Positions 1 to 57,105 of a DNA stretch of 57,105 bases are shown in pieces (within the stretch, counting starts at the first letter, position 1; the number at the start of each line of letters is the position of its first letter). Both the position numbers and the translations under genes were made by a program. The DNA lies in contig JBEKKX010000016.1 in the NCBI GenBank assembly GCA_050010515.1, positions 1 to 57,105 of the forward strand. Reading direction: 5' to 3'. Source of the DNA: Candidatus Bathyarchaeia archaeon. Lineage in GTDB: Archaea > Thermoproteota > Bathyarchaeia > Bathyarchaeales > Bathycorpusculaceae. Below the pieces are notes generated by a model. That model did not search any database. It had not been told where the DNA came from and was given only the letters and a program-made list of their open reading frames with translations.

Positions 1-2756
1 ATAGCGCCGATTATGATTATTACGATTATTGCAGCAACGATCCCATAAGTTAGGTCTAATGCTGTTGCTAGGCCTGTTACAGGTGTAGCGGTTGGCGCTG
101 CTGTTGGCGCTGGCGAGCTAGCATAGAAGTATGTGTCAGCTGAAGATCCATAGTATGCGTTTGTACCTGCAAAGGTGGCGATGACAGTGTAATTGCCTGG
201 AATGTCAGGTGTCCAAGTATAAGCGAACGTCCCCATGCCATTAGTTGTGGTAGTGCCGATTGGTCTGTTGTTGCCGTTGGCGTCAATAACACTTAGAGTA
301 ACTGGAACTCCAGTCACGTTTGTTGGGCATGGCTGCTGCATGTAAACGTATTCCATCCACTGACTCATGCTTGCGTCAGATACGCATGGTAAGCCGTTGG
401 GGAAGTTTGCTGCTACTGCGTTTTGTTGTGAGCCCGCAGAGATGTCCATTACTGAACCCGTTATCGTCACTGGTGTGGCAGTTGTCACGCCAATGTCAGG
501 TGCGGTAACGGTGGTTTTGCTCGGTCCCATGCCGTAGGCGTATATCTGGTTGTCATAGGCGTTTAGATCTGTCATTATACCGTATGCCAATTCAGGGTTG
601 GCATCAACGTCGAAAGAAGCTATCTGCCATATAGGCTTCCCGTTAGTAATGTTCAAAGCCAGTAGCTGTGCTCCAAGGAACAATGGTGGACTATACTCGT
701 GTCCTTCTTCAAGGAATTCTACTCCGCCGCCACCGCCGACGCCGGTTTGCACCCAAATAGGCCAAACGCCGTATGGAGTGTTCTCGCCAGCGGGACCGGT
801 GATTTGAGTTGTATTGGTGTACCAGTTAACAGCGCCAGTTGCCATGTTTAAAGACCATATGTCTCCGCCGAAGCCGAAAATGTATGTGTTATCGCCGTAG
901 ATGTTTGCTTTAATGCCTCCAACGGTGTCATAAGGATTAATAGGTCCTCCGTTTTCACCTGTGAGCGTTGTGGTCCATACTGTCTTTCCTGTACTAACAC
1001 TGAAAGCGGTAACTTGGCCTGTTTCCTTGATGACGGTCAGAAAGACTCCGTCGCCGACGTTTCCATAGTTATCTAGATTGACTGCAGTGAAAGGTGTGAA
1101 TGTTACGTTTCGTACGAATAGCTGCTGTCCTGTCGTTATGCTGTAGCCTGCATAGATAACATATCCAACTTGGAAGTAGTTTGTGAGACCGAAGTTAGCT
1201 TCTGCATAAACCATAGCTACACCGCTGTTAACGCCCATGACTGTAAAAGTGTTTGGCATTGTCGCAGTGTTTGTATATGCACCAACCGGAACAGTGGCGG
1301 GTAGTTGCCATGCTGCCTGTATTCCGTCTGAGAAAGGAATCACCGCACCTTGTGTGGGTCTCCATTCCCATCCTACATCCGATGCGATGTACCAACCAGC
1401 GCCAACCATAATGCATTGTGTCGAGTTCCATACTTCGAGTAGTGAACCACCAGGAGCAGTAGTGACCTTTTGGAGTACAGGTCCAGTAATTGGCGCAATT
1501 TCTGTCGAGCCGATTGTTTGTGTGCCAACAGTGGTATTAGTGTAGTAAGATATCAAGTCTCCACTTGCGTCTGTAGTCAATCCATAACTGAAACCTGTGC
1601 CGTTTACAATGCTGAGGATGTATTTACCGGTCATGGCATCAAACATGTTTAATGTGGTTGTTCCTGGGGCTACGTGGATTCCAGCAGGTGTTCCTGATGT
1701 CCATAAGTATGCTAGTCCTCCGAATTGGTTCGGAGTTACGTAATCGAGTACTTGACCACATGCCAGAGGCGTAACTACACCAGCTGATGTCAGAGCAGTT
1801 TGTTGTGGACTACCGCCGCCGTAGTTGCTTGCGTCGTCAGTCCATACTGTTTGACCGTTATACAAGTTGACGCAGACGTTGGCAATAGGGCTAGTTGAGC
1901 TGCCAGGAAATTCAGTGTAGTAGAGGTAGCCATTAATGACTATTGGAAGATACTTGCGCTCGTACTGAGAGGTCGAGTAGTAGTTACCGTAGGTGGTTGT
2001 TCCGCCAGCATCTCCGCCGATTGCGCCTCCGAACGCCACGGGCCTTGTCCACATGATGTGAGAAGTGAGTGGCGCTGTGCTGTATGGATTGAAGTTTGAG
2101 GTGGTATTGTAGTAGGCACCGCCTTTACCTGCGCTATAGCCCATGTAAAGGCCAAGGTAAGGACCACCAACCGCGTACCAATTGTTAACGTTCAATGCGT
2201 TTATTGGGGTCTGCCAGTATGCTGTTGGAAGCGGAGTTACTGGAACAGACGGTATTGGACTTTGTTGCACTGTAAGCGTTACTACGCTGCTGCTGGCGGG
2301 TTCAATGTAGTCTCCGAGGTAAATAGGATTGCTGACTCCGACGCTGCCATATTGACCACCAGTTAATGTTTGTCCTGGGTAGAACATCTGGAAGCTGTAG
2401 TTGCCGAGTGCGGTTGGTGTGTAGTGAGCGCTTGTTCCGCCTGTGTCATCTGAAGTGAATGGTCCGAGTGTCTGGGTTGTTCCGTCAGGCTTTGTAACTT
2501 TTACGGTCATGCCTTGGAACCTGTCGCCATAAATAGTGCCTGCGGTCATTGGCGGTTCGTTAAGCCAGAAGCCGACAGTAACCGTTTGGCCGATGCCTGC
2601 AGGGTTAGGTGCAACATTGATGAAAGCGAAGAGCTGAATTTTCCATGGTGGAGTGTGTGCACTAGCGTTTGGTATTAGCATCATTGAAGCTGTCATTGAA
2701 AATGTCAATAATAAAGCAATAAGAATAGCCATAGTTTTACTTTTTAGTTTTTGCAT
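1..2756 (-). CDS. Large exported PQQ-like beta-propeller repeat surface protein (stop lies beyond the left window edge)
   Basis: Missing from the ORF track because it is incomplete. Hand translation from ATG at 2756 (AGGAGA upstream) gives signal peptide MQKLKSKTMAILIALLLTFSMTASMMLIPNASA, then HTPPW..FINVAPNPAGIGQTV..GPFTSDDTGG and W-containing propeller-type motifs. A P/T linker and TM helix (LTYGIVAAIIVIIIIGA) lie at the window edge. Confidence 0.85.
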   Translation of the reverse strand, partial: MQKLKSKTMAILIALLLTFSMTASMMLIPNASAHTPPWKIQLFAFINVAPNPAGIGQTVTVGFWLNEPPMTAGTIYGDRFQGMTVKVTKPDGTTQTLGPFTSDDTGGTSAHYTPTALGNYSFQMFYPGQTLTGGQYGSVGVSNPIYLGDYIEPASSSVVTLTVQQSPIPSVPVTPLPTAYWQTPINALNVNNWYAVGGPYLGLYMGYSAGKGGAYYNTTSNFNPYSTAPLTSHIMWTRPVAFGGAIGGDAGGTTTYGNYYSTSQYERKYLPIVINGYLYYTEFPGSSTSPIANVCVNLYNGQTVWTDDASNYGGGSPQQTALTSAGVVTPLACGQVLDYVTPNQFGGLAYLWTSGTPAGIHVAPGTTTLNMFDAMTGKYILSIVNGTGFSYGLTTDASGDLISYYTNTTVGTQTIGSTEIAPITGPVLQKVTTAPGGSLLEVWNSTQCIMVGAGWYIASDVGWEWRPTQGAVIPFSDGIQAAWQLPATVPVGAYTNTATMPNTFTVMGVNSGVAMVYAEANFGLTNYFQVGYVIYAGYSITTGQQLFVRNVTFTPFTAVNLDNYGNVGDGVFLTVIKETGQVTAFSVSTGKTVWTTTLTGENGGPINPYDTVGGIKANIYGDNTYIFGFGGDIWSLNMATGAVNWYTNTTQITGPAGENTPYGVWPIWVQTGVGGGGGVEFLEEGHEYSPPLFLGAQLLALNITNGKPIWQIASFDVDANPELAYGIMTDLNAYDNQIYAYGMGPSKTTVTAPDIGVTTATPVTITGSVMDISAGSQQNAVAANFPNGLPCVSDASMSQWMEYVYMQQPCPTNVTGVPVTLSVIDANGNNRPIGTTTTNGMGTFAYTWTPDIPGNYTVIATFAGTNAYYGSSADTYFYASSPAPTAAPTATPVTGLATALDLTYGIVAAIIVIIIIGA

Positions 2757-2777
2757 TTTTCTTTTCTCCTGTATTTT

Positions 2778-2824
2778 ATTTTGGGTAAGGGCAAGCTTTT
2801 TGCAAACATTGCCCTGCCCAAAAT
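2778..2824. promoter_or_regulatory. Inverted repeat in the leader of the surface-protein gene
   Basis: ATTTTGGGTAAGGGCAA (2778-2794) pairs with TTGCCCTGCCCAAAAT (2809-2824), just upstream of the RBS. Confidence 0.5.
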
Positions 2825-3023
2825 GGGCGTTCAGCTCATGTTACATATTAATGTGAGTGGAAAGTGGCCACTGACGACAAGCACAAAAATTTATTAGGTT
2901 GTTAGCAATCTAATACTTTAGCGCGCTGACTTAGAACGTTAGTAACTCACTCGTTTATCTTTCTATTAACGACTTGTCAAAATGAAGGTTTGCTGCATGT
3001 AAAACACTCACCGTTGGTCGGCG

Positions 3024-3884
3024 GTGGAAAATAAAAGAGATCTGGTTAAAAAATTAGGTGATTTTGGGTTTACAACCAATCAAGCCAAAGTATACTTTAG
3101 CATCTTTCAATCTGGATCAACTTACGCTAGCAGAATTTCAGAATCCACACATATACATCGGCAAGATATCTACAAGATACTGCCTAAACTTGAAAAAATG
3201 GGGTTAATAACAAGAACAGTAGCCAAGCCCTGCACGATTGAGGCTATTCCTGTGGAAAAGGCCTTAGTTAGTCTAGTGCGCGAGAGAGAGAGGGCGAAAG
3301 CGGAGGAAATTTCTTGGTTAGAGGCTAATCTGGAAGAACTGATAAATGTCCTCGGGAAGCAACCCGAGATGGGGAAGACAATAGAAGAAAAGAGAAGGTC
3401 CATTATCCTTGAATCAGATTCCGAAATAGAGAATATGGCGGACTTGGCATTTAAAAAGGTGAGGATAGAATTCGATTGGGTTACGAATTTGGAGTTGATT
3501 ACGCGGTTGATGCCCAGTTTCTCTAAGCGCTTTCAAACACTGGCAAGTAGAGGAGCAAAAATCAGGATAATCGTAGAAACGCTCAAAAATGAGGGTTTGG
3601 TGAAGAGAACTCTTGAAGAGATAAGACCCAACGGGGGCGACTTCGCAGCGAAGCTTATTTGCAAAAGCAAATCGTTATCCTACCAGATTTTTGACCATAA
3701 AGAATTGTGGATTAGCGGAAAACAACTGACTGAACGTGGTTTTCCATGCGTACTGTGGACGAATGGCAGGAACACAACTGAATTCTATGAAGAAAGTTTC
3801 AAGAAGGCTTGGAATAGCCGTAGCGCAATCAGCATTTATTCAAAGAGACCGCAGAAGAAACAATTAGAATTGGCAAAAGCTTAG
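3024..3884 (+). CDS. TrmB-family transcriptional regulator
   Basis: N-terminal TrmB wHTH (FGFTTNQAKVY..ASRISESTHIHRQDIYKILPKLEKMGLI) and C-terminal PLD-like effector domain. Confidence 0.85.
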   Translation: MENKRDLVKKLGDFGFTTNQAKVYFSIFQSGSTYASRISESTHIHRQDIYKILPKLEKMGLITRTVAKPCTIEAIPVEKALVSLVRERERAKAEEISWLEANLEELINVLGKQPEMGKTIEEKRRSIILESDSEIENMADLAFKKVRIEFDWVTNLELITRLMPSFSKRFQTLASRGAKIRIIVETLKNEGLVKRTLEEIRPNGGDFAAKLICKSKSLSYQIFDHKELWISGKQLTERGFPCVLWTNGRNTTEFYEESFKKAWNSRSAISIYSKRPQKKQLELAKA

Positions 3885-3967
3885 TAAGCGCATGAAAAGT
3901 TTCTGCACCATTGACAGTTTCTCACTGTTTCATCATCGGATTCACTTTTCAATCTCTAAAACCAAAC

Positions 3968-4132
3968 AAAAAAAGAGGGAGTCGCGGGTGATAATCTCCA
4001 CCGCCTTGGGGGTTCAACGAAACCCCCGTCTCCACAAACTCGTAGAAAATTAAAGCATAAAAAAGAAAAAGAGGGGATTTTGCGGGAGATTTCGCCACCC
4101 GAGAAGATAAAAACCTATCGACCCATAAAACA
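3968..4132. ncRNA. Candidate tandem pair of structured RNA elements (unclassified)
   Basis: Two related GC-rich units starting AAAAAGAGGG(G)A..GCGGG.GAT..C.CCACC, each with hairpins (e.g. GGGGGTTCAACGAAACCCCC) and ending in poly-T on the minus strand. Confidence 0.3.
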
Positions 4133-4491
4133 GAGGTTACAGCGTAAAATTTCAACTGCGTAGCTAAGGTCTGTTAGGACAATTCGCTATCGAAGTAGTT
4201 CATGTCGTCTACCTGTGCCCAATTTTGCTAGAGAAAATCAGTTGCTAAATTGATACCCTATCCCGTCTTTGCTAATTTTGATAATTCATTAACAAATTCT
4301 CTTCTATTTTTGGACGTAATTCACTATCTAACGCCCCTCATCTGCTAGCCTCTTTTTGCCATTCCCAACAACAAAAACAAATGGGATAACCTCCCCTTTC
4401 TCCTCTGCCGCTGGTTTGCAGTTGCTTGTCAAGAAGACCTAAGCTTAAAAATTAATAGTTCGTACAGAAAACTTGACGAGCAAAACAAACA

Positions 4492-4704
4492 TTAAGTGCT
4501 GATCCGTTTTCTAATTGCTTCGTACTGTTCGGGCGTGAACACTTCTTCTTCACATGCGGGACATCTAAGTGCCCTTACGTTATGCAGTATAACACCGTCA
4601 AGTTCAAAGTCAAACTCAACTTCGACGTATTCAACGCAACATGTCGGACAAAGTAAAGCACTTGCCCTAATGCTTCTGGGTTTATTCGGTGAATTTTTTT
4701 CCAA
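4492..4704 (-). CDS. YgiT/MqsA-type zinc-finger protein (stand-alone)
   Basis: CPTC...LHNVRALRCPACEEEVFTPEQ pattern. Confidence 0.7.
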   Translation of the reverse strand: MEKNSPNKPRSIRASALLCPTCCVEYVEVEFDFELDGVILHNVRALRCPACEEEVFTPEQYEAIRKRIST

Positions 4705-5155
4705 GTTCCTCTGCCCACGCTTCTACCTTAGCCAAGTCTGTATTATCTACCATGGTTTTTCCCAGGATTCTTATGCGCCCGCCAAAAGCTTCTGTAGATA
4801 CAGGATTAATGTTCGGATATTTAGCGAGAGTATTTTCGACGAATCTGGCTTTTGCGTTTTCATAGCTTCCCGGCGTACCTGCCCAAGAAGAAGAAACAAA
4901 AAAAGCCACTTGTTTGCCGCTGAAGTCATTTTTAAGAAACTTTAACGCTTTATTGTAAACTCTGCCACCCCTGACACCTCCGCCGATAACTACGCTTCGA
5001 TATTGTGCTAGGTCGGGGACTTTTTGCTCTTTGAGGTCAACCAAGTCAACTTCTAACTGATATTTGGAGCGCAAGACGTCGGCTATTTTTCTCGCTGACT
5101 CTTCGGTGGCTCCACCTTTAGTCTGATACGCTATAAGAGTCTTGTTTGCATCCAT
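4682..5155 (-). CDS. Flavodoxin-domain protein (HemG/Flavodoxin_5-like)
   Basis: LIAYQTKGGATEESARKIA FMN loop; VAFFV, FGG and KVEAWAEEL motifs. Confidence 0.8.
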   Translation of the reverse strand: MDANKTLIAYQTKGGATEESARKIADVLRSKYQLEVDLVDLKEQKVPDLAQYRSVVIGGGVRGGRVYNKALKFLKNDFSGKQVAFFVSSSWAGTPGSYENAKARFVENTLAKYPNINPVSTEAFGGRIRILGKTMVDNTDLAKVEAWAEELGKKFTE

Positions 5156-5158
5156 TTT

Positions 5159-5509
5159 TTAAGCACTACCATGCGGCTCTTCAATCGGCGCAATTCTAGT
5201 GCCACAGCTATTGCAGAAAACTGAGCCATTAGGATTCTTTGTGTTGCACTTCGGGCAAGCAACAGTTTCTGGCTGCGCAGGTTTTTGCTGTAAGCTCTCT
5301 TTTGCTTTCTGGATGGCTGAGTGCGTTTCTCGCGCGGCAATGTTGAATGCTTTCTCAAGCTCTACTCCCACACTATAAAAAGCATCCCGCAACTCGTCGG
5401 AAGGATAAACAGCGTTTGCAGTTCTACCTACCGCGGTTTTAGTGCCGCATTTTGGGCAAAAATTGGCGTCATCAGCTATTTTTTCGCCACAGTTAGAACA
5501 GTTAGCCAA
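5159..5509 (-). CDS. Double zinc-ribbon protein
   Basis: CSNCG..FCPKCG at the N-terminus and CPKC..FCNSCG at the C-terminus. Confidence 0.8.
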   Translation of the reverse strand: MANCSNCGEKIADDANFCPKCGTKTAVGRTANAVYPSDELRDAFYSVGVELEKAFNIAARETHSAIQKAKESLQQKPAQPETVACPKCNTKNPNGSVFCNSCGTRIAPIEEPHGSA

Positions 5510-5614
5510 ATTTATTCACCATAAATACCCATGTTGTATTGCGAATTTAAGCCTTTATTGATTTAAGAGATTCAAGTAAAAAAGATAATGCAAAAAAGTT
5601 AGGTGAGGAACGCT

Positions 5615-6970
5615 TTAATGGAGTTTTTGTTTTGCTTCTTCAATAAGTTTTATCGTTTGTAATCGCCATGGCTCAAAGTTCTGCGTTGTTGGGGGGTATG
5701 TGTTGTAGTGTGCACTAACCTGCCTCATCATCGTAACCGTCAAACGCAACTTTTTGAGAAATCCGACGCGTCGAATACCTCTGAAAACCCGTTTAGCAGT
5801 TTCAGTAATGTTTAGGTGGAAGTCATCGCCCATGCCTGCTTTTAGCACGTCGTCTTCAGTCATGAGTTTCTGGTTCATGCCGTAGTTTAGGTCTTCGTCG
5901 CTGCAGGATAAGAGGAACATGCGAAACACGTCTAGGCTTGCTTGTTTTTTGCCGTAAGTTTCAATGTACTTCTTATTATAACTCCATAATGCTTCTTTGG
6001 TAGGTTCGCCCTTGGCTAAGGCTTCAACGATTGTTTGCCCAGCAAAGTATCCGCTGAGCATTGATGGTCCGATGCCGCCGCCGTGAATCGGATTAACCAG
6101 CGATGCAGCATCTCCGACAAGCACGATGCCGTTAGCAACCATGTTATCCAGCGGTCTTCTTGTCGGGTCAAACCATGCACCCCCATTCAAAACAAGCGAC
6201 CCCTCAAACGCCGGTTTCGCAAACGTGTTATCGTATAGCTGCTTTTTGGGACTAGGGTATTTGCCGCGCATACATATGCCTAAGCCAACGTTAACTCTGG
6301 CTCCGCCTTTGGGAAAAATCCACACGTAACCGCCTGGAGCAACTTTCTGGTTGAGGTAAATTTCGCAGAAACGGGTGTTCTCGGTTTCCTGTTTTAGCTG
6401 GCGAATTTCGCGGTAACAAGCTTCAACATCCTCATTTTCTATTTCTTTGTCTATGCCCATTTCCTGTGGAAGCTGATGTCTGACAACACCAAAGAAACCG
6501 CTGGCGTCAACCACAACTTTGCTTCTCAACTGCACAGTTTGACCAGTTTTCATGTTTTTAGCTGCTATACCAGCTACTGCGCCCTTCTCAATTATTGGCG
6601 AACGGAAATTCATGTTATCCTCAAGAACAGCGCCTCTGTCAATTGCTTTTTTCAGGAGCCATTGCCCGAAAAGACGCCTGTTAAGCAAATACCCGACAAA
6701 GTCCTTATCCGCTATGGTGAAAACCGTGTTCTCGTCAGGTGAATAAATTTTGATGCCGTCAATTCGAGTCTCCAATTCGCCGCCAGTTGGCTTCTCCAGC
6801 CCCAGAAACTTTAGGTGGTGTTCTCCTAAAGCGTCGCCGCAGATTTTTTCTCCAATCTGCTCGCGCTTTTTCTTTTCAATTATGCAAACTTTTAAGTTTG
6901 ATTCAACCATGGTTTTTGCGGCTAAGCAGCCTGCTGTTCCTGCGCCAACAACTATGGCATCATATTCCAA
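5615..6970 (-). CDS. Geranylgeranyl reductase family (digeranylgeranylglycerophospholipid reductase-like)
   Basis: GAGTAG FAD motif, KICGDA, PGGYVWIFPKG, GDAASLVNPIHGGGI. Confidence 0.9.
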   Translation of the reverse strand: MEYDAIVVGAGTAGCLAAKTMVESNLKVCIIEKKKREQIGEKICGDALGEHHLKFLGLEKPTGGELETRIDGIKIYSPDENTVFTIADKDFVGYLLNRRLFGQWLLKKAIDRGAVLEDNMNFRSPIIEKGAVAGIAAKNMKTGQTVQLRSKVVVDASGFFGVVRHQLPQEMGIDKEIENEDVEACYREIRQLKQETENTRFCEIYLNQKVAPGGYVWIFPKGGARVNVGLGICMRGKYPSPKKQLYDNTFAKPAFEGSLVLNGGAWFDPTRRPLDNMVANGIVLVGDAASLVNPIHGGGIGPSMLSGYFAGQTIVEALAKGEPTKEALWSYNKKYIETYGKKQASLDVFRMFLLSCSDEDLNYGMNQKLMTEDDVLKAGMGDDFHLNITETAKRVFRGIRRVGFLKKLRLTVTMMRQVSAHYNTYPPTTQNFEPWRLQTIKLIEEAKQKLH

Positions 6971-7041
6971 GAATTCTTTCCTCCAAGCCCTGATGTAATT
7001 TGTATACCTTGTTGTATTAGTAAACCTTTATAAATTATGAA

Positions 7042-7512
7042 GTGAGTCAAACTACACCAAGTGTAACCCATATGAGTGCCCCATTAACTTTAAGCGCTGA
7101 ATTCCGAAAAATCGTGGAAGCCCGCATGAACCAAGTCTTAAAGGGCGTAGAGGAAACGTTCAAGCAAATAATAGAAACCCAAAAGATAACGCCCACCGAA
7201 CTCAAGTATGAACTTGATAGTCTGCAAGAAAGCTTCAACCTCTTATTCCAGAAATGGAGCCTTGAAATACTCTACACGCTACTGCTCAAAAACGCCATCG
7301 GCTTTGGCGGTATTAAAAAAATCTTAACCGTCAATTCCCGCACGCTCTCAGATAAGTTGAAGATGCTTCAGAAACATGGCTATATAACAAGAAATGTTAC
7401 TGCTGGCCCGCCGCTGCGAGTGGAGTATTCTCTAACTGCTAAGGGAAAAAACACTGTACTGCTTGCATTGCCGCTTCTGTACTATTCAAGCTCATCGGAA
7501 GTTAAGGCTTAA
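7042..7512 (+). CDS. HxlR-family wHTH regulator
   Basis: KWSLEILY..NSRTLSDKLKML..PPLRVEYSLTAKG. Confidence 0.85.
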   Translation: MSQTTPSVTHMSAPLTLSAEFRKIVEARMNQVLKGVEETFKQIIETQKITPTELKYELDSLQESFNLLFQKWSLEILYTLLLKNAIGFGGIKKILTVNSRTLSDKLKMLQKHGYITRNVTAGPPLRVEYSLTAKGKNTVLLALPLLYYSSSSEVKA

Positions 7513-8016
7513 CTGGTTCTTCTCATTTCGCTTTAAAGGTCGGGGCAGGCTTGTTGTTTCTTTCACAGTTTCAAAAACCATGCATGTCAGCGTCTTCTCT
7601 AAACCCTTAATCAATCGCAGCTTGTCAACTACAAATTTTCCGACTGCATCCACGTTTTCAGCACGAAGTTTCACTAGCAGATCCCAATCGCCAGTAATAA
7701 TGTGGACTTCCTGCACTTCAGGAAACCGAGCTATCTCCTCGGCAACAGCTCTCTGAGAAACTGGGGCATCATCGGTTTTTGCCCTGTATGAGACGGAGGC
7801 TAAGATGAAGGCGGCTGTGCCTAAATTCAGTTTTTCAGGGGACAGAATTGCTCTGTACTGTTTTATTATGCCTATTTCTTCTAAGCGTTTTGTTTTTGCG
7901 AAAACAGTGGTTATTGGCGAATTGATTTTTTTGGCGATTTGCTTGGCTGTGAGTTTACTGTTCTCTTGGATTAAAACTAAGATGGCTAGGTCTTTTTCGT
8001 CGAGTTTTATGCTCAT
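7492..8016 (-). CDS. Lrp/AsnC-family regulator
   Basis: LDEKDLAIL..HTH..RLEEIGIIK; RAM domain EVHIITGDWDLLVK. Confidence 0.92.
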   Translation of the reverse strand: MSIKLDEKDLAILVLIQENSKLTAKQIAKKINSPITTVFAKTKRLEEIGIIKQYRAILSPEKLNLGTAAFILASVSYRAKTDDAPVSQRAVAEEIARFPEVQEVHIITGDWDLLVKLRAENVDAVGKFVVDKLRLIKGLEKTLTCMVFETVKETTSLPRPLKRNEKNQLSLNFR

Positions 8017-8143
8017 ATGTAATTATTACATGTTATAGGTATAAAAGCTTATGTTTTTTGTAATTTATCTATGTTTTATTATAAAAAATTTATTATCTGC
8101 TTTGGACAGTGTAGTTTCCAATAAGCTAACTGAAGTGACTAAC

Positions 8144-9121
8144 TTGAAAAGCAAACAAGAAACTATTCAAATGGAAATTCCAAAACCATTAGACCAACTT
8201 TCACCAAGCGAATTAGAAAGGAAAGCCTGTATAGGCAAAATAATGACTTATACACTAAAAAGCCTCACATCCACATTCGTAGACCAAGGCTTCCAGTGGC
8301 TGCTTCCAGTAGCCCTAAGCCAATGCACCGACCCACTCTGGCCAGATCCAGGTGCATCCATTGAGAAAAGGATAGAAGTTGACATCTACGGTAAACCTGT
8401 ACGCGCAACAGCAAGCATGATCATCCATAAACTCGTCGCCGCATCAACCGCTTACCCAAAACTGTTCATTCTTTCCCCAAACATACGTATCGAGAAAACG
8501 GAACGCGCCCAAACAGGCAGACACACCTACGAGTTCACACAACTTGACTTTGAAGCCAGAGACGCCACCTCAAAGGAAATCATGACATTAATAGAAGATG
8601 CTCTTTGCACGCTAGTAAAAGATTTAAAACGTGAAATGAAAAGCGAATTAACTACGCTGTGCCGCTGTGATGATCTGAAGGCACCAAAGGCACCATTCAA
8701 AATTTACGACCGCGTTGAACTAGAAGCAAGATACGGCGCAGACGAATGGGAAGCAGGCATAACCAAAGACATAACAGAACCCGTTTGGGTGATGAACATC
8801 CCAAGAGAATTCTACGATTATGAAGACTTCAAAACTGGCAAATGGGACAACTTCGACTTATTCCTGCCGCAGTTCGGGGAAGTGCTGTCAGGTGCCAAAC
8901 GTGAATGGGAATACTCAAAAATCTCGAAGAAAATTGAGCGTGACCAAGTCAAAAAAGAAAACTATGCGCTGATACTAACAATGGCTAAAGAAGGCCGACT
9001 GAAACCTACTGCTGGCGGAGGCATAGGCATGGAACGTTTAGTAGGCTGGATTGCAGGCGTCAAACATATTGGTGAATGTCAACCGTTTCCAAGAGTACCT
9101 GGAACTGTAAATGAACTCTAA
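8144..9121 (+). CDS. asnA: Archaeal asparagine synthetase A (AspRS/AsnRS catalytic-core paralogue)
   Basis: TDPLWPDP, SMIIHK, SPNIRIE..RHTYEFTQLDFE, REFYD, GGGIGMERL; no anticodon-binding domain. Start moved to TTG 8144 behind GAAGTGA. Confidence 0.85.
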   Translation: MKSKQETIQMEIPKPLDQLSPSELERKACIGKIMTYTLKSLTSTFVDQGFQWLLPVALSQCTDPLWPDPGASIEKRIEVDIYGKPVRATASMIIHKLVAASTAYPKLFILSPNIRIEKTERAQTGRHTYEFTQLDFEARDATSKEIMTLIEDALCTLVKDLKREMKSELTTLCRCDDLKAPKAPFKIYDRVELEARYGADEWEAGITKDITEPVWVMNIPREFYDYEDFKTGKWDNFDLFLPQFGEVLSGAKREWEYSKISKKIERDQVKKENYALILTMAKEGRLKPTAGGGIGMERLVGWIAGVKHIGECQPFPRVPGTVNEL

Positions 9122-9255
9122 AACTGTGTAAAGAAACAGGTCGGCAATCGATACAATACTCAACTTTTCTTTTTATTGCAAAAAGTTTATCATTTACCTA
9201 TGCAACTCACTGAAAGGAACGCGATTAAACCCCAAAAATATTGAAGTGAAAAGAA

Positions 9256-11160
9256 ATGGCTATAATGAATCCATACCTTGAGGCTCTACAGCCCAAACTT
9301 AGCGCGCCTGATTTCAAGAAACTAAGCGCCATAGATAATCCTAACGTCCATGAGTTTATAGCGAAAGAAAGCGACCTCTGTCAACCTAAAGAAATATTCA
9401 TCTGCAGCGACTCTGCTGAAGATATTGCTCATGTTCGGAAACAAGCAATCGCTTCAGGGGAAGAACAAGCAATCTTAAGCCTACCTGGACATACTGTGCA
9501 TTTTGACGGTGAATATGACCAAGGACGGGATCGTCAAGCTACCAAGTACCTTGTACCCAAAGGCATTTTCCTAAGCAAAGCCCTCAACCAAATGGACCGT
9601 CAAGAAGGGTTAGCTGAGGTTAGAAGTTTACTTCGGGATTCCATGCAAGGAAAAACAATGATTGTCAGATTCATCTCACTGGGTCCGCAGGATTCAATCT
9701 TTACTATTCTGGGATTGCAATGCACAGACTCATGGTACGTTGCGCACTCTGAAGACCTGCTTTACCGCTCTGGATATGAGCAATTTTTAAAGGCAGGGCC
9801 AAAAAGTGACTTCCTACGCGTCCTGCACTCAGCTGGAAAGCTAAATGGGGACATGGTCAGCGTAGAATATGATAAAAAATGCGTCTACATTGACCATATG
9901 GATAATACCATTTACAGTGTTAATACACAATATGCTGGAAACTCTGTCGGCTTCAAAAAACTCGCCTTCCGTTTGGCTATCCGTAAAGCAAGCAGCGAAG
10001 GGTGGCTAGCGGAACACATGTTGCTCATGGCTGTGTCTGGTCCTGGTGGACGTAAAACCTATTTTGCTGGAGCTTTCCCAAGCGCTTGTGGGAAAACCTC
10101 AACAGCTATGCTCCCGGGAGAAACAATTCTTGGCGATGACATAGCTTACATCCGAGTCATTGACTCTGCTGCCCGTGCAGTTAACGTTGAATCAGGCATA
10201 TTTGGCATAATACAGGACGTTAACTCCAAGGACGACGCGTTAATTTACAAGCTTCTAACTAGGCCAGGCGAAATCATCTTCTCTAATGTGCTTGTTAAGG
10301 ACGGCAAACCATACTGGCTTGGCATGGGACAAGAGCTTCCCAAAGAAGGCTTAAACTATGCTGGAACATGGTATGAAGGCAAAAAAGACGAGAACGGCAA
10401 CGAAATTCCACCTGCCAACAAAAACGCTCGTTACACACTAGCGCTCAAAACATTGGAGAACTGTGACCCTCAACTTCACAATCCCATGGGCGTTGAATTA
10501 GGCGGCATAATGTATGGCGGACGCGATGCTAAGGCTTACGTGCCTGTTCAGCAAAGCTTCAACTGGGAACACGGCATCGTCGCTTACGGCGCATCACTTG
10601 AGTCTGAAACCACCTTTGCTACAGTCGGTCAAGAAGGCGTTCCAGAAATTAACATGATGAGCATCCAAGACTTCATCTCAATCCCACTCGGCAAAAACGT
10701 TCACAACAACTTGGGCTTCGGACGGAAACTCAAAAAGCAACCAGTCATCTTCGGAGTTAACTATTTCTTAAAGGAAGTAGGCAACGGCAAATACCTAAAC
10801 GGTACACAGGATAAGCATGTTTGGTTAAAATGGATGGAACTGAGAGTACATAATGAAGTTGACGCTTTGAAATCTCCAACAGGGTACATTCCAAAATATG
10901 AGGATTTACGCAGGCTATTCAAGCAAGTATTAGGCAAAAGCTATGCTAAAGACGATTACATTAAACAATTCACAATTCGGCTTCCAGAAAACTTGGCGAA
11001 GATTGAACGGGTACAACGGTTCTACCAGGAAAACGTCACTGACACGCCGTTAGAATTATTCGGTGTATTGTATCTGCAACGTCAACGGCTGCTTGAAGCT
11101 AAAGAAAAATACGGTGACTACATTTCACCCGAAAATTTCGAAAAAGAAAAATCAGACTGA
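9256..11160 (+). CDS. pckG: Phosphoenolpyruvate carboxykinase (GTP)
   Basis: YAGNSVGFKK, WLAEHM, AFPSACGKTSTAM, GDDIAY, NARYT. Confidence 0.95.
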   Translation: MAIMNPYLEALQPKLSAPDFKKLSAIDNPNVHEFIAKESDLCQPKEIFICSDSAEDIAHVRKQAIASGEEQAILSLPGHTVHFDGEYDQGRDRQATKYLVPKGIFLSKALNQMDRQEGLAEVRSLLRDSMQGKTMIVRFISLGPQDSIFTILGLQCTDSWYVAHSEDLLYRSGYEQFLKAGPKSDFLRVLHSAGKLNGDMVSVEYDKKCVYIDHMDNTIYSVNTQYAGNSVGFKKLAFRLAIRKASSEGWLAEHMLLMAVSGPGGRKTYFAGAFPSACGKTSTAMLPGETILGDDIAYIRVIDSAARAVNVESGIFGIIQDVNSKDDALIYKLLTRPGEIIFSNVLVKDGKPYWLGMGQELPKEGLNYAGTWYEGKKDENGNEIPPANKNARYTLALKTLENCDPQLHNPMGVELGGIMYGGRDAKAYVPVQQSFNWEHGIVAYGASLESETTFATVGQEGVPEINMMSIQDFISIPLGKNVHNNLGFGRKLKKQPVIFGVNYFLKEVGNGKYLNGTQDKHVWLKWMELRVHNEVDALKSPTGYIPKYEDLRRLFKQVLGKSYAKDDYIKQFTIRLPENLAKIERVQRFYQENVTDTPLELFGVLYLQRQRLLEAKEKYGDYISPENFEKEKSD

Positions 11161-11308
11161 GGTATCCAAAATTGAAAACGCTGACAATATTTCACCCTTT
11201 ATTTGCGTCAAATTTTTAAATGGATCCTTACTTACTGACTAGTAATTCATAATCGTTAATTAAATAAAGCAGTCATTGGAAATTTAAAGAAAAACAAGGT
11301 GAAGAGGA

Positions 11309-11551
11309 ATGATGATGAAAAAGCCACAAAAGAAAGAAGATTCAGCCTACAAAATAGATTTAATCACTATTGAAGGCGACGGCTCTTTCCCATGCCCAAA
11401 ATGCGGAATGACAATCTCACCAGAAGACGAGACAGATGAAAACTACAAAATCTTAGAAACTAAAGTTATCAACGAAGAGCTTGCTGAATTAGTTATCGCA
11501 TGTGGTAAATGCAGAAGCACGATAATACTTACTGGCTTTCAAGGGCTTTGA
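11309..11551 (+). CDS. Small zinc-binding hypothetical protein
   Basis: CPKC...CGKC pairs; GGTGA/GAGG RBS directly upstream. Confidence 0.7.
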   Translation: MMMKKPQKKEDSAYKIDLITIEGDGSFPCPKCGMTISPEDETDENYKILETKVINEELAELVIACGKCRSTIILTGFQGL

Positions 11552-11749
11552 CATTTAGCTTGGCGAGATTTTAATTATTTTTCATTTGCCAAAGAACTTG
11601 GATGTAAATAGCAAAGCCGATAAGAAGTTAATTAAAATTGCAGTCAATGGCCTTTTTATTTAATAAGACGTTTGATAGGCACTGAGTTTGCCTTAACGAG
11701 TTTGGTTTTTAGGCAAATGGTTTATTTTGTCTCTCAGCATTAATGAATA

Positions 11750-12373
11750 TTGGTTTGTATGCTTGTTGAGACGTTCACGGTTGGCATGTTATCAACAAAC
11801 TGCTATGTCGTTAACTCGCAGCAAACGAAAGAGGCAATCATAATTGACCCTGGATTGGAATTTTCTTCTGAAGCCCAACAAATTCTCGATTACGTAACGC
11901 AAGGCGCATTAAAAGTTAAGTTAATTGTGAATACTCATGGGCACTCTGACCACATAAGCGGCGACGCCGTTTTCCAAGAAAAGTACGATGTTCCCATTTG
12001 CATTCACAAGTATGATGCTCCCTCTATTGAAGGGTTTAACAAAAGCAAGTTTCCAGCAAATGTCCTTTTGGAGGATGGGAGCTTAATCGAGTTTGGCGGT
12101 GAATCTCTGAAGGTTATGCATACTCCCGGTCATACTCCTGGCAGCATCTGTCTTCTAGGAGAGCGGCTAGTTTTCACTGGCGACACATTGTTTGCTGGCG
12201 GAATTGGCCGAACAGATTTTCCAGGAGGCTCGATCAGTGACATGAGGCTTTCTTTGCAAAAGCTTGTGCGTTTGCCTGATTATCTTTTAATTTACCCTGG
12301 GCATGGAGCTGCATCTATAATGGGTGAAGAAAAAAGGGTTAATCCCTTTCTGAAAAGTAAAGATAGTTTTTAA
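11750..12373 (+). CDS. MBL-fold metallo-hydrolase (glyoxalase II-like)
   Basis: THGHSDH, HTPGHTPG, FTGDTLF, PGHG. Confidence 0.92.
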   Translation: MVCMLVETFTVGMLSTNCYVVNSQQTKEAIIIDPGLEFSSEAQQILDYVTQGALKVKLIVNTHGHSDHISGDAVFQEKYDVPICIHKYDAPSIEGFNKSKFPANVLLEDGSLIEFGGESLKVMHTPGHTPGSICLLGERLVFTGDTLFAGGIGRTDFPGGSISDMRLSLQKLVRLPDYLLIYPGHGAASIMGEEKRVNPFLKSKDSF

Positions 12374-12393
12374 TTGAGCTTTGTTTTGCTTGT

Positions 12394-13359
12394 TTAGCTT
12401 ATTTCTTGCAGTGCACGCAGGCGCTTGATAATGTTTGGGTGAGTTGAGAAGATTTCAACGAAGTTATCTTTGTGTGTCGGCTTCTCTGCGAGTGTTCGGT
12501 TTAGTAGCTCTTTTTTGTCTGCTATTCCGTTTGCGTGTATCTCTGCTGAGTCAGCGTTTGCTCTGTCAGGGTCAGCGATGAATAATGCTTTAAAGGCAGT
12601 ATTATTTTTTTGTTGTTGTCTGCTTGGTTTGCTGCTTCGGCGGCTTTCTTCAACTATTGTTACTAAGCCTGTTGAGAGCTTTTCTGCGCCGTTCTCAACC
12701 ACTGAAACGCTGTGTCTATCTGCATAATACTCACGGAGTCTGCTTAGGTAAAGTGTGAATAAGGTTAGTACCCACGAGAAAGCCATAAAGCCTAAGCCTA
12801 ATAATGCGTTGCTGCCTCCTTTTTTGGCGCCTCCTCCGAAAACGCCTGAAAGCATAAAGGAGTAACCAATAAAATAGAATAATGATGGCAGGAAAGAAAC
12901 TACCATCATGGCCTGCACGTCATGGTGCTTTAAATGGCCAAGTTCATGTCCAATGACAGCTTCAACTTCACCGTCATCAAGAGACTTCAAAAGCCCCGAA
13001 GTTACGGCGATGCGGCTACCTGATAGAGGCGAGCCGTAAGCGAACGCGTTTGGAAGTGGAATCTGTGCTAACATAAGTTTTGGTGTTGATATACCGCTTT
13101 TCCTGCTGAGGTTTTCAACTGTCTGGTGTAGTTCTGGGTTTTCGGCTTGTTTAAGTTCTCTAACTTTGTATATTGCGCCTATAAGGTATGGTCCCAATAA
13201 CCATTGACCTACGTTTAGGGCTACTACAAGTATCCCTATGGTTACTAGGGAAAGACCTATTCCAGCTAAGGTTAAGACGACTGCGAATACGAGTGTGGAT
13301 AAACCAAAGATTATGGCTAAAGTTGCAACCATAGAAAGCCTAAGTTTCCAAGCGTTCAT
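12394..13359 (-). CDS. htpX: HtpX-family (M48) membrane zinc protease
   Basis: PNAFAYG, HELGH, SRLREYYAD, FSTHP. Start taken at ATG 13359. Confidence 0.9.
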   Translation of the reverse strand: MNAWKLRLSMVATLAIIFGLSTLVFAVVLTLAGIGLSLVTIGILVVALNVGQWLLGPYLIGAIYKVRELKQAENPELHQTVENLSRKSGISTPKLMLAQIPLPNAFAYGSPLSGSRIAVTSGLLKSLDDGEVEAVIGHELGHLKHHDVQAMMVVSFLPSLFYFIGYSFMLSGVFGGGAKKGGSNALLGLGFMAFSWVLTLFTLYLSRLREYYADRHSVSVVENGAEKLSTGLVTIVEESRRSSKPSRQQQKNNTAFKALFIADPDRANADSAEIHANGIADKKELLNRTLAEKPTHKDNFVEIFSTHPNIIKRLRALQEIS

Positions 13360-13599
13360 GCATCGGTCACTTTCAATACCCACTGTGTTTCTATGGACAC
13401 TTATAACTTTTATGCGCTAATTGAAAGAACTAATCCTTGAATATGACTCATTTTGCACTAGCAGCCAAGATAAGCCCGCTTGAATTACGGCTAAAACTTG
13501 TCCATTATAATCATGCGTGGCTTTAGCTTAAAATTCTTTGGAGTCGAGCCGCTTAAATACCAATAGAACCTATTTTCTAATCCACTGGAGTACCAAGCA

Positions 13600-14289
13600 T
13601 TGACTGAAAAGCAGGATTGGCAGCATCTTTACATGCTCCTTAAGCTCGCGGAAATGGGCGCTTACCGCCGAACCGCCAAAATTTCAACCGAGTTTTTAGC
13701 AGGCAAACTTGGGATTTCCCAGCAAACCGCGTCACGCTATCTGATAGAGCTTGAGCGCAAAGGGTGGATAAAGAGGAACATTACTCCAGAAGGGAGCTTA
13801 ATTAAAATTGAAGAGGCTGGAAATAAAGAGCTGCAAAAACTTTATTCTAACTTGAAATTTTTAGTTGAAAAATCGTATCCTCCTTCGGTAACTTTGGAAG
13901 GAACAGTTTTCACGGGTTTAGGCGAAGGCGCTTATTACATCGCAAAAGAGCCTTATCGGAAACAGTTTACAGAAAAGTTAGGGTTTGAACCTTACCTTGG
14001 CACACTTAACCTTAAATTATCAAGCGACTATGACATTAAAACTCGCATGGAAATAGAAGCGTATCCAGCAATCGAGATTACAGGTTTTAAGAACGAAGAC
14101 CGAACCTTCGGCTTGGTGAAATGTTACCCTGCAGTCATCGATAACAAGGTTAAAGGCGCTTTGATAACGGCGTTGCGAAGTCACTATGATGTTTCAGTGT
14201 TGGAAATTATTGCGCCTGTATGCCTCAGAAAACAGTTAAACCTTAAAGACGGCAACACAGTGAAAGTGGAAATTTACATTATGCCATAG
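13600..14289 (+). CDS. ribK: CTP-dependent riboflavin kinase with N-terminal HTH
   Basis: SQQTASR HTH; GLGEGAYY, GTLNL, EIIAPVCLR. Confidence 0.92.
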   Translation: MTEKQDWQHLYMLLKLAEMGAYRRTAKISTEFLAGKLGISQQTASRYLIELERKGWIKRNITPEGSLIKIEEAGNKELQKLYSNLKFLVEKSYPPSVTLEGTVFTGLGEGAYYIAKEPYRKQFTEKLGFEPYLGTLNLKLSSDYDIKTRMEIEAYPAIEITGFKNEDRTFGLVKCYPAVIDNKVKGALITALRSHYDVSVLEIIAPVCLRKQLNLKDGNTVKVEIYIMP

Positions 14290-14895
14290 CTAAAACGGCG
14301 AAATGGGATGCTTGTACTTAACTGAATACTGCTCATGCGGTTTACGCATTGTACCTAACCAATAACCGATTAGCAAACCGAAACCTAACCCGCCTATATG
14401 AGCCAAATCGTTCACGCCTGGTCCAGCACTGATAAACAGCAGAAAGAACGCGTAAACTAATGCTCCAAGAATAGATTGCCTAACAGAACGCCTATTATAA
14501 ATCACAACTGCTCCGAACAATGAGAAAATTGCGCCTGAAGCTCCAACCGATAATAGGTTTGGCCCAAACGCTAAGGAAACAACATTGCCTGCTAAGCCTC
14601 CAACGAGGTAGATTCCAAGGTACTCGGGCAGTGAAAACATTTCTTCTCCGCGTAAACCGAAGATGAATAGAAAAAGCATGTTGCCGCCAATGTGCGCTAT
14701 TGAGGCATGTATAAACATGGATGTGAAAAGCTGGTAGTACCAGCCATGGAACACAAGAAAATTATATTGACCATATTGAAGCATAAGATTGTAGTTTGTA
14801 TTCAGCCAATTTCCGCCGGCTATAGAAGTATAAATGTAGACTGCGACGTTTACGGCGATTAGAATGTACGTGGGCTTATACTTCTCTGAATTCAT
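14290..14895 (-). CDS. Rhomboid intramembrane serine protease
   Basis: HIGGNM, GASGAI, AHIGG. Confidence 0.92.
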   Translation of the reverse strand: MNSEKYKPTYILIAVNVAVYIYTSIAGGNWLNTNYNLMLQYGQYNFLVFHGWYYQLFTSMFIHASIAHIGGNMLFLFIFGLRGEEMFSLPEYLGIYLVGGLAGNVVSLAFGPNLLSVGASGAIFSLFGAVVIYNRRSVRQSILGALVYAFFLLFISAGPGVNDLAHIGGLGFGLLIGYWLGTMRKPHEQYSVKYKHPISPF

Positions 14896-14909
14896 GATGC
14901 ATGACCGAT

Positions 14910-15371
14910 TTAACCGTCAAGTTTATCAATTATTTTCTGTTTAATCTTTGATGAACTATCTAAAGTATACTCTCCAAACTTGCCGATTCTAACAATCTTA
15001 ACATTCAATTTGTGCATATCCACGTAATTCCGCACTTCTTTCTCCATTTCCTCTTGGTCGTATCCTAAAGCAATTACATCGGGCTTAACGTTCTCAATAA
15101 CTTCACCAATGTCAAAGTTCTCGTATCCAAGCACTGCTTCATCAACAACTTTCAACGATTCAACCAGTGTACGACGTTGATCCTCAGACATTATGGGTTT
15201 TCTGCCCTTGGTTTTCTCCACCGTGCTGTCTCTTGCAATGATAACTACTAGTTTAGCGTTTTCTCCACCTGCTTTTTTGGCCCCCTCCAAAAATTTAACG
15301 TGACCCAAATGAAGTAGGTCGAACACGCCCGATGCTAAGACAACTTTTTTCTTTCTTGGTTTGTTGGCCAT
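14910..15371 (-). CDS. ribL: Archaeal FAD synthase
   Basis: GVFDLLHLGH, ARD, LGYDQ, SSSKIK; located near ribK. Confidence 0.85.
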   Translation of the reverse strand: MANKPRKKKVVLASGVFDLLHLGHVKFLEGAKKAGGENAKLVVIIARDSTVEKTKGRKPIMSEDQRRTLVESLKVVDEAVLGYENFDIGEVIENVKPDVIALGYDQEEMEKEVRNYVDMHKLNVKIVRIGKFGEYTLDSSSKIKQKIIDKLDG

Positions 15372-15622
15372 TCGAATTTCACAGCACCTAATAGTCTTAA
15401 AGCGTCAAGGAGCCCTTCACAGTAGGCTACCGAAATTAGGCTGGTTTCAAACTTGCCTTGAGCCTTATAATACTTTGCGTCCTTTAAGTAATCAGAAGCC
15501 CAACACAAAATATTAGCCACAGCTTCCTCCGTAACGCTTATGGGCACTTTTGTTTGTTGCAGTTCTTTGAGGACTTTTTCTGCTGAAGAAATATACTTTG
15601 AAGTAAGCGCTTCTAGACTCAT
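15335..15622 (-). CDS. DUF357 protein
   Basis: YLKDAKYY..SVAYCEGLLDALR; adjacent to dph5 as is common in archaea. Confidence 0.85.
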   Translation of the reverse strand: MSLEALTSKYISSAEKVLKELQQTKVPISVTEEAVANILCWASDYLKDAKYYKAQGKFETSLISVAYCEGLLDALRLLGAVKFEWPTNQERKKLS

Positions 15623-16416
15623 TTGGCAAGACTCCTGAACTCTGATGGTGCACCAGCAAAAGCAATCAAGGATTCGGTTTCCATAAAATGCAAGTCGCCT
15701 GGAAAAATCAAACTGTAAGGTGGCTCGCCGAAGTCATAATTTACTAAATTTTTGACGAAATCAGCTTTCAACATCGGATTATTGCTTCCTGCCCGTGCGA
15801 TGCCGACTGCAACTGTGTCTGGGGTGATTACGCCTTTTTTGTTTTTTTGTTCAACCTCAAGCAACATTGCGATGGCTTGGTTGATATTTAAGAACTGCTT
15901 TTCGTTTACTTTCAAATCTAAAAGGCAAAGGGTATGCAAACCAAACTTCTTGTTTTGAGCGACAACATTGTAAGGCGTCTCAGAAAAATTTTCAGGGAAG
16001 GGAACGGTGACTGTTTTTCCAAACTTGTAATTATGCAATCCCGATAAGCTTATTATCGCTGAAATTATGGATGCTCCATGGATAATCCATGTTTTTATTC
16101 CATGTTTTTCCGCATCAATCCGCAATGTCACATGTGTCGTGGCGATAAATGGGTCACCGGGAACAAGAAACACTGCTTTGCCTTTTCTGGCGGCTTCAAG
16201 AATGATGGCTCCGTTTTCTTCCTCAAGTTCACGCCTTGAAACTACTTGGACTTTTTTGCCACACAAGATCTCAAAGCGTTGCAGGTTAAAGTCGGTCATG
16301 AGGCTAGTGTAAAGTTCCATGAAAACGTAATCTGCAGTTTTGGTTTCTTCTAAACCTTTGATGCTTATGCCTTTTTCATCGTTTAATCCTAAGCCTACGA
16401 AGACAAGTTCATTCAA
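15619..16416 (-). CDS. dph5: Diphthine synthase
   Basis: FVGLGL, ELYTS, GDPFIATTH, YKFGKTVT, GLHTLCLLD. Confidence 0.95.
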   Translation of the reverse strand: MNELVFVGLGLNDEKGISIKGLEETKTADYVFMELYTSLMTDFNLQRFEILCGKKVQVVSRRELEEENGAIILEAARKGKAVFLVPGDPFIATTHVTLRIDAEKHGIKTWIIHGASIISAIISLSGLHNYKFGKTVTVPFPENFSETPYNVVAQNKKFGLHTLCLLDLKVNEKQFLNINQAIAMLLEVEQKNKKGVITPDTVAVGIARAGSNNPMLKADFVKNLVNYDFGEPPYSLIFPGDLHFMETESLIAFAGAPSEFRSLAK

Positions 16417-16458
16417 TATTGAGCCCTTGTAAGTAATTGAGGGGTTAAAACTTAAACG

Positions 16459-16644
16459 TTATTTTTTCTTGATTTCGCCCTTTTTAACCAGTTGGTCGTA
16501 GTAAACGCGGCAAGCGTCCATGGAAAGTCCATTTCTTGCGCAAAATACTCCAAGAACTTTCTCTACCGGCTCCCCAGATTTTCTTTCTTGAACCATTTCC
16601 TTTAATTCTTGAATCTTATGCTTCTTATCAATTTCATCGCTCAT
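16459..16644 (-). CDS. Small hypothetical protein
   Basis: Compact charged ORF with AAGGAAG upstream, in the same orientation as dph5. Confidence 0.6.
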   Translation of the reverse strand: MSDEIDKKHKIQELKEMVQERKSGEPVEKVLGVFCARNGLSMDACRVYYDQLVKKGEIKKK

Positions 16645-16819
16645 ACGTTATCTTCCTTGCCTATTGGCTCTATTGTTAGCCACTCTCAAAACCTTTTTGT
16701 TTATTAACCCTTGAGCGGCTTTTCGTTTCGGATGGAACATCCAACCAAACATTTATATGATTTACGTTAAAAAGAAACCTACGCATTTCAGCCTCGTAAA
16801 CGAAGGATTGAAACCTAAA

Positions 16820-17950
16820 ATGAAGCCTGTAGAGAACTTAGTAAGGGATAACATAAAGAATCTTAAGCCATGCGTTCATGGTGGAGAGGTTTTGGATGCT
16901 GCAGGCAAGAGTGGTTTTAGACGGGAGGAAATTTTAGATTTCAGTTCAAGCGTGAATCCTTTAGGTCCATCAAAAAGGGCGCTTGAAGCAGCAAAAAACA
17001 GCTTTAAAGAAATTCCTGCTTATCCAGACTCAAATTCTAACGAGTTACGGCAAGCTATTGCCGGTCACTTTAAACTGTTAAGCAAAAATAACGTCGTTGT
17101 TGGTAATGGCTCTACTGAACTTATGTACTTGTTTGCTGAGGCTTTCCTGAAAAAAGGCGACACCGCCATTATTCCTGCACCGACATTTGGGGAATACGAG
17201 AGTGCAGTTAGAAAGACTGGGGAAACACCGAAATTCGTAAAGCTTGACAGCAATTTCAACATTGAAGCAGGCGCTTTTGAACAGGAAATGGCAGGCGCAA
17301 AAATTGTTTTCTTATGCAACCCCAATAATCCAACTAGCATTCTTATTCCAAACGAAACTTTAACTGGAATAATTGAGCGGGCTTTGGAGCAGGATAGCCT
17401 TGTTTTTCTTGACGAGGATTTTTTGGAGTTTGTGGAAAACGAAAAAGCCCTATCAATGATAAGCAAAATAAAGAGTTACCCTAACCTGTTTATTTTAAGG
17501 TCTTTTACGAAAATTTTCGGTTTAACTGGTTTGCGGGTTGGCTACGGAATCACCTCTGAAGAAATCATCAATGTGCTATTGTGCGCGAAGATTCCTTGGA
17601 ACGTTAACTGTTTAGCGCAGGCTGCCGCTGTTGCCGCGTTGAAAGACGAGGAGCATCTAAGGGTGACTCGTGAGCTTATCAAAAAAGAGAAAACACAACT
17701 CTTAGCCGAATTAGCGGAAATTAAATCGTTCAAGGTCTACGCGCCTGACGCCAACTTTTTCTTTATTGACATTCGCAAATCAGGCTTAACAGCGACTGAA
17801 CTGAAGAATAAGCTGCTGGGGCAGGGCATTTTGATTAGGGACTGCACCTCTTTTAGGGGACTTGATCAATACTATATTCGTGTAGCCGTTAAAACCCGTG
17901 TGGAGAATGAGCGGTTGATTGAAGCTTTGAAGCGGACAGTGAAAAATTAG
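16820..17950 (+). CDS. cobD: L-threonine-O-3-phosphate decarboxylase (HisC-like PLP enzyme)
   Basis: HGG, DFSSSVNPLG, NPNNPT, RSFTKIFGLTGLRVGY, IRDC; directly upstream of cbiB. Confidence 0.8.
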   Translation: MKPVENLVRDNIKNLKPCVHGGEVLDAAGKSGFRREEILDFSSSVNPLGPSKRALEAAKNSFKEIPAYPDSNSNELRQAIAGHFKLLSKNNVVVGNGSTELMYLFAEAFLKKGDTAIIPAPTFGEYESAVRKTGETPKFVKLDSNFNIEAGAFEQEMAGAKIVFLCNPNNPTSILIPNETLTGIIERALEQDSLVFLDEDFLEFVENEKALSMISKIKSYPNLFILRSFTKIFGLTGLRVGYGITSEEIINVLLCAKIPWNVNCLAQAAAVAALKDEEHLRVTRELIKKEKTQLLAELAEIKSFKVYAPDANFFFIDIRKSGLTATELKNKLLGQGILIRDCTSFRGLDQYYIRVAVKTRVENERLIEALKRTVKN

Positions 17951-17977
17951 AAAAGACTAAGGTTTGAGTAGTGAACC

Positions 17978-18946
17978 ATGTTTTCATTTGATTTCTCTTT
18001 CTTTGTCGATTCTGCCCTGATTTTTCTGCTGGCTTTTTTGATTGATGCAATCTTCGGAGAGTACCCTGACAAGATTCACCCAACCATCGGCATCGGCAAA
18101 ATAATATCTTACCTCAAACCAAAAGCGAAAAACCCAAACCCCAGAATCGAAAAAGCAAACGGAGTCATATTAGCCTTAAGTGTTATGCTGCTTGTTTCGG
18201 TTCCTGTGTTTTTGCTGCTTTTTTGGATTAGGCAATCTTTCGGTCCAATACCCTACATTATTGTGGGCGCGGTTTTGTTTAAGGCTACTTTTGCAGTAAA
18301 AGGCATGGGTCAATACACCAAGCCAATAGCCGCGGCATTAAAGAAGAATGATTTGGCTGAAGCGCGGAAATGGTTGCCCTTCATTGTCCGCCGAGACCCA
18401 AACACGCTTAATGAGAGACAGATTACCTCCGCCGCCGTGGAATCCATCGCAGAAAGCACCACAGACGGCATTACCGCGCCATTCTTCTTCTTCGCCCTCT
18501 TCGGCGTCCCGGGCGCATTTGCGTACCGCGTGGTTAACACGTTGGATTCTATGGTTGGCTACAAGAACCCTGAAAACAAGAACATCGGCTGGTTCTCAGC
18601 GAATTTAGATACAATAGCTAATTATATCCCTGCCAGATTAACAGCGTACCTAATGGTTGTCGCCTCATTCCTTTTAAGGGAAAACTGGCGTGAATCATGG
18701 CGCATTCTGCAAAGGGACAAGAGAAAAACCGCCAGCATAAACGCAGGCTGGACAATCTCAGCCATGGCTGGAGCATTAAACACCCAACTGGAAAAACAAG
18801 GCCAATACACTTTAGGCGACGACCACGGCATTTCACCAGAACACATCCCAAGGGCACTACGCGTAATGGCGTTGACTGCTGCCCTATTCGGTTTAGTAGT
18901 TGTTTTACCAGTTTTAGCTTTAAGAATCTATGTTACTGGATTCTGA
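17978..18946 (+). CDS. cbiB: Adenosylcobinamide-phosphate synthase
   Basis: GEYP..HP, AVESIAESTTDG, YRVVNTLDSMVGY, PARLTA, SINAG. Confidence 0.93.
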   Translation: MFSFDFSFFVDSALIFLLAFLIDAIFGEYPDKIHPTIGIGKIISYLKPKAKNPNPRIEKANGVILALSVMLLVSVPVFLLLFWIRQSFGPIPYIIVGAVLFKATFAVKGMGQYTKPIAAALKKNDLAEARKWLPFIVRRDPNTLNERQITSAAVESIAESTTDGITAPFFFFALFGVPGAFAYRVVNTLDSMVGYKNPENKNIGWFSANLDTIANYIPARLTAYLMVVASFLLRENWRESWRILQRDKRKTASINAGWTISAMAGALNTQLEKQGQYTLGDDHGISPEHIPRALRVMALTAALFGLVVVLPVLALRIYVTGF

Positions 18947-19033
18947 GAATTAGAACAAATTATTAGCCCTTATTAGGCACATATTTGCGTGAATTTTGGT
19001 TGATCAATGTTGCGCAAAAATATAAGGATTAGC

Positions 19034-19311
19034 CTAACTAAGAAGTATACTTCGAGAAGATTGTCCTTCTCCTAAGAAATAGTACCGAATGAGATAATTG
19101 CCAAGTTTCAGACTGTATTCCTTATTTTTTCCTTTTTGAATGCTTGTTAGAATATTCGCTTTTTCCAATCTGTTTAGTTGGAGGCTGACAGCCTTTGCGT
19201 CAACTTGTATCTCTCGTGCCATTTCCCTTAAGTAAAGGGAGGTTTTGTAGTTGTTTCTGAAAAGACCCAAAATCTTAATTGTGGTCTGTTAATGTGGTAT
19301 TTATACGACAT
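19034..19311 (-). pseudogene. Frameshifted, truncated wHTH protein (resembles the N-terminus of wHTH-nucleotidyltransferase proteins)
   Basis: ATG 19311 gives MSYKYHIN; a 1-nt shift near 19288 continues QTTIKILGLFRNNYKTSLYLREMARE..RLEKANIL; no C-terminal domain. Confidence 0.6.
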
Positions 19312-19507
19312 ATGTAGTGATATTACTACAGTTAGCAGTTTAAACTTAACGTGTTCACGTTCATACCCACGTTTATTGCATAATTCTATTCTAAGCTTTT
19401 CCCAAATTTCTTCCTTTACTAAATCCATCATTGCTAGGGGTTCGAGTTGTATAGTTTTTAAACAGGCTTAGCATCAGTGTATAGGCATCAGAGAGGGAAC
19501 TTCGCGT

Positions 19508-19761
19508 TTGAATGGGAAACCGCTCGTCAGCATAGTCAGCGCTGGAATGTCCAAATTCGGCAAGCATGATGGTTTACTTGCAAGAGAAATCTTTTCCGAA
19601 GCAGCTAAAGAAGCGGCACAGCGCAAGCCTACGAAATGTACCTGCAACTTACAGGGCAAGCTGGAAAACGCCAGGTAAAAGACGCGCAAGTAGGCTTGAC
19701 ACATAATGTTGGCGGGTCAGGAGCTACAGCGGCAGTTCACATTTACAGGAGCGACCAGTAA
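19508..19761 (+). pseudogene. Internally deleted thiolase (acetyl-CoA acetyltransferase)
   Basis: N-terminus [36 protein letters not shown] is joined out of frame to C-terminus [42 protein letters not shown]; the stop overlaps the DUF35 start. Confidence 0.85.
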
Positions 19762-20159
19762 TGAGCACAAAAGACCCATTCACAATCGAGCAGTTCTACA
19801 AGTTCCTTCAGCAGCAGAAGCTTATGGCTGGAAAATGCCTCAAATGCGGAAAAATCCATTTGCCCCCAAGACCCTTATGCGACAACTGCTTCTCACAAGA
19901 GTTCGAATGGGTCAGCGTTTCTGGAAGGGGCAAACTGCTCACTTACACAGTCATCAACGTTGCGCCACAACAATTCCAAGCCCTAACGCCCTACGCCGTG
20001 GGCATTGTCCAACTGGAGAACGGCTTGAAAATTCCCGGCATGATTCAGGGCTTAACGCAGGAGCAGCTAAAGATAGGCATGGAATTAACATTAGACTTCG
20101 GTTCATGCAGCTCAACGCAGCAGTGTCCGCATTGGACAAGATACTGCTTCAAACCTTGA
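19761..20159 (+). CDS. Zn-ribbon/OB-fold (DUF35) thiolase partner protein
   Basis: KCLKCG..PPRPLCDNC..GKLLTYTVI..PYAVGIVQLENG. Confidence 0.9.
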   Translation: MSTKDPFTIEQFYKFLQQQKLMAGKCLKCGKIHLPPRPLCDNCFSQEFEWVSVSGRGKLLTYTVINVAPQQFQALTPYAVGIVQLENGLKIPGMIQGLTQEQLKIGMELTLDFGSCSSTQQCPHWTRYCFKP

Positions 20160-20226
20160 CACTTTAAGCGAAAATAACTAAGGGCTTATTCTGCTTGAAA
20201 GTTTAAAAAAAAGGTGAGTTTCCTAC

Positions 20227-20298
20227 TCAACGATTGGAAAATAAAACCCGTAATTCAGGAAGAGAGGGGGAAATACGTTCCAACCATTTCATAGGCAT
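20227..20298 (-). CDS. Candidate 23-aa small protein (MPMKWLERISPSLPELRVLFSNR)
   Basis: GGTGAGG immediately upstream, GAAAATTTATAT TATA-like box further upstream, poly-T downstream. Confidence 0.3.
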   Translation of the reverse strand: MPMKWLERISPSLPELRVLFSNR

Positions 20299-20449
20299 CC
20301 TCACCTATCAAGTTAATGCTTGCTTGTTTGATATAAATTTTCACCTAACCAACTTTTTTGCTTAATATTATCGAAGTTTTTTATTATGATGTGGAGAAAA
20401 GCTTATTGGCGATTGGATAAGTAGGCTTCACTTAGAAGCTGAATAAACG

Positions 20450-21070
20450 GTGAACGAAAAAACTAAGTTTTGCCTTGTTTCATGCAGCGTCTTAAGAGAG
20501 GAACTTGAGCAACTGGTCAAGCAGGGAAGCCTTGATGCAGAATTAGTTTTTGTCAGCAAATACTTCCATGTCGATTACGAAGCGGTGGAGAAAAACCTGC
20601 GTAAGGTCCTAGAAACAACTCTGAAGCGTTTTAATGGCAAAGTAGTGCTCGTTTATGGCGACCTCTGTCTTGGCCAAAACAACGAGATGAAAAAGCTTGC
20701 AGAAGAATACGGAATCGTTAAAGTCGACGCGGTAAACTGCATCGATTGTCAACTTGGCGGAAAAGGCGTATTTCTTGAAGCAGACCCGAATCATAACCTC
20801 ATGTTTATGGGTCCAGGAATGATACAGTTCTTCAAGCATATGAAAGAAAAAATGCTAAAAGAAGGGGTTGATGAGGCAGCCTTTGCGAACATGTTCAGCG
20901 GCATCAAAGGCATCGTGCTACTGGATACTTGTGGAAACGCAGAAAAATACAAAGAAGAGTTGGAAAAGTTAGACATTGGGCTTCCGATTCTGGAAACAAG
21001 AGAAATAGGTCTTGAAAACGTAAAACGAGTGATTTTTGATGCAATTGAACATGCAACTAGAGTCACCTGA
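20450..21070 (+). CDS. DUF1638-domain protein
   Basis: SCSVLREE, YFHVD, LVYGDLC, VDAVNCIDCQLGG. Confidence 0.75.
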   Translation: MNEKTKFCLVSCSVLREELEQLVKQGSLDAELVFVSKYFHVDYEAVEKNLRKVLETTLKRFNGKVVLVYGDLCLGQNNEMKKLAEEYGIVKVDAVNCIDCQLGGKGVFLEADPNHNLMFMGPGMIQFFKHMKEKMLKEGVDEAAFANMFSGIKGIVLLDTCGNAEKYKEELEKLDIGLPILETREIGLENVKRVIFDAIEHATRVT

Positions 21071-21184
21071 CTCTTTAAACGCTCGAAAGTTAAGTAATTG
21101 ATTGCTTGAACATCTTGGATTAACCGCAAATATTAAAGAAACATCCGCATAATAATGCAGACTATTACGTGTGGATGTGGTTTG

Positions 21185-24100
21185 ATGACGCAAACGGTTA
21201 CTTCTCAACCTATGAAGAGAGTTGAAGATTGGAAATCTCGATTAATCGACCTCTCAAAAAGAAACAACCTCCTATATTTCCATAAGGCAAAGCGTGGAAG
21301 CCTGCCTATTTCTCAACCTGACATGCAAGCAATTTTCAATGCTCTCGTGTTAAAGAAGCGTCGTTTAGAATTCTGGTTGCCTCCGGAAGAAACAATAAAG
21401 CCTGAAAGGTCAGAGAAGGCAAAAGGCAAAGTTAAAGCTAAAATAGCAAAAGCCAACGCAAAAGCCGATGTTAAAGAAATCGTTCCAGAAGAAACAAAGC
21501 AGCGCCCCACCGCAAATCAACTGGTCAGCGGAAGCTTAACTCGTGCTGATCTTGAAAGAAACCTCAAAAGATTGCAATGGCGCTCACTTCTGGATTACCG
21601 AGAACGCGGCGTTCGCATTCTGCATGCGGCTTTTGGCACCTTAAACTGGGTAGACTTGGAAACAAAAGAAAAAGTTCAGTCGCCCCTGATTCTTGTACCT
21701 TTAGAGTTAACACGGGATTCAATACGAAAACCCTACGCGATTGCAGTGCCGCCAGTTGAGGAAGAGGCTGTTTTAAACCCTGCATTGCAGGTTAAACTGA
21801 AAAACGACTACAAAATTGAATTGCCGCCTTTGCCAGAGGAATGGGAAAACCAAACCCTATCAGACTATTTCAACTTGGTCAATCAAGCTGTTGCTGAAAT
21901 GGGCTGGAAAGCAGAGCCATCAGTTGACCTGGGGCTTTTTTCATTCCAAAAACTAGTTATCTACAAAGACCTTGAAGCGAACGCTGATTTAGTTACACAG
22001 CACCCGATAATTCGGGCAATCGCGGGCATAAAAGAAGGCAACCTAATTTTAGACGGCTTGCCAGACGAGAAAGACGTCGACAAAATCGAGCTTCCAGAGA
22101 ATACCTATCAGGTCCTCGACGCAGACAGCAGCCAACGAGTCTCCATCGAATACGCCCTGCGTGGACAAAGCTTCGTCATGAAAGGTCCACCAGGCACAGG
22201 GAAAAGCCAAACTATCGCAAACATAATCGCAGAATGCATCGCTAAAGGAAAATCCGTGCTCTTCGTAAGCGACAAAATGGCAGCCCTCGAAGTGGTTTAT
22301 AAGCGGTTAAGCGAAGTTGGTTTAGCGCATTTCTGCCTTGAACTTCACAGCAGCAAAGCCAACAAGCAGCAAGTCGTAGCTGAACTCAAACGCAGCCTCG
22401 ACGAGAACCTTGTTCCACGTAAACTGCCGTCGGCTCATGAGTTCGAGCGGATGACTGAGTACCGTGAAGCATTAAATGGTTATGTTACCGCGTTGCATGA
22501 GAAACGCCCGTACTTGCAGAGAAGCGCTTACGAAGTTTTAAGTTTGATTTCAAGCCTTGAGCGGGTTCCGTTTGTTCCTGTTGGCTTAACTGAACTGGGA
22601 ACGTTGACTCCTCAGAAAATGCATGAACTTGAAGGGCTTGTTTCTCAACTAAGCAAGGTGTGGCAAGTTATAGAGGAACCAGACTTCCCATGGCTAGGAT
22701 ACCGCGCTAACACCTATAATCTTGAAATTCGCTCTGAAGTGTTAACAGCGCTTGAAAACATTAACGAAGCATTACACGACCTACAGCTAGAAACCGAAGA
22801 TTTTTCCGCCAAACTTGGAGTGTTTCTGCCTGAAACGTTTGCGCGGATAAAGTGGCTCCTTGAAGTAAGCAAGTTCCTTTATGAAAGCCCCAAGCCAGAA
22901 GCATACTGGCTGACCAACCCAGACATTGACAAACTATTAAGCGAAGCTAAAACTTACAATGACACTTGCGTCTGGATTAAGAACACGCGCGCCAGCCTCA
23001 TGGAGCGCTATAACCCGTCCTTGTTCACCTTAGTCCTTAACAGGTCAGCAGAGATGAAACAGGCTCTTGAAGCGCTAGGCAAGATGCTTCCAGCGGTAGG
23101 GTTGGAAGAAGGCGAATTTTTACAGAAACGAGAGAAACTCTTAGCCTTCGTAAAGAACACTCAGTTAGCCTCAAGGAAGTGGCGTGAAAACTCTCAAGCG
23201 CTCGCCCCACTGCTGGGGTTAGATAGCGATGGCTTGACGATTAAGCAACTAAAAGAATTATCCAGAATGGCATTGTTATGCTTCGCAGAGGACAAGCCTG
23301 AGCCGCAATGGTTTGATTCAGCATATTTTGAGCAAGTTCAAGAAATTGTGTCAAAAGCAAAACGGCTCTACCAAGACCACAACTTGCTAAAAAGCAGGTT
23401 AGACGAAACTTACAGCGACGGAATCTACGCCTTAGACCTTGACGAGCTCATAAGAAGATACAGTGGACCATACCAGAGCTCGCTAAAAATGTTCAATTCA
23501 ACTTATCGCAGTGACCAAAAACAAATTGCCAGATTAACTAACGACGGCAAAGTTCCAAAAAATGTACTAAATGACCTAATTGACGCGCGAAAAGTCAAAA
23601 AGCTACATGCCCAGATTGAGGAGTCAGCTGAAACAGTCCACAGCCTACTTGGGCACTTCTACCGCAAATCCAGAACAGACTTCCAAGGCGCAGAAAAAGC
23701 CATAGAACTAACAGCCGAAATCCGCAAGCTTTCATGGGCAACACAAATCCCAGAAACTCTCCTCAAACTAATCACTAACACATCCAGTCCATCACCCATG
23801 ATTAAGAATTTAGGCTTAGAACTTCAGGAGTCAGTTGATAGGTGGGAGCAGCTTGAAAAAGACTTAGAATCACTCATACCAGCAAGCATGCCTAAATCCG
23901 CTACCGCTATCACTCAAACGCCTCTGCCGCTGCTTGAGGAATGGGCGACCGAAACAGAAAAACAACTAAATCCACTGTGCGCACTGACAAAAGAGACACT
24001 AACAACATGCAAGCAAGAACCTCAAAGCTATAAGCAGCTTGTGGAAGACCTCAAAAACGCTGAAGACATAAGAAAGAAAGAAGCCGCCATAATAGGCGAA

Positions 24101-26848
24101 AAAGCCCAACTTCAAGCAAAATTCGGCTCACGCTTCAATGATCTGGAAACAAACTGGCAAGACATCCTAACTGTTCTCGAATGGACAAAAAAAGTCCAAG
24201 CTACATTCGCTGATATTCCAGTTCCCCAAGCCTTCGCAATTATTGCTGCCCAAGGACCAACTGTTGCACCATCAAGCACAGAACTAAACCAAAAATACGA
24301 CGTTTCATTAAAGGTTCTGTCTGATTTTGAAGCTCGCTTTGAAGCAGAAATGAAGTATCAAAACCAGAAGCTGAAGGAATTAGAAATCAAAGTAATCGGC
24401 GAAAGAATCAAAGCGCTTCGAGACCGCGTTGATGACCTGCAGGTTTGGATTGACTTCAAAGACATCAAAAACCGCTTTGCATTAAGAGGCTTAGACCAGT
24501 TCTTCAACCGTTTGGCAGAACAGCGGGTTCCAGCAGCCGACCTGGTTGATGTTTTCCGCAGAGGCGTCTACCAAGAATGGATAAACAATCTCTACAACGA
24601 AGACCAGAAGTTGGGCAGGTTCAGAAGGGAGAACCATGAGCAGTTAGTCGCTGACTTCATAAAACTAGACCAAGACCTCATTAAGCTAACATCCAGCATG
24701 GTTATTGAACAGGCAAACAGCCGAAAACCACAAGACATACTGGTTCAAGCAGCCGACTCCGAAGCTAACATTCTTCTCAAGGAAGCCGCAAAGAAGAGGC
24801 AGCTAATGCCCATTCGCACGTTACTGCAAAAGATTCCTAACCTGCTTGTTAAACTAAAGCCTTGCTTGCTGATGAGTCCCATAACGGTCAGTCAGTTCCT
24901 GCCTCCTGAAAGCAACAAGTTTGATTTAGTCTTGTTTGATGAGGCATCGCAGATTGTCCCTGAAGACGCCATCGGCGCAATTTACCGTGGAAAAACACTG
25001 GTTGTTGCAGGCGATAACAAACAGTTGCCGCCCACATCTTTCTTCCAGAAAAACCTAATTGACGACGTTGACTGGGACGAGTTAAGCGACGAGGACGTGG
25101 AAGTCTTCGACAGCATACTAGACGAGTGCTTAGGCATCGGGTTACCCGTTAAAACTTTGAAGTGGCATTACCGCAGCAGGCATGAAGACTTAATTGCGTT
25201 CTCAAACCACCGCTTCTACGACGACAACCTGATAACTTTCCCAGCTGCCAAAGCCCAAACCGACAGCTTAGGCGTAAAACTAGTCTACGTTCCTGACGGC
25301 ATCTATGACCGCGGCGGCCAAAGAAACAACCCCAAAGAAGCAGAAAAAGTAGCAGACCTCGTTTTCGAACACTTCCGCCTATACCCAAAGAAAACCTTAG
25401 GCGTTGTAACATTCAGCATAGCACAGATGGAAGCCGTTGAAGAAGCCATAGACCGCCGACTCAAAGAGCAACCGGACTTCGAGCAGTTCTTTAAAGAAGA
25501 CCGACTGGAAGGCTTTTTCGTCAAGAACTTAGAGAACGTGCAAGGCGACGAACGGGACGTTGTATTCTTCAGCGTCGGCTACGGTTACGACCAGCAGAAA
25601 CAAATGACAATGAACTTTGGTCCATTAAACAAACCAGGCGGCGAAAGACGCTTAAACGTTGCAGTCACCCGTGCCCGCGAAAAAGTGGTACTAATCACCT
25701 CGATTAAAGCTACTGATATTGACGCTGAAACTAAAGCAGTCGGCGTGCAAACCCTACGCTACTACCTTGACTATGCAGAGCATGGGCCTGAAACGTTGGA
25801 GTCAGTTAAGTCTAGAGAAGGTGAGTTCGAGTCAGCCTTAGACGAAGATGTGGCAGCGGAAATAAAAAAGATGGGCTATGAAATAGTTCCACAAGTCGGC
25901 TGTAGCGGTTACAGAATAGACATTGGCGTGGTCGACCCAGTTAACCCTGGAAGCTTCCTGCTAGGCGTAGAATGCGACGGCGCCACATACAAATCCAGCA
26001 GTAGCGCACGAGACAGAGACCGCCTCCGCGACCAAGTGCTAAGACAGTTAGGCTGGCGTATTCACCGTGTTTGGTCTCCAGCGTGGGTTGCTAGACGCGA
26101 CTCTGAAATCCGACGGTTAAGAGAAGCTCTTGAGCAAGCTCACAAGTTGCAGCTTGAAAAAGATGTTCAAAAACCAGTTATTGACGTAAAAGAGAGTATG
26201 GCTCCAAAGACTGACGTTCAAAAAATTCAGTTTGCAGGTATCGAAAAAATCGGTGTACCGTACAAAATTTACCCGCTTAAGGCAACATTTAATCCTTACA
26301 TTAAAGTTGCCACAGCTGACTCCACGTATGATTCGCGGCAGAAAAACGAGTTTCACTTTCCAGAAAACAGAGAAATGCAAACAAAGCTTCTCGCCGAACT
26401 AGTGGAGAAGGAGGGTCCGGTTCACTTTGACTATGCTGTTGAACGTTTAGCAGCCGCGTGGGGCGTCAAACAGGTAACACCGCAGATAAAGCATGCTGTA
26501 AAAGAAGCACTTAGCAACTTGCTAAGAGAACAAAAAGTAGTGATCAAAGGTAGTTTCCTCTGGCCGCCTGAACTCAAAGAAACACCAATCCGCGTTCCAG
26601 TGCAAGGTGTTCCTGAATCCAAACGGAAACCCGAGTATATTGCGCCTGAAGAAGTTGAATCCGCTATGAAGCTGGTTGCTCAATACGCTTTAGGCATAAG
26701 TGAAGATTCATTGATTGCTGAAACTGCAAAAGTGTTTGGGATTAACTATTCAGGCGAAGGAGCTAAAGAAGTGTTCTCTGAAATACTGAAGCGGCTGGTA
26801 AGAGACAGAAAACTCGTCTGCAAAGACGACGTCGTTACCGCTGCTTAA
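21185..26848 (+). CDS. DUF4011 / split SF1 helicase / Vsr-like PD-(D/E)xK nuclease / DUF3320-like multidomain protein
   Basis: WKSRLIDLSKRNNLL; DADSSQ, GPPGTGKSQTI, DEASQ, GDNKQLPP, WHYRS, ENVQGDERD, RRLNVAVTRAR; RIDIGV..GVECDG..RDRDRLR; C-terminal EGPVHFD wHTH. Confidence 0.9.
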   Translation: MTQTVTSQPMKRVEDWKSRLIDLSKRNNLLYFHKAKRGSLPISQPDMQAIFNALVLKKRRLEFWLPPEETIKPERSEKAKGKVKAKIAKANAKADVKEIVPEETKQRPTANQLVSGSLTRADLERNLKRLQWRSLLDYRERGVRILHAAFGTLNWVDLETKEKVQSPLILVPLELTRDSIRKPYAIAVPPVEEEAVLNPALQVKLKNDYKIELPPLPEEWENQTLSDYFNLVNQAVAEMGWKAEPSVDLGLFSFQKLVIYKDLEANADLVTQHPIIRAIAGIKEGNLILDGLPDEKDVDKIELPENTYQVLDADSSQRVSIEYALRGQSFVMKGPPGTGKSQTIANIIAECIAKGKSVLFVSDKMAALEVVYKRLSEVGLAHFCLELHSSKANKQQVVAELKRSLDENLVPRKLPSAHEFERMTEYREALNGYVTALHEKRPYLQRSAYEVLSLISSLERVPFVPVGLTELGTLTPQKMHELEGLVSQLSKVWQVIEEPDFPWLGYRANTYNLEIRSEVLTALENINEALHDLQLETEDFSAKLGVFLPETFARIKWLLEVSKFLYESPKPEAYWLTNPDIDKLLSEAKTYNDTCVWIKNTRASLMERYNPSLFTLVLNRSAEMKQALEALGKMLPAVGLEEGEFLQKREKLLAFVKNTQLASRKWRENSQALAPLLGLDSDGLTIKQLKELSRMALLCFAEDKPEPQWFDSAYFEQVQEIVSKAKRLYQDHNLLKSRLDETYSDGIYALDLDELIRRYSGPYQSSLKMFNSTYRSDQKQIARLTNDGKVPKNVLNDLIDARKVKKLHAQIEESAETVHSLLGHFYRKSRTDFQGAEKAIELTAEIRKLSWATQIPETLLKLITNTSSPSPMIKNLGLELQESVDRWEQLEKDLESLIPASMPKSATAITQTPLPLLEEWATETEKQLNPLCALTKETLTTCKQEPQSYKQLVEDLKNAEDIRKKEAAIIGEKAQLQAKFGSRFNDLETNWQDILTVLEWTKKVQATFADIPVPQAFAIIAAQGPTVAPSSTELNQKYDVSLKVLSDFEARFEAEMKYQNQKLKELEIKVIGERIKALRDRVDDLQVWIDFKDIKNRFALRGLDQFFNRLAEQRVPAADLVDVFRRGVYQEWINNLYNEDQKLGRFRRENHEQLVADFIKLDQDLIKLTSSMVIEQANSRKPQDILVQAADSEANILLKEAAKKRQLMPIRTLLQKIPNLLVKLKPCLLMSPITVSQFLPPESNKFDLVLFDEASQIVPEDAIGAIYRGKTLVVAGDNKQLPPTSFFQKNLIDDVDWDELSDEDVEVFDSILDECLGIGLPVKTLKWHYRSRHEDLIAFSNHRFYDDNLITFPAAKAQTDSLGVKLVYVPDGIYDRGGQRNNPKEAEKVADLVFEHFRLYPKKTLGVVTFSIAQMEAVEEAIDRRLKEQPDFEQFFKEDRLEGFFVKNLENVQGDERDVVFFSVGYGYDQQKQMTMNFGPLNKPGGERRLNVAVTRAREKVVLITSIKATDIDAETKAVGVQTLRYYLDYAEHGPETLESVKSREGEFESALDEDVAAEIKKMGYEIVPQVGCSGYRIDIGVVDPVNPGSFLLGVECDGATYKSSSSARDRDRLRDQVLRQLGWRIHRVWSPAWVARRDSEIRRLREALEQAHKLQLEKDVQKPVIDVKESMAPKTDVQKIQFAGIEKIGVPYKIYPLKATFNPYIKVATADSTYDSRQKNEFHFPENREMQTKLLAELVEKEGPVHFDYAVERLAAAWGVKQVTPQIKHAVKEALSNLLREQKVVIKGSFLWPPELKETPIRVPVQGVPESKRKPEYIAPEEVESAMKLVAQYALGISEDSLIAETAKVFGINYSGEGAKEVFSEILKRLVRDRKLVCKDDVVTAA

Positions 26849-27528
26849 CTTTCATTTATTTTCTTTATTAGAATTGGCAGGTCACTTAATGAAGTTATAA
26901 TGAAGTTTGCACCAGTATTCATCAACTGCTCCATTGTGGACATGCCAGTTGGCAAACCTACCGCTATGGCTTTCAGTTCCTTGGCACTTTGCATGTCCAC
27001 GACGCTGTCTCCAACTATTACAGCGGTTTGCAGGCTTGCATCTAACGCTTTAAGTGCAACTTCAAACTGTTCCGTATGCGGTTTAACGTACTTCACCCTG
27101 TTTCTGGCAACTACAATTTGGAAGTACTCTTCTATCTTGAAGCGTTTAAGAATGTAATTTGCAGCTTTCTCACTGCTGGTTGTGCATAAACCAATTTTCA
27201 GGTTCATCCGCTTTAGTTCCTTGAGCGTTTCATTGGCTCCAGGCAGCAAACTTGTGGTAGAGGCGGCTTCCATCTCGTACTTCTCAGCGATAGTCAAGGC
27301 TTGACTGCGAACTTCCTCAAATGCTTCAGCTGGTTTACCGCTGTTTTTAACGAAAATCTCGGCTTTTTTTAGCATTTCAAAAATGCTTTCGTTAACGTTT
27401 AGAACTGATGCGGGAACCCCTATTCTCATTAGGTAACTTCTGACTTCAGCGCGAAGAGTTTTGTAGTCCAAGTTGAAATGGGCAAGTGTTCCGTCTAAAT
27501 CAAAGATTACTGCTTCAACGATCACCAT
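26845..27528 (-). CDS. HAD-family hydrolase (phosphoglycolate phosphatase-like)
   Basis: FDLDGTL, CTTS, KP, VGDSVVD. Confidence 0.9.
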   Translation of the reverse strand: MVIVEAVIFDLDGTLAHFNLDYKTLRAEVRSYLMRIGVPASVLNVNESIFEMLKKAEIFVKNSGKPAEAFEEVRSQALTIAEKYEMEAASTTSLLPGANETLKELKRMNLKIGLCTTSSEKAANYILKRFKIEEYFQIVVARNRVKYVKPHTEQFEVALKALDASLQTAVIVGDSVVDMQSAKELKAIAVGLPTGMSTMEQLMNTGANFIITSLSDLPILIKKINES

Positions 27529-27615
27529 TATTAGCTCCGTTATCTATAGCGAAACTGGGTTAACACTAACTCTTATAGAAATATACTTTGCGGTTAAGAT
27601 GCGCTTTGGAGGCAT

Positions 27616-28587
27616 TCATTGAGTTACGATAACTTTCAAAGGCTTCTCCGCTGGATTATCAACCGTTTGCAATGCTTTTTCAAAGTCATCAAGCTTAAAC
27701 CTATGCGTAATAAGCCCTTTCACATCCACCAATTTTCTAGCAATTAACTCAACAGCAGACGGATATTCCACGGGCGAGATGTAAATTGTGAAAAACAACG
27801 CTTCATCAGCATCCTCCAAATTCAAGTAACCTTTAGATTCACCCACTAAAGCGACTTTGCCCGCTTTCCTTACTAAATAGGGTGTCTGCTCCACTGTATG
27901 TTTATTTCCAGCAGCTTCAATCACCAAGTCAGAGCCTATTTTAGTCAGCTTTCTTACGGTTTTGATTACGTCTTCATGTTTAGCGTTTATAACTGCGTCG
28001 GCACCGTATTTCTCGCTGAGTTCAAGCCTGTAATCCTCTAAGTCTACTGCGATAACTCGGCATCCCTTCAACTGCGCCACTTGAGTCATAAGTAAGCCAA
28101 TGGCTCCTTGCCCAATTACGGTTACCCAATCGCCAAGATTAGGCTTCATGTAATCTAGCACGCGAAGCGCCAAAGCAACAGGCTCCACAACTGCTGCTTC
28201 CTCGTCACTAACGTTTGAAGGTATAGGAATTAAGCTTCTAGGCAGCATAGCTTTGGATTCTACGAAGAACCCGTCCCTTGTTAAACCGTAAAACTTGCCT
28301 CGGACACAGTAGGTTGGCAATCCCCGCAGGCAATAGTAGCAGTGACCGCAATTCACCATGGGCACCATAACAACCCGTTCACCCGTGTCAACACGGACTC
28401 CCCAAGCGTCATGCCCCAGTATTCTGCCTTTTTTCATCCATTGCCACTCGCCCCTGTACAAGTGCATGTCAGTGCCGCAGATACTTCCAACCTTAAATTT
28501 CACAAGCACTTTTCTACCTGTGACCTGTGGTTCTGGAACTTCTTCAATTTTGATGTTGTGAGGTCCACGATAAACAGCGGCTTTCAA
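27616..28587 (-). CDS. Zinc-binding (MDR) dehydrogenase
   Basis: ICGTDMH, GHD, CGHCYYC..C, GQGAIG. Confidence 0.9.
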   Translation of the reverse strand: MKAAVYRGPHNIKIEEVPEPQVTGRKVLVKFKVGSICGTDMHLYRGEWQWMKKGRILGHDAWGVRVDTGERVVMVPMVNCGHCYYCLRGLPTYCVRGKFYGLTRDGFFVESKAMLPRSLIPIPSNVSDEEAAVVEPVALALRVLDYMKPNLGDWVTVIGQGAIGLLMTQVAQLKGCRVIAVDLEDYRLELSEKYGADAVINAKHEDVIKTVRKLTKIGSDLVIEAAGNKHTVEQTPYLVRKAGKVALVGESKGYLNLEDADEALFFTIYISPVEYPSAVELIARKLVDVKGLITHRFKLDDFEKALQTVDNPAEKPLKVIVTQ

Positions 28588-28747
28588 AAATTAGTCAACC
28601 TCTAATGAATTCAAGCTGTGACAGCGAGGTATTAAGTTTATTGTGTGTTGTGAGGATTCTACTTTTTCCCAGTACGAAGGATATTTGTTAAGTCTTGACG
28701 ATGCCCAGAGTAAATGAAGTATCTGTGGAGAACGATTAGCTTTAGTT

Positions 28748-29020
28748 CTAGCATTCTTCAGTGAACTTTGAAGCTTCGAGAATTACTAGCCCAACAACCT
28801 TTCCATGTTCGTCTAAAGATGCCGTTACGAGCCCTTTATCGTCAAGGGTATCGTTATTGACTATTTTCGCGTGCCTAAATTTAACATAAAGAACGTCTGC
28901 TTCACCATCATAGTCAACAGAAACCAATGTCTTTGGGAATTTTAGCTTTTTAGAACATGACAATGCGTTTCCCACTGTTTTGAATGGATCTATGGCCATC
29001 CTTACTTTAATTTCTGCCAT
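28748..29020 (-). CDS. DUF2283-domain protein (putative antitoxin)
   Basis: YDGEADVLYVKF...LDEHGKVVGLVILEAS. Confidence 0.75.
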   Translation of the reverse strand: MAEIKVRMAIDPFKTVGNALSCSKKLKFPKTLVSVDYDGEADVLYVKFRHAKIVNNDTLDDKGLVTASLDEHGKVVGLVILEASKFTEEC

Positions 29021-29370
29021 AGCATAAACCTCTTCGTTAACCTCTTGTCAGAAATTACAAAAGCCGTTAATATAAATCCATTGGACTGAGAGAGTTCTTT
29101 ATAGTGGACGGTGAGATTCTTTGCTAAACCAAAATCCCCAAGGCGATCAAAAACTTTAACAGATGCAAAATTCGATTCCATGCCTGATGGCGAGAGATAA
29201 ACTTTGTCAGGGTCGGCAATTGTCAACAGTACTTCAAGCTGGAAATTTATAAGTTCTCTATGATATTCAACTATGTGAAGCCATCTTTCCTCAGTTAGCC
29301 TTACGTCCGCGTTATTTATGGATTTAACTATGGCGACAACGTTAGGTTCAGGATACCACTCTATATTCAA
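29002..29370 (-). CDS. Putative RNase-type toxin paired with DUF2283
   Basis: VRLTEERWLHI..H..TIADPD..GFILTAF pattern; overlaps the DUF2283 gene by 19 nt. Confidence 0.55.
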   Translation of the reverse strand: MNIEWYPEPNVVAIVKSINNADVRLTEERWLHIVEYHRELINFQLEVLLTIADPDKVYLSPSGMESNFASVKVFDRLGDFGLAKNLTVHYKELSQSNGFILTAFVISDKRLTKRFMLWQKLK

Positions 29371-29618
29371 GTTTTGAATGCACTTTCCTATTTTTATTTC
29401 CGCAAAGAATGCCTTTGATTATGGTTTGAGTTGGTCATTAGTTTTTCTATAGAGATAAGAATGCCACAACAGTCGAGATTTTTTACGTGCAAAACTTTTT
29501 CTTTAAAATGTAACACTGGCGTTATTAAAAACAAGAAATGGCAACATCGTAGTAATCTAATGTTGATGTGTGCGTTTTGCGTTAGGTTAATAACCCTAAT
29601 AGCGTATGCATGGTTTGA

Positions 29619-29849
29619 GTGCCTATGAATTTGGAAGAGTACACGAAAGAGAAGCTTTGGCAGTTGCTTGTTGAAGCAGTTCACGCTTCCGTTATGTACC
29701 CGACTCATAAGGCTTACACTCGCGATAGCATTTTGCCGCAAAAAGCTGACGTTACTGCAAATGAGCTTGCTGAAAGGCTCGGCATGCCACTTGGGGAAGC
29801 GCTGGTGATTCTCAGCGAACTGACAGAAGAAAGAAAATGCCCAACGTAG
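29619..29849 (+). CDS. Small hypothetical protein, possible HTH
   Basis: VTANELAERLGMPLGEALVIL. Confidence 0.65.
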   Translation: MPMNLEEYTKEKLWQLLVEAVHASVMYPTHKAYTRDSILPQKADVTANELAERLGMPLGEALVILSELTEERKCPT

Positions 29850-30054
29850 ATGCTATTTTTACGGTATTTTTTGTTCAGTAGTGAGGTAGTTTCAAGCGCT
29901 CAGCAATGCTTACATATGCATATCGGTTCACTAAAAAAACGTTGAAAAAAATGAATGTGAATTGAGGAGACGAATGAGAAAAGAAAAGGGTTTAACAGAT
30001 ACTTCACGCGGGCGCGCAATTTATTAGACAAGGAAACTTGGTGAAGGCAAGGGT

Positions 30055-30975
30055 TTATGTCACTATTATTTCTTTGATGAATTTGACCCAGTATTGTCCC
30101 CATTTGTATTGTTCAGTGGGGAGGAACAGTCTGAACGGTCCGCCTTGATCTAGCGGTAAAGCTTTACCATTCTCCATGTAACCGAGCTGCATTTGGGATT
30201 CTTGGATTTGTGCGATCGTGAAGTTCTGTTCATAACCGTCTATTGCGATAAAAGTCACCATTTCTGCAGTGTTAGACATTTTTGCGGCGTTAAGCACGGA
30301 CATCATTGAAGCTCCTGTCCAATCTGAGGTTCTGTTGGGCTCGTCTCCTGGAACGAATTCTGCATGCACTGTTGTCTGTTGGAAGTCTGTCACGTTCTCT
30401 CCGGTGATTGTTAACGGATTCGACACATCTCCGGAGACAGACACTGTCCATAATCCAATATTGACTTCAGCCACGCTCTCCACTTGATATTGATCTGAGA
30501 AATATGGTGCGATCAATCTTACCGGCCCGCCGGTTTCATTAGTCATCCACTGACCGTTCTTCACAAAGGCCAACATGATCCTGCTGTTGTTCTGGCCGCG
30601 TGGGAAGGAGGTGCTGTTCCACGCCTGAAAAGCGGTTAGCGTTGCTTCATCTCCATTCGCTGAGATTATGTTGATTGTCCCTGCGTCCCAATCCATGCCG
30701 CTTCTTTCGCAGAAGTCTAAGAGGGTTACTCCTTTGTAGGTGGCGTTCTCACCGTCTATTACGGTGTTGACAGTGGTCAAAGGCATTTGAGTCATTTCTT
30801 TAAGCGTCATAGTTACTTCTTGCTTTACTTCACCTGAAACCTTAATCTGCCATTGTGGCGGTTCCCCTGAAGGCAACTGGCTTGCGCTAGGCTTCATTTG
30901 GAAATAGACCACAAATATCGCTACAACAATTATGACTAAGACAGAGATTGCGAGTATTTTCGTTCTTTTTTGCAT
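30055..30975 (-). CDS. Membrane-anchored protein with two molybdopterin-oxidoreductase (sulfite oxidase/MsrP)-like domains
   Basis: N-terminal TM; two repeats of W.I.VSG.V..(Y/W).G..(NG/DGY)..GGP.RL..P. Start at ATG 30975. Confidence 0.8.
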   Translation of the reverse strand: MQKRTKILAISVLVIIVVAIFVVYFQMKPSASQLPSGEPPQWQIKVSGEVKQEVTMTLKEMTQMPLTTVNTVIDGENATYKGVTLLDFCERSGMDWDAGTINIISANGDEATLTAFQAWNSTSFPRGQNNSRIMLAFVKNGQWMTNETGGPVRLIAPYFSDQYQVESVAEVNIGLWTVSVSGDVSNPLTITGENVTDFQQTTVHAEFVPGDEPNRTSDWTGASMMSVLNAAKMSNTAEMVTFIAIDGYEQNFTIAQIQESQMQLGYMENGKALPLDQGGPFRLFLPTEQYKWGQYWVKFIKEIIVT

Positions 30976-31154
30976 GATTTCTGTTTCCCCTATTGACAAC
31001 CGCTTAGCGCACGAGCCTTTCAGCGGTTTTATGCTCAATGCAACGTTTTCTTTCGAGTTTTATTCTTTCTTGTTTGAGCAAACACTTTACTTATGAATTG
31101 CGAAATGCTTTTAAATACATATCGATGATATTGCGATAGAAAGGTGAACTTGAA

Positions 31155-33053
31155 ATGAGTAATACTTCAGTAACAAAAAGCAAACTCAACAAAAAACTAG
31201 TAGCTATCCTAATAATAGTAATAATAGCAGTCGCCGCAGTCGCTGTCTGGCAGTTATACCCCAAAAAGAGCACAACTTCAAAATTGGTTCTTCCCCCGAT
31301 GACCCTAACCGTCATAGGTGCCAACGGACAAACAGTAGTGTTAAACTCAACTAGCATGGCAGCCCTCTCATCCTACACAGCAAAAGGCGGCTTCGAAAGC
31401 AGCGGCGGAGCAATCGAAGAAGTCGGCAACTACACCGGAGTTCCAATCCAAACCATTCTCAACTTGGTAGGAGGAATCACCAGCGACGAAACTTTGACCG
31501 CGACAGGCTCCGACGGATACTCCATGGTCTTCACCTACGCCCAAGTTAATGGCCAAGGTTTCACTACCTACGATCCTGTTACAGGAAGCGAAGTGCAGTC
31601 AAATCAAACCCTAACTATGGTTATCAGTTACTTTCAAAACGGCGCCCCCATAGCATCCGACATCGCACCCTTACGACTTTGTATTCTGGGATCAGAAGGC
31701 TTGCTCACAGAAGGGCACTACTGGGTTAGCTTATTAGACAAATTGCAGGTGACCGGCAACGTTCAAGATTGGAACGTGACCGTTAACGCCACGACATCCT
31801 TGGTTATGGACCGCCAAGCATTTACCGCTGACCTTAACCACTTTCCGTTAAACTGGACTGATGCTAACGGCAACGTCTGGACAGGCGATGCGCTCTGGCG
31901 CTGGGTATCATGGAGCAACGTCAACGGAGGCGTCAGCAACGCTTCATTGAACGCGGGCTACTCAGTCAAAGTAATAGGTGGCGACGGCTATTCAGCCACT
32001 TTCGAAGGCAGCCAAGTAAACAATAATAACAACATCATCGTGGCAGCGGAACTAAACGGTGCAATCCTATCAGCCCCATACTGGCCTCTGACCATAGTCG
32101 GCTCAGACGTTACCACACAAGAAATGGTCAAAAACATCGTACAAATAGATATAATACTAAACTCGCCATCGCCCACATCCACAGCAACGCCACAAGATTA
32201 TAGCTTGATCGTAAATGGCACAAATGCAGTAACAATGTCTCGTGCAACATTTGAATCCCAAGTGAGCGCAAGCAGCGTAAGTTATACAGCCTCCGGCACT
32301 ACATGGACAGGAACTCCGCTTCACAGGTTGGTGGTATGGGCCCAGAGCAACGGCGTCATCGACAGCAGCTTATTAGCTTCAGGTTATGTCGTTGAGGTGA
32401 TAGGGTCAGACGGCTACACCTCCTACCTAAACGATAGCAGTGTTAACATGAACACACATATTATGGTTGCCAATCAAGCTAACGGTGCTGCTCTCTCAGG
32501 ATCAAACTGGCCACTCACTCTCACAGGCTCAGACTTGACAACGCAACAAATGGTCCAAGGCATAACGCAGATCAAGATAATCCCTCTTCAGGACCTTAAC
32601 CTGACAATTATAGGTCCCACCGGCACGCAAGTCGTCTTACACTCAAATGACCTCTTAGCCCTAAGCAGTTACACCGCGAACGGAGGAACCCGATCGAACG
32701 GTGGAACACTTGCAAACTTCGGCTCTTACACCGGTGTACCGATCCTGACACTCTGCAACCTAGTCGGCGGCTTAACCAGCAGCAATACAATCACAGTCAC
32801 AGGCTCTGACGGTTACCAAAGTACCTATTCATATGCTCAAGCAAACGGACAAGGGATACTCATGTACAATTCAGCGGGAACTCAAGTGAGCGCCACACAG
32901 CCTTTAACCATGATCGTTGCCTACTTCCTGAACGGCGCAAACATACCTTCTGGAACAGGGCCTCTGCGAGCAATGGTTGTCGGACCTGACGGATTGTACA
33001 TGACTGGCTCCTATAGCGCGCAATTGGTGGTAAAAATTCAGATCAATAGCTAA
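31155..33053 (+). CDS. Exported protein with four molybdopterin-oxidoreductase-like repeats (A-B-B-A)
   Basis: N-terminal TM; YTGVPI..GSDGY..PLR repeats 1 and 4; WTG..G.DGY..WPLT..GSD repeats 2 and 3. Confidence 0.8.
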   Translation: MSNTSVTKSKLNKKLVAILIIVIIAVAAVAVWQLYPKKSTTSKLVLPPMTLTVIGANGQTVVLNSTSMAALSSYTAKGGFESSGGAIEEVGNYTGVPIQTILNLVGGITSDETLTATGSDGYSMVFTYAQVNGQGFTTYDPVTGSEVQSNQTLTMVISYFQNGAPIASDIAPLRLCILGSEGLLTEGHYWVSLLDKLQVTGNVQDWNVTVNATTSLVMDRQAFTADLNHFPLNWTDANGNVWTGDALWRWVSWSNVNGGVSNASLNAGYSVKVIGGDGYSATFEGSQVNNNNNIIVAAELNGAILSAPYWPLTIVGSDVTTQEMVKNIVQIDIILNSPSPTSTATPQDYSLIVNGTNAVTMSRATFESQVSASSVSYTASGTTWTGTPLHRLVVWAQSNGVIDSSLLASGYVVEVIGSDGYTSYLNDSSVNMNTHIMVANQANGAALSGSNWPLTLTGSDLTTQQMVQGITQIKIIPLQDLNLTIIGPTGTQVVLHSNDLLALSSYTANGGTRSNGGTLANFGSYTGVPILTLCNLVGGLTSSNTITVTGSDGYQSTYSYAQANGQGILMYNSAGTQVSATQPLTMIVAYFLNGANIPSGTGPLRAMVVGPDGLYMTGSYSAQLVVKIQINS

Positions 33054-33092
33054 ACAAGACTTTAGAAAACAATCAGAGGACACTGAACTGTA

Positions 33093-34181
33093 ATGAGAAA
33101 AGCATACAAAGTCTTTGTAGTCATTGCAGCTCTAATCCTCTTTTTATCTACCTATTTTTTTGTAACAAACTATGTTTATGTTAATCCTTCAAAACAAACA
33201 TTGACGGTTATGGTTGCGACCAGCCTCGAGTATCCAATGGCGAAGGTCCAAGCCGATTTTGAGAAATTGCATCCTAACGTTGATGTTGAAGTCCAAGGTC
33301 ACGGGAGCATTCAGGCTATTAGGCAGGTGACCGAGTTGGGCATGAAGGCCGATGTACTCATGGTGGCCGATTACTCGCTCATTCCGACAATGATGTACTC
33401 GACGAAAATGCCTAACTCGGATGAAAACTACGCCGACTATTACGTGCGTTTTGCAACAAATAGTTTAGTATTGGCATATACTAACCAAAGCCGATACGCC
33501 AGCGAGATTAACTCTGAAAATTGGTATTCGATCTTGTCTCAGCCAGATGTGAAAATCGGAATGGCTAACCCTCAGTTGGACTCGCTAGGTTACAGAACCT
33601 TAGCCGCGATTCAACTAGCTCAAGACTATTACAATAGTTCGGACCTGTTTCATAACCTCATCACATCTAACTTCAACCCACCCATAAATTCTGTTCCCGA
33701 CGGATCCAACTACACTATAGTTATACCTGTAGTGCAGCAACCAGTAGGCGACAAAATAACTCTCACAGCAAGCGAAGTCGACATAATCGCGCTGCTGCAG
33801 ACGGGCAATTTAGACTACGGGTTTATTTATTTGAGCAACGCGAAACAATATGGTTTTAACTACGTGGAACTTCCCAATGAAATCAACCTTGGATCGTCTC
33901 AGTACCAAGATAACTATGAACGAGTATATTTCGCCTTTGACCACCAGAGGTTCGAAACGGTGAACCTGGACAGAAGCGCCCAAACAATTTACTATGGGTT
34001 AACGATTCCTAATAACGCGCCTAATCCAAAATTGGCGGCTGAATTTGTCCAATTTATTCTAACTGGAGGAGGAGCGACCGATTTTGCAAACTCTTATCAG
34101 CCAGTTTTCGCCCCGTCCTACACTGACAACCTTCATGCTCTCCCTGAAAGTCTGCAACTTCAAGTTCAACAAGAGCCCTAA
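33093..34181 (+). CDS. wtpA: Tungstate/molybdate ABC transporter substrate-binding protein
   Basis: ATSL, HGSIQAIRQVTELG..DVLMVADYSLI, D.LGYR, SEVD, IYYGLTIP. Confidence 0.9.
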   Translation: MRKAYKVFVVIAALILFLSTYFFVTNYVYVNPSKQTLTVMVATSLEYPMAKVQADFEKLHPNVDVEVQGHGSIQAIRQVTELGMKADVLMVADYSLIPTMMYSTKMPNSDENYADYYVRFATNSLVLAYTNQSRYASEINSENWYSILSQPDVKIGMANPQLDSLGYRTLAAIQLAQDYYNSSDLFHNLITSNFNPPINSVPDGSNYTIVIPVVQQPVGDKITLTASEVDIIALLQTGNLDYGFIYLSNAKQYGFNYVELPNEINLGSSQYQDNYERVYFAFDHQRFETVNLDRSAQTIYYGLTIPNNAPNPKLAAEFVQFILTGGGATDFANSYQPVFAPSYTDNLHALPESLQLQVQQEP

Positions 34182-34229
34182 CCTCCAAACGCATTTATAT
34201 CAAAAACATCAAAAAATGACCAGAGGACC

Positions 34230-35033
34230 GTGAAAAATATGAGTTGGATAAAGCGGCAATCACCATTCCATGTCATTTTATTCGTGTTAGGACTATGCCT
34301 GGTTCTTTTCCTCATGGTGCCTATACTTGGAACCTTGGCAGATTCCGCCCCCGGCCTTTTGGGTGCGTTTACGGATTACAGGACGCTCAACGCCATATTC
34401 CTCAGCTTTTACTGCGCCTTTCTAGCCACAGTTTTCTTGTTTTTTCTGGGGATTCCTTTCGCTTATTTGTTCGTTCGCAAAGATTTTCCAGGCAAGAAGG
34501 TGCTTGATTCACTATTAGATATTCCGCTTTTGATTCCTCATAACGCCGCGGGTATCGCTCTTCTCACGATTCTCGGAACAAGCTACCCAATAGGTGCAGC
34601 TTTTTCTGTCATAGGCATTCGGTTCGTGGACACCGTTTGGGGCATAATAATTGCCATGGCCTTTGTCAGCGCACCGTTCATGGTTAGAGGTGCCCAAGAA
34701 GCGTTTATCTCTGTAAGCCCTGAAATGGAGAAAGCGGGCAGAAGCCTAGGTGCCACCAGATTCAAAGTTTTCTCAAACGTGACTTTTCCTCTGGCATCAA
34801 GAGGTATTCTGACAGGATGCCTTCTGGCTTGGGCGCGTTCTGTTAGCGAATTCGGTGCAGTGGTGTTGATCGCATACTATCCTAAGACTGCGCCCGTTCT
34901 TCTTTACGACGCTTTCGTTACCGGGGGCTTGAATGCGGCTCTTCCTATTGAGGGTGTTCTGATAATTCTCTCTATAGTGCTGCTAGTCATTTTTAGACTC
35001 TTTGTGTCGAAACCAACGAAACCAATGTATTGA
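34230..35033 (+). CDS. wtpB: Tungstate/molybdate ABC permease
   Basis: DIPLLIPHNAAGIALL, EKAGRSLGA, WARSVSEFGAV..AYYP. Confidence 0.9.
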   Translation: MKNMSWIKRQSPFHVILFVLGLCLVLFLMVPILGTLADSAPGLLGAFTDYRTLNAIFLSFYCAFLATVFLFFLGIPFAYLFVRKDFPGKKVLDSLLDIPLLIPHNAAGIALLTILGTSYPIGAAFSVIGIRFVDTVWGIIIAMAFVSAPFMVRGAQEAFISVSPEMEKAGRSLGATRFKVFSNVTFPLASRGILTGCLLAWARSVSEFGAVVLIAYYPKTAPVLLYDAFVTGGLNAALPIEGVLIILSIVLLVIFRLFVSKPTKPMY

Positions 35034-35052
35034 CAGGAAAAGGGAAAACACG

Positions 35053-36120
35053 TTGTGGCTTAAACTTGCGGAAATCTCGAAAACTTGGGGAAAATTCCAG
35101 CTAAAAGCAATCAACATGTCAATCGAAGACGGCGAGTATTTTGTGATTCTTGGTCCCACAGGCGCGGGAAAGACCCTTCTTCTTGAAACAATCATGGGTT
35201 TTTACAAGCCCGATAAGGGCGAGATTATCCTTGACGGCGAGAACATAACCGACGTGCCACCAGAAAAAAGAAAAATAGGCTACGTCCCACAAAAATGTGC
35301 GCTTTTTCCTCATATGACAGTACGACAAAACATTGAATTTGGACTAAAGATGCAAGGCAAAGAAAAAACCGAACGATACAAGATAGCGACTGGGGTCCTC
35401 GATTTAATAGGTTTGAAATCCTTAGAAAATCGTCACCCCGCTGACCTCAGTGGCGGAGAAAAACAGAAAGTGGCATTAGCAAGAGTCCTCGCTTTTCAAC
35501 CTAAAACAATCCTGTTAGACGAACCCCTCACAGCGTTGGACCCTGAAACCAACAAAGCCCTGAAAAACGAGCTTAGAAGAATTCACAAAGAAGGAAGAAC
35601 GTTGATTCACGTCACCCACGACCAGCTCGAAGGCTTCAGCTTGGGAGACAATGTGGCAATGATGAAATCAGGCGAGATAGTGCAGACTGGAAAAGCAAAA
35701 GAAATCTACGCAAACCCCCAAAACGAGTTCGTCGCAAGATTCCTAGGATACGAAAACATTTTCAATGCCCAAACAACCGCCACAGAAGGCGCCGTATCCG
35801 TGATGAATATTGCCGGCGTCACATTGAGAATGTCGGGTCCAGTAAACAACCTCAAAAGCACGATCACTGTGCGCCCCGAAGACATAACAGTACTCCCCTA
35901 CCCCGCCAACAATGCCGACACAAACTTTCTGAAAGGAAAAATCACCGAGTGCATCGATCAAGGTCCAGTAGTGGCAATAACAGTCGACGCTGGAATATGC
36001 CTCAAAGCCGTAATGACCAAGAGTGCATTCCTCGAAAAAAACCTCGAAACTGGCCAAGATGCCTGGGTCGCCTTCAAGTATGCATCTGTCAGAGCAATAA
36101 TTCACCCTGCTCCCGCCTAA
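35053..36120 (+). CDS. wtpC: Tungstate/molybdate ABC ATPase with TOBE domain
   Basis: GPTGAGKT, LSGGEKQ, LLDEP, HVTHD and C-terminal TOBE. Start taken at TTG 35053. Confidence 0.9.
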   Translation: MWLKLAEISKTWGKFQLKAINMSIEDGEYFVILGPTGAGKTLLLETIMGFYKPDKGEIILDGENITDVPPEKRKIGYVPQKCALFPHMTVRQNIEFGLKMQGKEKTERYKIATGVLDLIGLKSLENRHPADLSGGEKQKVALARVLAFQPKTILLDEPLTALDPETNKALKNELRRIHKEGRTLIHVTHDQLEGFSLGDNVAMMKSGEIVQTGKAKEIYANPQNEFVARFLGYENIFNAQTTATEGAVSVMNIAGVTLRMSGPVNNLKSTITVRPEDITVLPYPANNADTNFLKGKITECIDQGPVVAITVDAGICLKAVMTKSAFLEKNLETGQDAWVAFKYASVRAIIHPAPA

Positions 36121-36563
36121 AATGCCTACCCTGGTTTGTTTACAAATAAGAAATAACCCCACTTTCTCAAGCTACGGTTTAGCAGCTTTTCCATCTTCCT
36201 TTGCCTTGGGTTATCGATCCTGACCGATTTTCTTTGTATGTTAGTTTCGATAATCAATGTCAAGAATCGGCTATTAGCTATGTTCGATTTTAGCCGCGCT
36301 GGCTTGTCCCTAAATCTTAAATTGCCACAAAACAGAAAGCACATGCTGGAAGGAGAATTTTGAAATGAGTTTATCAGACGACTTAAACTACTGACTCGGG
36401 ATTGAACGTTACCCAATCAAGTCTGACATGGGTGAACATTCATCAAGTAGTTGTGAACTACACTATCACTTCGGGAGGCCCCAACGGGCTCTATGTACTT
36501 GGCCTACCTTCGACTTTACTCACCACCATCGTCAATGTCGGAACCCAGCCTTACACTGGGCCC

Positions 36564-37388
36564 CTAACGCGGCTTAACGGAACACGCATGTAGGCTACTA
36601 CTTTTGGTACCACGATGCCCGCGCGCTAAAGTTCTTACGAGATAAAGAGCCGCGTAAACAGAAGATAAAATCAGGAGCAAAGAGAAGAGAGTTCTTTGCG
36701 AATAGTCAAATGAAGCCGTGAAGATGTAGATGCTGTAGTAGCCCACGCCTTCAAGGAATACGAATCTCAACCCGAATCCTGCGGAACTGGATAGAATGAA
36801 TGCGACCGGTTTCATTTTCAGTGTCCCGGCAGCCAGGGAAGTGACGTTGTAGAAGAACGGTATGAAGGTGGATATGAAAATGGAGAATTTGCCGTGTTCT
36901 ACCAACCATTTATCTGCCGTTTCAATGTTCTTCTCGGATATGCGGAGGAGGGACAGGACCTTCAACAGTAGTGGTCTGGCCGCAAGTCTGCCGCAAACGT
37001 ACTCTATCGGAAACACGGCGCCCACGAGACACACCAGAAACGTGTAATATGGATTGAATATCCCTATCGATGATAGATAACCATACGCTGGAACAATAAA
37101 GTAATCGGGAACTGGTAAAAATGCGACGCTAATGAACATGCCGAGGTAACCCGCTAACAAAAATGGCTGCGACACGCCTTCCTTATTGATATTATAGGAC
37201 GATACGTTGATTAAATGAAAATATGCGTTCAGCATGGCTAGAACGCTCAGTAATATTATGAGTATTGAAATTACGAAGAGATAGTGCCAGTATTTGTGCG
37301 GTCTCCCGTGTTTGTCTCCTCCGAACCCGAGAATAGTTTTCCAGATCCGACACGAACCGCTTCTTTTCGGAAGGTTTGTTGCTCTCAT
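36564..37388 (-). CDS. DedA/VTT-domain membrane protein
   Basis: LPVPDYFIVP..Y..GR..ADKWLVEHG..FISTFIPF..SLAAGTLKM. Confidence 0.75.
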   Translation of the reverse strand: MRATNLPKRSGSCRIWKTILGFGGDKHGRPHKYWHYLFVISILIILLSVLAMLNAYFHLINVSSYNINKEGVSQPFLLAGYLGMFISVAFLPVPDYFIVPAYGYLSSIGIFNPYYTFLVCLVGAVFPIEYVCGRLAARPLLLKVLSLLRISEKNIETADKWLVEHGKFSIFISTFIPFFYNVTSLAAGTLKMKPVAFILSSSAGFGLRFVFLEGVGYYSIYIFTASFDYSQRTLFSLLLILSSVYAALYLVRTLARGHRGTKSSSLHACSVKPR

Positions 37389-37735
37389 TCATCTTTCTCT
37401 CCGCATCTCATGGGCTGTCGTGCCGGTTGAAATCATCTACTGTGCTGTGTATTAATAGTCATTCCCTCAACTTTGTGCCGTAATGAATGACTCGACCTAA
37501 CGAGCCGAGTATGTGTTCTTCCTCTCCACGAGCGCCAATGCCATCCGTCCCCTCAAGCCGATCGGTGTTCGTCTTCCAGTTTGTATGATGTTCTTCCCAG
37601 AAATGGTCTTGCAATTATGAGTATGATGATTTGACTGCCCGTGATTATGCTGATTAAGAGCAAGTTTAGTTTGTCGCACGCCGCGCTAAAAAAGAAGATT
37701 TTCGGATAACATCTCCATTTCGGTGTTTGAGAAAG

Positions 37736-38752
37736 CTACGCAATAGTGATGAAGCTTCCGACTCGTTTTTGCAGCGCTTTGTCATAGACAATTTTAGCTG
37801 TTACCGCATCCTGAACTGCCATTCCAGTGGATGTGAAAACTGTGATCTCGTCTTCAGATGTTCTGCCAGGCTTTAGCCCAGCCACTATCTCACCAATTTC
37901 AGCCCATACATCTTCCTTCGTTATTATTTTGTCTCTTAATAATAAAGGGACGTTCATTTCTCCGCCGTGAGATGCTTGCTCCCAATCATCGATCACTATT
38001 TTTGCTCTTTTCAAAATTGATGGATCGAGTTCTTCTTTCCCAATAGCATCGGCACCTATGCAGGTGATGTGCATTCCAGAAGAAACCATGTCGTCCATGA
38101 CTATGGGTTCCCTCGATGGAGTTGTAGTCACCACAATGTCAGCCCCCTCAACTGTTTTTCTCACACTCTCTTCCGGAACAAACTTGCACAAATGCCCATA
38201 TTCTCGTTCAGCTTCAGCTAGAAAAATGTTTTTTGTTTCAGGATGTCTACTCCAGACTCTGATCTCTTCCAGCTTGTTGTAAACCTCAAAAAGCGCCCTC
38301 AACTGAGTTCTTGACTGGGCACCGGCACCTACAAGTCCAACGATTTTGGAGTCTTTTCTCGCAAGAAATTTCGCAGCAATTCCACCTGCAGCTCCCGTTC
38401 TCATATCCGTCATCGTTGTGCCTCCCATTATAGCAAGCGGGAATCCTGTTGAAGGATCTATTAGGATAATAACAGCCATAACTGTTGGAAGCTTGTGCTT
38501 AGATGGATTATCAGGGTGCACATTAACTATTTTCACGGCCGATATGTCCAACTCTTCAAGGTAGCTAGGCATGGTTCTAAGATCGCCATTGTACTTCTTG
38601 AAGTATAGGTAAACCTTCGCGGGCATTTGAACCCGACCTATGCCCTTCTGCTCGAAGGCCAATTCAACCGCTTCCATAACTTCAGACATTGAAAGGAGTT
38701 TCTTTACCTGATCGTCCGTCAACAAAAGAGTTTCCAAAATTTTCCTCTCCAA
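37736..38752 (-). CDS. ala: Archaeal alanine dehydrogenase (ornithine cyclodeaminase/mu-crystallin family)
   Basis: MPAKVY, GDLRTMPSY, VKIVNVHPDN, RTGAAG, GAGAQ, STGMAVQD. Confidence 0.85.
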   Translation of the reverse strand: MERKILETLLLTDDQVKKLLSMSEVMEAVELAFEQKGIGRVQMPAKVYLYFKKYNGDLRTMPSYLEELDISAVKIVNVHPDNPSKHKLPTVMAVIILIDPSTGFPLAIMGGTTMTDMRTGAAGGIAAKFLARKDSKIVGLVGAGAQSRTQLRALFEVYNKLEEIRVWSRHPETKNIFLAEAEREYGHLCKFVPEESVRKTVEGADIVVTTTPSREPIVMDDMVSSGMHITCIGADAIGKEELDPSILKRAKIVIDDWEQASHGGEMNVPLLLRDKIITKEDVWAEIGEIVAGLKPGRTSEDEITVFTSTGMAVQDAVTAKIVYDKALQKRVGSFITIA

Positions 38753-39032
38753 ACGCTATAAGCTAATTTTCCAAAAACATTAATATGGTTTTGCTTTTGG
38801 TTCATTATTGCGTAGCTTCCGAGAAAACAAATGCTGCTTAGCTAGTTAAATCGTTTAGCGCGCATGCGTGTTCCTAAATTTCTGTTGCTGTAATCTCAGT
38901 TTGCACAAAACTTAAAACGAAAATCGTGAGATATTTGTTAAATGTGAAAAAATGAAAATCGTTGTTTATGCAAATGTTGACGAAGATTGGAAAGAGAGAA
39001 TTCAAACACCTTACGGCATCGCTCAGTTTCGT

Positions 39033-39232
39033 TCATACATTAGCCGCTAACTGCTGGGTCTCCGAAATCTGCCCCTGAAGCACTGCTATAACAAGTACTA
39101 TCAGCAGACCTAAAACAATGGCTAAGGCAATATACAGTCTTGAACGGTCGCTATCTGAGGTTGGAGTAGTTTTTGATGGTGGAGTAGTTGCTGATGGTGG
39201 AGTAGTTGTTGGGAGGGATTTGTTGCACTCAT
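39033..39232 (-). pseudogene. Frameshifted small membrane protein with P/T repeats
   Basis: MSATN, 1-nt shift, then PTTTPPSATTPPSKTTPTSDSDRSRLYIALAIVLGLLIVLVIAVLQ; 18-bp imperfect tandem repeat near 39163-39207. Confidence 0.45.
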
Positions 39233-39358
39233 AAGTTGTATTCCTATAACGAGATATATTTGGAAGTTAATTTAAGTTTTTTCAACGACAGGCTGGCGTC
39301 TCGCCAACATTCTTCAACACGTAATATCGGGACAAGGCAGCGCCCATTGATGGCTTAA

Positions 39359-39540
39359 CCAGTTATCGTAGGGGCTGCAATAATCTTGGCAGCCGTAATA
39401 GTTGCGTCAGCAATGATTCTTGAAGGATCTGATATTTTTCTCAGATGCTCCAATTCTCGGTGGTGGAGCAGCAAGCAGCATAATTATGTTGGGCGGAGCA
39501 GGTCTAGCAAGAAACTCTGATAAAAAATGCGCGATTACCC
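39359..39540 (+). pseudogene. Decayed small two-helix membrane protein
   Basis: VIVGAAIILAAVIVASAMILEGSD and PILGGGAASSIIMLGGAG lie in different frames; no start codon. Confidence 0.4.
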
Positions 39541-39584
39541 TTTGATTAGCTTTATATGGTCTTTGCGACATAAACATATCTAGA

Positions 39585-40142
39585 ATGCTTCTCAACAAAA
39601 AACATAAGCTTTCATGCAAAGTCTGGATAGAATACAAAGATAAACCTCTAATTGGCAAAGGTGGAGCAGAAATTCTAGAAGCCATCGATAAGGAAAACTC
39701 GATTTCTAAAGCTGCAGAAACCTTAGGAATGTCCTACCGTTACGTTTGGAATTATCTGCATGATATTCAAAAGACGCTGGAAGAACCAATAGTCGAAACT
39801 TTCAAAGGCGGAAAATCCGGAGGCGGAGGCGCAAAGTTAACGGATTTAGGCAGAAGTTTGCTTGGGGAATATAAGCAAGTGGAGAGCTACCTCGGCAAGG
39901 TTTTGTCGAATTCAGGCAGTTTGGAGGTGAAAGGTTTGAAGTTAAGTGCAAGGAACCGTTTTAAAGGAAAAGTTGTGAGTGTTGAAAAAGGTGTTATTAC
40001 AGCCAAAGTTAAGGTTGAAGTAAAAGTGCCCGTGACTGTTACGGCGGTTATAACTAAGGAAGCCGTTGAAGATTTAGATATTAAAGTTGGCGACGAAGTA
40101 GAGGCAATCGTGAAATCGACGGAAGTAATGATTGCCAAATAA
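39585..40142 (+). CDS. modE: ModE-family molybdate/tungstate-responsive regulator (HTH + TOBE)
   Basis: SISKAAETLGMSYRYVW, GGKSGGGAKLT, LSARNRFKG..AVITKEAVEDL..AIVKSTEV. Confidence 0.9.
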   Translation: MLLNKKHKLSCKVWIEYKDKPLIGKGGAEILEAIDKENSISKAAETLGMSYRYVWNYLHDIQKTLEEPIVETFKGGKSGGGGAKLTDLGRSLLGEYKQVESYLGKVLSNSGSLEVKGLKLSARNRFKGKVVSVEKGVITAKVKVEVKVPVTVTAVITKEAVEDLDIKVGDEVEAIVKSTEVMIAK

Positions 40143-40484
40143 TTTTTTTTTCTCTGCGTCCATAAGCAGTATCAAAGCTTTTTTAGAAGTGGCTAATCAA
40201 AAGGGATACCCTCTTTTTGATACCTGAACCACTAGCAAAAAGACTACCTTTTTCCCCATCAACCACCCAAATATTGGAGCAACAAGCTGAAAGATTCTGA
40301 TTAAGCCTTCGAATCAACTTGAGACATCCCGACCACTTACCCACAATTTTGAAGTAATTTTCAATCAATAATGCGCTTACCCTTGTGCCTCATTTTTAGA
40401 CCTATTTTTGCTAGTTAAAAAGTATCTACCTACTATTATCGGCTGAAAACACTTTATGTTGTAAGAATCAGGATATACAGTTTT

Positions 40485-41039
40485 TTACTCTACTACGTAC
40501 CTGTAAGTAATGTGTACGCCTGCCGTTGTGCTTTTCCTGGTGATTTTCAGTATATCGCCTGGTTTGGCGCCGATTGCTTTAACCGCTGGGTCGCCTGATT
40601 CTATCTGCGGAATCTGGTAGGGCTTAACTCTGTATTGGGCGAGAAGCTGGTTCTTTTCTTTTTCGTTTAGGATTTCGTGGAGGGGAACTAGTGCATGCTC
40701 GAAAATGTCGAAAACTGGGAAAGACTTTGGCAGTAATTCAACTTGTTTCTTCTTTGCGCCAAGTTTAACAGCGTGTGTGTAGCGTCCTTCAGTGACTACT
40801 ATCGCGCGGTCGATTTCTTTTTCTTTCATCACTTTGTAGAGTGTGTTCATGGCTGCTATGCCGACGGTTGCTTCACCTAAAATGCACCAGACGATTGCTT
40901 TCTCTTTATCCTGTGGAATGTCGATGATATAGCTTATTTCGCCATCATATTTTTCTTTTTCAAGCAGTTTGTATTTTCTCAGTTTGATAAGGACTTCTGC
41001 CTTGCGTTCTTCAATTGTTTCTGTTTTAGTGCTCAACAT
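40485..41039 (-). CDS. rpo5: RNA polymerase subunit Rpo5/RpoH with an extra N-terminal Rpb5-jaw-like domain
   Basis: C-terminal ~75 aa are canonical (HALVPLHEIL..IPQIESGDPAVKAIGAKPGDILKITRKSTTAG..YRYVVE), preceded by a ~105-aa alpha/beta domain. Confidence 0.9.
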   Translation of the reverse strand: MLSTKTETIEERKAEVLIKLRKYKLLEKEKYDGEISYIIDIPQDKEKAIVWCILGEATVGIAAMNTLYKVMKEKEIDRAIVVTEGRYTHAVKLGAKKKQVELLPKSFPVFDIFEHALVPLHEILNEKEKNQLLAQYRVKPYQIPQIESGDPAVKAIGAKPGDILKITRKSTTAGVHITYRYVVE

Positions 41040-41115
41040 AAACCCTCAAGATGGGAATACGCGAAACCATAACAAACTATTACCCTTAAACTTTTCCCCT
41101 TAAAAAAGCGCGACG

Positions 41116-41325
41116 CTAAAGAATTTCAGGGTATGGTCTTATCTTTTCTATGGCATCGTTTGCGTTGTTATGTGGAACTGCGAGAATAATGACTTCTCCC
41201 CATTTTGCAGCGTCAGCAACTGGCTCTGCCGGGTCTCTGTGACCAAACTTTGTTTCATGTTTGCTGCTTAAGCCACTGCACAACGCACTGCCAACGTTGC
41301 CTTTTCCTATAATAGCAATTTTCAT
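41116..41325 (-). pseudogene. Truncated F420-dependent NADP oxidoreductase-like gene
   Basis: Only the Rossmann N-terminus (MKIAIIGKGNVGSAL..GEVIILAVP), 69 aa. Confidence 0.7.
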
Positions 41326-41639
41326 AATGTTGACCTCAATTAATGAGCATTGTTCTGAGGCTCATTAGAAGTTGTGACTGCATTGTGCCTACAACAAACG
41401 CTTCGATAACAAACAAAGGGGTCAAGGCTGAAACTTTAGCACTTCAAAAAAATTCGCGCTGCGCCTTTTTCAGCGTTTCATACAATTGGGAATGGCTGGA
41501 TTAAAGGGTAATTGTCCTGATTGTAATTAATACGTTGTTGGCTATGGGAGTTGCTTGCGTCCGATAATACTATGCCTTGGTCGTTGTTTGTAAGTTGTTC
41601 TTTGAAATTTTGTTACTTAAAAAAAGAAGGGGAAAGATT

Positions 41640-43289
41640 TCAGATTTTTAGCCGAAGTAATTTAGATAGCAACGTGTTGAATCGCGCCCCAGTGAATGCT
41701 AACCCAAAATTTCTGGGGAAGTTGTGGTTTGAATGTCGGGTGGGTGTTGGCCTGGTTGTTGGAACTGGTGTTGATGTTGGAGTTGGCGTTTGTGTTGGAG
41801 TCGGTGCCTTTGTCGGTGATGGTGTTGGATGTGCAGTTGACGTAGGGGTTACGACTGGTGTAGGTACTGGCGTAGGCTGCGGGGTCGGTGCAGGCGTCGG
41901 TGTTGGCTTCGCTGTAGGTGTTGGTGTTGGAGTTGGCGTCGCTGTGGGTCTTGGAGTTGGTGTTGGTGTCGCTGTTGGTGTTGGTGTGGGGGTTGTAGTG
42001 ACTCCTGTGTAAGCGTTGATGTATTCTTGTCCCATTGTGTTTGGCGTGTAGCCGCTTGTTAATAATTCTTCGCCGTCGTAAGTTGGGCCTAGTCCGCTGC
42101 TGCTTAACCAGTAGTAAGCTCCTGCGCCGATTCCCAGCGTGTCTTGGGCTTGAAGCAGCGTCTTCCACCAGTTATAATCATTTTTGACGTTGCTTGACGA
42201 TGAAAGACATGAGCCTTCCTCGTTGATTACTAATGGTGCGTTGACTCCCATGGTTTCTTCGAGTAGTTGGAGTGCGTTTTCTATTGATGTGGCGCCTTCA
42301 AACTGTGATGGATTGTTCCAGTAGGATGTTAGGTCGGAGGGTGCGTAGTAGTAGAAGTGTGTGGTGTACACTATGTTTGTTGGGTTAGATAGTGCAGTGT
42401 TTATTTGTGATGCCCAGCTTAGGTTTGAGCCCCAATCGTTGGGTTCCCATCCCTGTTGCCATTGCATCATTATCAGGTTTGTGGATCCTGTTGCCCTGAT
42501 TGCGTTGTACATTGTTGTCAAATAAGTCTTGTAGCCTTGGGGTATCGTGTTGCTGCTGGAGCCTGTGGTTGGTTCGTTCCAGGCTTCAAAGATAACGTTC
42601 GGGTAAGCTTTAAGCGCGTTAGCCATTGATGTCCAGTACTGGGTCCAGAAGTTTTGTTCTGTTAAGCCTGTGCTTGCAATGAAGCTTTTGCCTGCTGAGT
42701 CCCAATTACTCATCATTGGGAGCCCTTGCGCAGTGCTTTGGTCGGGTGTTAGGTAGGGGTCTGAACTGAACGAGCTTGAGCAGGCTGTCAGTTGGTAGGG
42801 TACTATATCTAGGTAGATGCCGTATTGTTCTGCTTCGCTGGCTAGGGTTTCAACGTAGATTTGCACGTTTTCACTGTTTGCGGTGCCGTCTGCACCGTTG
42901 AGCCACCACCATTCTGGGTAGATGAAGACGCGTATCATGTTAACGTTCCAGGTTGTTGATAGTTCCTGGAGCGTTTGGGTTACGGACGTTGACGATGCCG
43001 ATTGCCATTGGTCGCTCCAGCTGTCGCTGCCTCCTTGTCCCCAGAAAATCAGGTCCGGCGTCATTCCAGCTACGCCTATGCCGCGTAGATAGACTGCGTT
43101 GTTGTTTGAGTCAAGTATCTGGTCTCCCGAAGTATGCAGTGCAAGCGTTGTTGTGGCTTGAACTCCGTTTGATGCGAAAACTGTCAGCATGCTTATGACG
43201 AAGATTGCGATGATGCATAGACCCGCTGGTTTTGCGAGCTTCCTGAAGTTTATGGAGTGCAGTATGTTCCCTAAGTTGTTTGTTTTCAT
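41640..43289 (-). CDS. Exported glycoside hydrolase family 5 (cellulase-like) with Pro/Thr linker
   Basis: Signal/TM helix; [24 protein letters not shown] (acid/base), YTTHFY, INEEG (nucleophile). Confidence 0.85.
41740..42005 (-). repeat. Low-complexity (TP)n linker repeats
   Basis: GTTGGT/GTTGGA hexamer repeats encoding [10 protein letters not shown]. Confidence 0.85.
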
Positions 43290-43351
43290 TTCTCTCTCTC
43301 TTCCTGAATTCTGAAAGCCTACTATCGGTTGATTCTATATTAGAGGTTTTT

Positions 43352-43433
43352 GCAAAGTCAATTCATATCATTAGTTAACTTTGGCGAAAGTTTTGCGAAG
43401 TCAACTTGACAAAGTTTGCCAAGTTAACTTTGC
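43352..43433. promoter_or_regulatory. Array of palindromic operator-like sites (consensus GCAAAGTTAACTTTGC) upstream of GH5
   Basis: Imperfect copies at 43352, 43369, 43395 and 43418. Confidence 0.55.
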
Positions 43434-43705
43434 ATGCATTAAGCCATTCTCATTTTCCGCTTTTATCCCTGCGTTGCCAAGAACAACCGACAAAATATTC
43501 AACGTCAAAATGCGAACTTTACTCAAGAACTAAGGCTTGGAAAGAGTGACAGCAGCCAGAAAATTCAACAACCCACGCTTAAAAAAATTACGTTCATAGC
43601 CTTCTGCCGCTGGAAAGACAAAAAGCTCTATAAAAAAGGAAATAACTACTTACGGTTCGTCCAAAAAGACTGGATGTTCGGTGGAACAGTTTGGTTAATG
43701 ATGGT

Positions 43706-45790
43706 TTATCCAGTAGTATACGGTTTGCCATCAACTATGTTTGACGTGTCAATGTTATTTGGAAAAGCGGGTTGCACTATAATGTTGTATACGTTGCTAT
43801 TGATGTCGTTGCCTTTGAGCGTATTGCCGAATGAATTATCCAGCACTATGCCTTCATAATTATTATTGATAATGTTGCTGGTTACTATAGAGTTTTTAAC
43901 GTAAGCGAGAAGCAAACCCTCATAATTATCAGATAAATTCAGGTTTTGCACCGTGGCGTCAGTGCAGTTTATCAGTGCAATGAATCCGGCGTTGGATGGA
44001 GCCGTCATATTGCTTTTGTTTACCCAATAGTAAATTGGCTTTCCATTAACGCTGTTCGAAGTATCAACGTTGTTTATGTAATTCGTGATGTTGCTTGCTG
44101 AGACGCCGAAATTGAACTTGTTGTTAGACATAGCGTTGTTTCTGAGTACGTTGTTAAATGAATCATTTAAGAAAATTCCGTTATAGCTGTTGGTGACTGT
44201 GTTTCCTATTAGGCTACAGTTATATGCGTTATCGAGAAGGATTCCTTCGCCCGTTCCAGATAAGAAGTTGCCGCCGTTTTGCACTGTGAAGCCAGTCACG
44301 GTTACGTTGTCGCTGATTATGGTTAGTGCCGTGCCGTTTTTTGCGCCATCTATTATTGTAGTATCTTTATTTTGGCTGATTAATGAGACAGGTTTGGTCA
44401 TTACGATATTTTCTTGGTATGTTCCAGGCTTAACTAAAATGGTGTCTCCTGCGTAGGTTGCGAAGGAAGCTATTGCCTCTTGGATACTGTTGTATCCTAA
44501 TCCATTGTTAAGGTCTATTACTGGATAGTTCGTGTTGGTTTCGAAACTATTGTATCCTAATCCAATGTTAAGGTCTATTATTGGATAATTGATGTTTGTT
44601 TCGAAGTCCTTCGGCCAGTAAAGGATTTCGCTGTATTTGCTTTGGATTGAACTCTGGAACTGTGGGTCGCTATAGACTATATCTATGCTTGACTTGTACT
44701 GGTTAATGAGGCTTGTAACGTCGCTGTACATTTTTTGAGTCCAATAGTCCGCTTGGTGATACTGCCACACAGAATCATCAGGGCTACGGAATCCAAAGCC
44801 ATAATCTTGCGGAAGAACCACTGCGTTGTCTGCCTTGAGACTGCCATGTTTGTCAGGGTTTTGCTGCACGTAACTCCAGAACTCCTTTAGGGCGTTGAAA
44901 TGGTCTTGCGTTAATGTAGTGCTTGTGTAATTTTGTGATGAGTCGTAGACAGCTATGAAGCTTGCGCCTGAATCGTAAGCTAAAACCATATCATTGTACA
45001 TTTGAGCTCCCGACTCCAAGTACGGCGGCTGATTGTATGTCCAAGTTATTATGGCACCCCAATTTTTGTTTTGGGCTTCCGCCGCGCCTCTAACCAGAGC
45101 TATTTGTAACGGTCTGCTGTTATTCCAGCCAAACTGGGCTAAAACTGTATCATACCCAAGTTCATAGTCAAACCAGTATAAGGCATAGTCTGAAGTAAAC
45201 AATGAAGAACCTAAGCTATGCATCAAGTTGGCGGCTTCTGGTACGCCGTCACCTTGTGTCCATATCCGAAAGTACCAATTAGCGTAATCCAGGTAACTAG
45301 TCGGTGTAGTTGTAGCATTGAAAATGTTATTAGAAGTCAAATTGATGGTCTCGTCTAGTTGGCTTCCAGCCGGTTCATCATAAAAATAAATTCCCAGTAA
45401 CTTGTCGCCATATCGCTCTTTTGCTGTTGTGAACCATATGGATGGAGTGTAACCGATGCTTGTGCCATTGTTTATGTCTTGATAGTAAGCGGGCATGAAA
45501 TACATGCCTGCGTTATAGGCGTAGTCGCATGTCTCGTTAAGAAATGCCTCACCGCTTAGAATAAGCGGTGAGGCGATAATGAAAAGATTAGTGTAATTCT
45601 TAACTTTATCAATCAATGCTTTGCAGTCACTAACGGTGCTATTCCACCCTGTTTCAATTCCTACGAAGAAAGGCTCAGATGAACCTGAGGCTTGCTTTGC
45701 TGGAACACGCAAGTTATCCAAAGCTACAAAGAAAGATACAACTAATAGCACGACTAGCACCGTAGCTATCAGGATCTTTCTGAGCTTCAA
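43706..45790 (-). CDS. Exported protein: TIM-barrel-like N-terminal domain plus CASH/NosD beta-helix
   Basis: N-terminal TM; GIYFYDEP, FTSDYALYWFDY; YNSIQEAI..GDTILVKPGTYQE; Asn-rich beta-helix repeats. Confidence 0.8.
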   Translation of the reverse strand: MKLRKILIATVLVVLLVVSFFVALDNLRVPAKQASGSSEPFFVGIETGWNSTVSDCKALIDKVKNYTNLFIIASPLILSGEAFLNETCDYAYNAGMYFMPAYYQDINNGTSIGYTPSIWFTTAKERYGDKLLGIYFYDEPAGSQLDETINLTSNNIFNATTTPTSYLDYANWYFRIWTQGDGVPEAANLMHSLGSSLFTSDYALYWFDYELGYDTVLAQFGWNNSRPLQIALVRGAAEAQNKNWGAIITWTYNQPPYLESGAQMYNDMVLAYDSGASFIAVYDSSQNYTSTTLTQDHFNALKEFWSYVQQNPDKHGSLKADNAVVLPQDYGFGFRSPDDSVWQYHQADYWTQKMYSDVTSLINQYKSSIDIVYSDPQFQSSIQSKYSEILYWPKDFETNINYPIIDLNIGLGYNSFETNTNYPVIDLNNGLGYNSIQEAIASFATYAGDTILVKPGTYQENIVMTKPVSLISQNKDTTIIDGAKNGTALTIISDNVTVTGFTVQNGGNFLSGTGEGILLDNAYNCSLIGNTVTNSYNGIFLNDSFNNVLRNNAMSNNKFNFGVSASNITNYINNVDTSNSVNGKPIYYWVNKSNMTAPSNAGFIALINCTDATVQNLNLSDNYEGLLLAYVKNSIVTSNIINNNYEGIVLDNSFGNTLKGNDINSNVYNIIVQPAFPNNIDTSNIVDGKPYTTG
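44486..44605 (-). repeat. In-frame 60-bp tandem duplication
   Basis: FETNINYPIIDLNIGLGYNS / FETNTNYPVIDLNNGLGYNS at the domain junction. Confidence 0.9.
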
Positions 45791-46023
45791 AGTTACTTGT
45801 CTCCGGTCAACTTACTTATTAAGCCATTCTCCGCAACTTATTAAATTCTATTTTTTAGAACGTGCCGTTCAAGGTTTTTGAACTATCAAGCAGATTCACT
45901 TTACGACTAGTAGCCATAAATGCACTTTCTCAAGCCCAACCATACTTTTGGATTTAGCGGTAGTATCTTTGTCTGTCATGGGCACTCTTCCTTTTTTTTC
46001 AGACATTTTAATCACAAAATCCT

Positions 46024-46617
46024 TTAAAATGAAAATGCAGTAATTAGACTTAGTTTTTTTATAAGCCAAGCCATGTTCCGTCCTAAGTCATCCATTGTTT
46101 TCATGCCTTCTTCGTCTTTTTCAACTTCGCCCTTGTTGTTTCCAATGCCAATGTTCCAGTACGAGGAGCCTGAGATAATCATCTGGTTAATCAAGAAGAA
46201 GTGGTTTATAGCGTCGAAGGTTGTCATTCCGCCCGCGCGCCTGACAGCAACGACTGCGGCTCCGGCTTTGTACTTTAGCATATCAGGGTTGGCTCTAGCT
46301 ACGAAGCCTGCGCGGTCGATGAGCGCCTTCATTTCAGGCGACATCATGCCAAAGTATGTGGGAGAACCCAAGATTATGCCATCAGCCTCAACCATCTTTT
46401 GGATGTATGCGTTAACGTTGTCATCTGAAATTACACAGCGCTGATTCTTTGTTTCGAAGCAGGCTCTGCAGGCTGTGCAGCCCCTGATTTGCTCGCCAGC
46501 AAGCTGGATTAGTTCAGTTTCTATGCCTTCTGCTTCAAGTGCTTTGAGCACGCGTTTTAGGAGTATGGCTGTGTTCCCATCTTTCCGTGCGCTTCCATTA
46601 AAAGCAACAACCTTCAT
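46024..46617 (-). CDS. Iron-sulfur flavoprotein (Isf)/NADPH-dependent FMN reductase family
   Basis: [31 protein letters not shown]. Confidence 0.88.
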
Positions 46618-46916
46618 TTTGAAAACCTCTAAATTATATCTCTAAAAGTTGAGATAAAAAAGTATTGTTAGAAGAATCAAAACTGAGCTAAAAAGAAAAA
46701 TTATGCAAACAACTGCCGCTACTACACGAAACCTGTTCATGTGAACAAGCACCATTAAGTCCTTTAGCGCTAAATAACTATTAAAGGTCTTTTGCTGTCG
46801 GGATAATGTTACGTTAGAGTTTGGTAAATATAGTTAAATATGCGGGCTAAAGTCGCCTGTGTTGTTTCACCTAATCGTTCGATAGAAGTCTTGTTTTGTT
46901 ACTTTTGGGGCAGGCG

Positions 46917-48200
46917 TTAGTCCAGGTTGTATGCCTCTTCTCCGTGTTGGCTAAGGTCTAAGCCGTCTTCTTCTTCTTTAGGACTCACTCTTAGCGGCGA
47001 GAAGAAATCTACTACTTTCAGAAGCGCGTAAGAACCGCAAAATGCAAAGGCAACCACGACTAATACGGCGAACACTTGTATGCCGAGTTGGGCAGGGTTG
47101 CCGTAGAATAATCCTTGCACGGCGGGATTAACTGCGGCGGTTGCGAATAAGCCTATTGCTACTGCGCCGATGATGCCGCCGATTCCGTGGCAGGCGAAAA
47201 CGTCTAATGTGTCATCTATTCTTGATCTGCCGGCTCGCCAGTTAGCCACCAAGTTGCAAACTATCCCTGCGACCAAACCAATAATCACTGCTGCAGTGAA
47301 ATTAACGTAGCCTGCAGCGGCTGTAATAGCTGCCAAACCGCATACCGCACCCACTGCAATGCCTATTGCTGAAGGCTTACCTTTGATTAACCAGTCCATT
47401 ATCATCCAGCTTACGGCTGCGGCGGCGGCTGCCAAGTTGGTTGCTACAACGGCAGAGACAGCAATGTTGTTGGCTGCTAATGCGCTGCCACCGTTGAAGC
47501 CAAACCAGCCGAACCACAGTAAGCCTGCGCCTAAAATCACAAAGGGAATGTTGGTTGGTTTAAACTCGGTTGCTGCTGGTACTGGTTTACTTGCGCCTTT
47601 TTGGTCTAAAGCTTTAAGCTGGTCTTTCCAGTAAACGTAGCCTTTTCTTCTGCCAACAACAAGCGCCGCTGCTAATGCCGATAATCCTGCAACTGTGTGT
47701 ACAACTATGCCGCCTGCAAAATCCGCTGCACCCAAGACGTGTAACCATCCGCTGGGGTTCCACATCCAGCAAGCGATGGGTGAGTAAATGAAGGTGGACC
47801 ACAAAACGACGAAGATGAGGAGTGATTTGAATCGGATTCTTTCTGCGCATGCGCCTATGATTAGTGCTGGTGTGATTGCGGCAAACTTAAGCTGAAACGC
47901 GAAGAATAGTATTGTTGGAATGGCTGGCGCGTTAGGGCTAACGGTATTTATGGTTATGCCGTTTAATCCGACGAGAGATAGGTTACCTATTATTCCATCT
48001 ATGCTTGGTCCATAAACGAGGCTATAGCCCCAAAAGAACCAAACTAGACTGACCACTGCAAAAATGATGATGCATTGAACTAGCGTCGAGACAAGGTTCT
48101 TTCTTCGGACTAAGCCGCCGTAAAAGAAAGCTAAGGCTGGCGTCATTAGCATTACAAGAGCTGTTGACATTAGAACCCAAGCGATGTCTGCTGCTCCCAC
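46917..48200 (-). CDS. amt: Ammonium transporter (copy 2)
   Basis: DFAGGIVVH, WFGWFGFNGGS, DDTLDVFACHG, GLDLSQHGE. Start at GTG 48200 by alignment with copy 1. Confidence 0.93.
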   Translation of the reverse strand: MGAADIAWVLMSTALVMLMTPALAFFYGGLVRRKNLVSTLVQCIIIFAVVSLVWFFWGYSLVYGPSIDGIIGNLSLVGLNGITINTVSPNAPAIPTILFFAFQLKFAAITPALIIGACAERIRFKSLLIFVVLWSTFIYSPIACWMWNPSGWLHVLGAADFAGGIVVHTVAGLSALAAALVVGRRKGYVYWKDQLKALDQKGASKPVPAATEFKPTNIPFVILGAGLLWFGWFGFNGGSALAANNIAVSAVVATNLAAAAAAVSWMIMDWLIKGKPSAIGIAVGAVCGLAAITAAAGYVNFTAAVIIGLVAGIVCNLVANWRAGRSRIDDTLDVFACHGIGGIIGAVAIGLFATAAVNPAVQGLFYGNPAQLGIQVFAVLVVVAFAFCGSYALLKVVDFFSPLRVSPKEEEDGLDLSQHGEEAYNLD

Positions 48201-48323
48201 GTTTGTTCCCTCTATAGCGTTATTACAGCTTATTTGTTCTTCTTTCTTGGTAAAACTAATATTTAAATTATGCATTCGCATTGATTATTAGGCTAAATAT
48301 TGATGAATGTCCAATTAACCGCT

Positions 48324-48357
48324 TGTAATCCTGATATTCATGTAATCCTGATATTCA
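48324..48357. repeat. Perfect 17-bp direct repeat in the amt promoter region
   Basis: TGTAATCCTGATATTCA x2. Confidence 0.85.
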
Positions 48358-48497
48358 TAAACATTTAGCTAAAAAAAGTTTGGTAATCGTAAAATTGTCC
48401 AAAAAAATGGCGTTAATGCAATAACTTGTCAAATAGCCTGTTAACCCTAAAGGTTTCAGCTAATACAAAACAGAGAAAAAAGAGCCTTGGTTCTGCT

Positions 48498-49769
48498 CTA
48501 ATCTAGTTGAAAGGCCTCTTCGCCATGTTCGGCTAGGTCTAAACCTGCATCTTCTGCTTCCTCGCTAACACGTAGTGGCGAGAACACGTTCACCAATTTC
48601 AGCAGTAAATAGGAACCGAAGAATGCAAACGGCACCACCACGCCAATTGCTACTAACTGAGCAACCAGTTGGCCTGGGTTTCCGAAGAATAAACCGCTTG
48701 CACCGTTTATCGCTGCTGATGCAAATAAGCCTGTTGCAATTGAACCCCAAATTCCGCCGACGCCATGGCATGCAAACACATCCAGTGCATCGTCTATTCG
48801 TGATCTGCCTGCTCTCCAGTTAGCCACCAAGTTGCAGATAACTCCCGCTACTAAACCAATTATTAATGCTGACGGTACGTTGACGTAGCCTGCTGCAGGC
48901 GTAATTGCAACTAATCCAACAACGGCACCAGCAGCGATACCTACTGCTGATGGTTTCCCTTTAATTACCCAGTCGGCAAGCATCCAGCTTATAGAGGCAG
49001 CCGCTGCTGCTAAGTTTGTAACTACAAGCGCTGAGACAGCTAAGTCGTTTGCGGCTAATGCACTGCCAGCATTGAAGCCAAACCAGCCAAACCACAGTAA
49101 CGCTGCGCCTAACAATACATATGGAATGTTGGTTGGTTTGAATTCTGCTGCATGGTTTTTTTGATCCAAAGATTTCATATGATTCTGCCATGGGACCGCG
49201 CATCCTTTTCTTCTGCCTACCACAACCGCTGCTGCTAACGCTGAAATGCCTGCTGAAATGTGTACTACTATGCCTCCTGCAAAGTCAATGGCGCCAAAGG
49301 CGTGAAGCCAACCGGTTGGATTCCATACCCAGCAGGCTATCGGTGCATAGATAAGTGTAGACCAGAGTACCATGAAGATAAGTAGTGACTTGAATCTGAT
49401 TCTTTCTGCGCATGCTCCTATGATTAGTGCTGGTGTGATGGCTGCGAACTTGAGCTGGAATGCGAATTGTAATAGTTGAGGAATTTGCGGCGCAAGTGCA
49501 GTGTTAACCGTATTAATGCTTAGGTTACTCATACCTAGTAAGCTTGGGCTCCAGCCAATCAAGCCGTTAACGCTTGTGCCGAACACAAGGCAGTAGCCCC
49601 AAAGTGCCCAGACTATGCTTACGACTGCGAATATTACGAAGCATTGAACAATGGTTGATACCAAGTTTTTCCTTCGCACAAGGCCTCCATAGAAGAATCC
49701 TAATGCTGGTGTCATCAGCATGACTAGTGCTGTTGCCGTTAGGACCCATGCTATGTCTCCTGCCGCCAT
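48498..49769 (-). CDS. amt: Ammonium transporter (copy 1)
   Basis: DFAGGIVVH, WFGWFGFNAGS, DDALDVFACHG, GLDLAEHGE. Confidence 0.95.
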   Translation of the reverse strand: MAAGDIAWVLTATALVMLMTPALGFFYGGLVRRKNLVSTIVQCFVIFAVVSIVWALWGYCLVFGTSVNGLIGWSPSLLGMSNLSINTVNTALAPQIPQLLQFAFQLKFAAITPALIIGACAERIRFKSLLIFMVLWSTLIYAPIACWVWNPTGWLHAFGAIDFAGGIVVHISAGISALAAAVVVGRRKGCAVPWQNHMKSLDQKNHAAEFKPTNIPYVLLGAALLWFGWFGFNAGSALAANDLAVSALVVTNLAAAAASISWMLADWVIKGKPSAVGIAAGAVVGLVAITPAAGYVNVPSALIIGLVAGVICNLVANWRAGRSRIDDALDVFACHGVGGIWGSIATGLFASAAINGASGLFFGNPGQLVAQLVAIGVVVPFAFFGSYLLLKLVNVFSPLRVSEEAEDAGLDLAEHGEEAFQLD

Positions 49770-50260
49770 TTTTTATTTTGCCTCTTTTGACATTTGTTTA
49801 CTTGTTTATTTTTTACCTCTACACCTATCGTCTGGTTATATTTAAAATATACGCATATGAAACACATTGATGCTTAATTATGTGCGTTTGTTGATTATAT
49901 CAAGTATAACATAAATGTTCATCCAATTTTTCACCTAAATATATCCTGATAATAAAAAATCGTTCAAAATTAAGCATATAATTGAAAGTTTCTAAGCTAT
50001 GGAAATAGGGAAGTTTCTGCATACCTTGCACAAATTTACAGGTTTAAGTTAAAATGCTGATAAAAAACTGAATAACAATCGGTACAAGAAACCCATTAGC
50101 ATATTAAAAACCAAGCACCCAACTGTTTCACAATCTGTTAACTAAAGGGACATGAACCTCTTAACGACGCTTTGGTCAACCTCGGTTCTTTTACCAGTTT
50201 GTCAATTGTTTTGATTGAATTTAACACTGTTTTGGTTTTCGCTCTGGGCACAACTTATTT

Positions 50261-50334
50261 TCAGCGCTTGCGCATCTTGAAGTAGACCAACAAACCAGCA
50301 ACCAACAACCAATGCTGATGCTCCTGAAGCGCGC
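50261..50334 (-). pseudogene. Isolated C-terminal membrane-anchor remnant of a surface protein
   Basis: ASGASALVV / VAGLLVYFKMRKR* with one frameshift, beginning exactly at GCGCGC 50329-50334. Confidence 0.55.
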
Positions 50335-50469
50335 TAAGACACAGCCTCTTTAACCGAAAAGATTAAAAGAGATATGTGAATTTCGTGATTCAATAGCTTG
50401 GCGCGCTATGAAAGACCAAGGTAACACCAAAAAAGGCAACAAGAAAGAAGCCCCAACAGGTGTTATGAC

Positions 50470-51405
50470 GTGATTTCAGGTTTCATGATTGTTAAAGACG
50501 CACTTAAGCAGGGGTATCCGTTTGTAGAAGCAATCGCTTCAGCCTTACCAATATGCGATGAATTTTTAGTTTCAGACGGCTACTCTACAGATGGAACTTA
50601 TGAGGCTCTACAAAAAATCTCAAAGGCAAATCCTAAAGTTAAAATTCATAGATATAAATGGCCAGACAAAATGGGCCTCACTATGATAGCTGATATTACA
50701 AATGAAGTGCGGAGCAAGTGCAGATTTCAATATATTTTTTCAGTTCAAGCAGGCGAAATTATCCATGAACAAAGTGCACCATATATAAAAGCTCTGCCAA
50801 CTATGTTTCCAACTATTGAAACCTTCAGTTTCCCATACATATCACTGTTGAACAAATACCGGTATGCTGAGGGGTTTAGACTACGCTTTTCTAAGAACTT
50901 GCCTCAAATTATGGCTGTAGATGATGCTTGGACACTTGGTATAAGTGAAGCCTTCATCAGAACCAAAACGTTACGTTCTCTCGCTAACCCACAAAGGTTG
51001 TTCAATCGTGTTACTAACGGCATACAGTACGTTTATGCAAACACATGTTTTGGCGAATATTCAAGAGCAATTTATCTACCAAACCCCATTTTCAGGTATT
51101 GGTCTCTTTTCCCCAAAAACTTCCTTGAAAAAAATGAAGGGCATAGAAAACTATTGCATATACCCTTCTCAGCTAAAACATCTGATATACTACAAGCGCA
51201 TATTAATGAGCCTGAACTTTTCTGGAAACTCGGCATTAAAGCACTATTTCAGGCAAGACATAAAAGCGTCATTTCATATCCTGAAGGATACGGCTTAATA
51301 AACAGGCAAGACCATCCATCCATCATTCAGGAGTTCATTTCCAACCCAAAAATTGACCACTACTATATCAGAGAAGAATTGTTTGAACTAATAGGAAAAC
51401 TGTAA
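50470..51405 (+). CDS. Glycosyltransferase family 2-like protein
   Basis: ISGFMIVKD..YPFVEAIASALPICDEFLVSDGYSTDGT. Confidence 0.85.
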   Translation: MISGFMIVKDALKQGYPFVEAIASALPICDEFLVSDGYSTDGTYEALQKISKANPKVKIHRYKWPDKMGLTMIADITNEVRSKCRFQYIFSVQAGEIIHEQSAPYIKALPTMFPTIETFSFPYISLLNKYRYAEGFRLRFSKNLPQIMAVDDAWTLGISEAFIRTKTLRSLANPQRLFNRVTNGIQYVYANTCFGEYSRAIYLPNPIFRYWSLFPKNFLEKNEGHRKLLHIPFSAKTSDILQAHINEPELFWKLGIKALFQARHKSVISYPEGYGLINRQDHPSIIQEFISNPKIDHYYIREELFELIGKL

Positions 51406-52003
51406 ATTCATAGGCGCATACCGATTTTTCAGGCATATACAGATTTTTTCGTTATAAGCTTTTTTTTAGTATTCATCTATTGCAACTTTGAAAGTTACAG
51501 GTCTTTTTTTTTCACAAGTCCTGTAGCTTCAACAAACTCAAAAGCGTTCATACGGCAACGGCTGAAGTTTTGGGTACATCTGACAGAAAGCGTTTTTAGC
51601 GCCTTGATCTAAGCTAAAGCTTAAGCAGGCTTCATCCACTTTGCCCATAAAGCGTCTTCCATCACGACAAGGCAAATTCTGCTTAATACAAAACACGCGA
51701 GCATAATCTCTCATAACAGCCAAAAATCAACCTATCCTTTTAGGTCGACTTTTGCTTTTCTGCTTACAACTTCCTTTTCACCCAAGACTCGAATTTTGAT
51801 GCGCCCCCAGTGTCCAGCAATTTCTCGTCTTGACTCAAGAAATGCGGTTTAGGAATAGAGTACTGTTAAACCAAGCGGCAAGAACCTTGTCATATTTCTG
51901 ATTTTCCTTTGAACCGAAAAAATAAGAATTAGTGCCTATGATGTTAGAATCAAAAGCGGCGCGACGAGAGTTCCAACAGCATAACCCTCTTTAACCAAGG
52001 TCT

Positions 52004-52828
52004 TCATCCGTATCCATATATATCTCTCCAATTGTATTTAGCGCATGGTTTTAAGTCGGATATGCCATCGTCATTATAGAGTTGTTCAGGCTTCAGCATC
52101 AATTTTGATATGTCTTTTTTCATGTTGTTGTAGTGATAGTTCGCCCCGCCTCTCTGAAGGTTCGCTCTGTCTTTAGTAATGCGCCTGATCATCTGGTCAT
52201 AAGACCTCATTGGGTAATGTTTTAAGTTAAAATTAATAGGATATTTTTCTCCTTTTAACGGATTATGATTAAATTTTCTTATATTAGTCGCTGAGGCTCT
52301 CCATGAACGTATTCTTGGAGCACAATCGGGGAATATCGAATAGTGTCTTATTCTTTGGATAGGCGACGTAATAGTGTTATCGTCTTTTTCAGTGAACCAG
52401 TAGTTGAAATTGTTGAATTGTATGTAATTATATCGAGAATAATATACAACGCAGAGATGTTCATAATAAGTTTTAGTCATATCCGGGCCTTCAAGTATTT
52501 CATCGTCATCTGGCCAAGATATCCAGTCATATTGTCTGATATAGTTACTAATGAGATTCTGCGACATTTTCGGGTACAAATCGTAGAAATCGAAAGACCT
52601 TGGTACATATTTTCTCTCAATAAATTTTGAATCGTATTTATCGAGTACTTGAGGGGTTTCGTCGTCTGATCCATGATCCCAAACGATAATATCATGGTGG
52701 TTTTTTAACATATGAAGAATGACATCTTCAAGGATATCACCATCATTGTAACAAAGTAAAACACATAGACATCTGGGATGCACTTCTGTAGCGATAAAAT
52801 CTGCTTCTTTTGCTCTTTTTTTTAGCAT
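52004..52828 (-). CDS. Glycosyltransferase family 2-like protein
   Basis: CYNDGDIL, DHGSDDET, DDDE, LKHYPMRS. Confidence 0.85.
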   Translation of the reverse strand: MLKKRAKEADFIATEVHPRCLCVLLCYNDGDILEDVILHMLKNHHDIIVWDHGSDDETPQVLDKYDSKFIERKYVPRSFDFYDLYPKMSQNLISNYIRQYDWISWPDDDEILEGPDMTKTYYEHLCVVYYSRYNYIQFNNFNYWFTEKDDNTITSPIQRIRHYSIFPDCAPRIRSWRASATNIRKFNHNPLKGEKYPINFNLKHYPMRSYDQMIRRITKDRANLQRGGANYHYNNMKKDISKLMLKPEQLYNDDGISDLKPCAKYNWRDIYGYG

Positions 52829-52883
52829 TTTGTCTCTTATAATATCGCAGGCTTATGAAAATTTATAGTTTTTGGGTTTGGGA

Positions 52884-53080
52884 CTAAAATTTAATCTAAA
52901 ATTTAATCCAACCCAACCCCCTATACCCCCTATACCCCCATATTACACACCCTCACAACACAACGCAACACGCAACACACCAAAAGGAGGGTTGAATGGG
53001 GATGTGCCCCTTCCATAATAAGAATCATCTCCTTGTCTCAGTCTGTCTCTGTCTCAGTCAGTCAGTCATGCATACACATG
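52884..53080. repeat. Cluster of short simple-sequence repeats
   Basis: CTAAAATTTAAT x2, CCAAC repeats, CCCCCTATA repeats, CAACAC/CAACGC run, GTCT/GTCA run. Confidence 0.7.
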
Positions 53081-53290
53081 TAATATTGTTGACCTTGAAA
53101 TCTCAGTTTTTGTATTTGTGTTAAACATATACATAATATCGTATATTGAGTCATAATATTTAAAAGTGGTAAACGAGTGAAATGTATAGCGTACGCTAAT
53201 TATGGGGTAAGGTGAAAAGAAATCACCTCAATTTCCGCGCGCGCTTAATATGAATAATAATGGAACAATAAGTAAAAAGGTGAATAATTA

Positions 53291-53491
53291 ATGAAACTAA
53301 CAATTAAAAATGGTAAACTATACGATATACACAGTAGACAATTCATTAACTATACTGATAATTGGGAAGGACATTATATGCATGATAAACTACAAGTAAC
53401 TAAGACTACTGCTATACATTATATACCTTACAAGTGTGAATGTGGATTAATACTAATAGATTTACATGAAGGTAATATATTCAGAGACTAG
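53291..53491 (+). CDS. Small AT-rich hypothetical protein, probably foreign
   Basis: GGTGA RBS; markedly low GC; YKCECG motif. Confidence 0.5.
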   Translation: MKLTIKNGKLYDIHSRQFINYTDNWEGHYMHDKLQVTKTTAIHYIPYKCECGLILIDLHEGNIFRD

Positions 53492-53503
53492 GAGGTAGCG
53501 CGC

Positions 53504-54613
53504 CAGTGCGTTGCTAATTTAGCATTTTTGTGTTTAGTTTCTGCTCATCTTGCGAGTAAGGTTATGGACCGTGCTTTTTCTACCCTGTTTAACCAAAATG
53601 CAGCAACTGCGTTGAGTAGCATAGCTATCATGCACATCAATGCATGAACAGTGATCCTTTTTATACTCCTGACCCGATGTTTCTCTAAACATAGCTGTTC
53701 TTTGAGCCTAGAATTAACCCGCTCAACCGAAGACCTCAACCTGTAAAGCCGCTTCTCGTCTGTTGGCCCATGAGTTCTAAAATACCGGTCCACTCTCAAC
53801 AATCCTTTCTGACCTCGACGCTGATTTGCTGGAAAAGGAATCACCACCCTAATTCCCTGAGAGGAAGCCTGCTCTCTTAGGTTTTTGCTAGAATATTGCG
53901 AATCGGCAACAAACAGTCTTACACGACCTTTGGTTGCCTTCAAAGTCTTTTCAAGGAGTGCAGGAGCATGTTTCTTCTCGTTATCATTAGCTGGAGCCGC
54001 AATAACTGCCAAAGGCAATTCAGATTTCGCGTCTACCGCAATGTGCAGCTTGTAGCCCAACTCGTAAGTTTTGCCGTTCCTACCTACTCTGGCTTCAGGA
54101 TCGGCGCCTCCGCGGCTGTTTTCATGAGGATCGCGTTTGCTGTAAGCTTTGATGAAAGTGGCATCCATCACTATGGTCTTGCCAATGATCAATCCGCCCT
54201 TAAGCAGTTCATCGACTAAACTGTTCATTATTCTCTCAAGCCTTTCTACTCCGACGCGATTCCTAAACCTCGTCATCTGTGAAGGATGATACGGCTTCTG
54301 CTCAGCTTCAATATCGCAGACCTCACGCAAATCTTGATCATACCACAACCGCCGATACAATTCCCTGTCGCTTGGAATCTGCTTAACCCTCTTCACTATC
54401 AACGCTTTGAAAATTCCAATAGGTTTTCTCGGAGGTCTCCCTGCACCTTCCTGATGGTAGGCTTCAGACACAACCTCCTCTATGTTATCCAAGTTCAAAC
54501 TACGCAAAACGGAGCAAGAACCCTCATTCTTCTCCATACTATACTGCTTATTCAATCGAACACAAATTGATAAAGCAAGAAAATGTCAATCCAAATAATT
54601 TAGCAACGCACTG
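53504..54613 (-). mobile_element. Intact 1110-bp insertion sequence (IS4/IS5-superfamily DDE)
   Basis: Terminal inverted repeats CAGTGCGTTGCTAA(T/A)TTA (17/18); GCGCGC on both flanks (53498-53503, 54614-54619). Confidence 0.92.
53545..54555 (-). CDS. DDE transposase (DUF772 + DDE_Tnp_1-like)
   Basis: GRPP, MDATFIKAY, GYKLH, ADSQYSS, YRLRSSVERVNSRLK. Confidence 0.92.
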   Translation of the reverse strand: MNKQYSMEKNEGSCSVLRSLNLDNIEEVVSEAYHQEGAGRPPRKPIGIFKALIVKRVKQIPSDRELYRRLWYDQDLREVCDIEAEQKPYHPSQMTRFRNRVGVERLERIMNSLVDELLKGGLIIGKTIVMDATFIKAYSKRDPHENSRGGADPEARVGRNGKTYELGYKLHIAVDAKSELPLAVIAAPANDNEKKHAPALLEKTLKATKGRVRLFVADSQYSSKNLREQASSQGIRVVIPFPANQRRGQKGLLRVDRYFRTHGPTDEKRLYRLRSSVERVNSRLKEQLCLEKHRVRSIKRITVHALMCMIAMLLNAVAAFWLNRVEKARSITLLAR

Positions 54614-54810
54614 GCGCGCGTTTACGAAGAAAGAAAGCGTGGTTTAAAGTCTAAAATATTAAGCAATTCGCTACTTCTTTTCATTTAGTCTAACTTACCG
54701 CGCAATAGGGCTACTTCAGGCTTTTCTAGCAAAGTTTTTTATTGAAACAAACTGAGCGAGTTAGGGCACGTATCAATAGCGTGCTACCGAAGAAACATTA
54801 AGGGATAAAC

Positions 54811-55317
54811 ATGAAAGTCAAAGTTTGGAAGCTTCTAGGTTTAATGCTCATTGCGATTTTTGCTTTGTCAGCAGCCAACGCAAGTGCAACACCTACTATG
54901 TCAAGTATGGCTGGTACATATGTCGAACAAACTTCGAGCGGAACAGGATATACTATAATTCTTTATGAAAATGGCACGGGACTATTTAGTACATATTCTG
55001 GCACATGGCATATAGTCAACTCAACCACTTTCGAAGGCATATATGTAATACTAGGCATAACTCAAAACGATTATTTCACAATCACAAATAACGGTTTCAC
55101 CGCAGTTCAAACAGGAAACGTGTACGTTAAAACTACGTCTGCGTCATCAAGCCCAACTGCATCTGCTTCCGCTAGCCCGACAACTTCTGCAACTTCTACA
55201 CCAAAGGTACCGGAATTCAGCAATGCAGCGCTCGTTTCAGTATTCGCAGCAATACTAGTTGTGACCTTATGTACAGTTGCTATGCGCAGGAAAAATTCGA
55301 AAAAACTTCGAAACTAA
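54811..55317 (+). CDS. Small exported protein with PEF-type C-terminal sorting signal
   Basis: Signal peptide, beta-rich domain, S/T linker, VPEF + TM helix + RRKNSKK. Confidence 0.8.
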   Translation: MKVKVWKLLGLMLIAIFALSAANASATPTMSSMAGTYVEQTSSGTGYTIILYENGTGLFSTYSGTWHIVNSTTFEGIYVILGITQNDYFTITNNGFTAVQTGNVYVKTTSASSSPTASASASPTTSATSTPKVPEFSNAALVSVFAAILVVTLCTVAMRRKNSKKLRN

Positions 55318-55624
55318 CATAGACGAAACTGAGAGAAAAATGGAAATTCTCAGATTTTCCACTCCTTTTTTTGTTTTTTTGAGAATCAGTAACAAAAACT
55401 TTCAAAGCTTCGGCGCCTTATGTTCCAGCAAACTATGCTGCACTACTCACAGACGTTCTAAACGGCTCATTGGTCACTGTTATTTGGGGTCCTCAGGGCA
55501 CGACTACGGGGTCGGGGACTCCAATACAGCCTCAACTTTTTCCTCTCTAAGGTCTTTTCCCTTGAATGCCCTATGTGTGGTGGAAAGCTGGAATAGCAAG
55601 TTGACAAAGCGCAACTCCACATAG

Positions 55625-55889
55625 TTATTGAATCAGCCCGTTCTTTTGAATCTGACCTGCAAAATCCGCTATTAACCTGAGCAAGGCTTGAGTTTGTTCG
55701 TCTGTCGGTTTTTGCTTAATAACGTATTTCACCTCATTGCCCGCTGCTTCGAAAAGTCCTGTTTCTAATAGTCTTTGCTTAAATGATTCAGCGAGTTTCT
55801 CTCCATCCTGAACTTTCTTCACAATCGAAGGAATATAAGTGTAAATCGTTTGACTGAAAACAGATGATAGAGGATAACCCAGCGCGCGC
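55625..55889 (-). pseudogene. 5'-truncated hypothetical gene ending at the solo IS end
   Basis: Frame stays open upstream of the GTG (ALGYPLSSVFSQTIYTYIPSIVKK..) up to GCGCGCGC 55882-55889. Confidence 0.55.
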
Positions 55890-55933
55890 GATGAGCAAAA
55901 TAAACACAGAAAAGCTAAATTAGCAACGCACTG
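55890..55933 (+). mobile_element. Solo downstream end of a related IS copy in the opposite orientation
   Basis: GATGAGCAAAATAAACACAGAAAAGCTAAATTAGCAACGCACTG is a diverged reverse complement of 53504-53549, including the transposase stop; followed by GCGCGC. Confidence 0.88.
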
Positions 55934-56030
55934 GCGCGCTAAACCTCAAGAACTTTATTCACGAAGGATTTAATATTCCCAACTTTTAGTATACGATTAA
56001 TGCTAACAACCAAGAGATCGTCGTGAAAAA

Positions 56031-56942
56031 ATGAAAAACTCGCAAGAGGAAATAAAATGTGGCGGCTCTAAAATGATTTCGGTTGACGGCAAGTACAGGG
56101 TTTGGACCAAAAAAGTCGGCAACAGCGACATAAAAATGCTTACTTTGCACGGAGGACCAGGCTTTACGCACGAGTATTTGGAGTGTTTTGAAGATTTTTT
56201 GCCACAGGCTGGAATTGAATTTTACTATTATGACCAGCTTGGGTCTTTCTATTCTGACCAGCCAAAAGACAAGAGTTTATGGAATGTGGAGCGTTTTCGC
56301 GAGGAAGTAGAGCAAGTGAGAACGGCGCTGGGCTTAGATAATTTTATTTTGTATGGCTCATCGTGGGGAGGAATGTTAGGGATGGAGTACGCCCTGAAAT
56401 ATCAGCAGCACCTTAAAGCGTTAGTCATTTCAAACATGACCGCCAGCGTCAGTTCCTACCTGGAATACCTCAACGAATTACGCGGGAGATTACCGCTGAA
56501 AATGCAAGAAATCCTTAACAAATATGAGAATTTAGGCGAGTACAATGCACCTGAGTATCAAGAAGTCTTGAGCAAGAGGCTTTACATGAAGCATTTCTGT
56601 CGCGTCGACCCTTGGCCGGAACCAGTGGAACGATGCATTAAACACGTTAATAATGACGTGTATAACACAATGCAAGGTGCAAACGAATTTGTGGTCACAG
56701 GCACATTCAAAGACTGGGATAGATGGAACGATATTTGTAGTATCAAAGTTCCTACGCTTCTTTTTGTGGGCCGCTATGATACTATGCGCGTGGAAGACAT
56801 CCAAAAAATGGGTAAGCTAATCCCTAATTCTCGCGTGGTCATCTGCGAAAACGGAAGTCATCTTTCCATGTACGATGACCAGAAAACGTACTTCCGCGCC
56901 CTTATCGGGTTCATCCAAGATGTTGAAGCAAACAGATTCTGA
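56031..56942 (+). CDS. pip: Proline iminopeptidase family (S33, tricorn F1-like)
   Basis: LHGGPG, YDQLG, GSSWGG, GRYD, GSHLSMYD. Confidence 0.88.
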   Translation: MKNSQEEIKCGGSKMISVDGKYRVWTKKVGNSDIKMLTLHGGPGFTHEYLECFEDFLPQAGIEFYYYDQLGSFYSDQPKDKSLWNVERFREEVEQVRTALGLDNFILYGSSWGGMLGMEYALKYQQHLKALVISNMTASVSSYLEYLNELRGRLPLKMQEILNKYENLGEYNAPEYQEVLSKRLYMKHFCRVDPWPEPVERCIKHVNNDVYNTMQGANEFVVTGTFKDWDRWNDICSIKVPTLLFVGRYDTMRVEDIQKMGKLIPNSRVVICENGSHLSMYDDQKTYFRALIGFIQDVEANRF

Positions 56943-57072
56943 GTGAGTACATTAATGTCGCGTCGTCATTCCCTAAGCGCGCGTGCTTTATTAAAACTTG
57001 ACGAGAATACTGCAACCGTTAGGTTGCAGATGAATCGGCAGTAGGTTCTTTTGCTAACTCGCTAAGTGTGTT

Positions 57073-57105
57073 TCCTAGACGGCAGGTTGCGTCTACCGTC
57101 TAGGA
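57073..57105. other. Strong hairpin at the window end
   Basis: TCCTAGACGG-CAGGTTGCGTCTA-CCGTCTAGGA, perfect 10-bp arms. Confidence 0.6.

Follow-up and report, generated by a model that had tools for sequence, protein, structure and literature searches.

Cysteine-less sulfite oxidase-fold surface proteins genetically linked to one clade of tungstate transporters

Tungsten and molybdenum limit aldehyde oxidation, formate and CO2 reduction, and the formation and oxidation of methane in anaerobes. To our knowledge, uptake of these metals has so far been described only as a three-part ABC importer. Here, we discuss a locus from a Candidatus Bathyarchaeia archaeon in which genes for such an importer, wtpABC, lie next to two divergent genes for exported proteins related to sulfite oxidase-fold (SUOX) enzymes. 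The locus is part of a 57,105-nt stretch of DNA (contig JBEKKX010000016.1), which we refer to as “the window”. What do proteins with the fold of a molybdoenzyme do on the cell surface beside a tungstate importer? The original prediction, made from the DNA alone, was that they are non-catalytic extracellular binders of tungstate, molybdate or intact pterin cofactor that feed WtpABC. We describe the genes, their linkage to wtpA, the fold of their products, and possible mechanisms.

Two divergent surface genes and a tungstate transporter

The features of the locus are as follows.

30055–31038, minus strand: p1, an ORF of 327 aa matching PF00174 twice; exported, membrane-anchored; repeats D1 and D2
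30058–30462, minus strand: repeat D2 of p1; placed by invariant columns; D-G-Y (D246, Y248) and W292/W296 kept
30463–30873, minus strand: repeat D1 of p1; placed by profile comparison and a model match to SorT
30901–30957, minus strand: N-terminal transmembrane anchor of p1; hydrophobic run, residues 28–46 of the 327-aa ORF
31101–31124, plus strand: operator-like inverted repeat CGAAATG-N10-CATATCG, enclosing a TATA-like TTTTAAATA; 30 nt before the p2 start codon
31155–33053, plus strand: p2, an ORF of 632 aa; exported, membrane-anchored; repeats A1-B1-B2-A2
31287–31763, plus strand: repeat A1 of p2, residues 45–203; D120-G121-Y122 and L183-LTEGHYW-190
31764–32174, plus strand: repeat B1 of p2, residues 204–340; Trp-rich helix, D-G-Y kept, C-terminal Trp lost
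32175–32594, plus strand: repeat B2 of p2, residues 341–480; Pro/Ser/Thr linker at its start
32595–33050, plus strand: repeat A2 of p2, residues 481–632; LLTEGHYW motif lost
33093–34181, plus strand: wtpA, membrane-anchored tungstate/molybdate-binding protein; TIGR03730, 304.7 bits against a cut-off of 242.75
34230–35033, plus strand: wtpB, permease; top NCBIfam match NF040839, 255.3 bits, under the cut-off of 340
35002–36120, plus strand: wtpC, ATPase with ABC_tran and TOBE; top NCBIfam match NF040840, 368.7 bits, under the cut-off of 440
39585–40142, plus strand: ModE-like regulator, HTH plus Mop/TOBE; PF00126, PF03459, TIGR00637, TIGR00638

Both p1 and p2 carry N-terminal hydrophobic anchors. 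Inspection of the p1 ORF indicates that translation likely starts at an inner ATG (position 30975), and in a model of the protein trimmed to that start the anchor is a predicted helix (residues 2–26). A Pfam scan found PF00174 in two stretches of p1, at 117.8 bits against a cut-off of 24, and gave nothing above cut-off for p2. The internal repeats of p2 are nonetheless clear from their pairwise identity, which is 50% for A1/A2 and 45% for B1/B2. Profile-profile comparison indicates that all repeat types (A1, A2, B, D1 and D2) are pairwise homologous, with probabilities of 90.7–100% (e.g., 98.2% for D1 versus D2 and, with hhalign, 96.9% for B versus A2 and 95.9% for B versus D2). ORFs, alignments and profile-profile homology thus bear out the predicted architecture of two plus four repeats, the latter as A-B-B-A, in two divergent, anchored, exported proteins.

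The repeats differ in what they conserve. Homologues of p1 form 115 clusters. Within p2, the best-conserved part is the B repeats; the cleft Trp is absent from these and from A2. The alignment shows little or no variation in the D-G-Y motif of A-type repeats, or in their H-Y/F-W Trp. The A1 type is also the one that occurs in other phyla as a single-domain gene upstream of wtpA. These single-domain A proteins are ~190 aa long, with strongly conserved motifs (GGFF, DGY, PLR and LLTEGHYW) that lie on the cleft side.

Downstream of p2, a WtpA-type binding protein, a permease and a TOBE-domain ATPase are encoded in one operon. The gap between p2 and wtpA is 39 nt (33054–33092), exactly the predicted distance, and the best NCBIfam matches of the three genes are WtpA, WtpB and WtpC. 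The ModE-like gene, expected ~3.5 kb past wtpC, begins 3465 nt beyond it. We compared the transporter with known archaeal WtpABC and ModA/WtpA importers (MA_0280, MJ1186, AF_0094 and PF0080). The window WtpA matches solved WtpA/ModA proteins with E-values of 1e-53 to 5e-73, including MA_0280 in the PDB (249 bits, E 4.8e-73), and the solved proteins in the alignment also keep acidic residues opposite its Asp163 and Glu228. As for metal demand, the genome has four AOR-family genes and a single wtpA, with no match to PF00384. It also has A-type and PF00174 paralogues distant from wtpA, on contigs C8 and C5.

Linkage to wtpA and regulation

Is the proximity of p2 to wtpA peculiar to this archaeon? 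In genome loci spanning Bathyarchaeia, ANME-1/-2, Dehalococcoidales and Peptococcaceae, an A-type gene is directly upstream of wtpA in 32 of 34 cases, often with a 4-nt overlap. Among 78 metagenome loci, 12 are uninformative, with <400 nt downstream; wtpA directly follows the A-type gene in 53 of the 66 informative loci (53/78 overall), and the other 13 have no wtpA in the locus DNA. Because these loci were gathered through A-type and B-type motifs, the counts do not sample wtpA loci at random, and related genomes among them are not independent. A p1 homologue is present in all 13 Bathyarchaeia-type loci.

The linkage extends to the transporter itself. All 35 linked WtpA proteins fall on one side of a branch with an SH-aLRT of 99, versus 16 unlinked proteins. 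WtpA proteins of this separate, repeat-linked clade, the window WtpA included, have a conserved extra loop with invariant R286 and F287, which MA_0280 and the unlinked clade lack. As judged from gene neighbourhoods and this tree, the repeat genes are co-inherited across phyla with one particular WtpA clade, and there is strong support for their tie to tungstate uptake, which reaches wider than first seen. Only 6 of 32 WtpA-bearing Bathyarchaeia genomes have repeat genes; the other 26 have WtpABC without them, and the repeat proteins are therefore an optional add-on to WtpABC systems and not an indispensable feeder, at least as far as gene content indicates, with WtpABC working without them.

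Related loci vary in their other contents. Architectures reach 10 repeat stretches, some with SLH, CARDB or dockerin domains or a PGF-CTERM motif; Big_2 and Big_5 domains also co-occur. Exported calcineurin-like phosphoesterases recur (loci L002, L003, L007 and L016). One locus (L134) has a TupA-like binding protein and a ModE-domain gene as other Mo/W partners, and two (L127 and L131) have ArsR-HTH plus PBP_like regulators.

Bacterial counterparts of the locus resemble known Mo/W uptake operons controlled by the Moco/W riboswitch RF01055: they begin with one or two such riboswitches, which head the whole operon (84.6 bits in L030; 74.3 and 83.1 bits in L024). By contrast, RF01055 is not found in the archaeal window. 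There, the intergenic region holds the operator-like inverted repeat, which is kept upstream of p2 in L001–L007 and L009–L012. The motif has 16 matches in 224 kb of related loci, compared with 0.055 in shuffled sequence. The rest of the genome has one further site, flanked by an AOR operon and a ThiS/MoaD-like gene, where ~0.9 would be expected by chance. This pattern suggests that a protein operator takes the place of the riboswitch at the archaeal locus, with the product of the ModE-like gene as a candidate reader. The set as a whole appears to be under Mo/W-type control, through riboswitches in bacteria and, in Bathyarchaeia, through the operator-like repeat and the nearby ModE-like gene. 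A literature search found no paper describing exported SUOX-fold genes behind a Moco/W riboswitch, or this system.

A PruR-like fold without the molybdenum-ligating cysteine

Structure models of p1 (pLDDT 86.1, pTM 0.80) and p2 (pLDDT 86.0) match SUOX enzymes and the pterin-binding protein PruR with Z-scores of 14–18, B1 excepted (its only match is 9a64_A, Z 10.4). The p1 model aligns with SoxC and SorA at Z 18 (rmsd 2.0, 129–131 residues aligned), and D1 (model residues 37–175) with SorT at Z 17.1. For A1 (p2 residues 45–225), the matches include SoxC (Z 15.5) and chicken sulfite oxidase (Z 15.2). The closest solved relative of the repeats is PruR (Z 15–18), with almost the whole domain covered: D2 aligns with 7kos and 7kou over 129 of 146–147 residues (Z 17.7–17.8), and A2 (p2 residues 481–631) with 7kom over 125 of 134 (Z 15.2).

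The repeats share a fold and C-terminal motifs (NG..L, P(L/F)R and G..W.K) with SUOX molybdoenzymes (sulfite oxidase, SorA, SorT, SoxC and YedY/MsrP), but lack their Cys, dimerisation domain, Tat motif and haem partner. All six segments before the (Y/W)xG motifs that the original prediction had called Cys-less are present in the sequence, and none has a Cys. The homologues agree: among 21 homologues of p2, no alignment column reaches ≥50% Cys, and the sole such column of p1 (17 of 24 homologues) falls after the YxG motif, not before it. The Cys-bearing hairpin of the enzymes is shortened or deleted in the modelled repeats, which are 130–160 residues long (131–134 in the SorA alignment) versus the about 160 (162) residues of SorA that the alignment covers. 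SUOX enzymes destined for export receive their Moco in the cytoplasm and then leave through the Tat pathway. An RRx-hydrophobic (Tat) motif occurs in 0/21 p2 homologues and 0/24 p1 homologues; elsewhere, it is seen in 1/13 A-type singles and 0/9 X270 proteins. As predicted, no haem or other redox partner is found among the adjacent ORFs scanned with Pfam. Three findings support the predicted non-catalytic nature of p1 and p2, namely the lack of the Cys segment, the absence of a Tat motif, and PruR as the nearest relative of known structure.

PruR (7kos, 7kou, 7kom, 7kp2 and 7rkb) is a periplasmic pterin binder of Agrobacterium, Vibrio and Klebsiella. It has been described as an exported, Cys-less protein with a truncated SUOX fold that binds pterin through Asn102, Tyr104 and Trp160, carries a Pro-Trp motif where the enzymes have their Cys, and acts on a membrane protein encoded just downstream (PMC11194511). 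The proteins here are likewise exported and have a truncated fold (~130–150 residues in PruR) that lacks both a dimerisation domain and the Mo-ligating Cys. An Asn/Asp-x-Tyr motif probably lies at the cleft here too, and the gene is again directly upstream of one for a membrane-bound partner. The candidate partner here is WtpABC, whereas for PruR it is the c-di-GMP enzyme DcpA (a GGDEF/EAL membrane protein in a bicistronic operon). PruR is also a single domain from Proteobacteria, while the modules here are repeated and anchored to membrane or wall in archaea and monoderm anaerobes; they lack the Pro-Trp motif, and the LLTEGHYW insertion is specific to the A type. At the sequence level, only a paralogue on contig C10 shows similarity to PruR (E 1.7e-5); its S-D-G-Y aligns with L-N102-D-Y104. 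The Trp of the repeats is matched to that of PruR by position only. An Asp at the pterin-contact Asn position has been reported for PruR groups C and D (PMC13259868). By analogy, intact Moco is an unlikely ligand of the repeats, because the truncated PruR cleft is, according to its authors, too short for it (PMC11194511).

Possible functions of the surface modules

We favour, with a probability of about 0.6, the view that p1 and p2 are non-catalytic, Sec-exported, tethered proteins whose Cys-less, PruR-like modules bind ligand outside the cell as part of a dedicated system for acquiring tungstate/molybdate. The operon would be turned on under cofactor scarcity. A1 and D2, which appear to keep PruR-type cleft residues (Asp-Gly-Tyr and a C-terminal Trp), would capture W/Mo species at the cell surface, either as free oxyanion or in a pterin- or organically bound form. 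Tungstate would then be passed on to membrane-anchored WtpA, possibly docked through the clade-specific loop, and imported by WtpBC. B repeats and A2 would probably be spacers or scaffold. Against a free oxyanion, the conserved Asp-Gly-Tyr and Trp suit a pterin better, with the Trp mapped by position rather than by superposition. The many Bathyarchaeia genomes with WtpA but no repeat genes, the repeat paralogues distant from wtpA, the metagenome loci without wtpA, and the Trp-less B and A2 repeats count against the preferred explanation.

The kinship with PruR could be taken further, with pterin-bound modules docking on WtpA or WtpB and thereby gating or tuning transport, i.e., regulation rather than metal capture. 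The near-complete structural match, the downstream membrane partner and the conserved Asn/Asp-x-Tyr would all fit such a signal receptor. However, the Pro-Trp motif is missing, the long arrays with SLH, CARDB, dockerin or PGF-CTERM fit a capture or scaffold layer better, and the Moco riboswitch already provides regulation; we consider this role unlikely. The co-occurring SLH, CARDB, Big_2 and Big_5 domains, along with PGF-CTERM, would suit a degenerate fold used as a building block that, in cells lacking an outer membrane, anchors or spaces the WtpA lipoprotein or anchor within the S-layer space. Consistent with this, carriers have been seen only among archaea, Bacillota and Dehalococcoidales, and the B repeats are the best conserved of p2 and lack the cleft Trp. 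A purely structural role is nevertheless doubtful, and slightly more so than signalling: the most constant element beside wtpA is the single-domain A protein, and a pure spacer is disfavoured because its cleft-side motifs are kept across phyla at 37–46% identity. Finally, since the SUOX fold is otherwise catalytic and the exported phosphoesterases make extracellular chemistry plausible, the proteins might be true enzymes that bind cofactor without Cys and transform extracellular Mo/W or sulfur species (e.g., thiotungstate) before uptake. With the Cys hairpin deleted, no Tat motif for cofactor-loaded export, no redox partner in the neighbouring ORFs scanned, and a cleft of the kind too short for Moco, this is highly improbable.

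A broader form of the capture explanation, which we put forward tentatively, is that anaerobes lacking an outer membrane would have a mobile (horizontally transferred), cofactor-regulated apparatus for harvesting tungsten outside the cell. In it, bound W/Mo would be captured by arrays of Cys-less SUOX-fold modules, aided in many loci by an exported phosphoesterase, and tungstate would be released to the co-evolved WtpA clade. Candidate bound forms are environmental pterin cofactor debris, thio-oxyanions, and metal complexed to organic matter. If true, this would be an outer acquisition layer with a role comparable to that of siderophore receptors for iron.

Together, these data suggest that tungsten acquisition includes an outer step, so far unstudied, in the peat archaeon described here and in many other anaerobes. 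It would be a fourth, extracellular layer of uptake, apparently switched by cofactor-sensing elements, that accompanies one WtpA clade in Bathyarchaeia, methane-oxidising archaea, Dehalococcoidales and Peptococcaceae. The ~190-aa single-domain proteins offer a direct experimental handle on ligand and WtpA binding. Cofactor-less SUOX-fold binders, recently recognised through PruR and its signalling role in Proteobacteria, would thereby also serve trace-metal supply, in archaea as well as monoderm bacteria.

The wtpABC neighborhood and its counterparts

Two divergent surface-protein genes, one with two repeats (D1 and D2) and the other with four (A1-B1-B2-A2), lie next to wtpABC in the window:

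30055–31038, − strand: p1, the two-repeat gene, 327 aa from a TTG, with the likely start an ATG at 30975
31101–31124: inverted repeat CGAAATG-N10-CATATCG, enclosing a TATA-like box, 30 nt 5' of p2
31155–33053, + strand: p2, the four-repeat gene, 632 aa; A1 at residues 45–203, B1 at 204–340, B2 at 341–480, A2 at 481–632
33093–34181, + strand: wtpA (NCBIfam WtpA, TIGR03730, 304.7 bits, above the cut-off of 242.75)
34230–35033, + strand: wtpB (best NCBIfam match WtpB, under the equivalog cut-off)
35002–36120, + strand: wtpC (best NCBIfam match WtpC, under the equivalog cut-off)
39585–40142, + strand: ModE-like regulator, HTH plus Mop/TOBE

The original prediction had placed the four-repeat gene 39 bp before wtpABC and modE ~3.5 kb beyond wtpC; the ORF coordinates agree, giving a p2–wtpA gap of 39 nt and a ModE-like gene 3465 nt past wtpC. 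The window's genome has a single wtpA and four genes of the aldehyde:ferredoxin oxidoreductase (AOR) family, with no match to PF00384. Homologues of p1 and p2 carry the names of Bathyarchaeia MAGs. The window stretch is present in peat and wetland metagenome runs, and no RNA dataset is listed among the 22 runs. Elsewhere, the window encodes a 184-aa fusion of an N-terminal Mrr_cat/restriction-endonuclease-like domain to an RpoH/Rpb5 C-terminal domain (40485–41039, −); a 1897-aa protein with DUF4011, AAA_11/AAA_12 helicase, MTES_1575 nuclease and DUF3320 domains (21155–26848, +); and, within 41640–49769, a GH5 cellulase-like gene, a NosD/beta-helix surface protein, an FMN reductase and two tandem ammonium transporter genes.

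A motif scan with one genome per species yielded 34 genome loci. In 32 of these, wtpA lies 3' of an A-type (p2 A1-like) or p2-type gene and is codirectional with it; in the remaining two (L008 and L013) the contig ends before the wtpA position. A p1 homologue is also present in 13/13 loci of the Bathyarchaeia type. The other 21 loci come from ANME-1, ANME-2, other Methanobacteriota, two Dehalococcoidales and one Peptococcaceae record. Here, a single-domain A gene of ~180–200 aa, often with a 4-nt overlap with wtpA, is preceded by a gene for a second exported protein of the A family, X270. Upstream of X270 are genes for Ig-like and ~1100-aa multi-repeat surface proteins, which in the Peptococcaceae locus have SLH and CARDB domains. 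We considered X270 as a p1-like protein and rejected this: hhalign gave a probability of only 5%, and X270 is instead A-like (98.2%). Across L014–L034 (e.g., L016, 7752–8567), X270 has invariant His and Cys residues (HYYHQGPVF, LCWY, QHF) and a C-terminal anchor, with a PGF-CTERM motif in ANME, and its gene is always just 5' of the single A gene.

Metagenome contigs, scanned independently, gave 78 loci. wtpA is downstream in 53, one of which is the window's own contig, at positions ranging from a 9 nt overlap to 2052 nt past the match; 12 loci have <400 nt of downstream DNA, and 13 lack wtpA despite having ≥400 nt. Pfam searches covered the ORFs of six of these 13 (L075, L090, L109, L127, L131 and L134). 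At L134 (8–3054), the genes 3' of an A-type repeat gene encode a TupA-like binding protein (NF041772, 199 bits, below cut-off) and a ModE-domain protein, meaning that pairing with an A-type repeat is not limited to WtpA. At L127 and L131, ArsR-HTH plus PBP_like regulators precede the repeat gene and another PF00174 gene follows it. Fusions of an A repeat to WtpA were absent from two limited sets, 363 proteins and the 9 found in a search for longer proteins. On contig C8 of the window's genome (locus L035, 5342–6885), a gene for a single A-type protein of 209 aa with a CNVCG insertion adjoins one for a 305-aa PF00174 protein, which is anchored at its C terminus and has a Cys ahead of its WTG motif; no wtpA is nearby.

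Fold, cofactor site and export of the repeats

Pfam assigns PF00174 to p1 in two stretches (117.8 bits); p2 has no Pfam match over cut-off, even when searched at E 10. Within p2, A1 and A2 are 50% identical and B1 and B2 45%. Profile comparison based on 21 p2 and 24 p1 homologues connects all pairs of repeat types with 90.7–100% probability, including A1 with D2 (98.8%) and B with A2 (96.9%, E 2e-10). AlphaFold models have a mean pLDDT of 86.1 and pTM of 0.80 for p1, and 86.0 and 0.47 for p2. D2 matches SoxC and SorA (Z 18, rmsd 2.0, 129–131 residues aligned) as well as PruR, a pterin binder (Z 17.7–17.8, 129 of 146–147 residues); D1 matches SorT (Z 17.1), A1 matches SoxC (Z 15.5), and A2 matches PruR structure 7kom (Z 15.2, 125 of 134). 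The sole structural match of B1, as part of the whole-p2 model, is 9a64_A (Z 10.4), and the B repeats probably share the sulfite-oxidase (SUOX) fold, an assignment based mainly on profile comparison. In the Protein Atlas, only “hypothetical” and PF00174 clusters match. Among 1.84 billion representative proteins, the A profile has 1128 matches at E ≤ 1e-3, 590 at ≤ 1e-10 and 205 at ≤ 1e-30, many of them multi-repeat, with up to 10 stretches each.

All six segments quoted in the original prediction as preceding (Y/W)xG motifs were found, and none contains Cys, as claimed. No alignment column reaches 50% Cys across 21 homologues of p2, and the single column with ≥50% Cys in the p1 family (17/24) is positioned after the YxG motif. 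The repeats are ~30 residues shorter than the SorA stretch aligned to them, consistent with the Cys hairpin having been lost, which has been described for PruR (PMC11194511).

An N-terminal hydrophobic anchor occurs throughout the p2, p1, single A-type and X270 sets; an RRx-hydrophobic motif occurs in 0/21, 0/24, 1/13 and 0/9 of them, respectively. Exported SUOX enzymes have Moco inserted beforehand and exit via Tat. If this holds here, the lack of a Tat motif means that the repeat proteins cannot carry cytoplasmically inserted Moco.

PruR is exported and has a truncated SUOX fold lacking the Cys, in which tetrahydromonapterin is held between Tyr104 and Trp160 and Asn102 hydrogen-bonds the ligand; its target is DcpA, a membrane protein encoded directly 3' of PruR (PMC11194511). 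Some PruR groups have Asp in place of Asn102 (PMC13259868). A-type repeats all have the D-G-Y that aligns with PruR N-D-Y in a paralogue on contig C10 (below), and the Trp of an H-Y/F-W motif is nearly invariant in them; judging by its position, this Trp may be the equivalent of that in PruR. D2 retains D246, Y248, W292 and W296, whereas the B repeats and A2 are without the Trp. PruR is absent from the sequence matches of the A-type profile.

Contig C10 of the window's genome (locus L036, 2955–6786; gene at 5278–5781) encodes another anchored protein with a SUOX fold and no Cys, a 167-aa paralogue. PruR is its top PDB sequence match (7kom, E 1.7e-5; 7kos, 0.005), with PruR L-N-D-Y aligned over S-D-G-Y. 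The gene overlaps that of a PF09819 (ECF S-component-like) membrane protein (5768–6352), and its neighbors include a ModE-repressor-domain gene, two mobB genes and a mobA-like gene. The two overlapping genes may form a separate pterin or Mo/W-related uptake pair.

Candidate cofactor-responsive control

The whole operon is preceded by an RF01055 Moco/W riboswitch at L030 (84.6 bits) and by tandem RF01055 riboswitches at L024 (74.3 and 83.1 bits); no RF01055 match occurs in the window, L016, L023, L127, L131 or L134. The inverted repeat upstream of p2 is also present in L001–L007 and L009–L012, taking the perfect form CGTTATG-N9-CATAACG in L009 and L011, and L002, L006 and L007 have a second copy 5' of an exported phosphoesterase gene. 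In 224 kb from 18 related loci, the motif matches 16 times versus 0.055 in shuffles, a significant excess. In the window's genome, the two loci with a match compare with ~0.9 expected from base composition, which is not significant alone. The only other site in that genome (contig C36, locus L058, ~2888) is a perfect palindrome, CGTTATG-N10-CATAACG, between an AOR and Fe-S operon and a ThiS/MoaD-like and radical-SAM pair. Its half-sites are those of the putative p2 operator in L009 and L011; with ~0.9 sites expected by chance, it is only a lead.

The exported calcineurin-like phosphoesterase recurs at L002 (6680–7807), L003 (6649–7860), L007 (6527–7666) and L016 (4948–6222). It is purple-acid-phosphatase-like in ANME-1 and lies between p1 and p2 in Bathyarchaeia; it is absent between p1 and p2 of the window, with a homologue on contig C9 of the same genome.

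A distinct WtpA clade and a proposed role for the repeats

In a tree of 51 WtpA proteins, 35/35 of those encoded beside repeat genes (the window, 30 genome loci and four from a class survey) are separated by a branch with SH-aLRT 99 from 16 unlinked proteins. Of the 16, 15 are from Bathyarchaeia, and the last is the second WtpA of L021, whose label is debatable since its gene shares a cluster with repeat genes and is 5' of them. The tree omits L009, L010 and L056, where wtpA is in pieces, and L008 and L013, whose contigs end too early. In L009, L010 and L056 (genome G135), wtpA is split or has an in-frame TGA, which may reflect either pseudogenization or misassembly. A loop with invariant R286 and F287 is conserved in the linked clade and has no counterpart in the unlinked clade or in the solved protein MA_0280. 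Asp163 and Glu228 of the window's WtpA, which we take to be metal ligands, align with acidic residues conserved in solved WtpA/ModA proteins.

Full-text literature searches, together with term-matched passages of PMC11194511 and PMC13259868, turned up no account linking SUOX-fold genes to wtpABC. Three other readings deserve consideration. The PruR–DcpA pair is a precedent for the repeats being a pterin-gated regulator, a reading that we consider unlikely; the same precedent enters the case for a role in acquisition, together with co-inheritance with a WtpA clade. A surface scaffold, which would suit the multi-repeat matches and the surface proteins upstream of X270, seems slightly less likely still. 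That the repeats are a real enzyme, as their fold might suggest, is very improbable alongside the missing Cys and the Sec-type export.

We therefore favor, at a probability of about 60%, an accessory, non-catalytic role of the SUOX-fold repeats in W/Mo acquisition as the best explanation, with a putative ligand and a putative contact with WtpA. This reading draws jointly on the SUOX fold, the lack of its Cys, export of the Sec type, the precedent set by PruR, co-inheritance with the WtpA clade across phyla, and cofactor-responsive control. A sample of 151 Bathyarchaeia genomes includes 32 with WtpA (E ≤ 1e-20) and 8 with an A-type match (E ≤ 1e-10). Only 6 of the 32 have repeat genes immediately 5' of wtpA (the window's genome G000, and G007, G093, G108, G147 and G135), indicating that the module is an optional one in Bathyarchaeia that encode WtpA.

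Follow-up and report, generated by a model that had tools for sequence, protein, structure and literature searches.

The window (the whole stretch of DNA analysed, 57,105 nucleotides from a genome of Candidatus Bathyarchaeia archaeon) contains a long rpoH/rpo5 gene, an ORF of 184 residues with an ATG start on the minus strand (40485..41039 in the ORF list). Archaeal Rpo5 usually consists of the assembly domain of about 80 residues alone and its gene heads the rpoH-B-A operon, while eukaryotic Rpb5 combines the assembly domain with an N-terminal jaw domain that contacts downstream DNA. The features of the long gene and its upstream flank are as follows.

40485..41039, minus strand: the complete long rpoH/rpo5 gene; 184 codons, with its stop codon at 40485-40487 (ORF list, only PF01191 match in the genome, RNA contigs)
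40716..41039, minus strand: N-terminal domain, residues 1-108, a dead Mrr-type PD-(D/E)XK fold and counterpart of the Rpb5 jaw (Pfam, AF2 model, VIA-align, profile search)
40731-41015, minus strand: fold core of the N-terminal domain, residues 9-103
40488..40712, minus strand: C-terminal Rpo5/RpoH assembly domain, residues 110-184 (PF01191, NF007129, structure match)
41040..41110, minus strand: upstream non-coding stretch with a putative mRNA 5' end at 41042/41043 (metatranscriptome contig ends)

The gene stands by itself, as an earlier note on this DNA had observed: rpoB and rpoA are on contigs other than this one, and its surroundings comprise a ModE-like HTH+TOBE gene, an F420_oxidored fragment of 69 residues and genes for a GH5 cellulase and an ornithine cyclodeaminase. 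A sigma-70 promoter scan, based on a model that is uninformative for an archaeon, gave 2 promoter-like sites where 1.9 were expected, and no terminators.

Reading frame and transcripts

Some members of the long rpo5 family are given in the public NCBI annotation as 81 or 72 residues long, which would agree with a classic RpoH of about 80 residues made from an internal start, the upstream frame being non-coding or encoding a separate product. We give such a mis-called start next to no credence. In-frame ATG, GTG and TTG codons occur in the long gene at codons 1, 2, 64, 70 and 71 only, and none lies between codon 71 and the C-terminal domain, so that no canonical internal start is available for a product of about 80 residues. 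Compared with 80 relatives, differences in the N-terminal domain are distributed over the codon positions as 772/424/3529, and its codon differences comprise 3052 that are synonymous and 896 that are not (77% synonymous); the corresponding counts for the C-terminal domain are 2187 and 811. Purifying selection on the N-terminal domain is as strong as on the C-terminal domain. Both domains are conserved in one frame among relatives down to 35-47% identity, and the N-terminal domain modelled alone with AF2 folds with a pLDDT of 90.2. In practical terms, public records shorten some long rpo5 genes to 81 residues.

Three RNA-library contigs from three studies (peat metatranscriptomes), which are 88-96% identical to the window and thus derive from relatives rather than from the same strain, each cover both domains in one piece (single-piece cover 40487-41043); the share of sampled words in these RNA runs is small (0.05-0.16). 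Their extension to 41042/41043 also argues against an internal start. The contigs of two of the studies (X1 and X2) end at 41042 and 41043, 3-4 nt before the ATG, and then run into Illumina adapter, which hints at an mRNA 5' end at this point and at a transcript that may be leaderless or nearly so. The metatranscriptome contigs give no cover past 41065, and absence from the flank carries no evidential weight.

A universal assembly domain preceded by a nuclease fold without catalytic residues

Residues 110-184 constitute the universal archaeal/eukaryotic Rpo5 assembly domain. PF01191 matches residues 110-182 with 98.6 bits (cut-off 23.5; E 1.8e-28) and the NCBIfam rpoH equivalog NF007129 gives 102.2 bits (cut-off 83; E 9.7e-30). 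The domain is 59% identical to Rpo5 of Thermococcus and Pyrococcus, retains every family-invariant residue and superposes on 9bct_H and 8cro_H over 75 columns with an r.m.s.d. of 1.3 Å (TMt 0.91-0.92). Compared with classical archaeal Rpo5/RpoH of about 80 residues (4qiw_H, 8cro_H and 7ok0_H), the C-terminal domain is alike (r.m.s.d. 1.3-1.7 Å, TMt 0.85-0.92), whereas the Bathyarchaeia long form adds an N-terminal domain of 105 residues and has a solitary gene instead of one directly upstream of rpoB. The two-domain, Rpb5-like layout that the earlier note had proposed is borne out by the PF01191 match together with a folded N-terminal domain of about 105 residues (pLDDT ~90).

The N-terminal ~105 residues adopt a Mrr-type restriction-nuclease fold in which the catalytic residues have been lost. 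The domain is basic (pI 9.1), with the secondary-structure order α-β-β-β-α-β-α-β. Its best Pfam matches, at about 31-33 bits, are the Mrr catalytic domain Mrr_cat (PF04471; 30.9-32.7 bits, cut-off 21) and NA-iREase1 (PF22722; 30.8-32.5 bits, cut-off 27), both of which match 15 of 15 N-terminal domains. The best structural match by VIA-align is AF1548 (1y88; Z 10.2), followed by NucS (Z 9.7) and plant Rpb5 (Z 9.2), while a Foldseek search with the N-terminal domain alone ranks EndoMS first.

The presence of Mrr_cat above the Pfam cut-off in all 15 members would also be expected of a working Mrr-type endonuclease, or defence protein, tethered to or borrowed from the polymerase. The alignment makes this extremely improbable. 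The catalytic triad and a conserved D...(D/E/Q)xK were sought in the N-domain alignment: neither an acidic nor a lysine catalytic column is conserved, and R21, G60 and Y87 alone are invariant. The strand 49-54, which we take to be the place of the (D/E)xK motif, reads VWCIL, IWCIS, MHVLL, VLCTH etc. in different members, and neither an acid nor a lysine is conserved there. NA-iREase1, which matches just as strongly in Pfam, is itself described as an 'inactive restriction endonuclease' family; the NACHT NTPase with which that family is expected to associate is absent from the long Rpo5, where the partner is Rpb5_C. The long Rpo5 also contains no Mrr_N DNA-reading domain, and the genes next to it at the locus include none for defence. 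The domain thus differs from Mrr-type nucleases in lacking catalytic residues, Mrr_N and NACHT and in being fused to an RNA polymerase subunit. Of the two families that the earlier note had weighed for this region, Mrr_cat matches and the Rpb5 jaw family RNA_pol_Rpb5_N does not; the grouping with active nucleases that it had named as a contrary outcome is not borne out, the catalytic columns being absent.

Relationship to eukaryotic Rpb5

Eukaryotic Rpb5/RPABC1, which Pol I, II and III share as a subunit (1dzf, 7eu0_E, 9mu9_E and 5flm_E), has the same order of a dead PD-(D/E)XK domain followed by PF01191. The two domains of the long Rpo5 are joined in this order, and the linker between the N-terminal domain's last strand and the beginning of the C-terminal domain is gap-free. 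A single collinear alignment with eukaryotic Rpb5 covers about 150 residues. By phmmer, residues 54-183 of the query align with plant Rpb5 72-205 in a single stretch, and a full-length family profile run against the PDB places plant Rpb5 first (128.8 bits, profile 25-180 on 46-205), ahead of the best archaeal Rpo5 (122.3 bits). The archaeal long form is shorter than eukaryotic Rpb5 (184 compared with about 205-215 residues), the eukaryotic jaw being about 25 residues longer; its C-terminal domain is closest to archaeal Rpo5 (Thermococcales), and its context is the single archaeal RNAP.

The whole-protein AlphaFold model (pLDDT 88.4, pTM 0.75) has as its top 33 Foldseek matches Rpb5 chains of eukaryotes and ASFV (TMq 0.65-0.78, up to 209 aligned columns), although the match in domain arrangement may be partly remembered, since Rpb5 structures were included in the AlphaFold training set. 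The N-terminal domain alone superposes on the jaw of plant Rpb5 (7eu0_E) over 101 residues, model residues 3-108 on 4-130, at the Z of 9.2 given above, and the whole model compares with eukaryotic Rpb5 at a TMq of 0.66-0.78; the superposition on the jaw that the earlier note had called for was therefore obtained.

Searched against 177,635 PDB sequences, a profile of the N-terminal domain only retrieved 7 Rpb5 sequences (E 2.1e-5 to 2.3e-3), with nucleases absent at E <= 0.0023, and in these matches profile positions 33-92 align with Rpb5 58-117. This alignment and that of the whole query (54-183 on 72-205) give by HMMER the same pairing that the earlier note had made by eye between EATVGIAAMNTLYKVMKEKEIDRAIVVTEGRYTHAVK and Rpb5. 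Its second parallel, of LIKLRKY with the DRGY segment, finds no support in the sequence score (HMMER sub-alignment -2 to -3 bits); the structural alignment includes the helix. A single N-domain sequence found nothing significant in the PDB (best match a fatty-acid-binding protein, E 0.24; Rpb5, E 0.28). RNA_pol_Rpb5_N (PF03871), found in eukaryotic Rpb5, matches none of the 15 N-terminal domains and nothing in the genome, and does not appear at E <= 10 for the 184-residue protein; this family models about residues 1-90 of Rpb5, and the similarity shared with the N-terminal domain falls at Rpb5 58-117.

Taken alone, the N-terminal domain lies at much the same distance from Rpb5 jaws as from true Mrr-like nucleases: its profile scores 21-28 bits on eukaryotic Rpb5 jaws and 20-27 bits on true Mrr-like long ORFs of Thermoproteota, and in the fold search nucleases and Rpb5 come out level (Z 10.2 and 9.7 compared with 9.2). 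Fold and score alone are therefore no proof of one common fusion, and these ties are compatible with a convergent event, in which a dead Mrr-like domain that was available locally became joined to Rpo5 in archaea, separately from the event that gave rise to eukaryotic Rpb5. The fusion would have occurred in Bathyarchaeia, with Asgard archaea included by descent or transfer, and its product might still work in a jaw-like manner without being the ancestor of the eukaryotic subunit. Some Bathyarchaeia possess a paralogue with the same N-terminal domain on a different, unrelated Cys-rich C-terminal domain, so that a local source for an independent fusion is at hand. Convergence would require the same domain family, the N-terminal position, the loss of catalysis and the gap-free linker to have come about twice, and the PDB holds the Mrr-type nucleases AF1548, MspJI, AspBHI and LlaBIII, yet the N-domain profile finds Rpb5 only. 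On balance we regard convergence as unlikely, though it deserves some weight. The reading of the protein as an archaeal jaw-containing Rpb5, put forward in the earlier note, is supported, and none of the three contrary outcomes that it had named (grouping with active nucleases, failure to superpose on the jaw and an internal start) occurred.

Copy number, distribution and origin

The genome, which is 98.5% complete, contains a single PF01191 match. Its rpoB is split across two contig ends; PF04563 and PF00623 find rpoB and rpoA, and PF00562 (RpoB domain 6) has no match in this genome, rpoB being cut at the contig ends. The assembly around the operon is thus imperfect, and the long protein could in principle have another role outside the polymerase, with the true short rpoH lying in the unassembled 1.5% of the genome. 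We consider this very unlikely: the assembly includes the beginning of rpoB with the 400 bp upstream of it, and no rpoH-like gene occurs there, rpoB lies downstream at 0 of 18 long-form loci of other families as against 24 of 27 short-form loci (Bathyarchaeia loci sampled), none of the sampled genomes carries the long form together with a short operon rpoH, and the family-invariant residues of the C-terminal domain are all kept. The long form is the only Rpo5 of its genome and not an extra paralogue, which decides between the two options that the earlier note had left side by side.

The N-terminal domain is present in 46 of 46 sampled genomes of the same order. In many Bathyarchaeia families the rpoB operon has kept its short rpoH, as would be expected if the long form is derived, and this respect favours convergence; lineages G450 and G053 have two or three long copies. 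Long forms are scattered over at least five places in a tree of RpoB fragments (43 rows), and for a C-domain tree of 75 rows and 76 columns an AU test of whether the long-form C-terminal domains make up a single clade gives p 0.049. The two trees do not resolve a single origin of the long form, and the starred branches allow 1-2 changes. Three virus rows that join the long forms in the tree have long branches and were treated as an artefact.

Among 1.84 billion proteins, one Bathyarchaeia N-terminal domain finds P0158 by phmmer (E 5.6e-4), a protein whose family members are named by NCBI as Hermodarchaeia, Hodarchaeota and Promethearchaeota. These Asgard-labelled proteins have the same two-domain layout (170-190 residues, PF01191 and PF04471) and form a distinct, tight family with a mean column identity of 78%; identity between P0158 and the long forms of Bathyarchaeia is 38-47%. 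When 14 Bathyarchaeia-type N-terminal domains were compared with 10 Asgard ones by hhalign, the probability was 98.3% (E 1.7e-14). Judged from these sequence comparisons, the Bathyarchaeia long form appears to be homologous to the long form in the proteins that NCBI labels Asgard, and the two-domain architecture is therefore most likely archaeal in origin. The occurrence of the long form in Asgard-labelled proteins weighs against convergence with eukaryotes; in its favour, a profile of Asgard N-terminal domains alone does not reach Rpb5, with 0 matches in the PDB at E <= 10.

We think it likely that the sole Rpo5 (RpoH) of the Bathyarchaeia polymerase has the long, Rpb5-like form and that its two-domain architecture, most probably archaeal, was inherited by eukaryotes. 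The C-terminal domain of Rpo5 and Rpo1 are a textbook pair, and by homology with Pol II this domain would anchor the long Rpo5 on Rpo1 at the lower jaw, from where the basic N-terminal domain would project along the downstream-DNA channel. There it could contact DNA and/or offer a surface for the docking of factors, as the Rpb5 jaw does, and by this analogy the N-terminal domain may function as a jaw. In Bathyarchaeia the long gene would have taken over from the short rpoH at the head of the rpoB operon; the two-domain Rpb5 architecture would have arisen in archaea and then passed to eukaryotes. A bolder version of this proposal, which we favour by a narrow margin over its being wrong, is that the jaw half of Rpb5 arose in archaea when a dead Mrr-type domain was fused to Rpo5 and the fusion displaced the short rpoH of the operon, that the long form is today a mark of large sections of the Bathyarchaeia and Asgard lineages and reached eukaryotes by inheritance, and that multi-copy lineages such as G450 and G053 may even build alternative forms of the polymerase.

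Sommer et al. (2014; PMC3906176) describe the N-terminal domain of Rpb5 as eukaryote-only, and a table row in Steczkiewicz et al. (2012; PMC3424549) gives Rpb5_N as 'Eukaryota'; no published report of an archaeal jaw-containing Rpo5 was found in the literature. The long Rpo5 is a real archaeal Rpb5-like subunit, with a putative role as a jaw, and is of interest for how the polymerase of eukaryotes originated. An archaeal subunit of the same layout, conserved over a large class and in Asgard-labelled proteins, would shift the origin of the jaw module to before eukaryogenesis. Sister families also provide natural polymerases with and without the putative jaw, so that what it contributes to the handling of DNA and the binding of factors is open to comparison.

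Rpb5 homologues of giant viruses (Nucleocytoviricota), the hosts of which are eukaryotes, also have two domains (178-230 residues), and in some of them the family profile aligns over nearly its full length (profile 10-180 in L139 and 4-180 in L150). The N-terminal likeness is weak: against 1353 giant-virus ORFs the N-domain profile scores at most 22 bits; the best identity to the virus proteins is 34%. The two best matches of the N-domain profile are the 2 of 10 scanned virus proteins that lie above the Pfam Rpb5_N cut-off.

The long rpoH gene and its product

Our analysis establishes a sole, conserved two-domain Rpo5 in this archaeon, with a dead nuclease-fold N-terminal domain (N-domain) and a collinear relation to Rpb5. 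Pfam assigns RNA_pol_Rpb5_C (PF01191) to residues 110–182 (E = 1.8e-28; 98.6 bits against a cut-off of 23.5) and the NCBIfam rpoH equivalog covers residues 110–184 (102.2 bits; cut-off 83), which bears out the earlier note's description of a 184-aa ORF with a canonical Rpo5/RpoH C-terminus (C-domain). Residues ~21–103 match Mrr_cat (30.9 bits; cut-off 21) and NA-iREase1 (30.8 bits; cut-off 27), both of which are families of nuclease fold, and RNA_pol_Rpb5_N (PF03871) is absent from the Pfam matches of the whole protein, even at E <= 10.

Open reading frames at the rpoH locus (window coordinates)
40485..41039, minus strand: long rpoH/rpo5 ORF, 184 codons, ATG start
41116-41325, minus strand: 69-aa ORF whose match to the F420-dependent NADP oxidoreductase model is confined to the first ~33 model positions
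41640-43289, minus strand: GH5 cellulase; its N-terminus is signal-like and its C-terminus extends into a long Pro/Thr-rich tail
41551-42012, strand opposite the GH5 cellulase: spurious Gly/Val-rich ORF

The gene stands alone, as had been noted, without rpoB or rpoA as neighbours: the four flanking genes, which encode a ModE-like HTH+TOBE protein, the 69-aa F420_oxidored fragment, the GH5 cellulase and an ornithine cyclodeaminase, have no relation to transcription. The 69-aa ORF directly upstream of rpoH may be a gene remnant.

In-frame ATG, GTG or TTG codons are limited to codons 1, 2, 64, 70 and 71; an ~80-aa product would therefore have no canonical start, and the shortest product obtainable from these codons would halve the N-domain. 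The internal start that had been named as the case against a long protein is thus unavailable. Codon differences between the window and 80 related loci, given as sums of pairwise comparisons to the window with relatives that are mutually non-independent, amount to 772/424/3529 at positions 1/2/3 in the N-domain (3052 synonymous versus 896 non-synonymous) and 496/422/2506 in the C-domain (2187 versus 811). Single peat metatranscriptome contigs from three studies cover 40507-41042, 40501-41043 and 40487-41032, bridging both domains, and derive from relatives of this strain, as they are 92–96% identical. Two of the three end at 41042/41043, followed by Illumina adapter, and hint at a leaderless rpoH mRNA with its 5' end 3–4 nt before the ATG; contig ends are not proof of transcript ends and DNA carry-over is possible in RNA libraries.

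The long ORF is the only PF01191 match in its own genome (2.38 Mb in 66 contigs; 98.5% complete, 2.15% contamination). The rpoB gene (G000:C36:1-1896, L085) starts at C36:1896 on the minus strand, is cut at contig ends, running off the contig start, and has its frame interrupted by one TGA somewhere from about 1531 to 1478, perhaps through misassembly and perhaps genuinely; rpoA forms the beginning of contig C25. Upstream of rpoB, ~400 bp of non-coding sequence is followed by an ORF without a Pfam match, and no rpoH is present in this assembled region of C36. The assembly is imperfect around rpoB, yet the usual place of rpoH is assembled, and the second, short rpoH that was sought is found neither at this place nor, with PF01191, elsewhere in the assembled genome.

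The N-domain and the Rpb5 jaw

The AlphaFold2 model of the whole protein, based on a 20-sequence alignment, has a pLDDT of 88.4 and a pTM of 0.75 (pLDDT 90.2 for the N-domain modelled alone). The modelled order of N-domain elements, α(9–20) β(24–31) β(34–41) β(46–53) α(61–73) β(78–83) α(89–97) β(100–102), is the core of the PD-(D/E)XK nuclease fold. R21, G60 and Y87 are the only invariant columns in a 15-sequence N-domain alignment, and the strand that would be expected from the fold to hold (D/E)xK reads VWCIL, IWCIS, MHVLL, VLCTH and so on. Since no (D/E)xK is conserved and the invariants are limited to these three residues, the N-domain, which is basic (pI 9.10), is an inactive nuclease fold rather than an active nuclease.

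Homology of the N-domain to the Mrr-like superfamily is certain. Where the earlier note had weighed RNA_pol_Rpb5_N against Mrr_cat, Pfam speaks for the latter, with Mrr_cat and NA-iREase1 matching 15/15 N-domains and PF03871 0/15, but the missing catalytic residues set the domain apart from the active Mrr-type nucleases named there. PF03871 misses these domains in part because its model stops at about residue 90 of Rpb5. In giant-virus ESM Atlas clusters, PF03871 (18%) and Mrr_cat (17%) occur side by side, and therefore both models overlap on Rpb5 N-domains; one ESM Atlas cluster of 52 proteins with PF01191 and Mrr_cat (90%) is labelled mostly Nucleocytoviricota (three members with known phylum).

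With phmmer, residues 54–183 align to plant Rpb5 72–205 in a single stretch with one four-residue gap, the linker before the C-domain being gap-free. The top PDB match of the full-length family profile is plant Rpb5 (7eu0_E; 128.8 bits, profile 25–180 versus 46–205), compared with 122.3 bits for the best archaeal Rpo5 and 119.6 bits for human Rpb5 (33–179 versus 59–209). A single N-domain sequence has no significant match in the PDB. The N-domain-only profile has 17 matches at E <= 10 among 177,635 PDB sequences, none of them nucleases, and the seven with E between 2.1e-5 and 2.3e-3 are without exception eukaryotic Rpb5, with the alignment at residues ~58–117 of that protein. Long Mrr-like ORFs of other Thermoproteota score 20–27 bits with this profile, a range equal to that of the jaws. 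Over 1353 ORFs of giant-virus loci, the N-domain HMM scores highest at loci L181 (22 bits) and L172 (19.8 bits), the only ones of 10 virus proteins scanned that pass the Pfam Rpb5_N cut-off.

The top 33 Foldseek matches of the whole model are all Rpb5 chains, from eukaryotes or ASFV, at E values as low as 8.6e-16, with up to 209 aligned columns and a TMq of 0.65–0.78 against just 0.38–0.39 for archaeal Rpo5, and this AlphaFold domain arrangement may echo Rpb5 structures of the training set. The N-domain model alone also superposes on plant Rpb5, with a VIA-align Z of 9.2 over 101 residues (model 3–108, chain 4–130); AF1548 (10.2), NucS (9.7), AspBHI (8.5) and Can2 (8.5) give similar values and EndoMS ranks first in Foldseek, so that by this model nucleases tie with Rpb5. 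The two-domain archaeal Rpo5 is confirmed as an observation, and its reading as a jaw-containing Rpb5 is supported. The sequence and structure comparisons show a jaw-like layout of the long form, and one common fusion event for archaeal long Rpo5 and Rpb5 is likely.

Predicted role and earlier reports

The protein is a known polymerase subunit in a new, long form. By analogy with Pol II, for which we draw on work on Rpb5 including PMC3906176, the C-domain would anchor Rpo5 on Rpo1 and the basic N-domain would line the downstream DNA channel, where on the same analogy it may bind DNA or factors. No description of an archaeal Rpo5 carrying such an extra domain at its N-terminus turned up in the open-access article texts searched. 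In the relevant passages, RpoH is described as lacking the N-terminal extension and the N-domain as exclusive to eukarya (Sommer et al., 2014; PMC3906176), Rpb5_N is listed as 'Eukaryota' (Steczkiewicz et al., 2012; PMC3424549), and Bathyarchaeota and Asgard Rpo5 are modelled with no mention of a long form (Shematorova & Shpakovski, 2026; PMC13257274).

Distribution and gene position

At E <= 0.001 the whole-protein search found 1247 proteins; those ranked in the best 120 are 183–215 aa long and 87–98% identical, each with PF01191 plus PF22722 and/or PF04471. Relatives are encoded in 210 stretches of genome contigs; among the best 80, the title is Bathyarchaeota, Bathyarchaeia or Bathycorpusculum for 72 and another or an unspecific archaeal name for the remaining eight. 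Only 38 of 1.84 billion cluster representatives match the N-domain (phmmer, E <= 0.001), as short fragments or ~176–220-aa proteins, with none of typical Mrr length and none identifiable as eukaryotic Rpb5. One of the 38 is P0158, a cluster whose family (62 matches, about 40 of them clusters of 170–190 aa with PF01191 and PF04471) includes members named by NCBI as Candidatus Hodarchaeota, Candidatus Hermodarchaeia and Promethearchaeota. Bathyarchaeia long forms are 38–47% identical to P0158, and when 14 N-domains, P0158 excluded, are compared with 10 Asgard ones by hhalign, the probability is 98.3% (E = 1.7e-14, 92 columns). For clusters P0154 and P0145, NCBI gives a length of 81 or 72 aa to some long-family members (OGD57471.1, MGD0805021.1, MCX6655802.1) and calls MEM3716633.1, an N-terminal fragment of the family, 'restriction endonuclease, partial'.

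A search of 401 genomes from the phylum shows the N-domain in 46/46 that belong to this archaeon's own order and in 2/13 that belong to the class but to other orders; the rest of the phylum yields long ORFs that match weakly and a single 214-aa paralogue (genome G081). Within the class, 282/301 genomes have a PF01191 match. In the ~150 rows listed, families f1-f6, f62, f12, f13, f66, f67, f75, f76 and part of f69 have long frames (>= 180 aa), and f7-f11, f63, f65, f70, f73, f74, f77, f79-f81, most of f14 and part of f69 have short ones (75–136 aa); a 180-aa frame in f14 (L224) is without the N-domain. Family f68, outside these rows, is long in 5/5 genomes tested.

Gene position was compared at 45 loci (L116 and L117 included). 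No rpoB lies downstream in any of the 18 loci with an N-domain HMM match (32–122 bits), and rpoB starts within -69 to +29 nt in 24 of the 27 without one; the other three comprise one truncated at the edge of its contig and, in f69, two short genes that stand alone and have a K/E-rich tail. Loss of the operon position thus accompanies the long form. The number of its origins is settled by neither the RpoB-fragment tree (43 rows) nor the C-domain tree (75 rows, 76 columns).

A paralogue family outside the window (L119-L125, in genomes G081, G324, G294, G155, G264, G141 and G210; ~180–215 aa) shares the dead Mrr-like N-domain (E 1e-10 to 1e-16 with its HMM) but joins it to an unassigned Cys-rich C-terminal domain of ~90 aa, and Pfam matches only Mrr_cat and NA-iREase1; the own genome has no such paralogue. 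Some Bathyarchaeia genomes, G450 (contigs C50, C45, C39) and G053 (C48, C58), have the long rpoH in two or three copies (frames of 179–200 aa), which could give alternative polymerase forms. In f69, L230 and L231 (genomes G407 and G458) are short rpoH genes that stand alone, away from rpoB, and encode a K/E-rich tail at the N-terminus, and other genomes of the family have a diverged long form (L217, 32 bits); the short genes look like a secondary loss of the N-domain.
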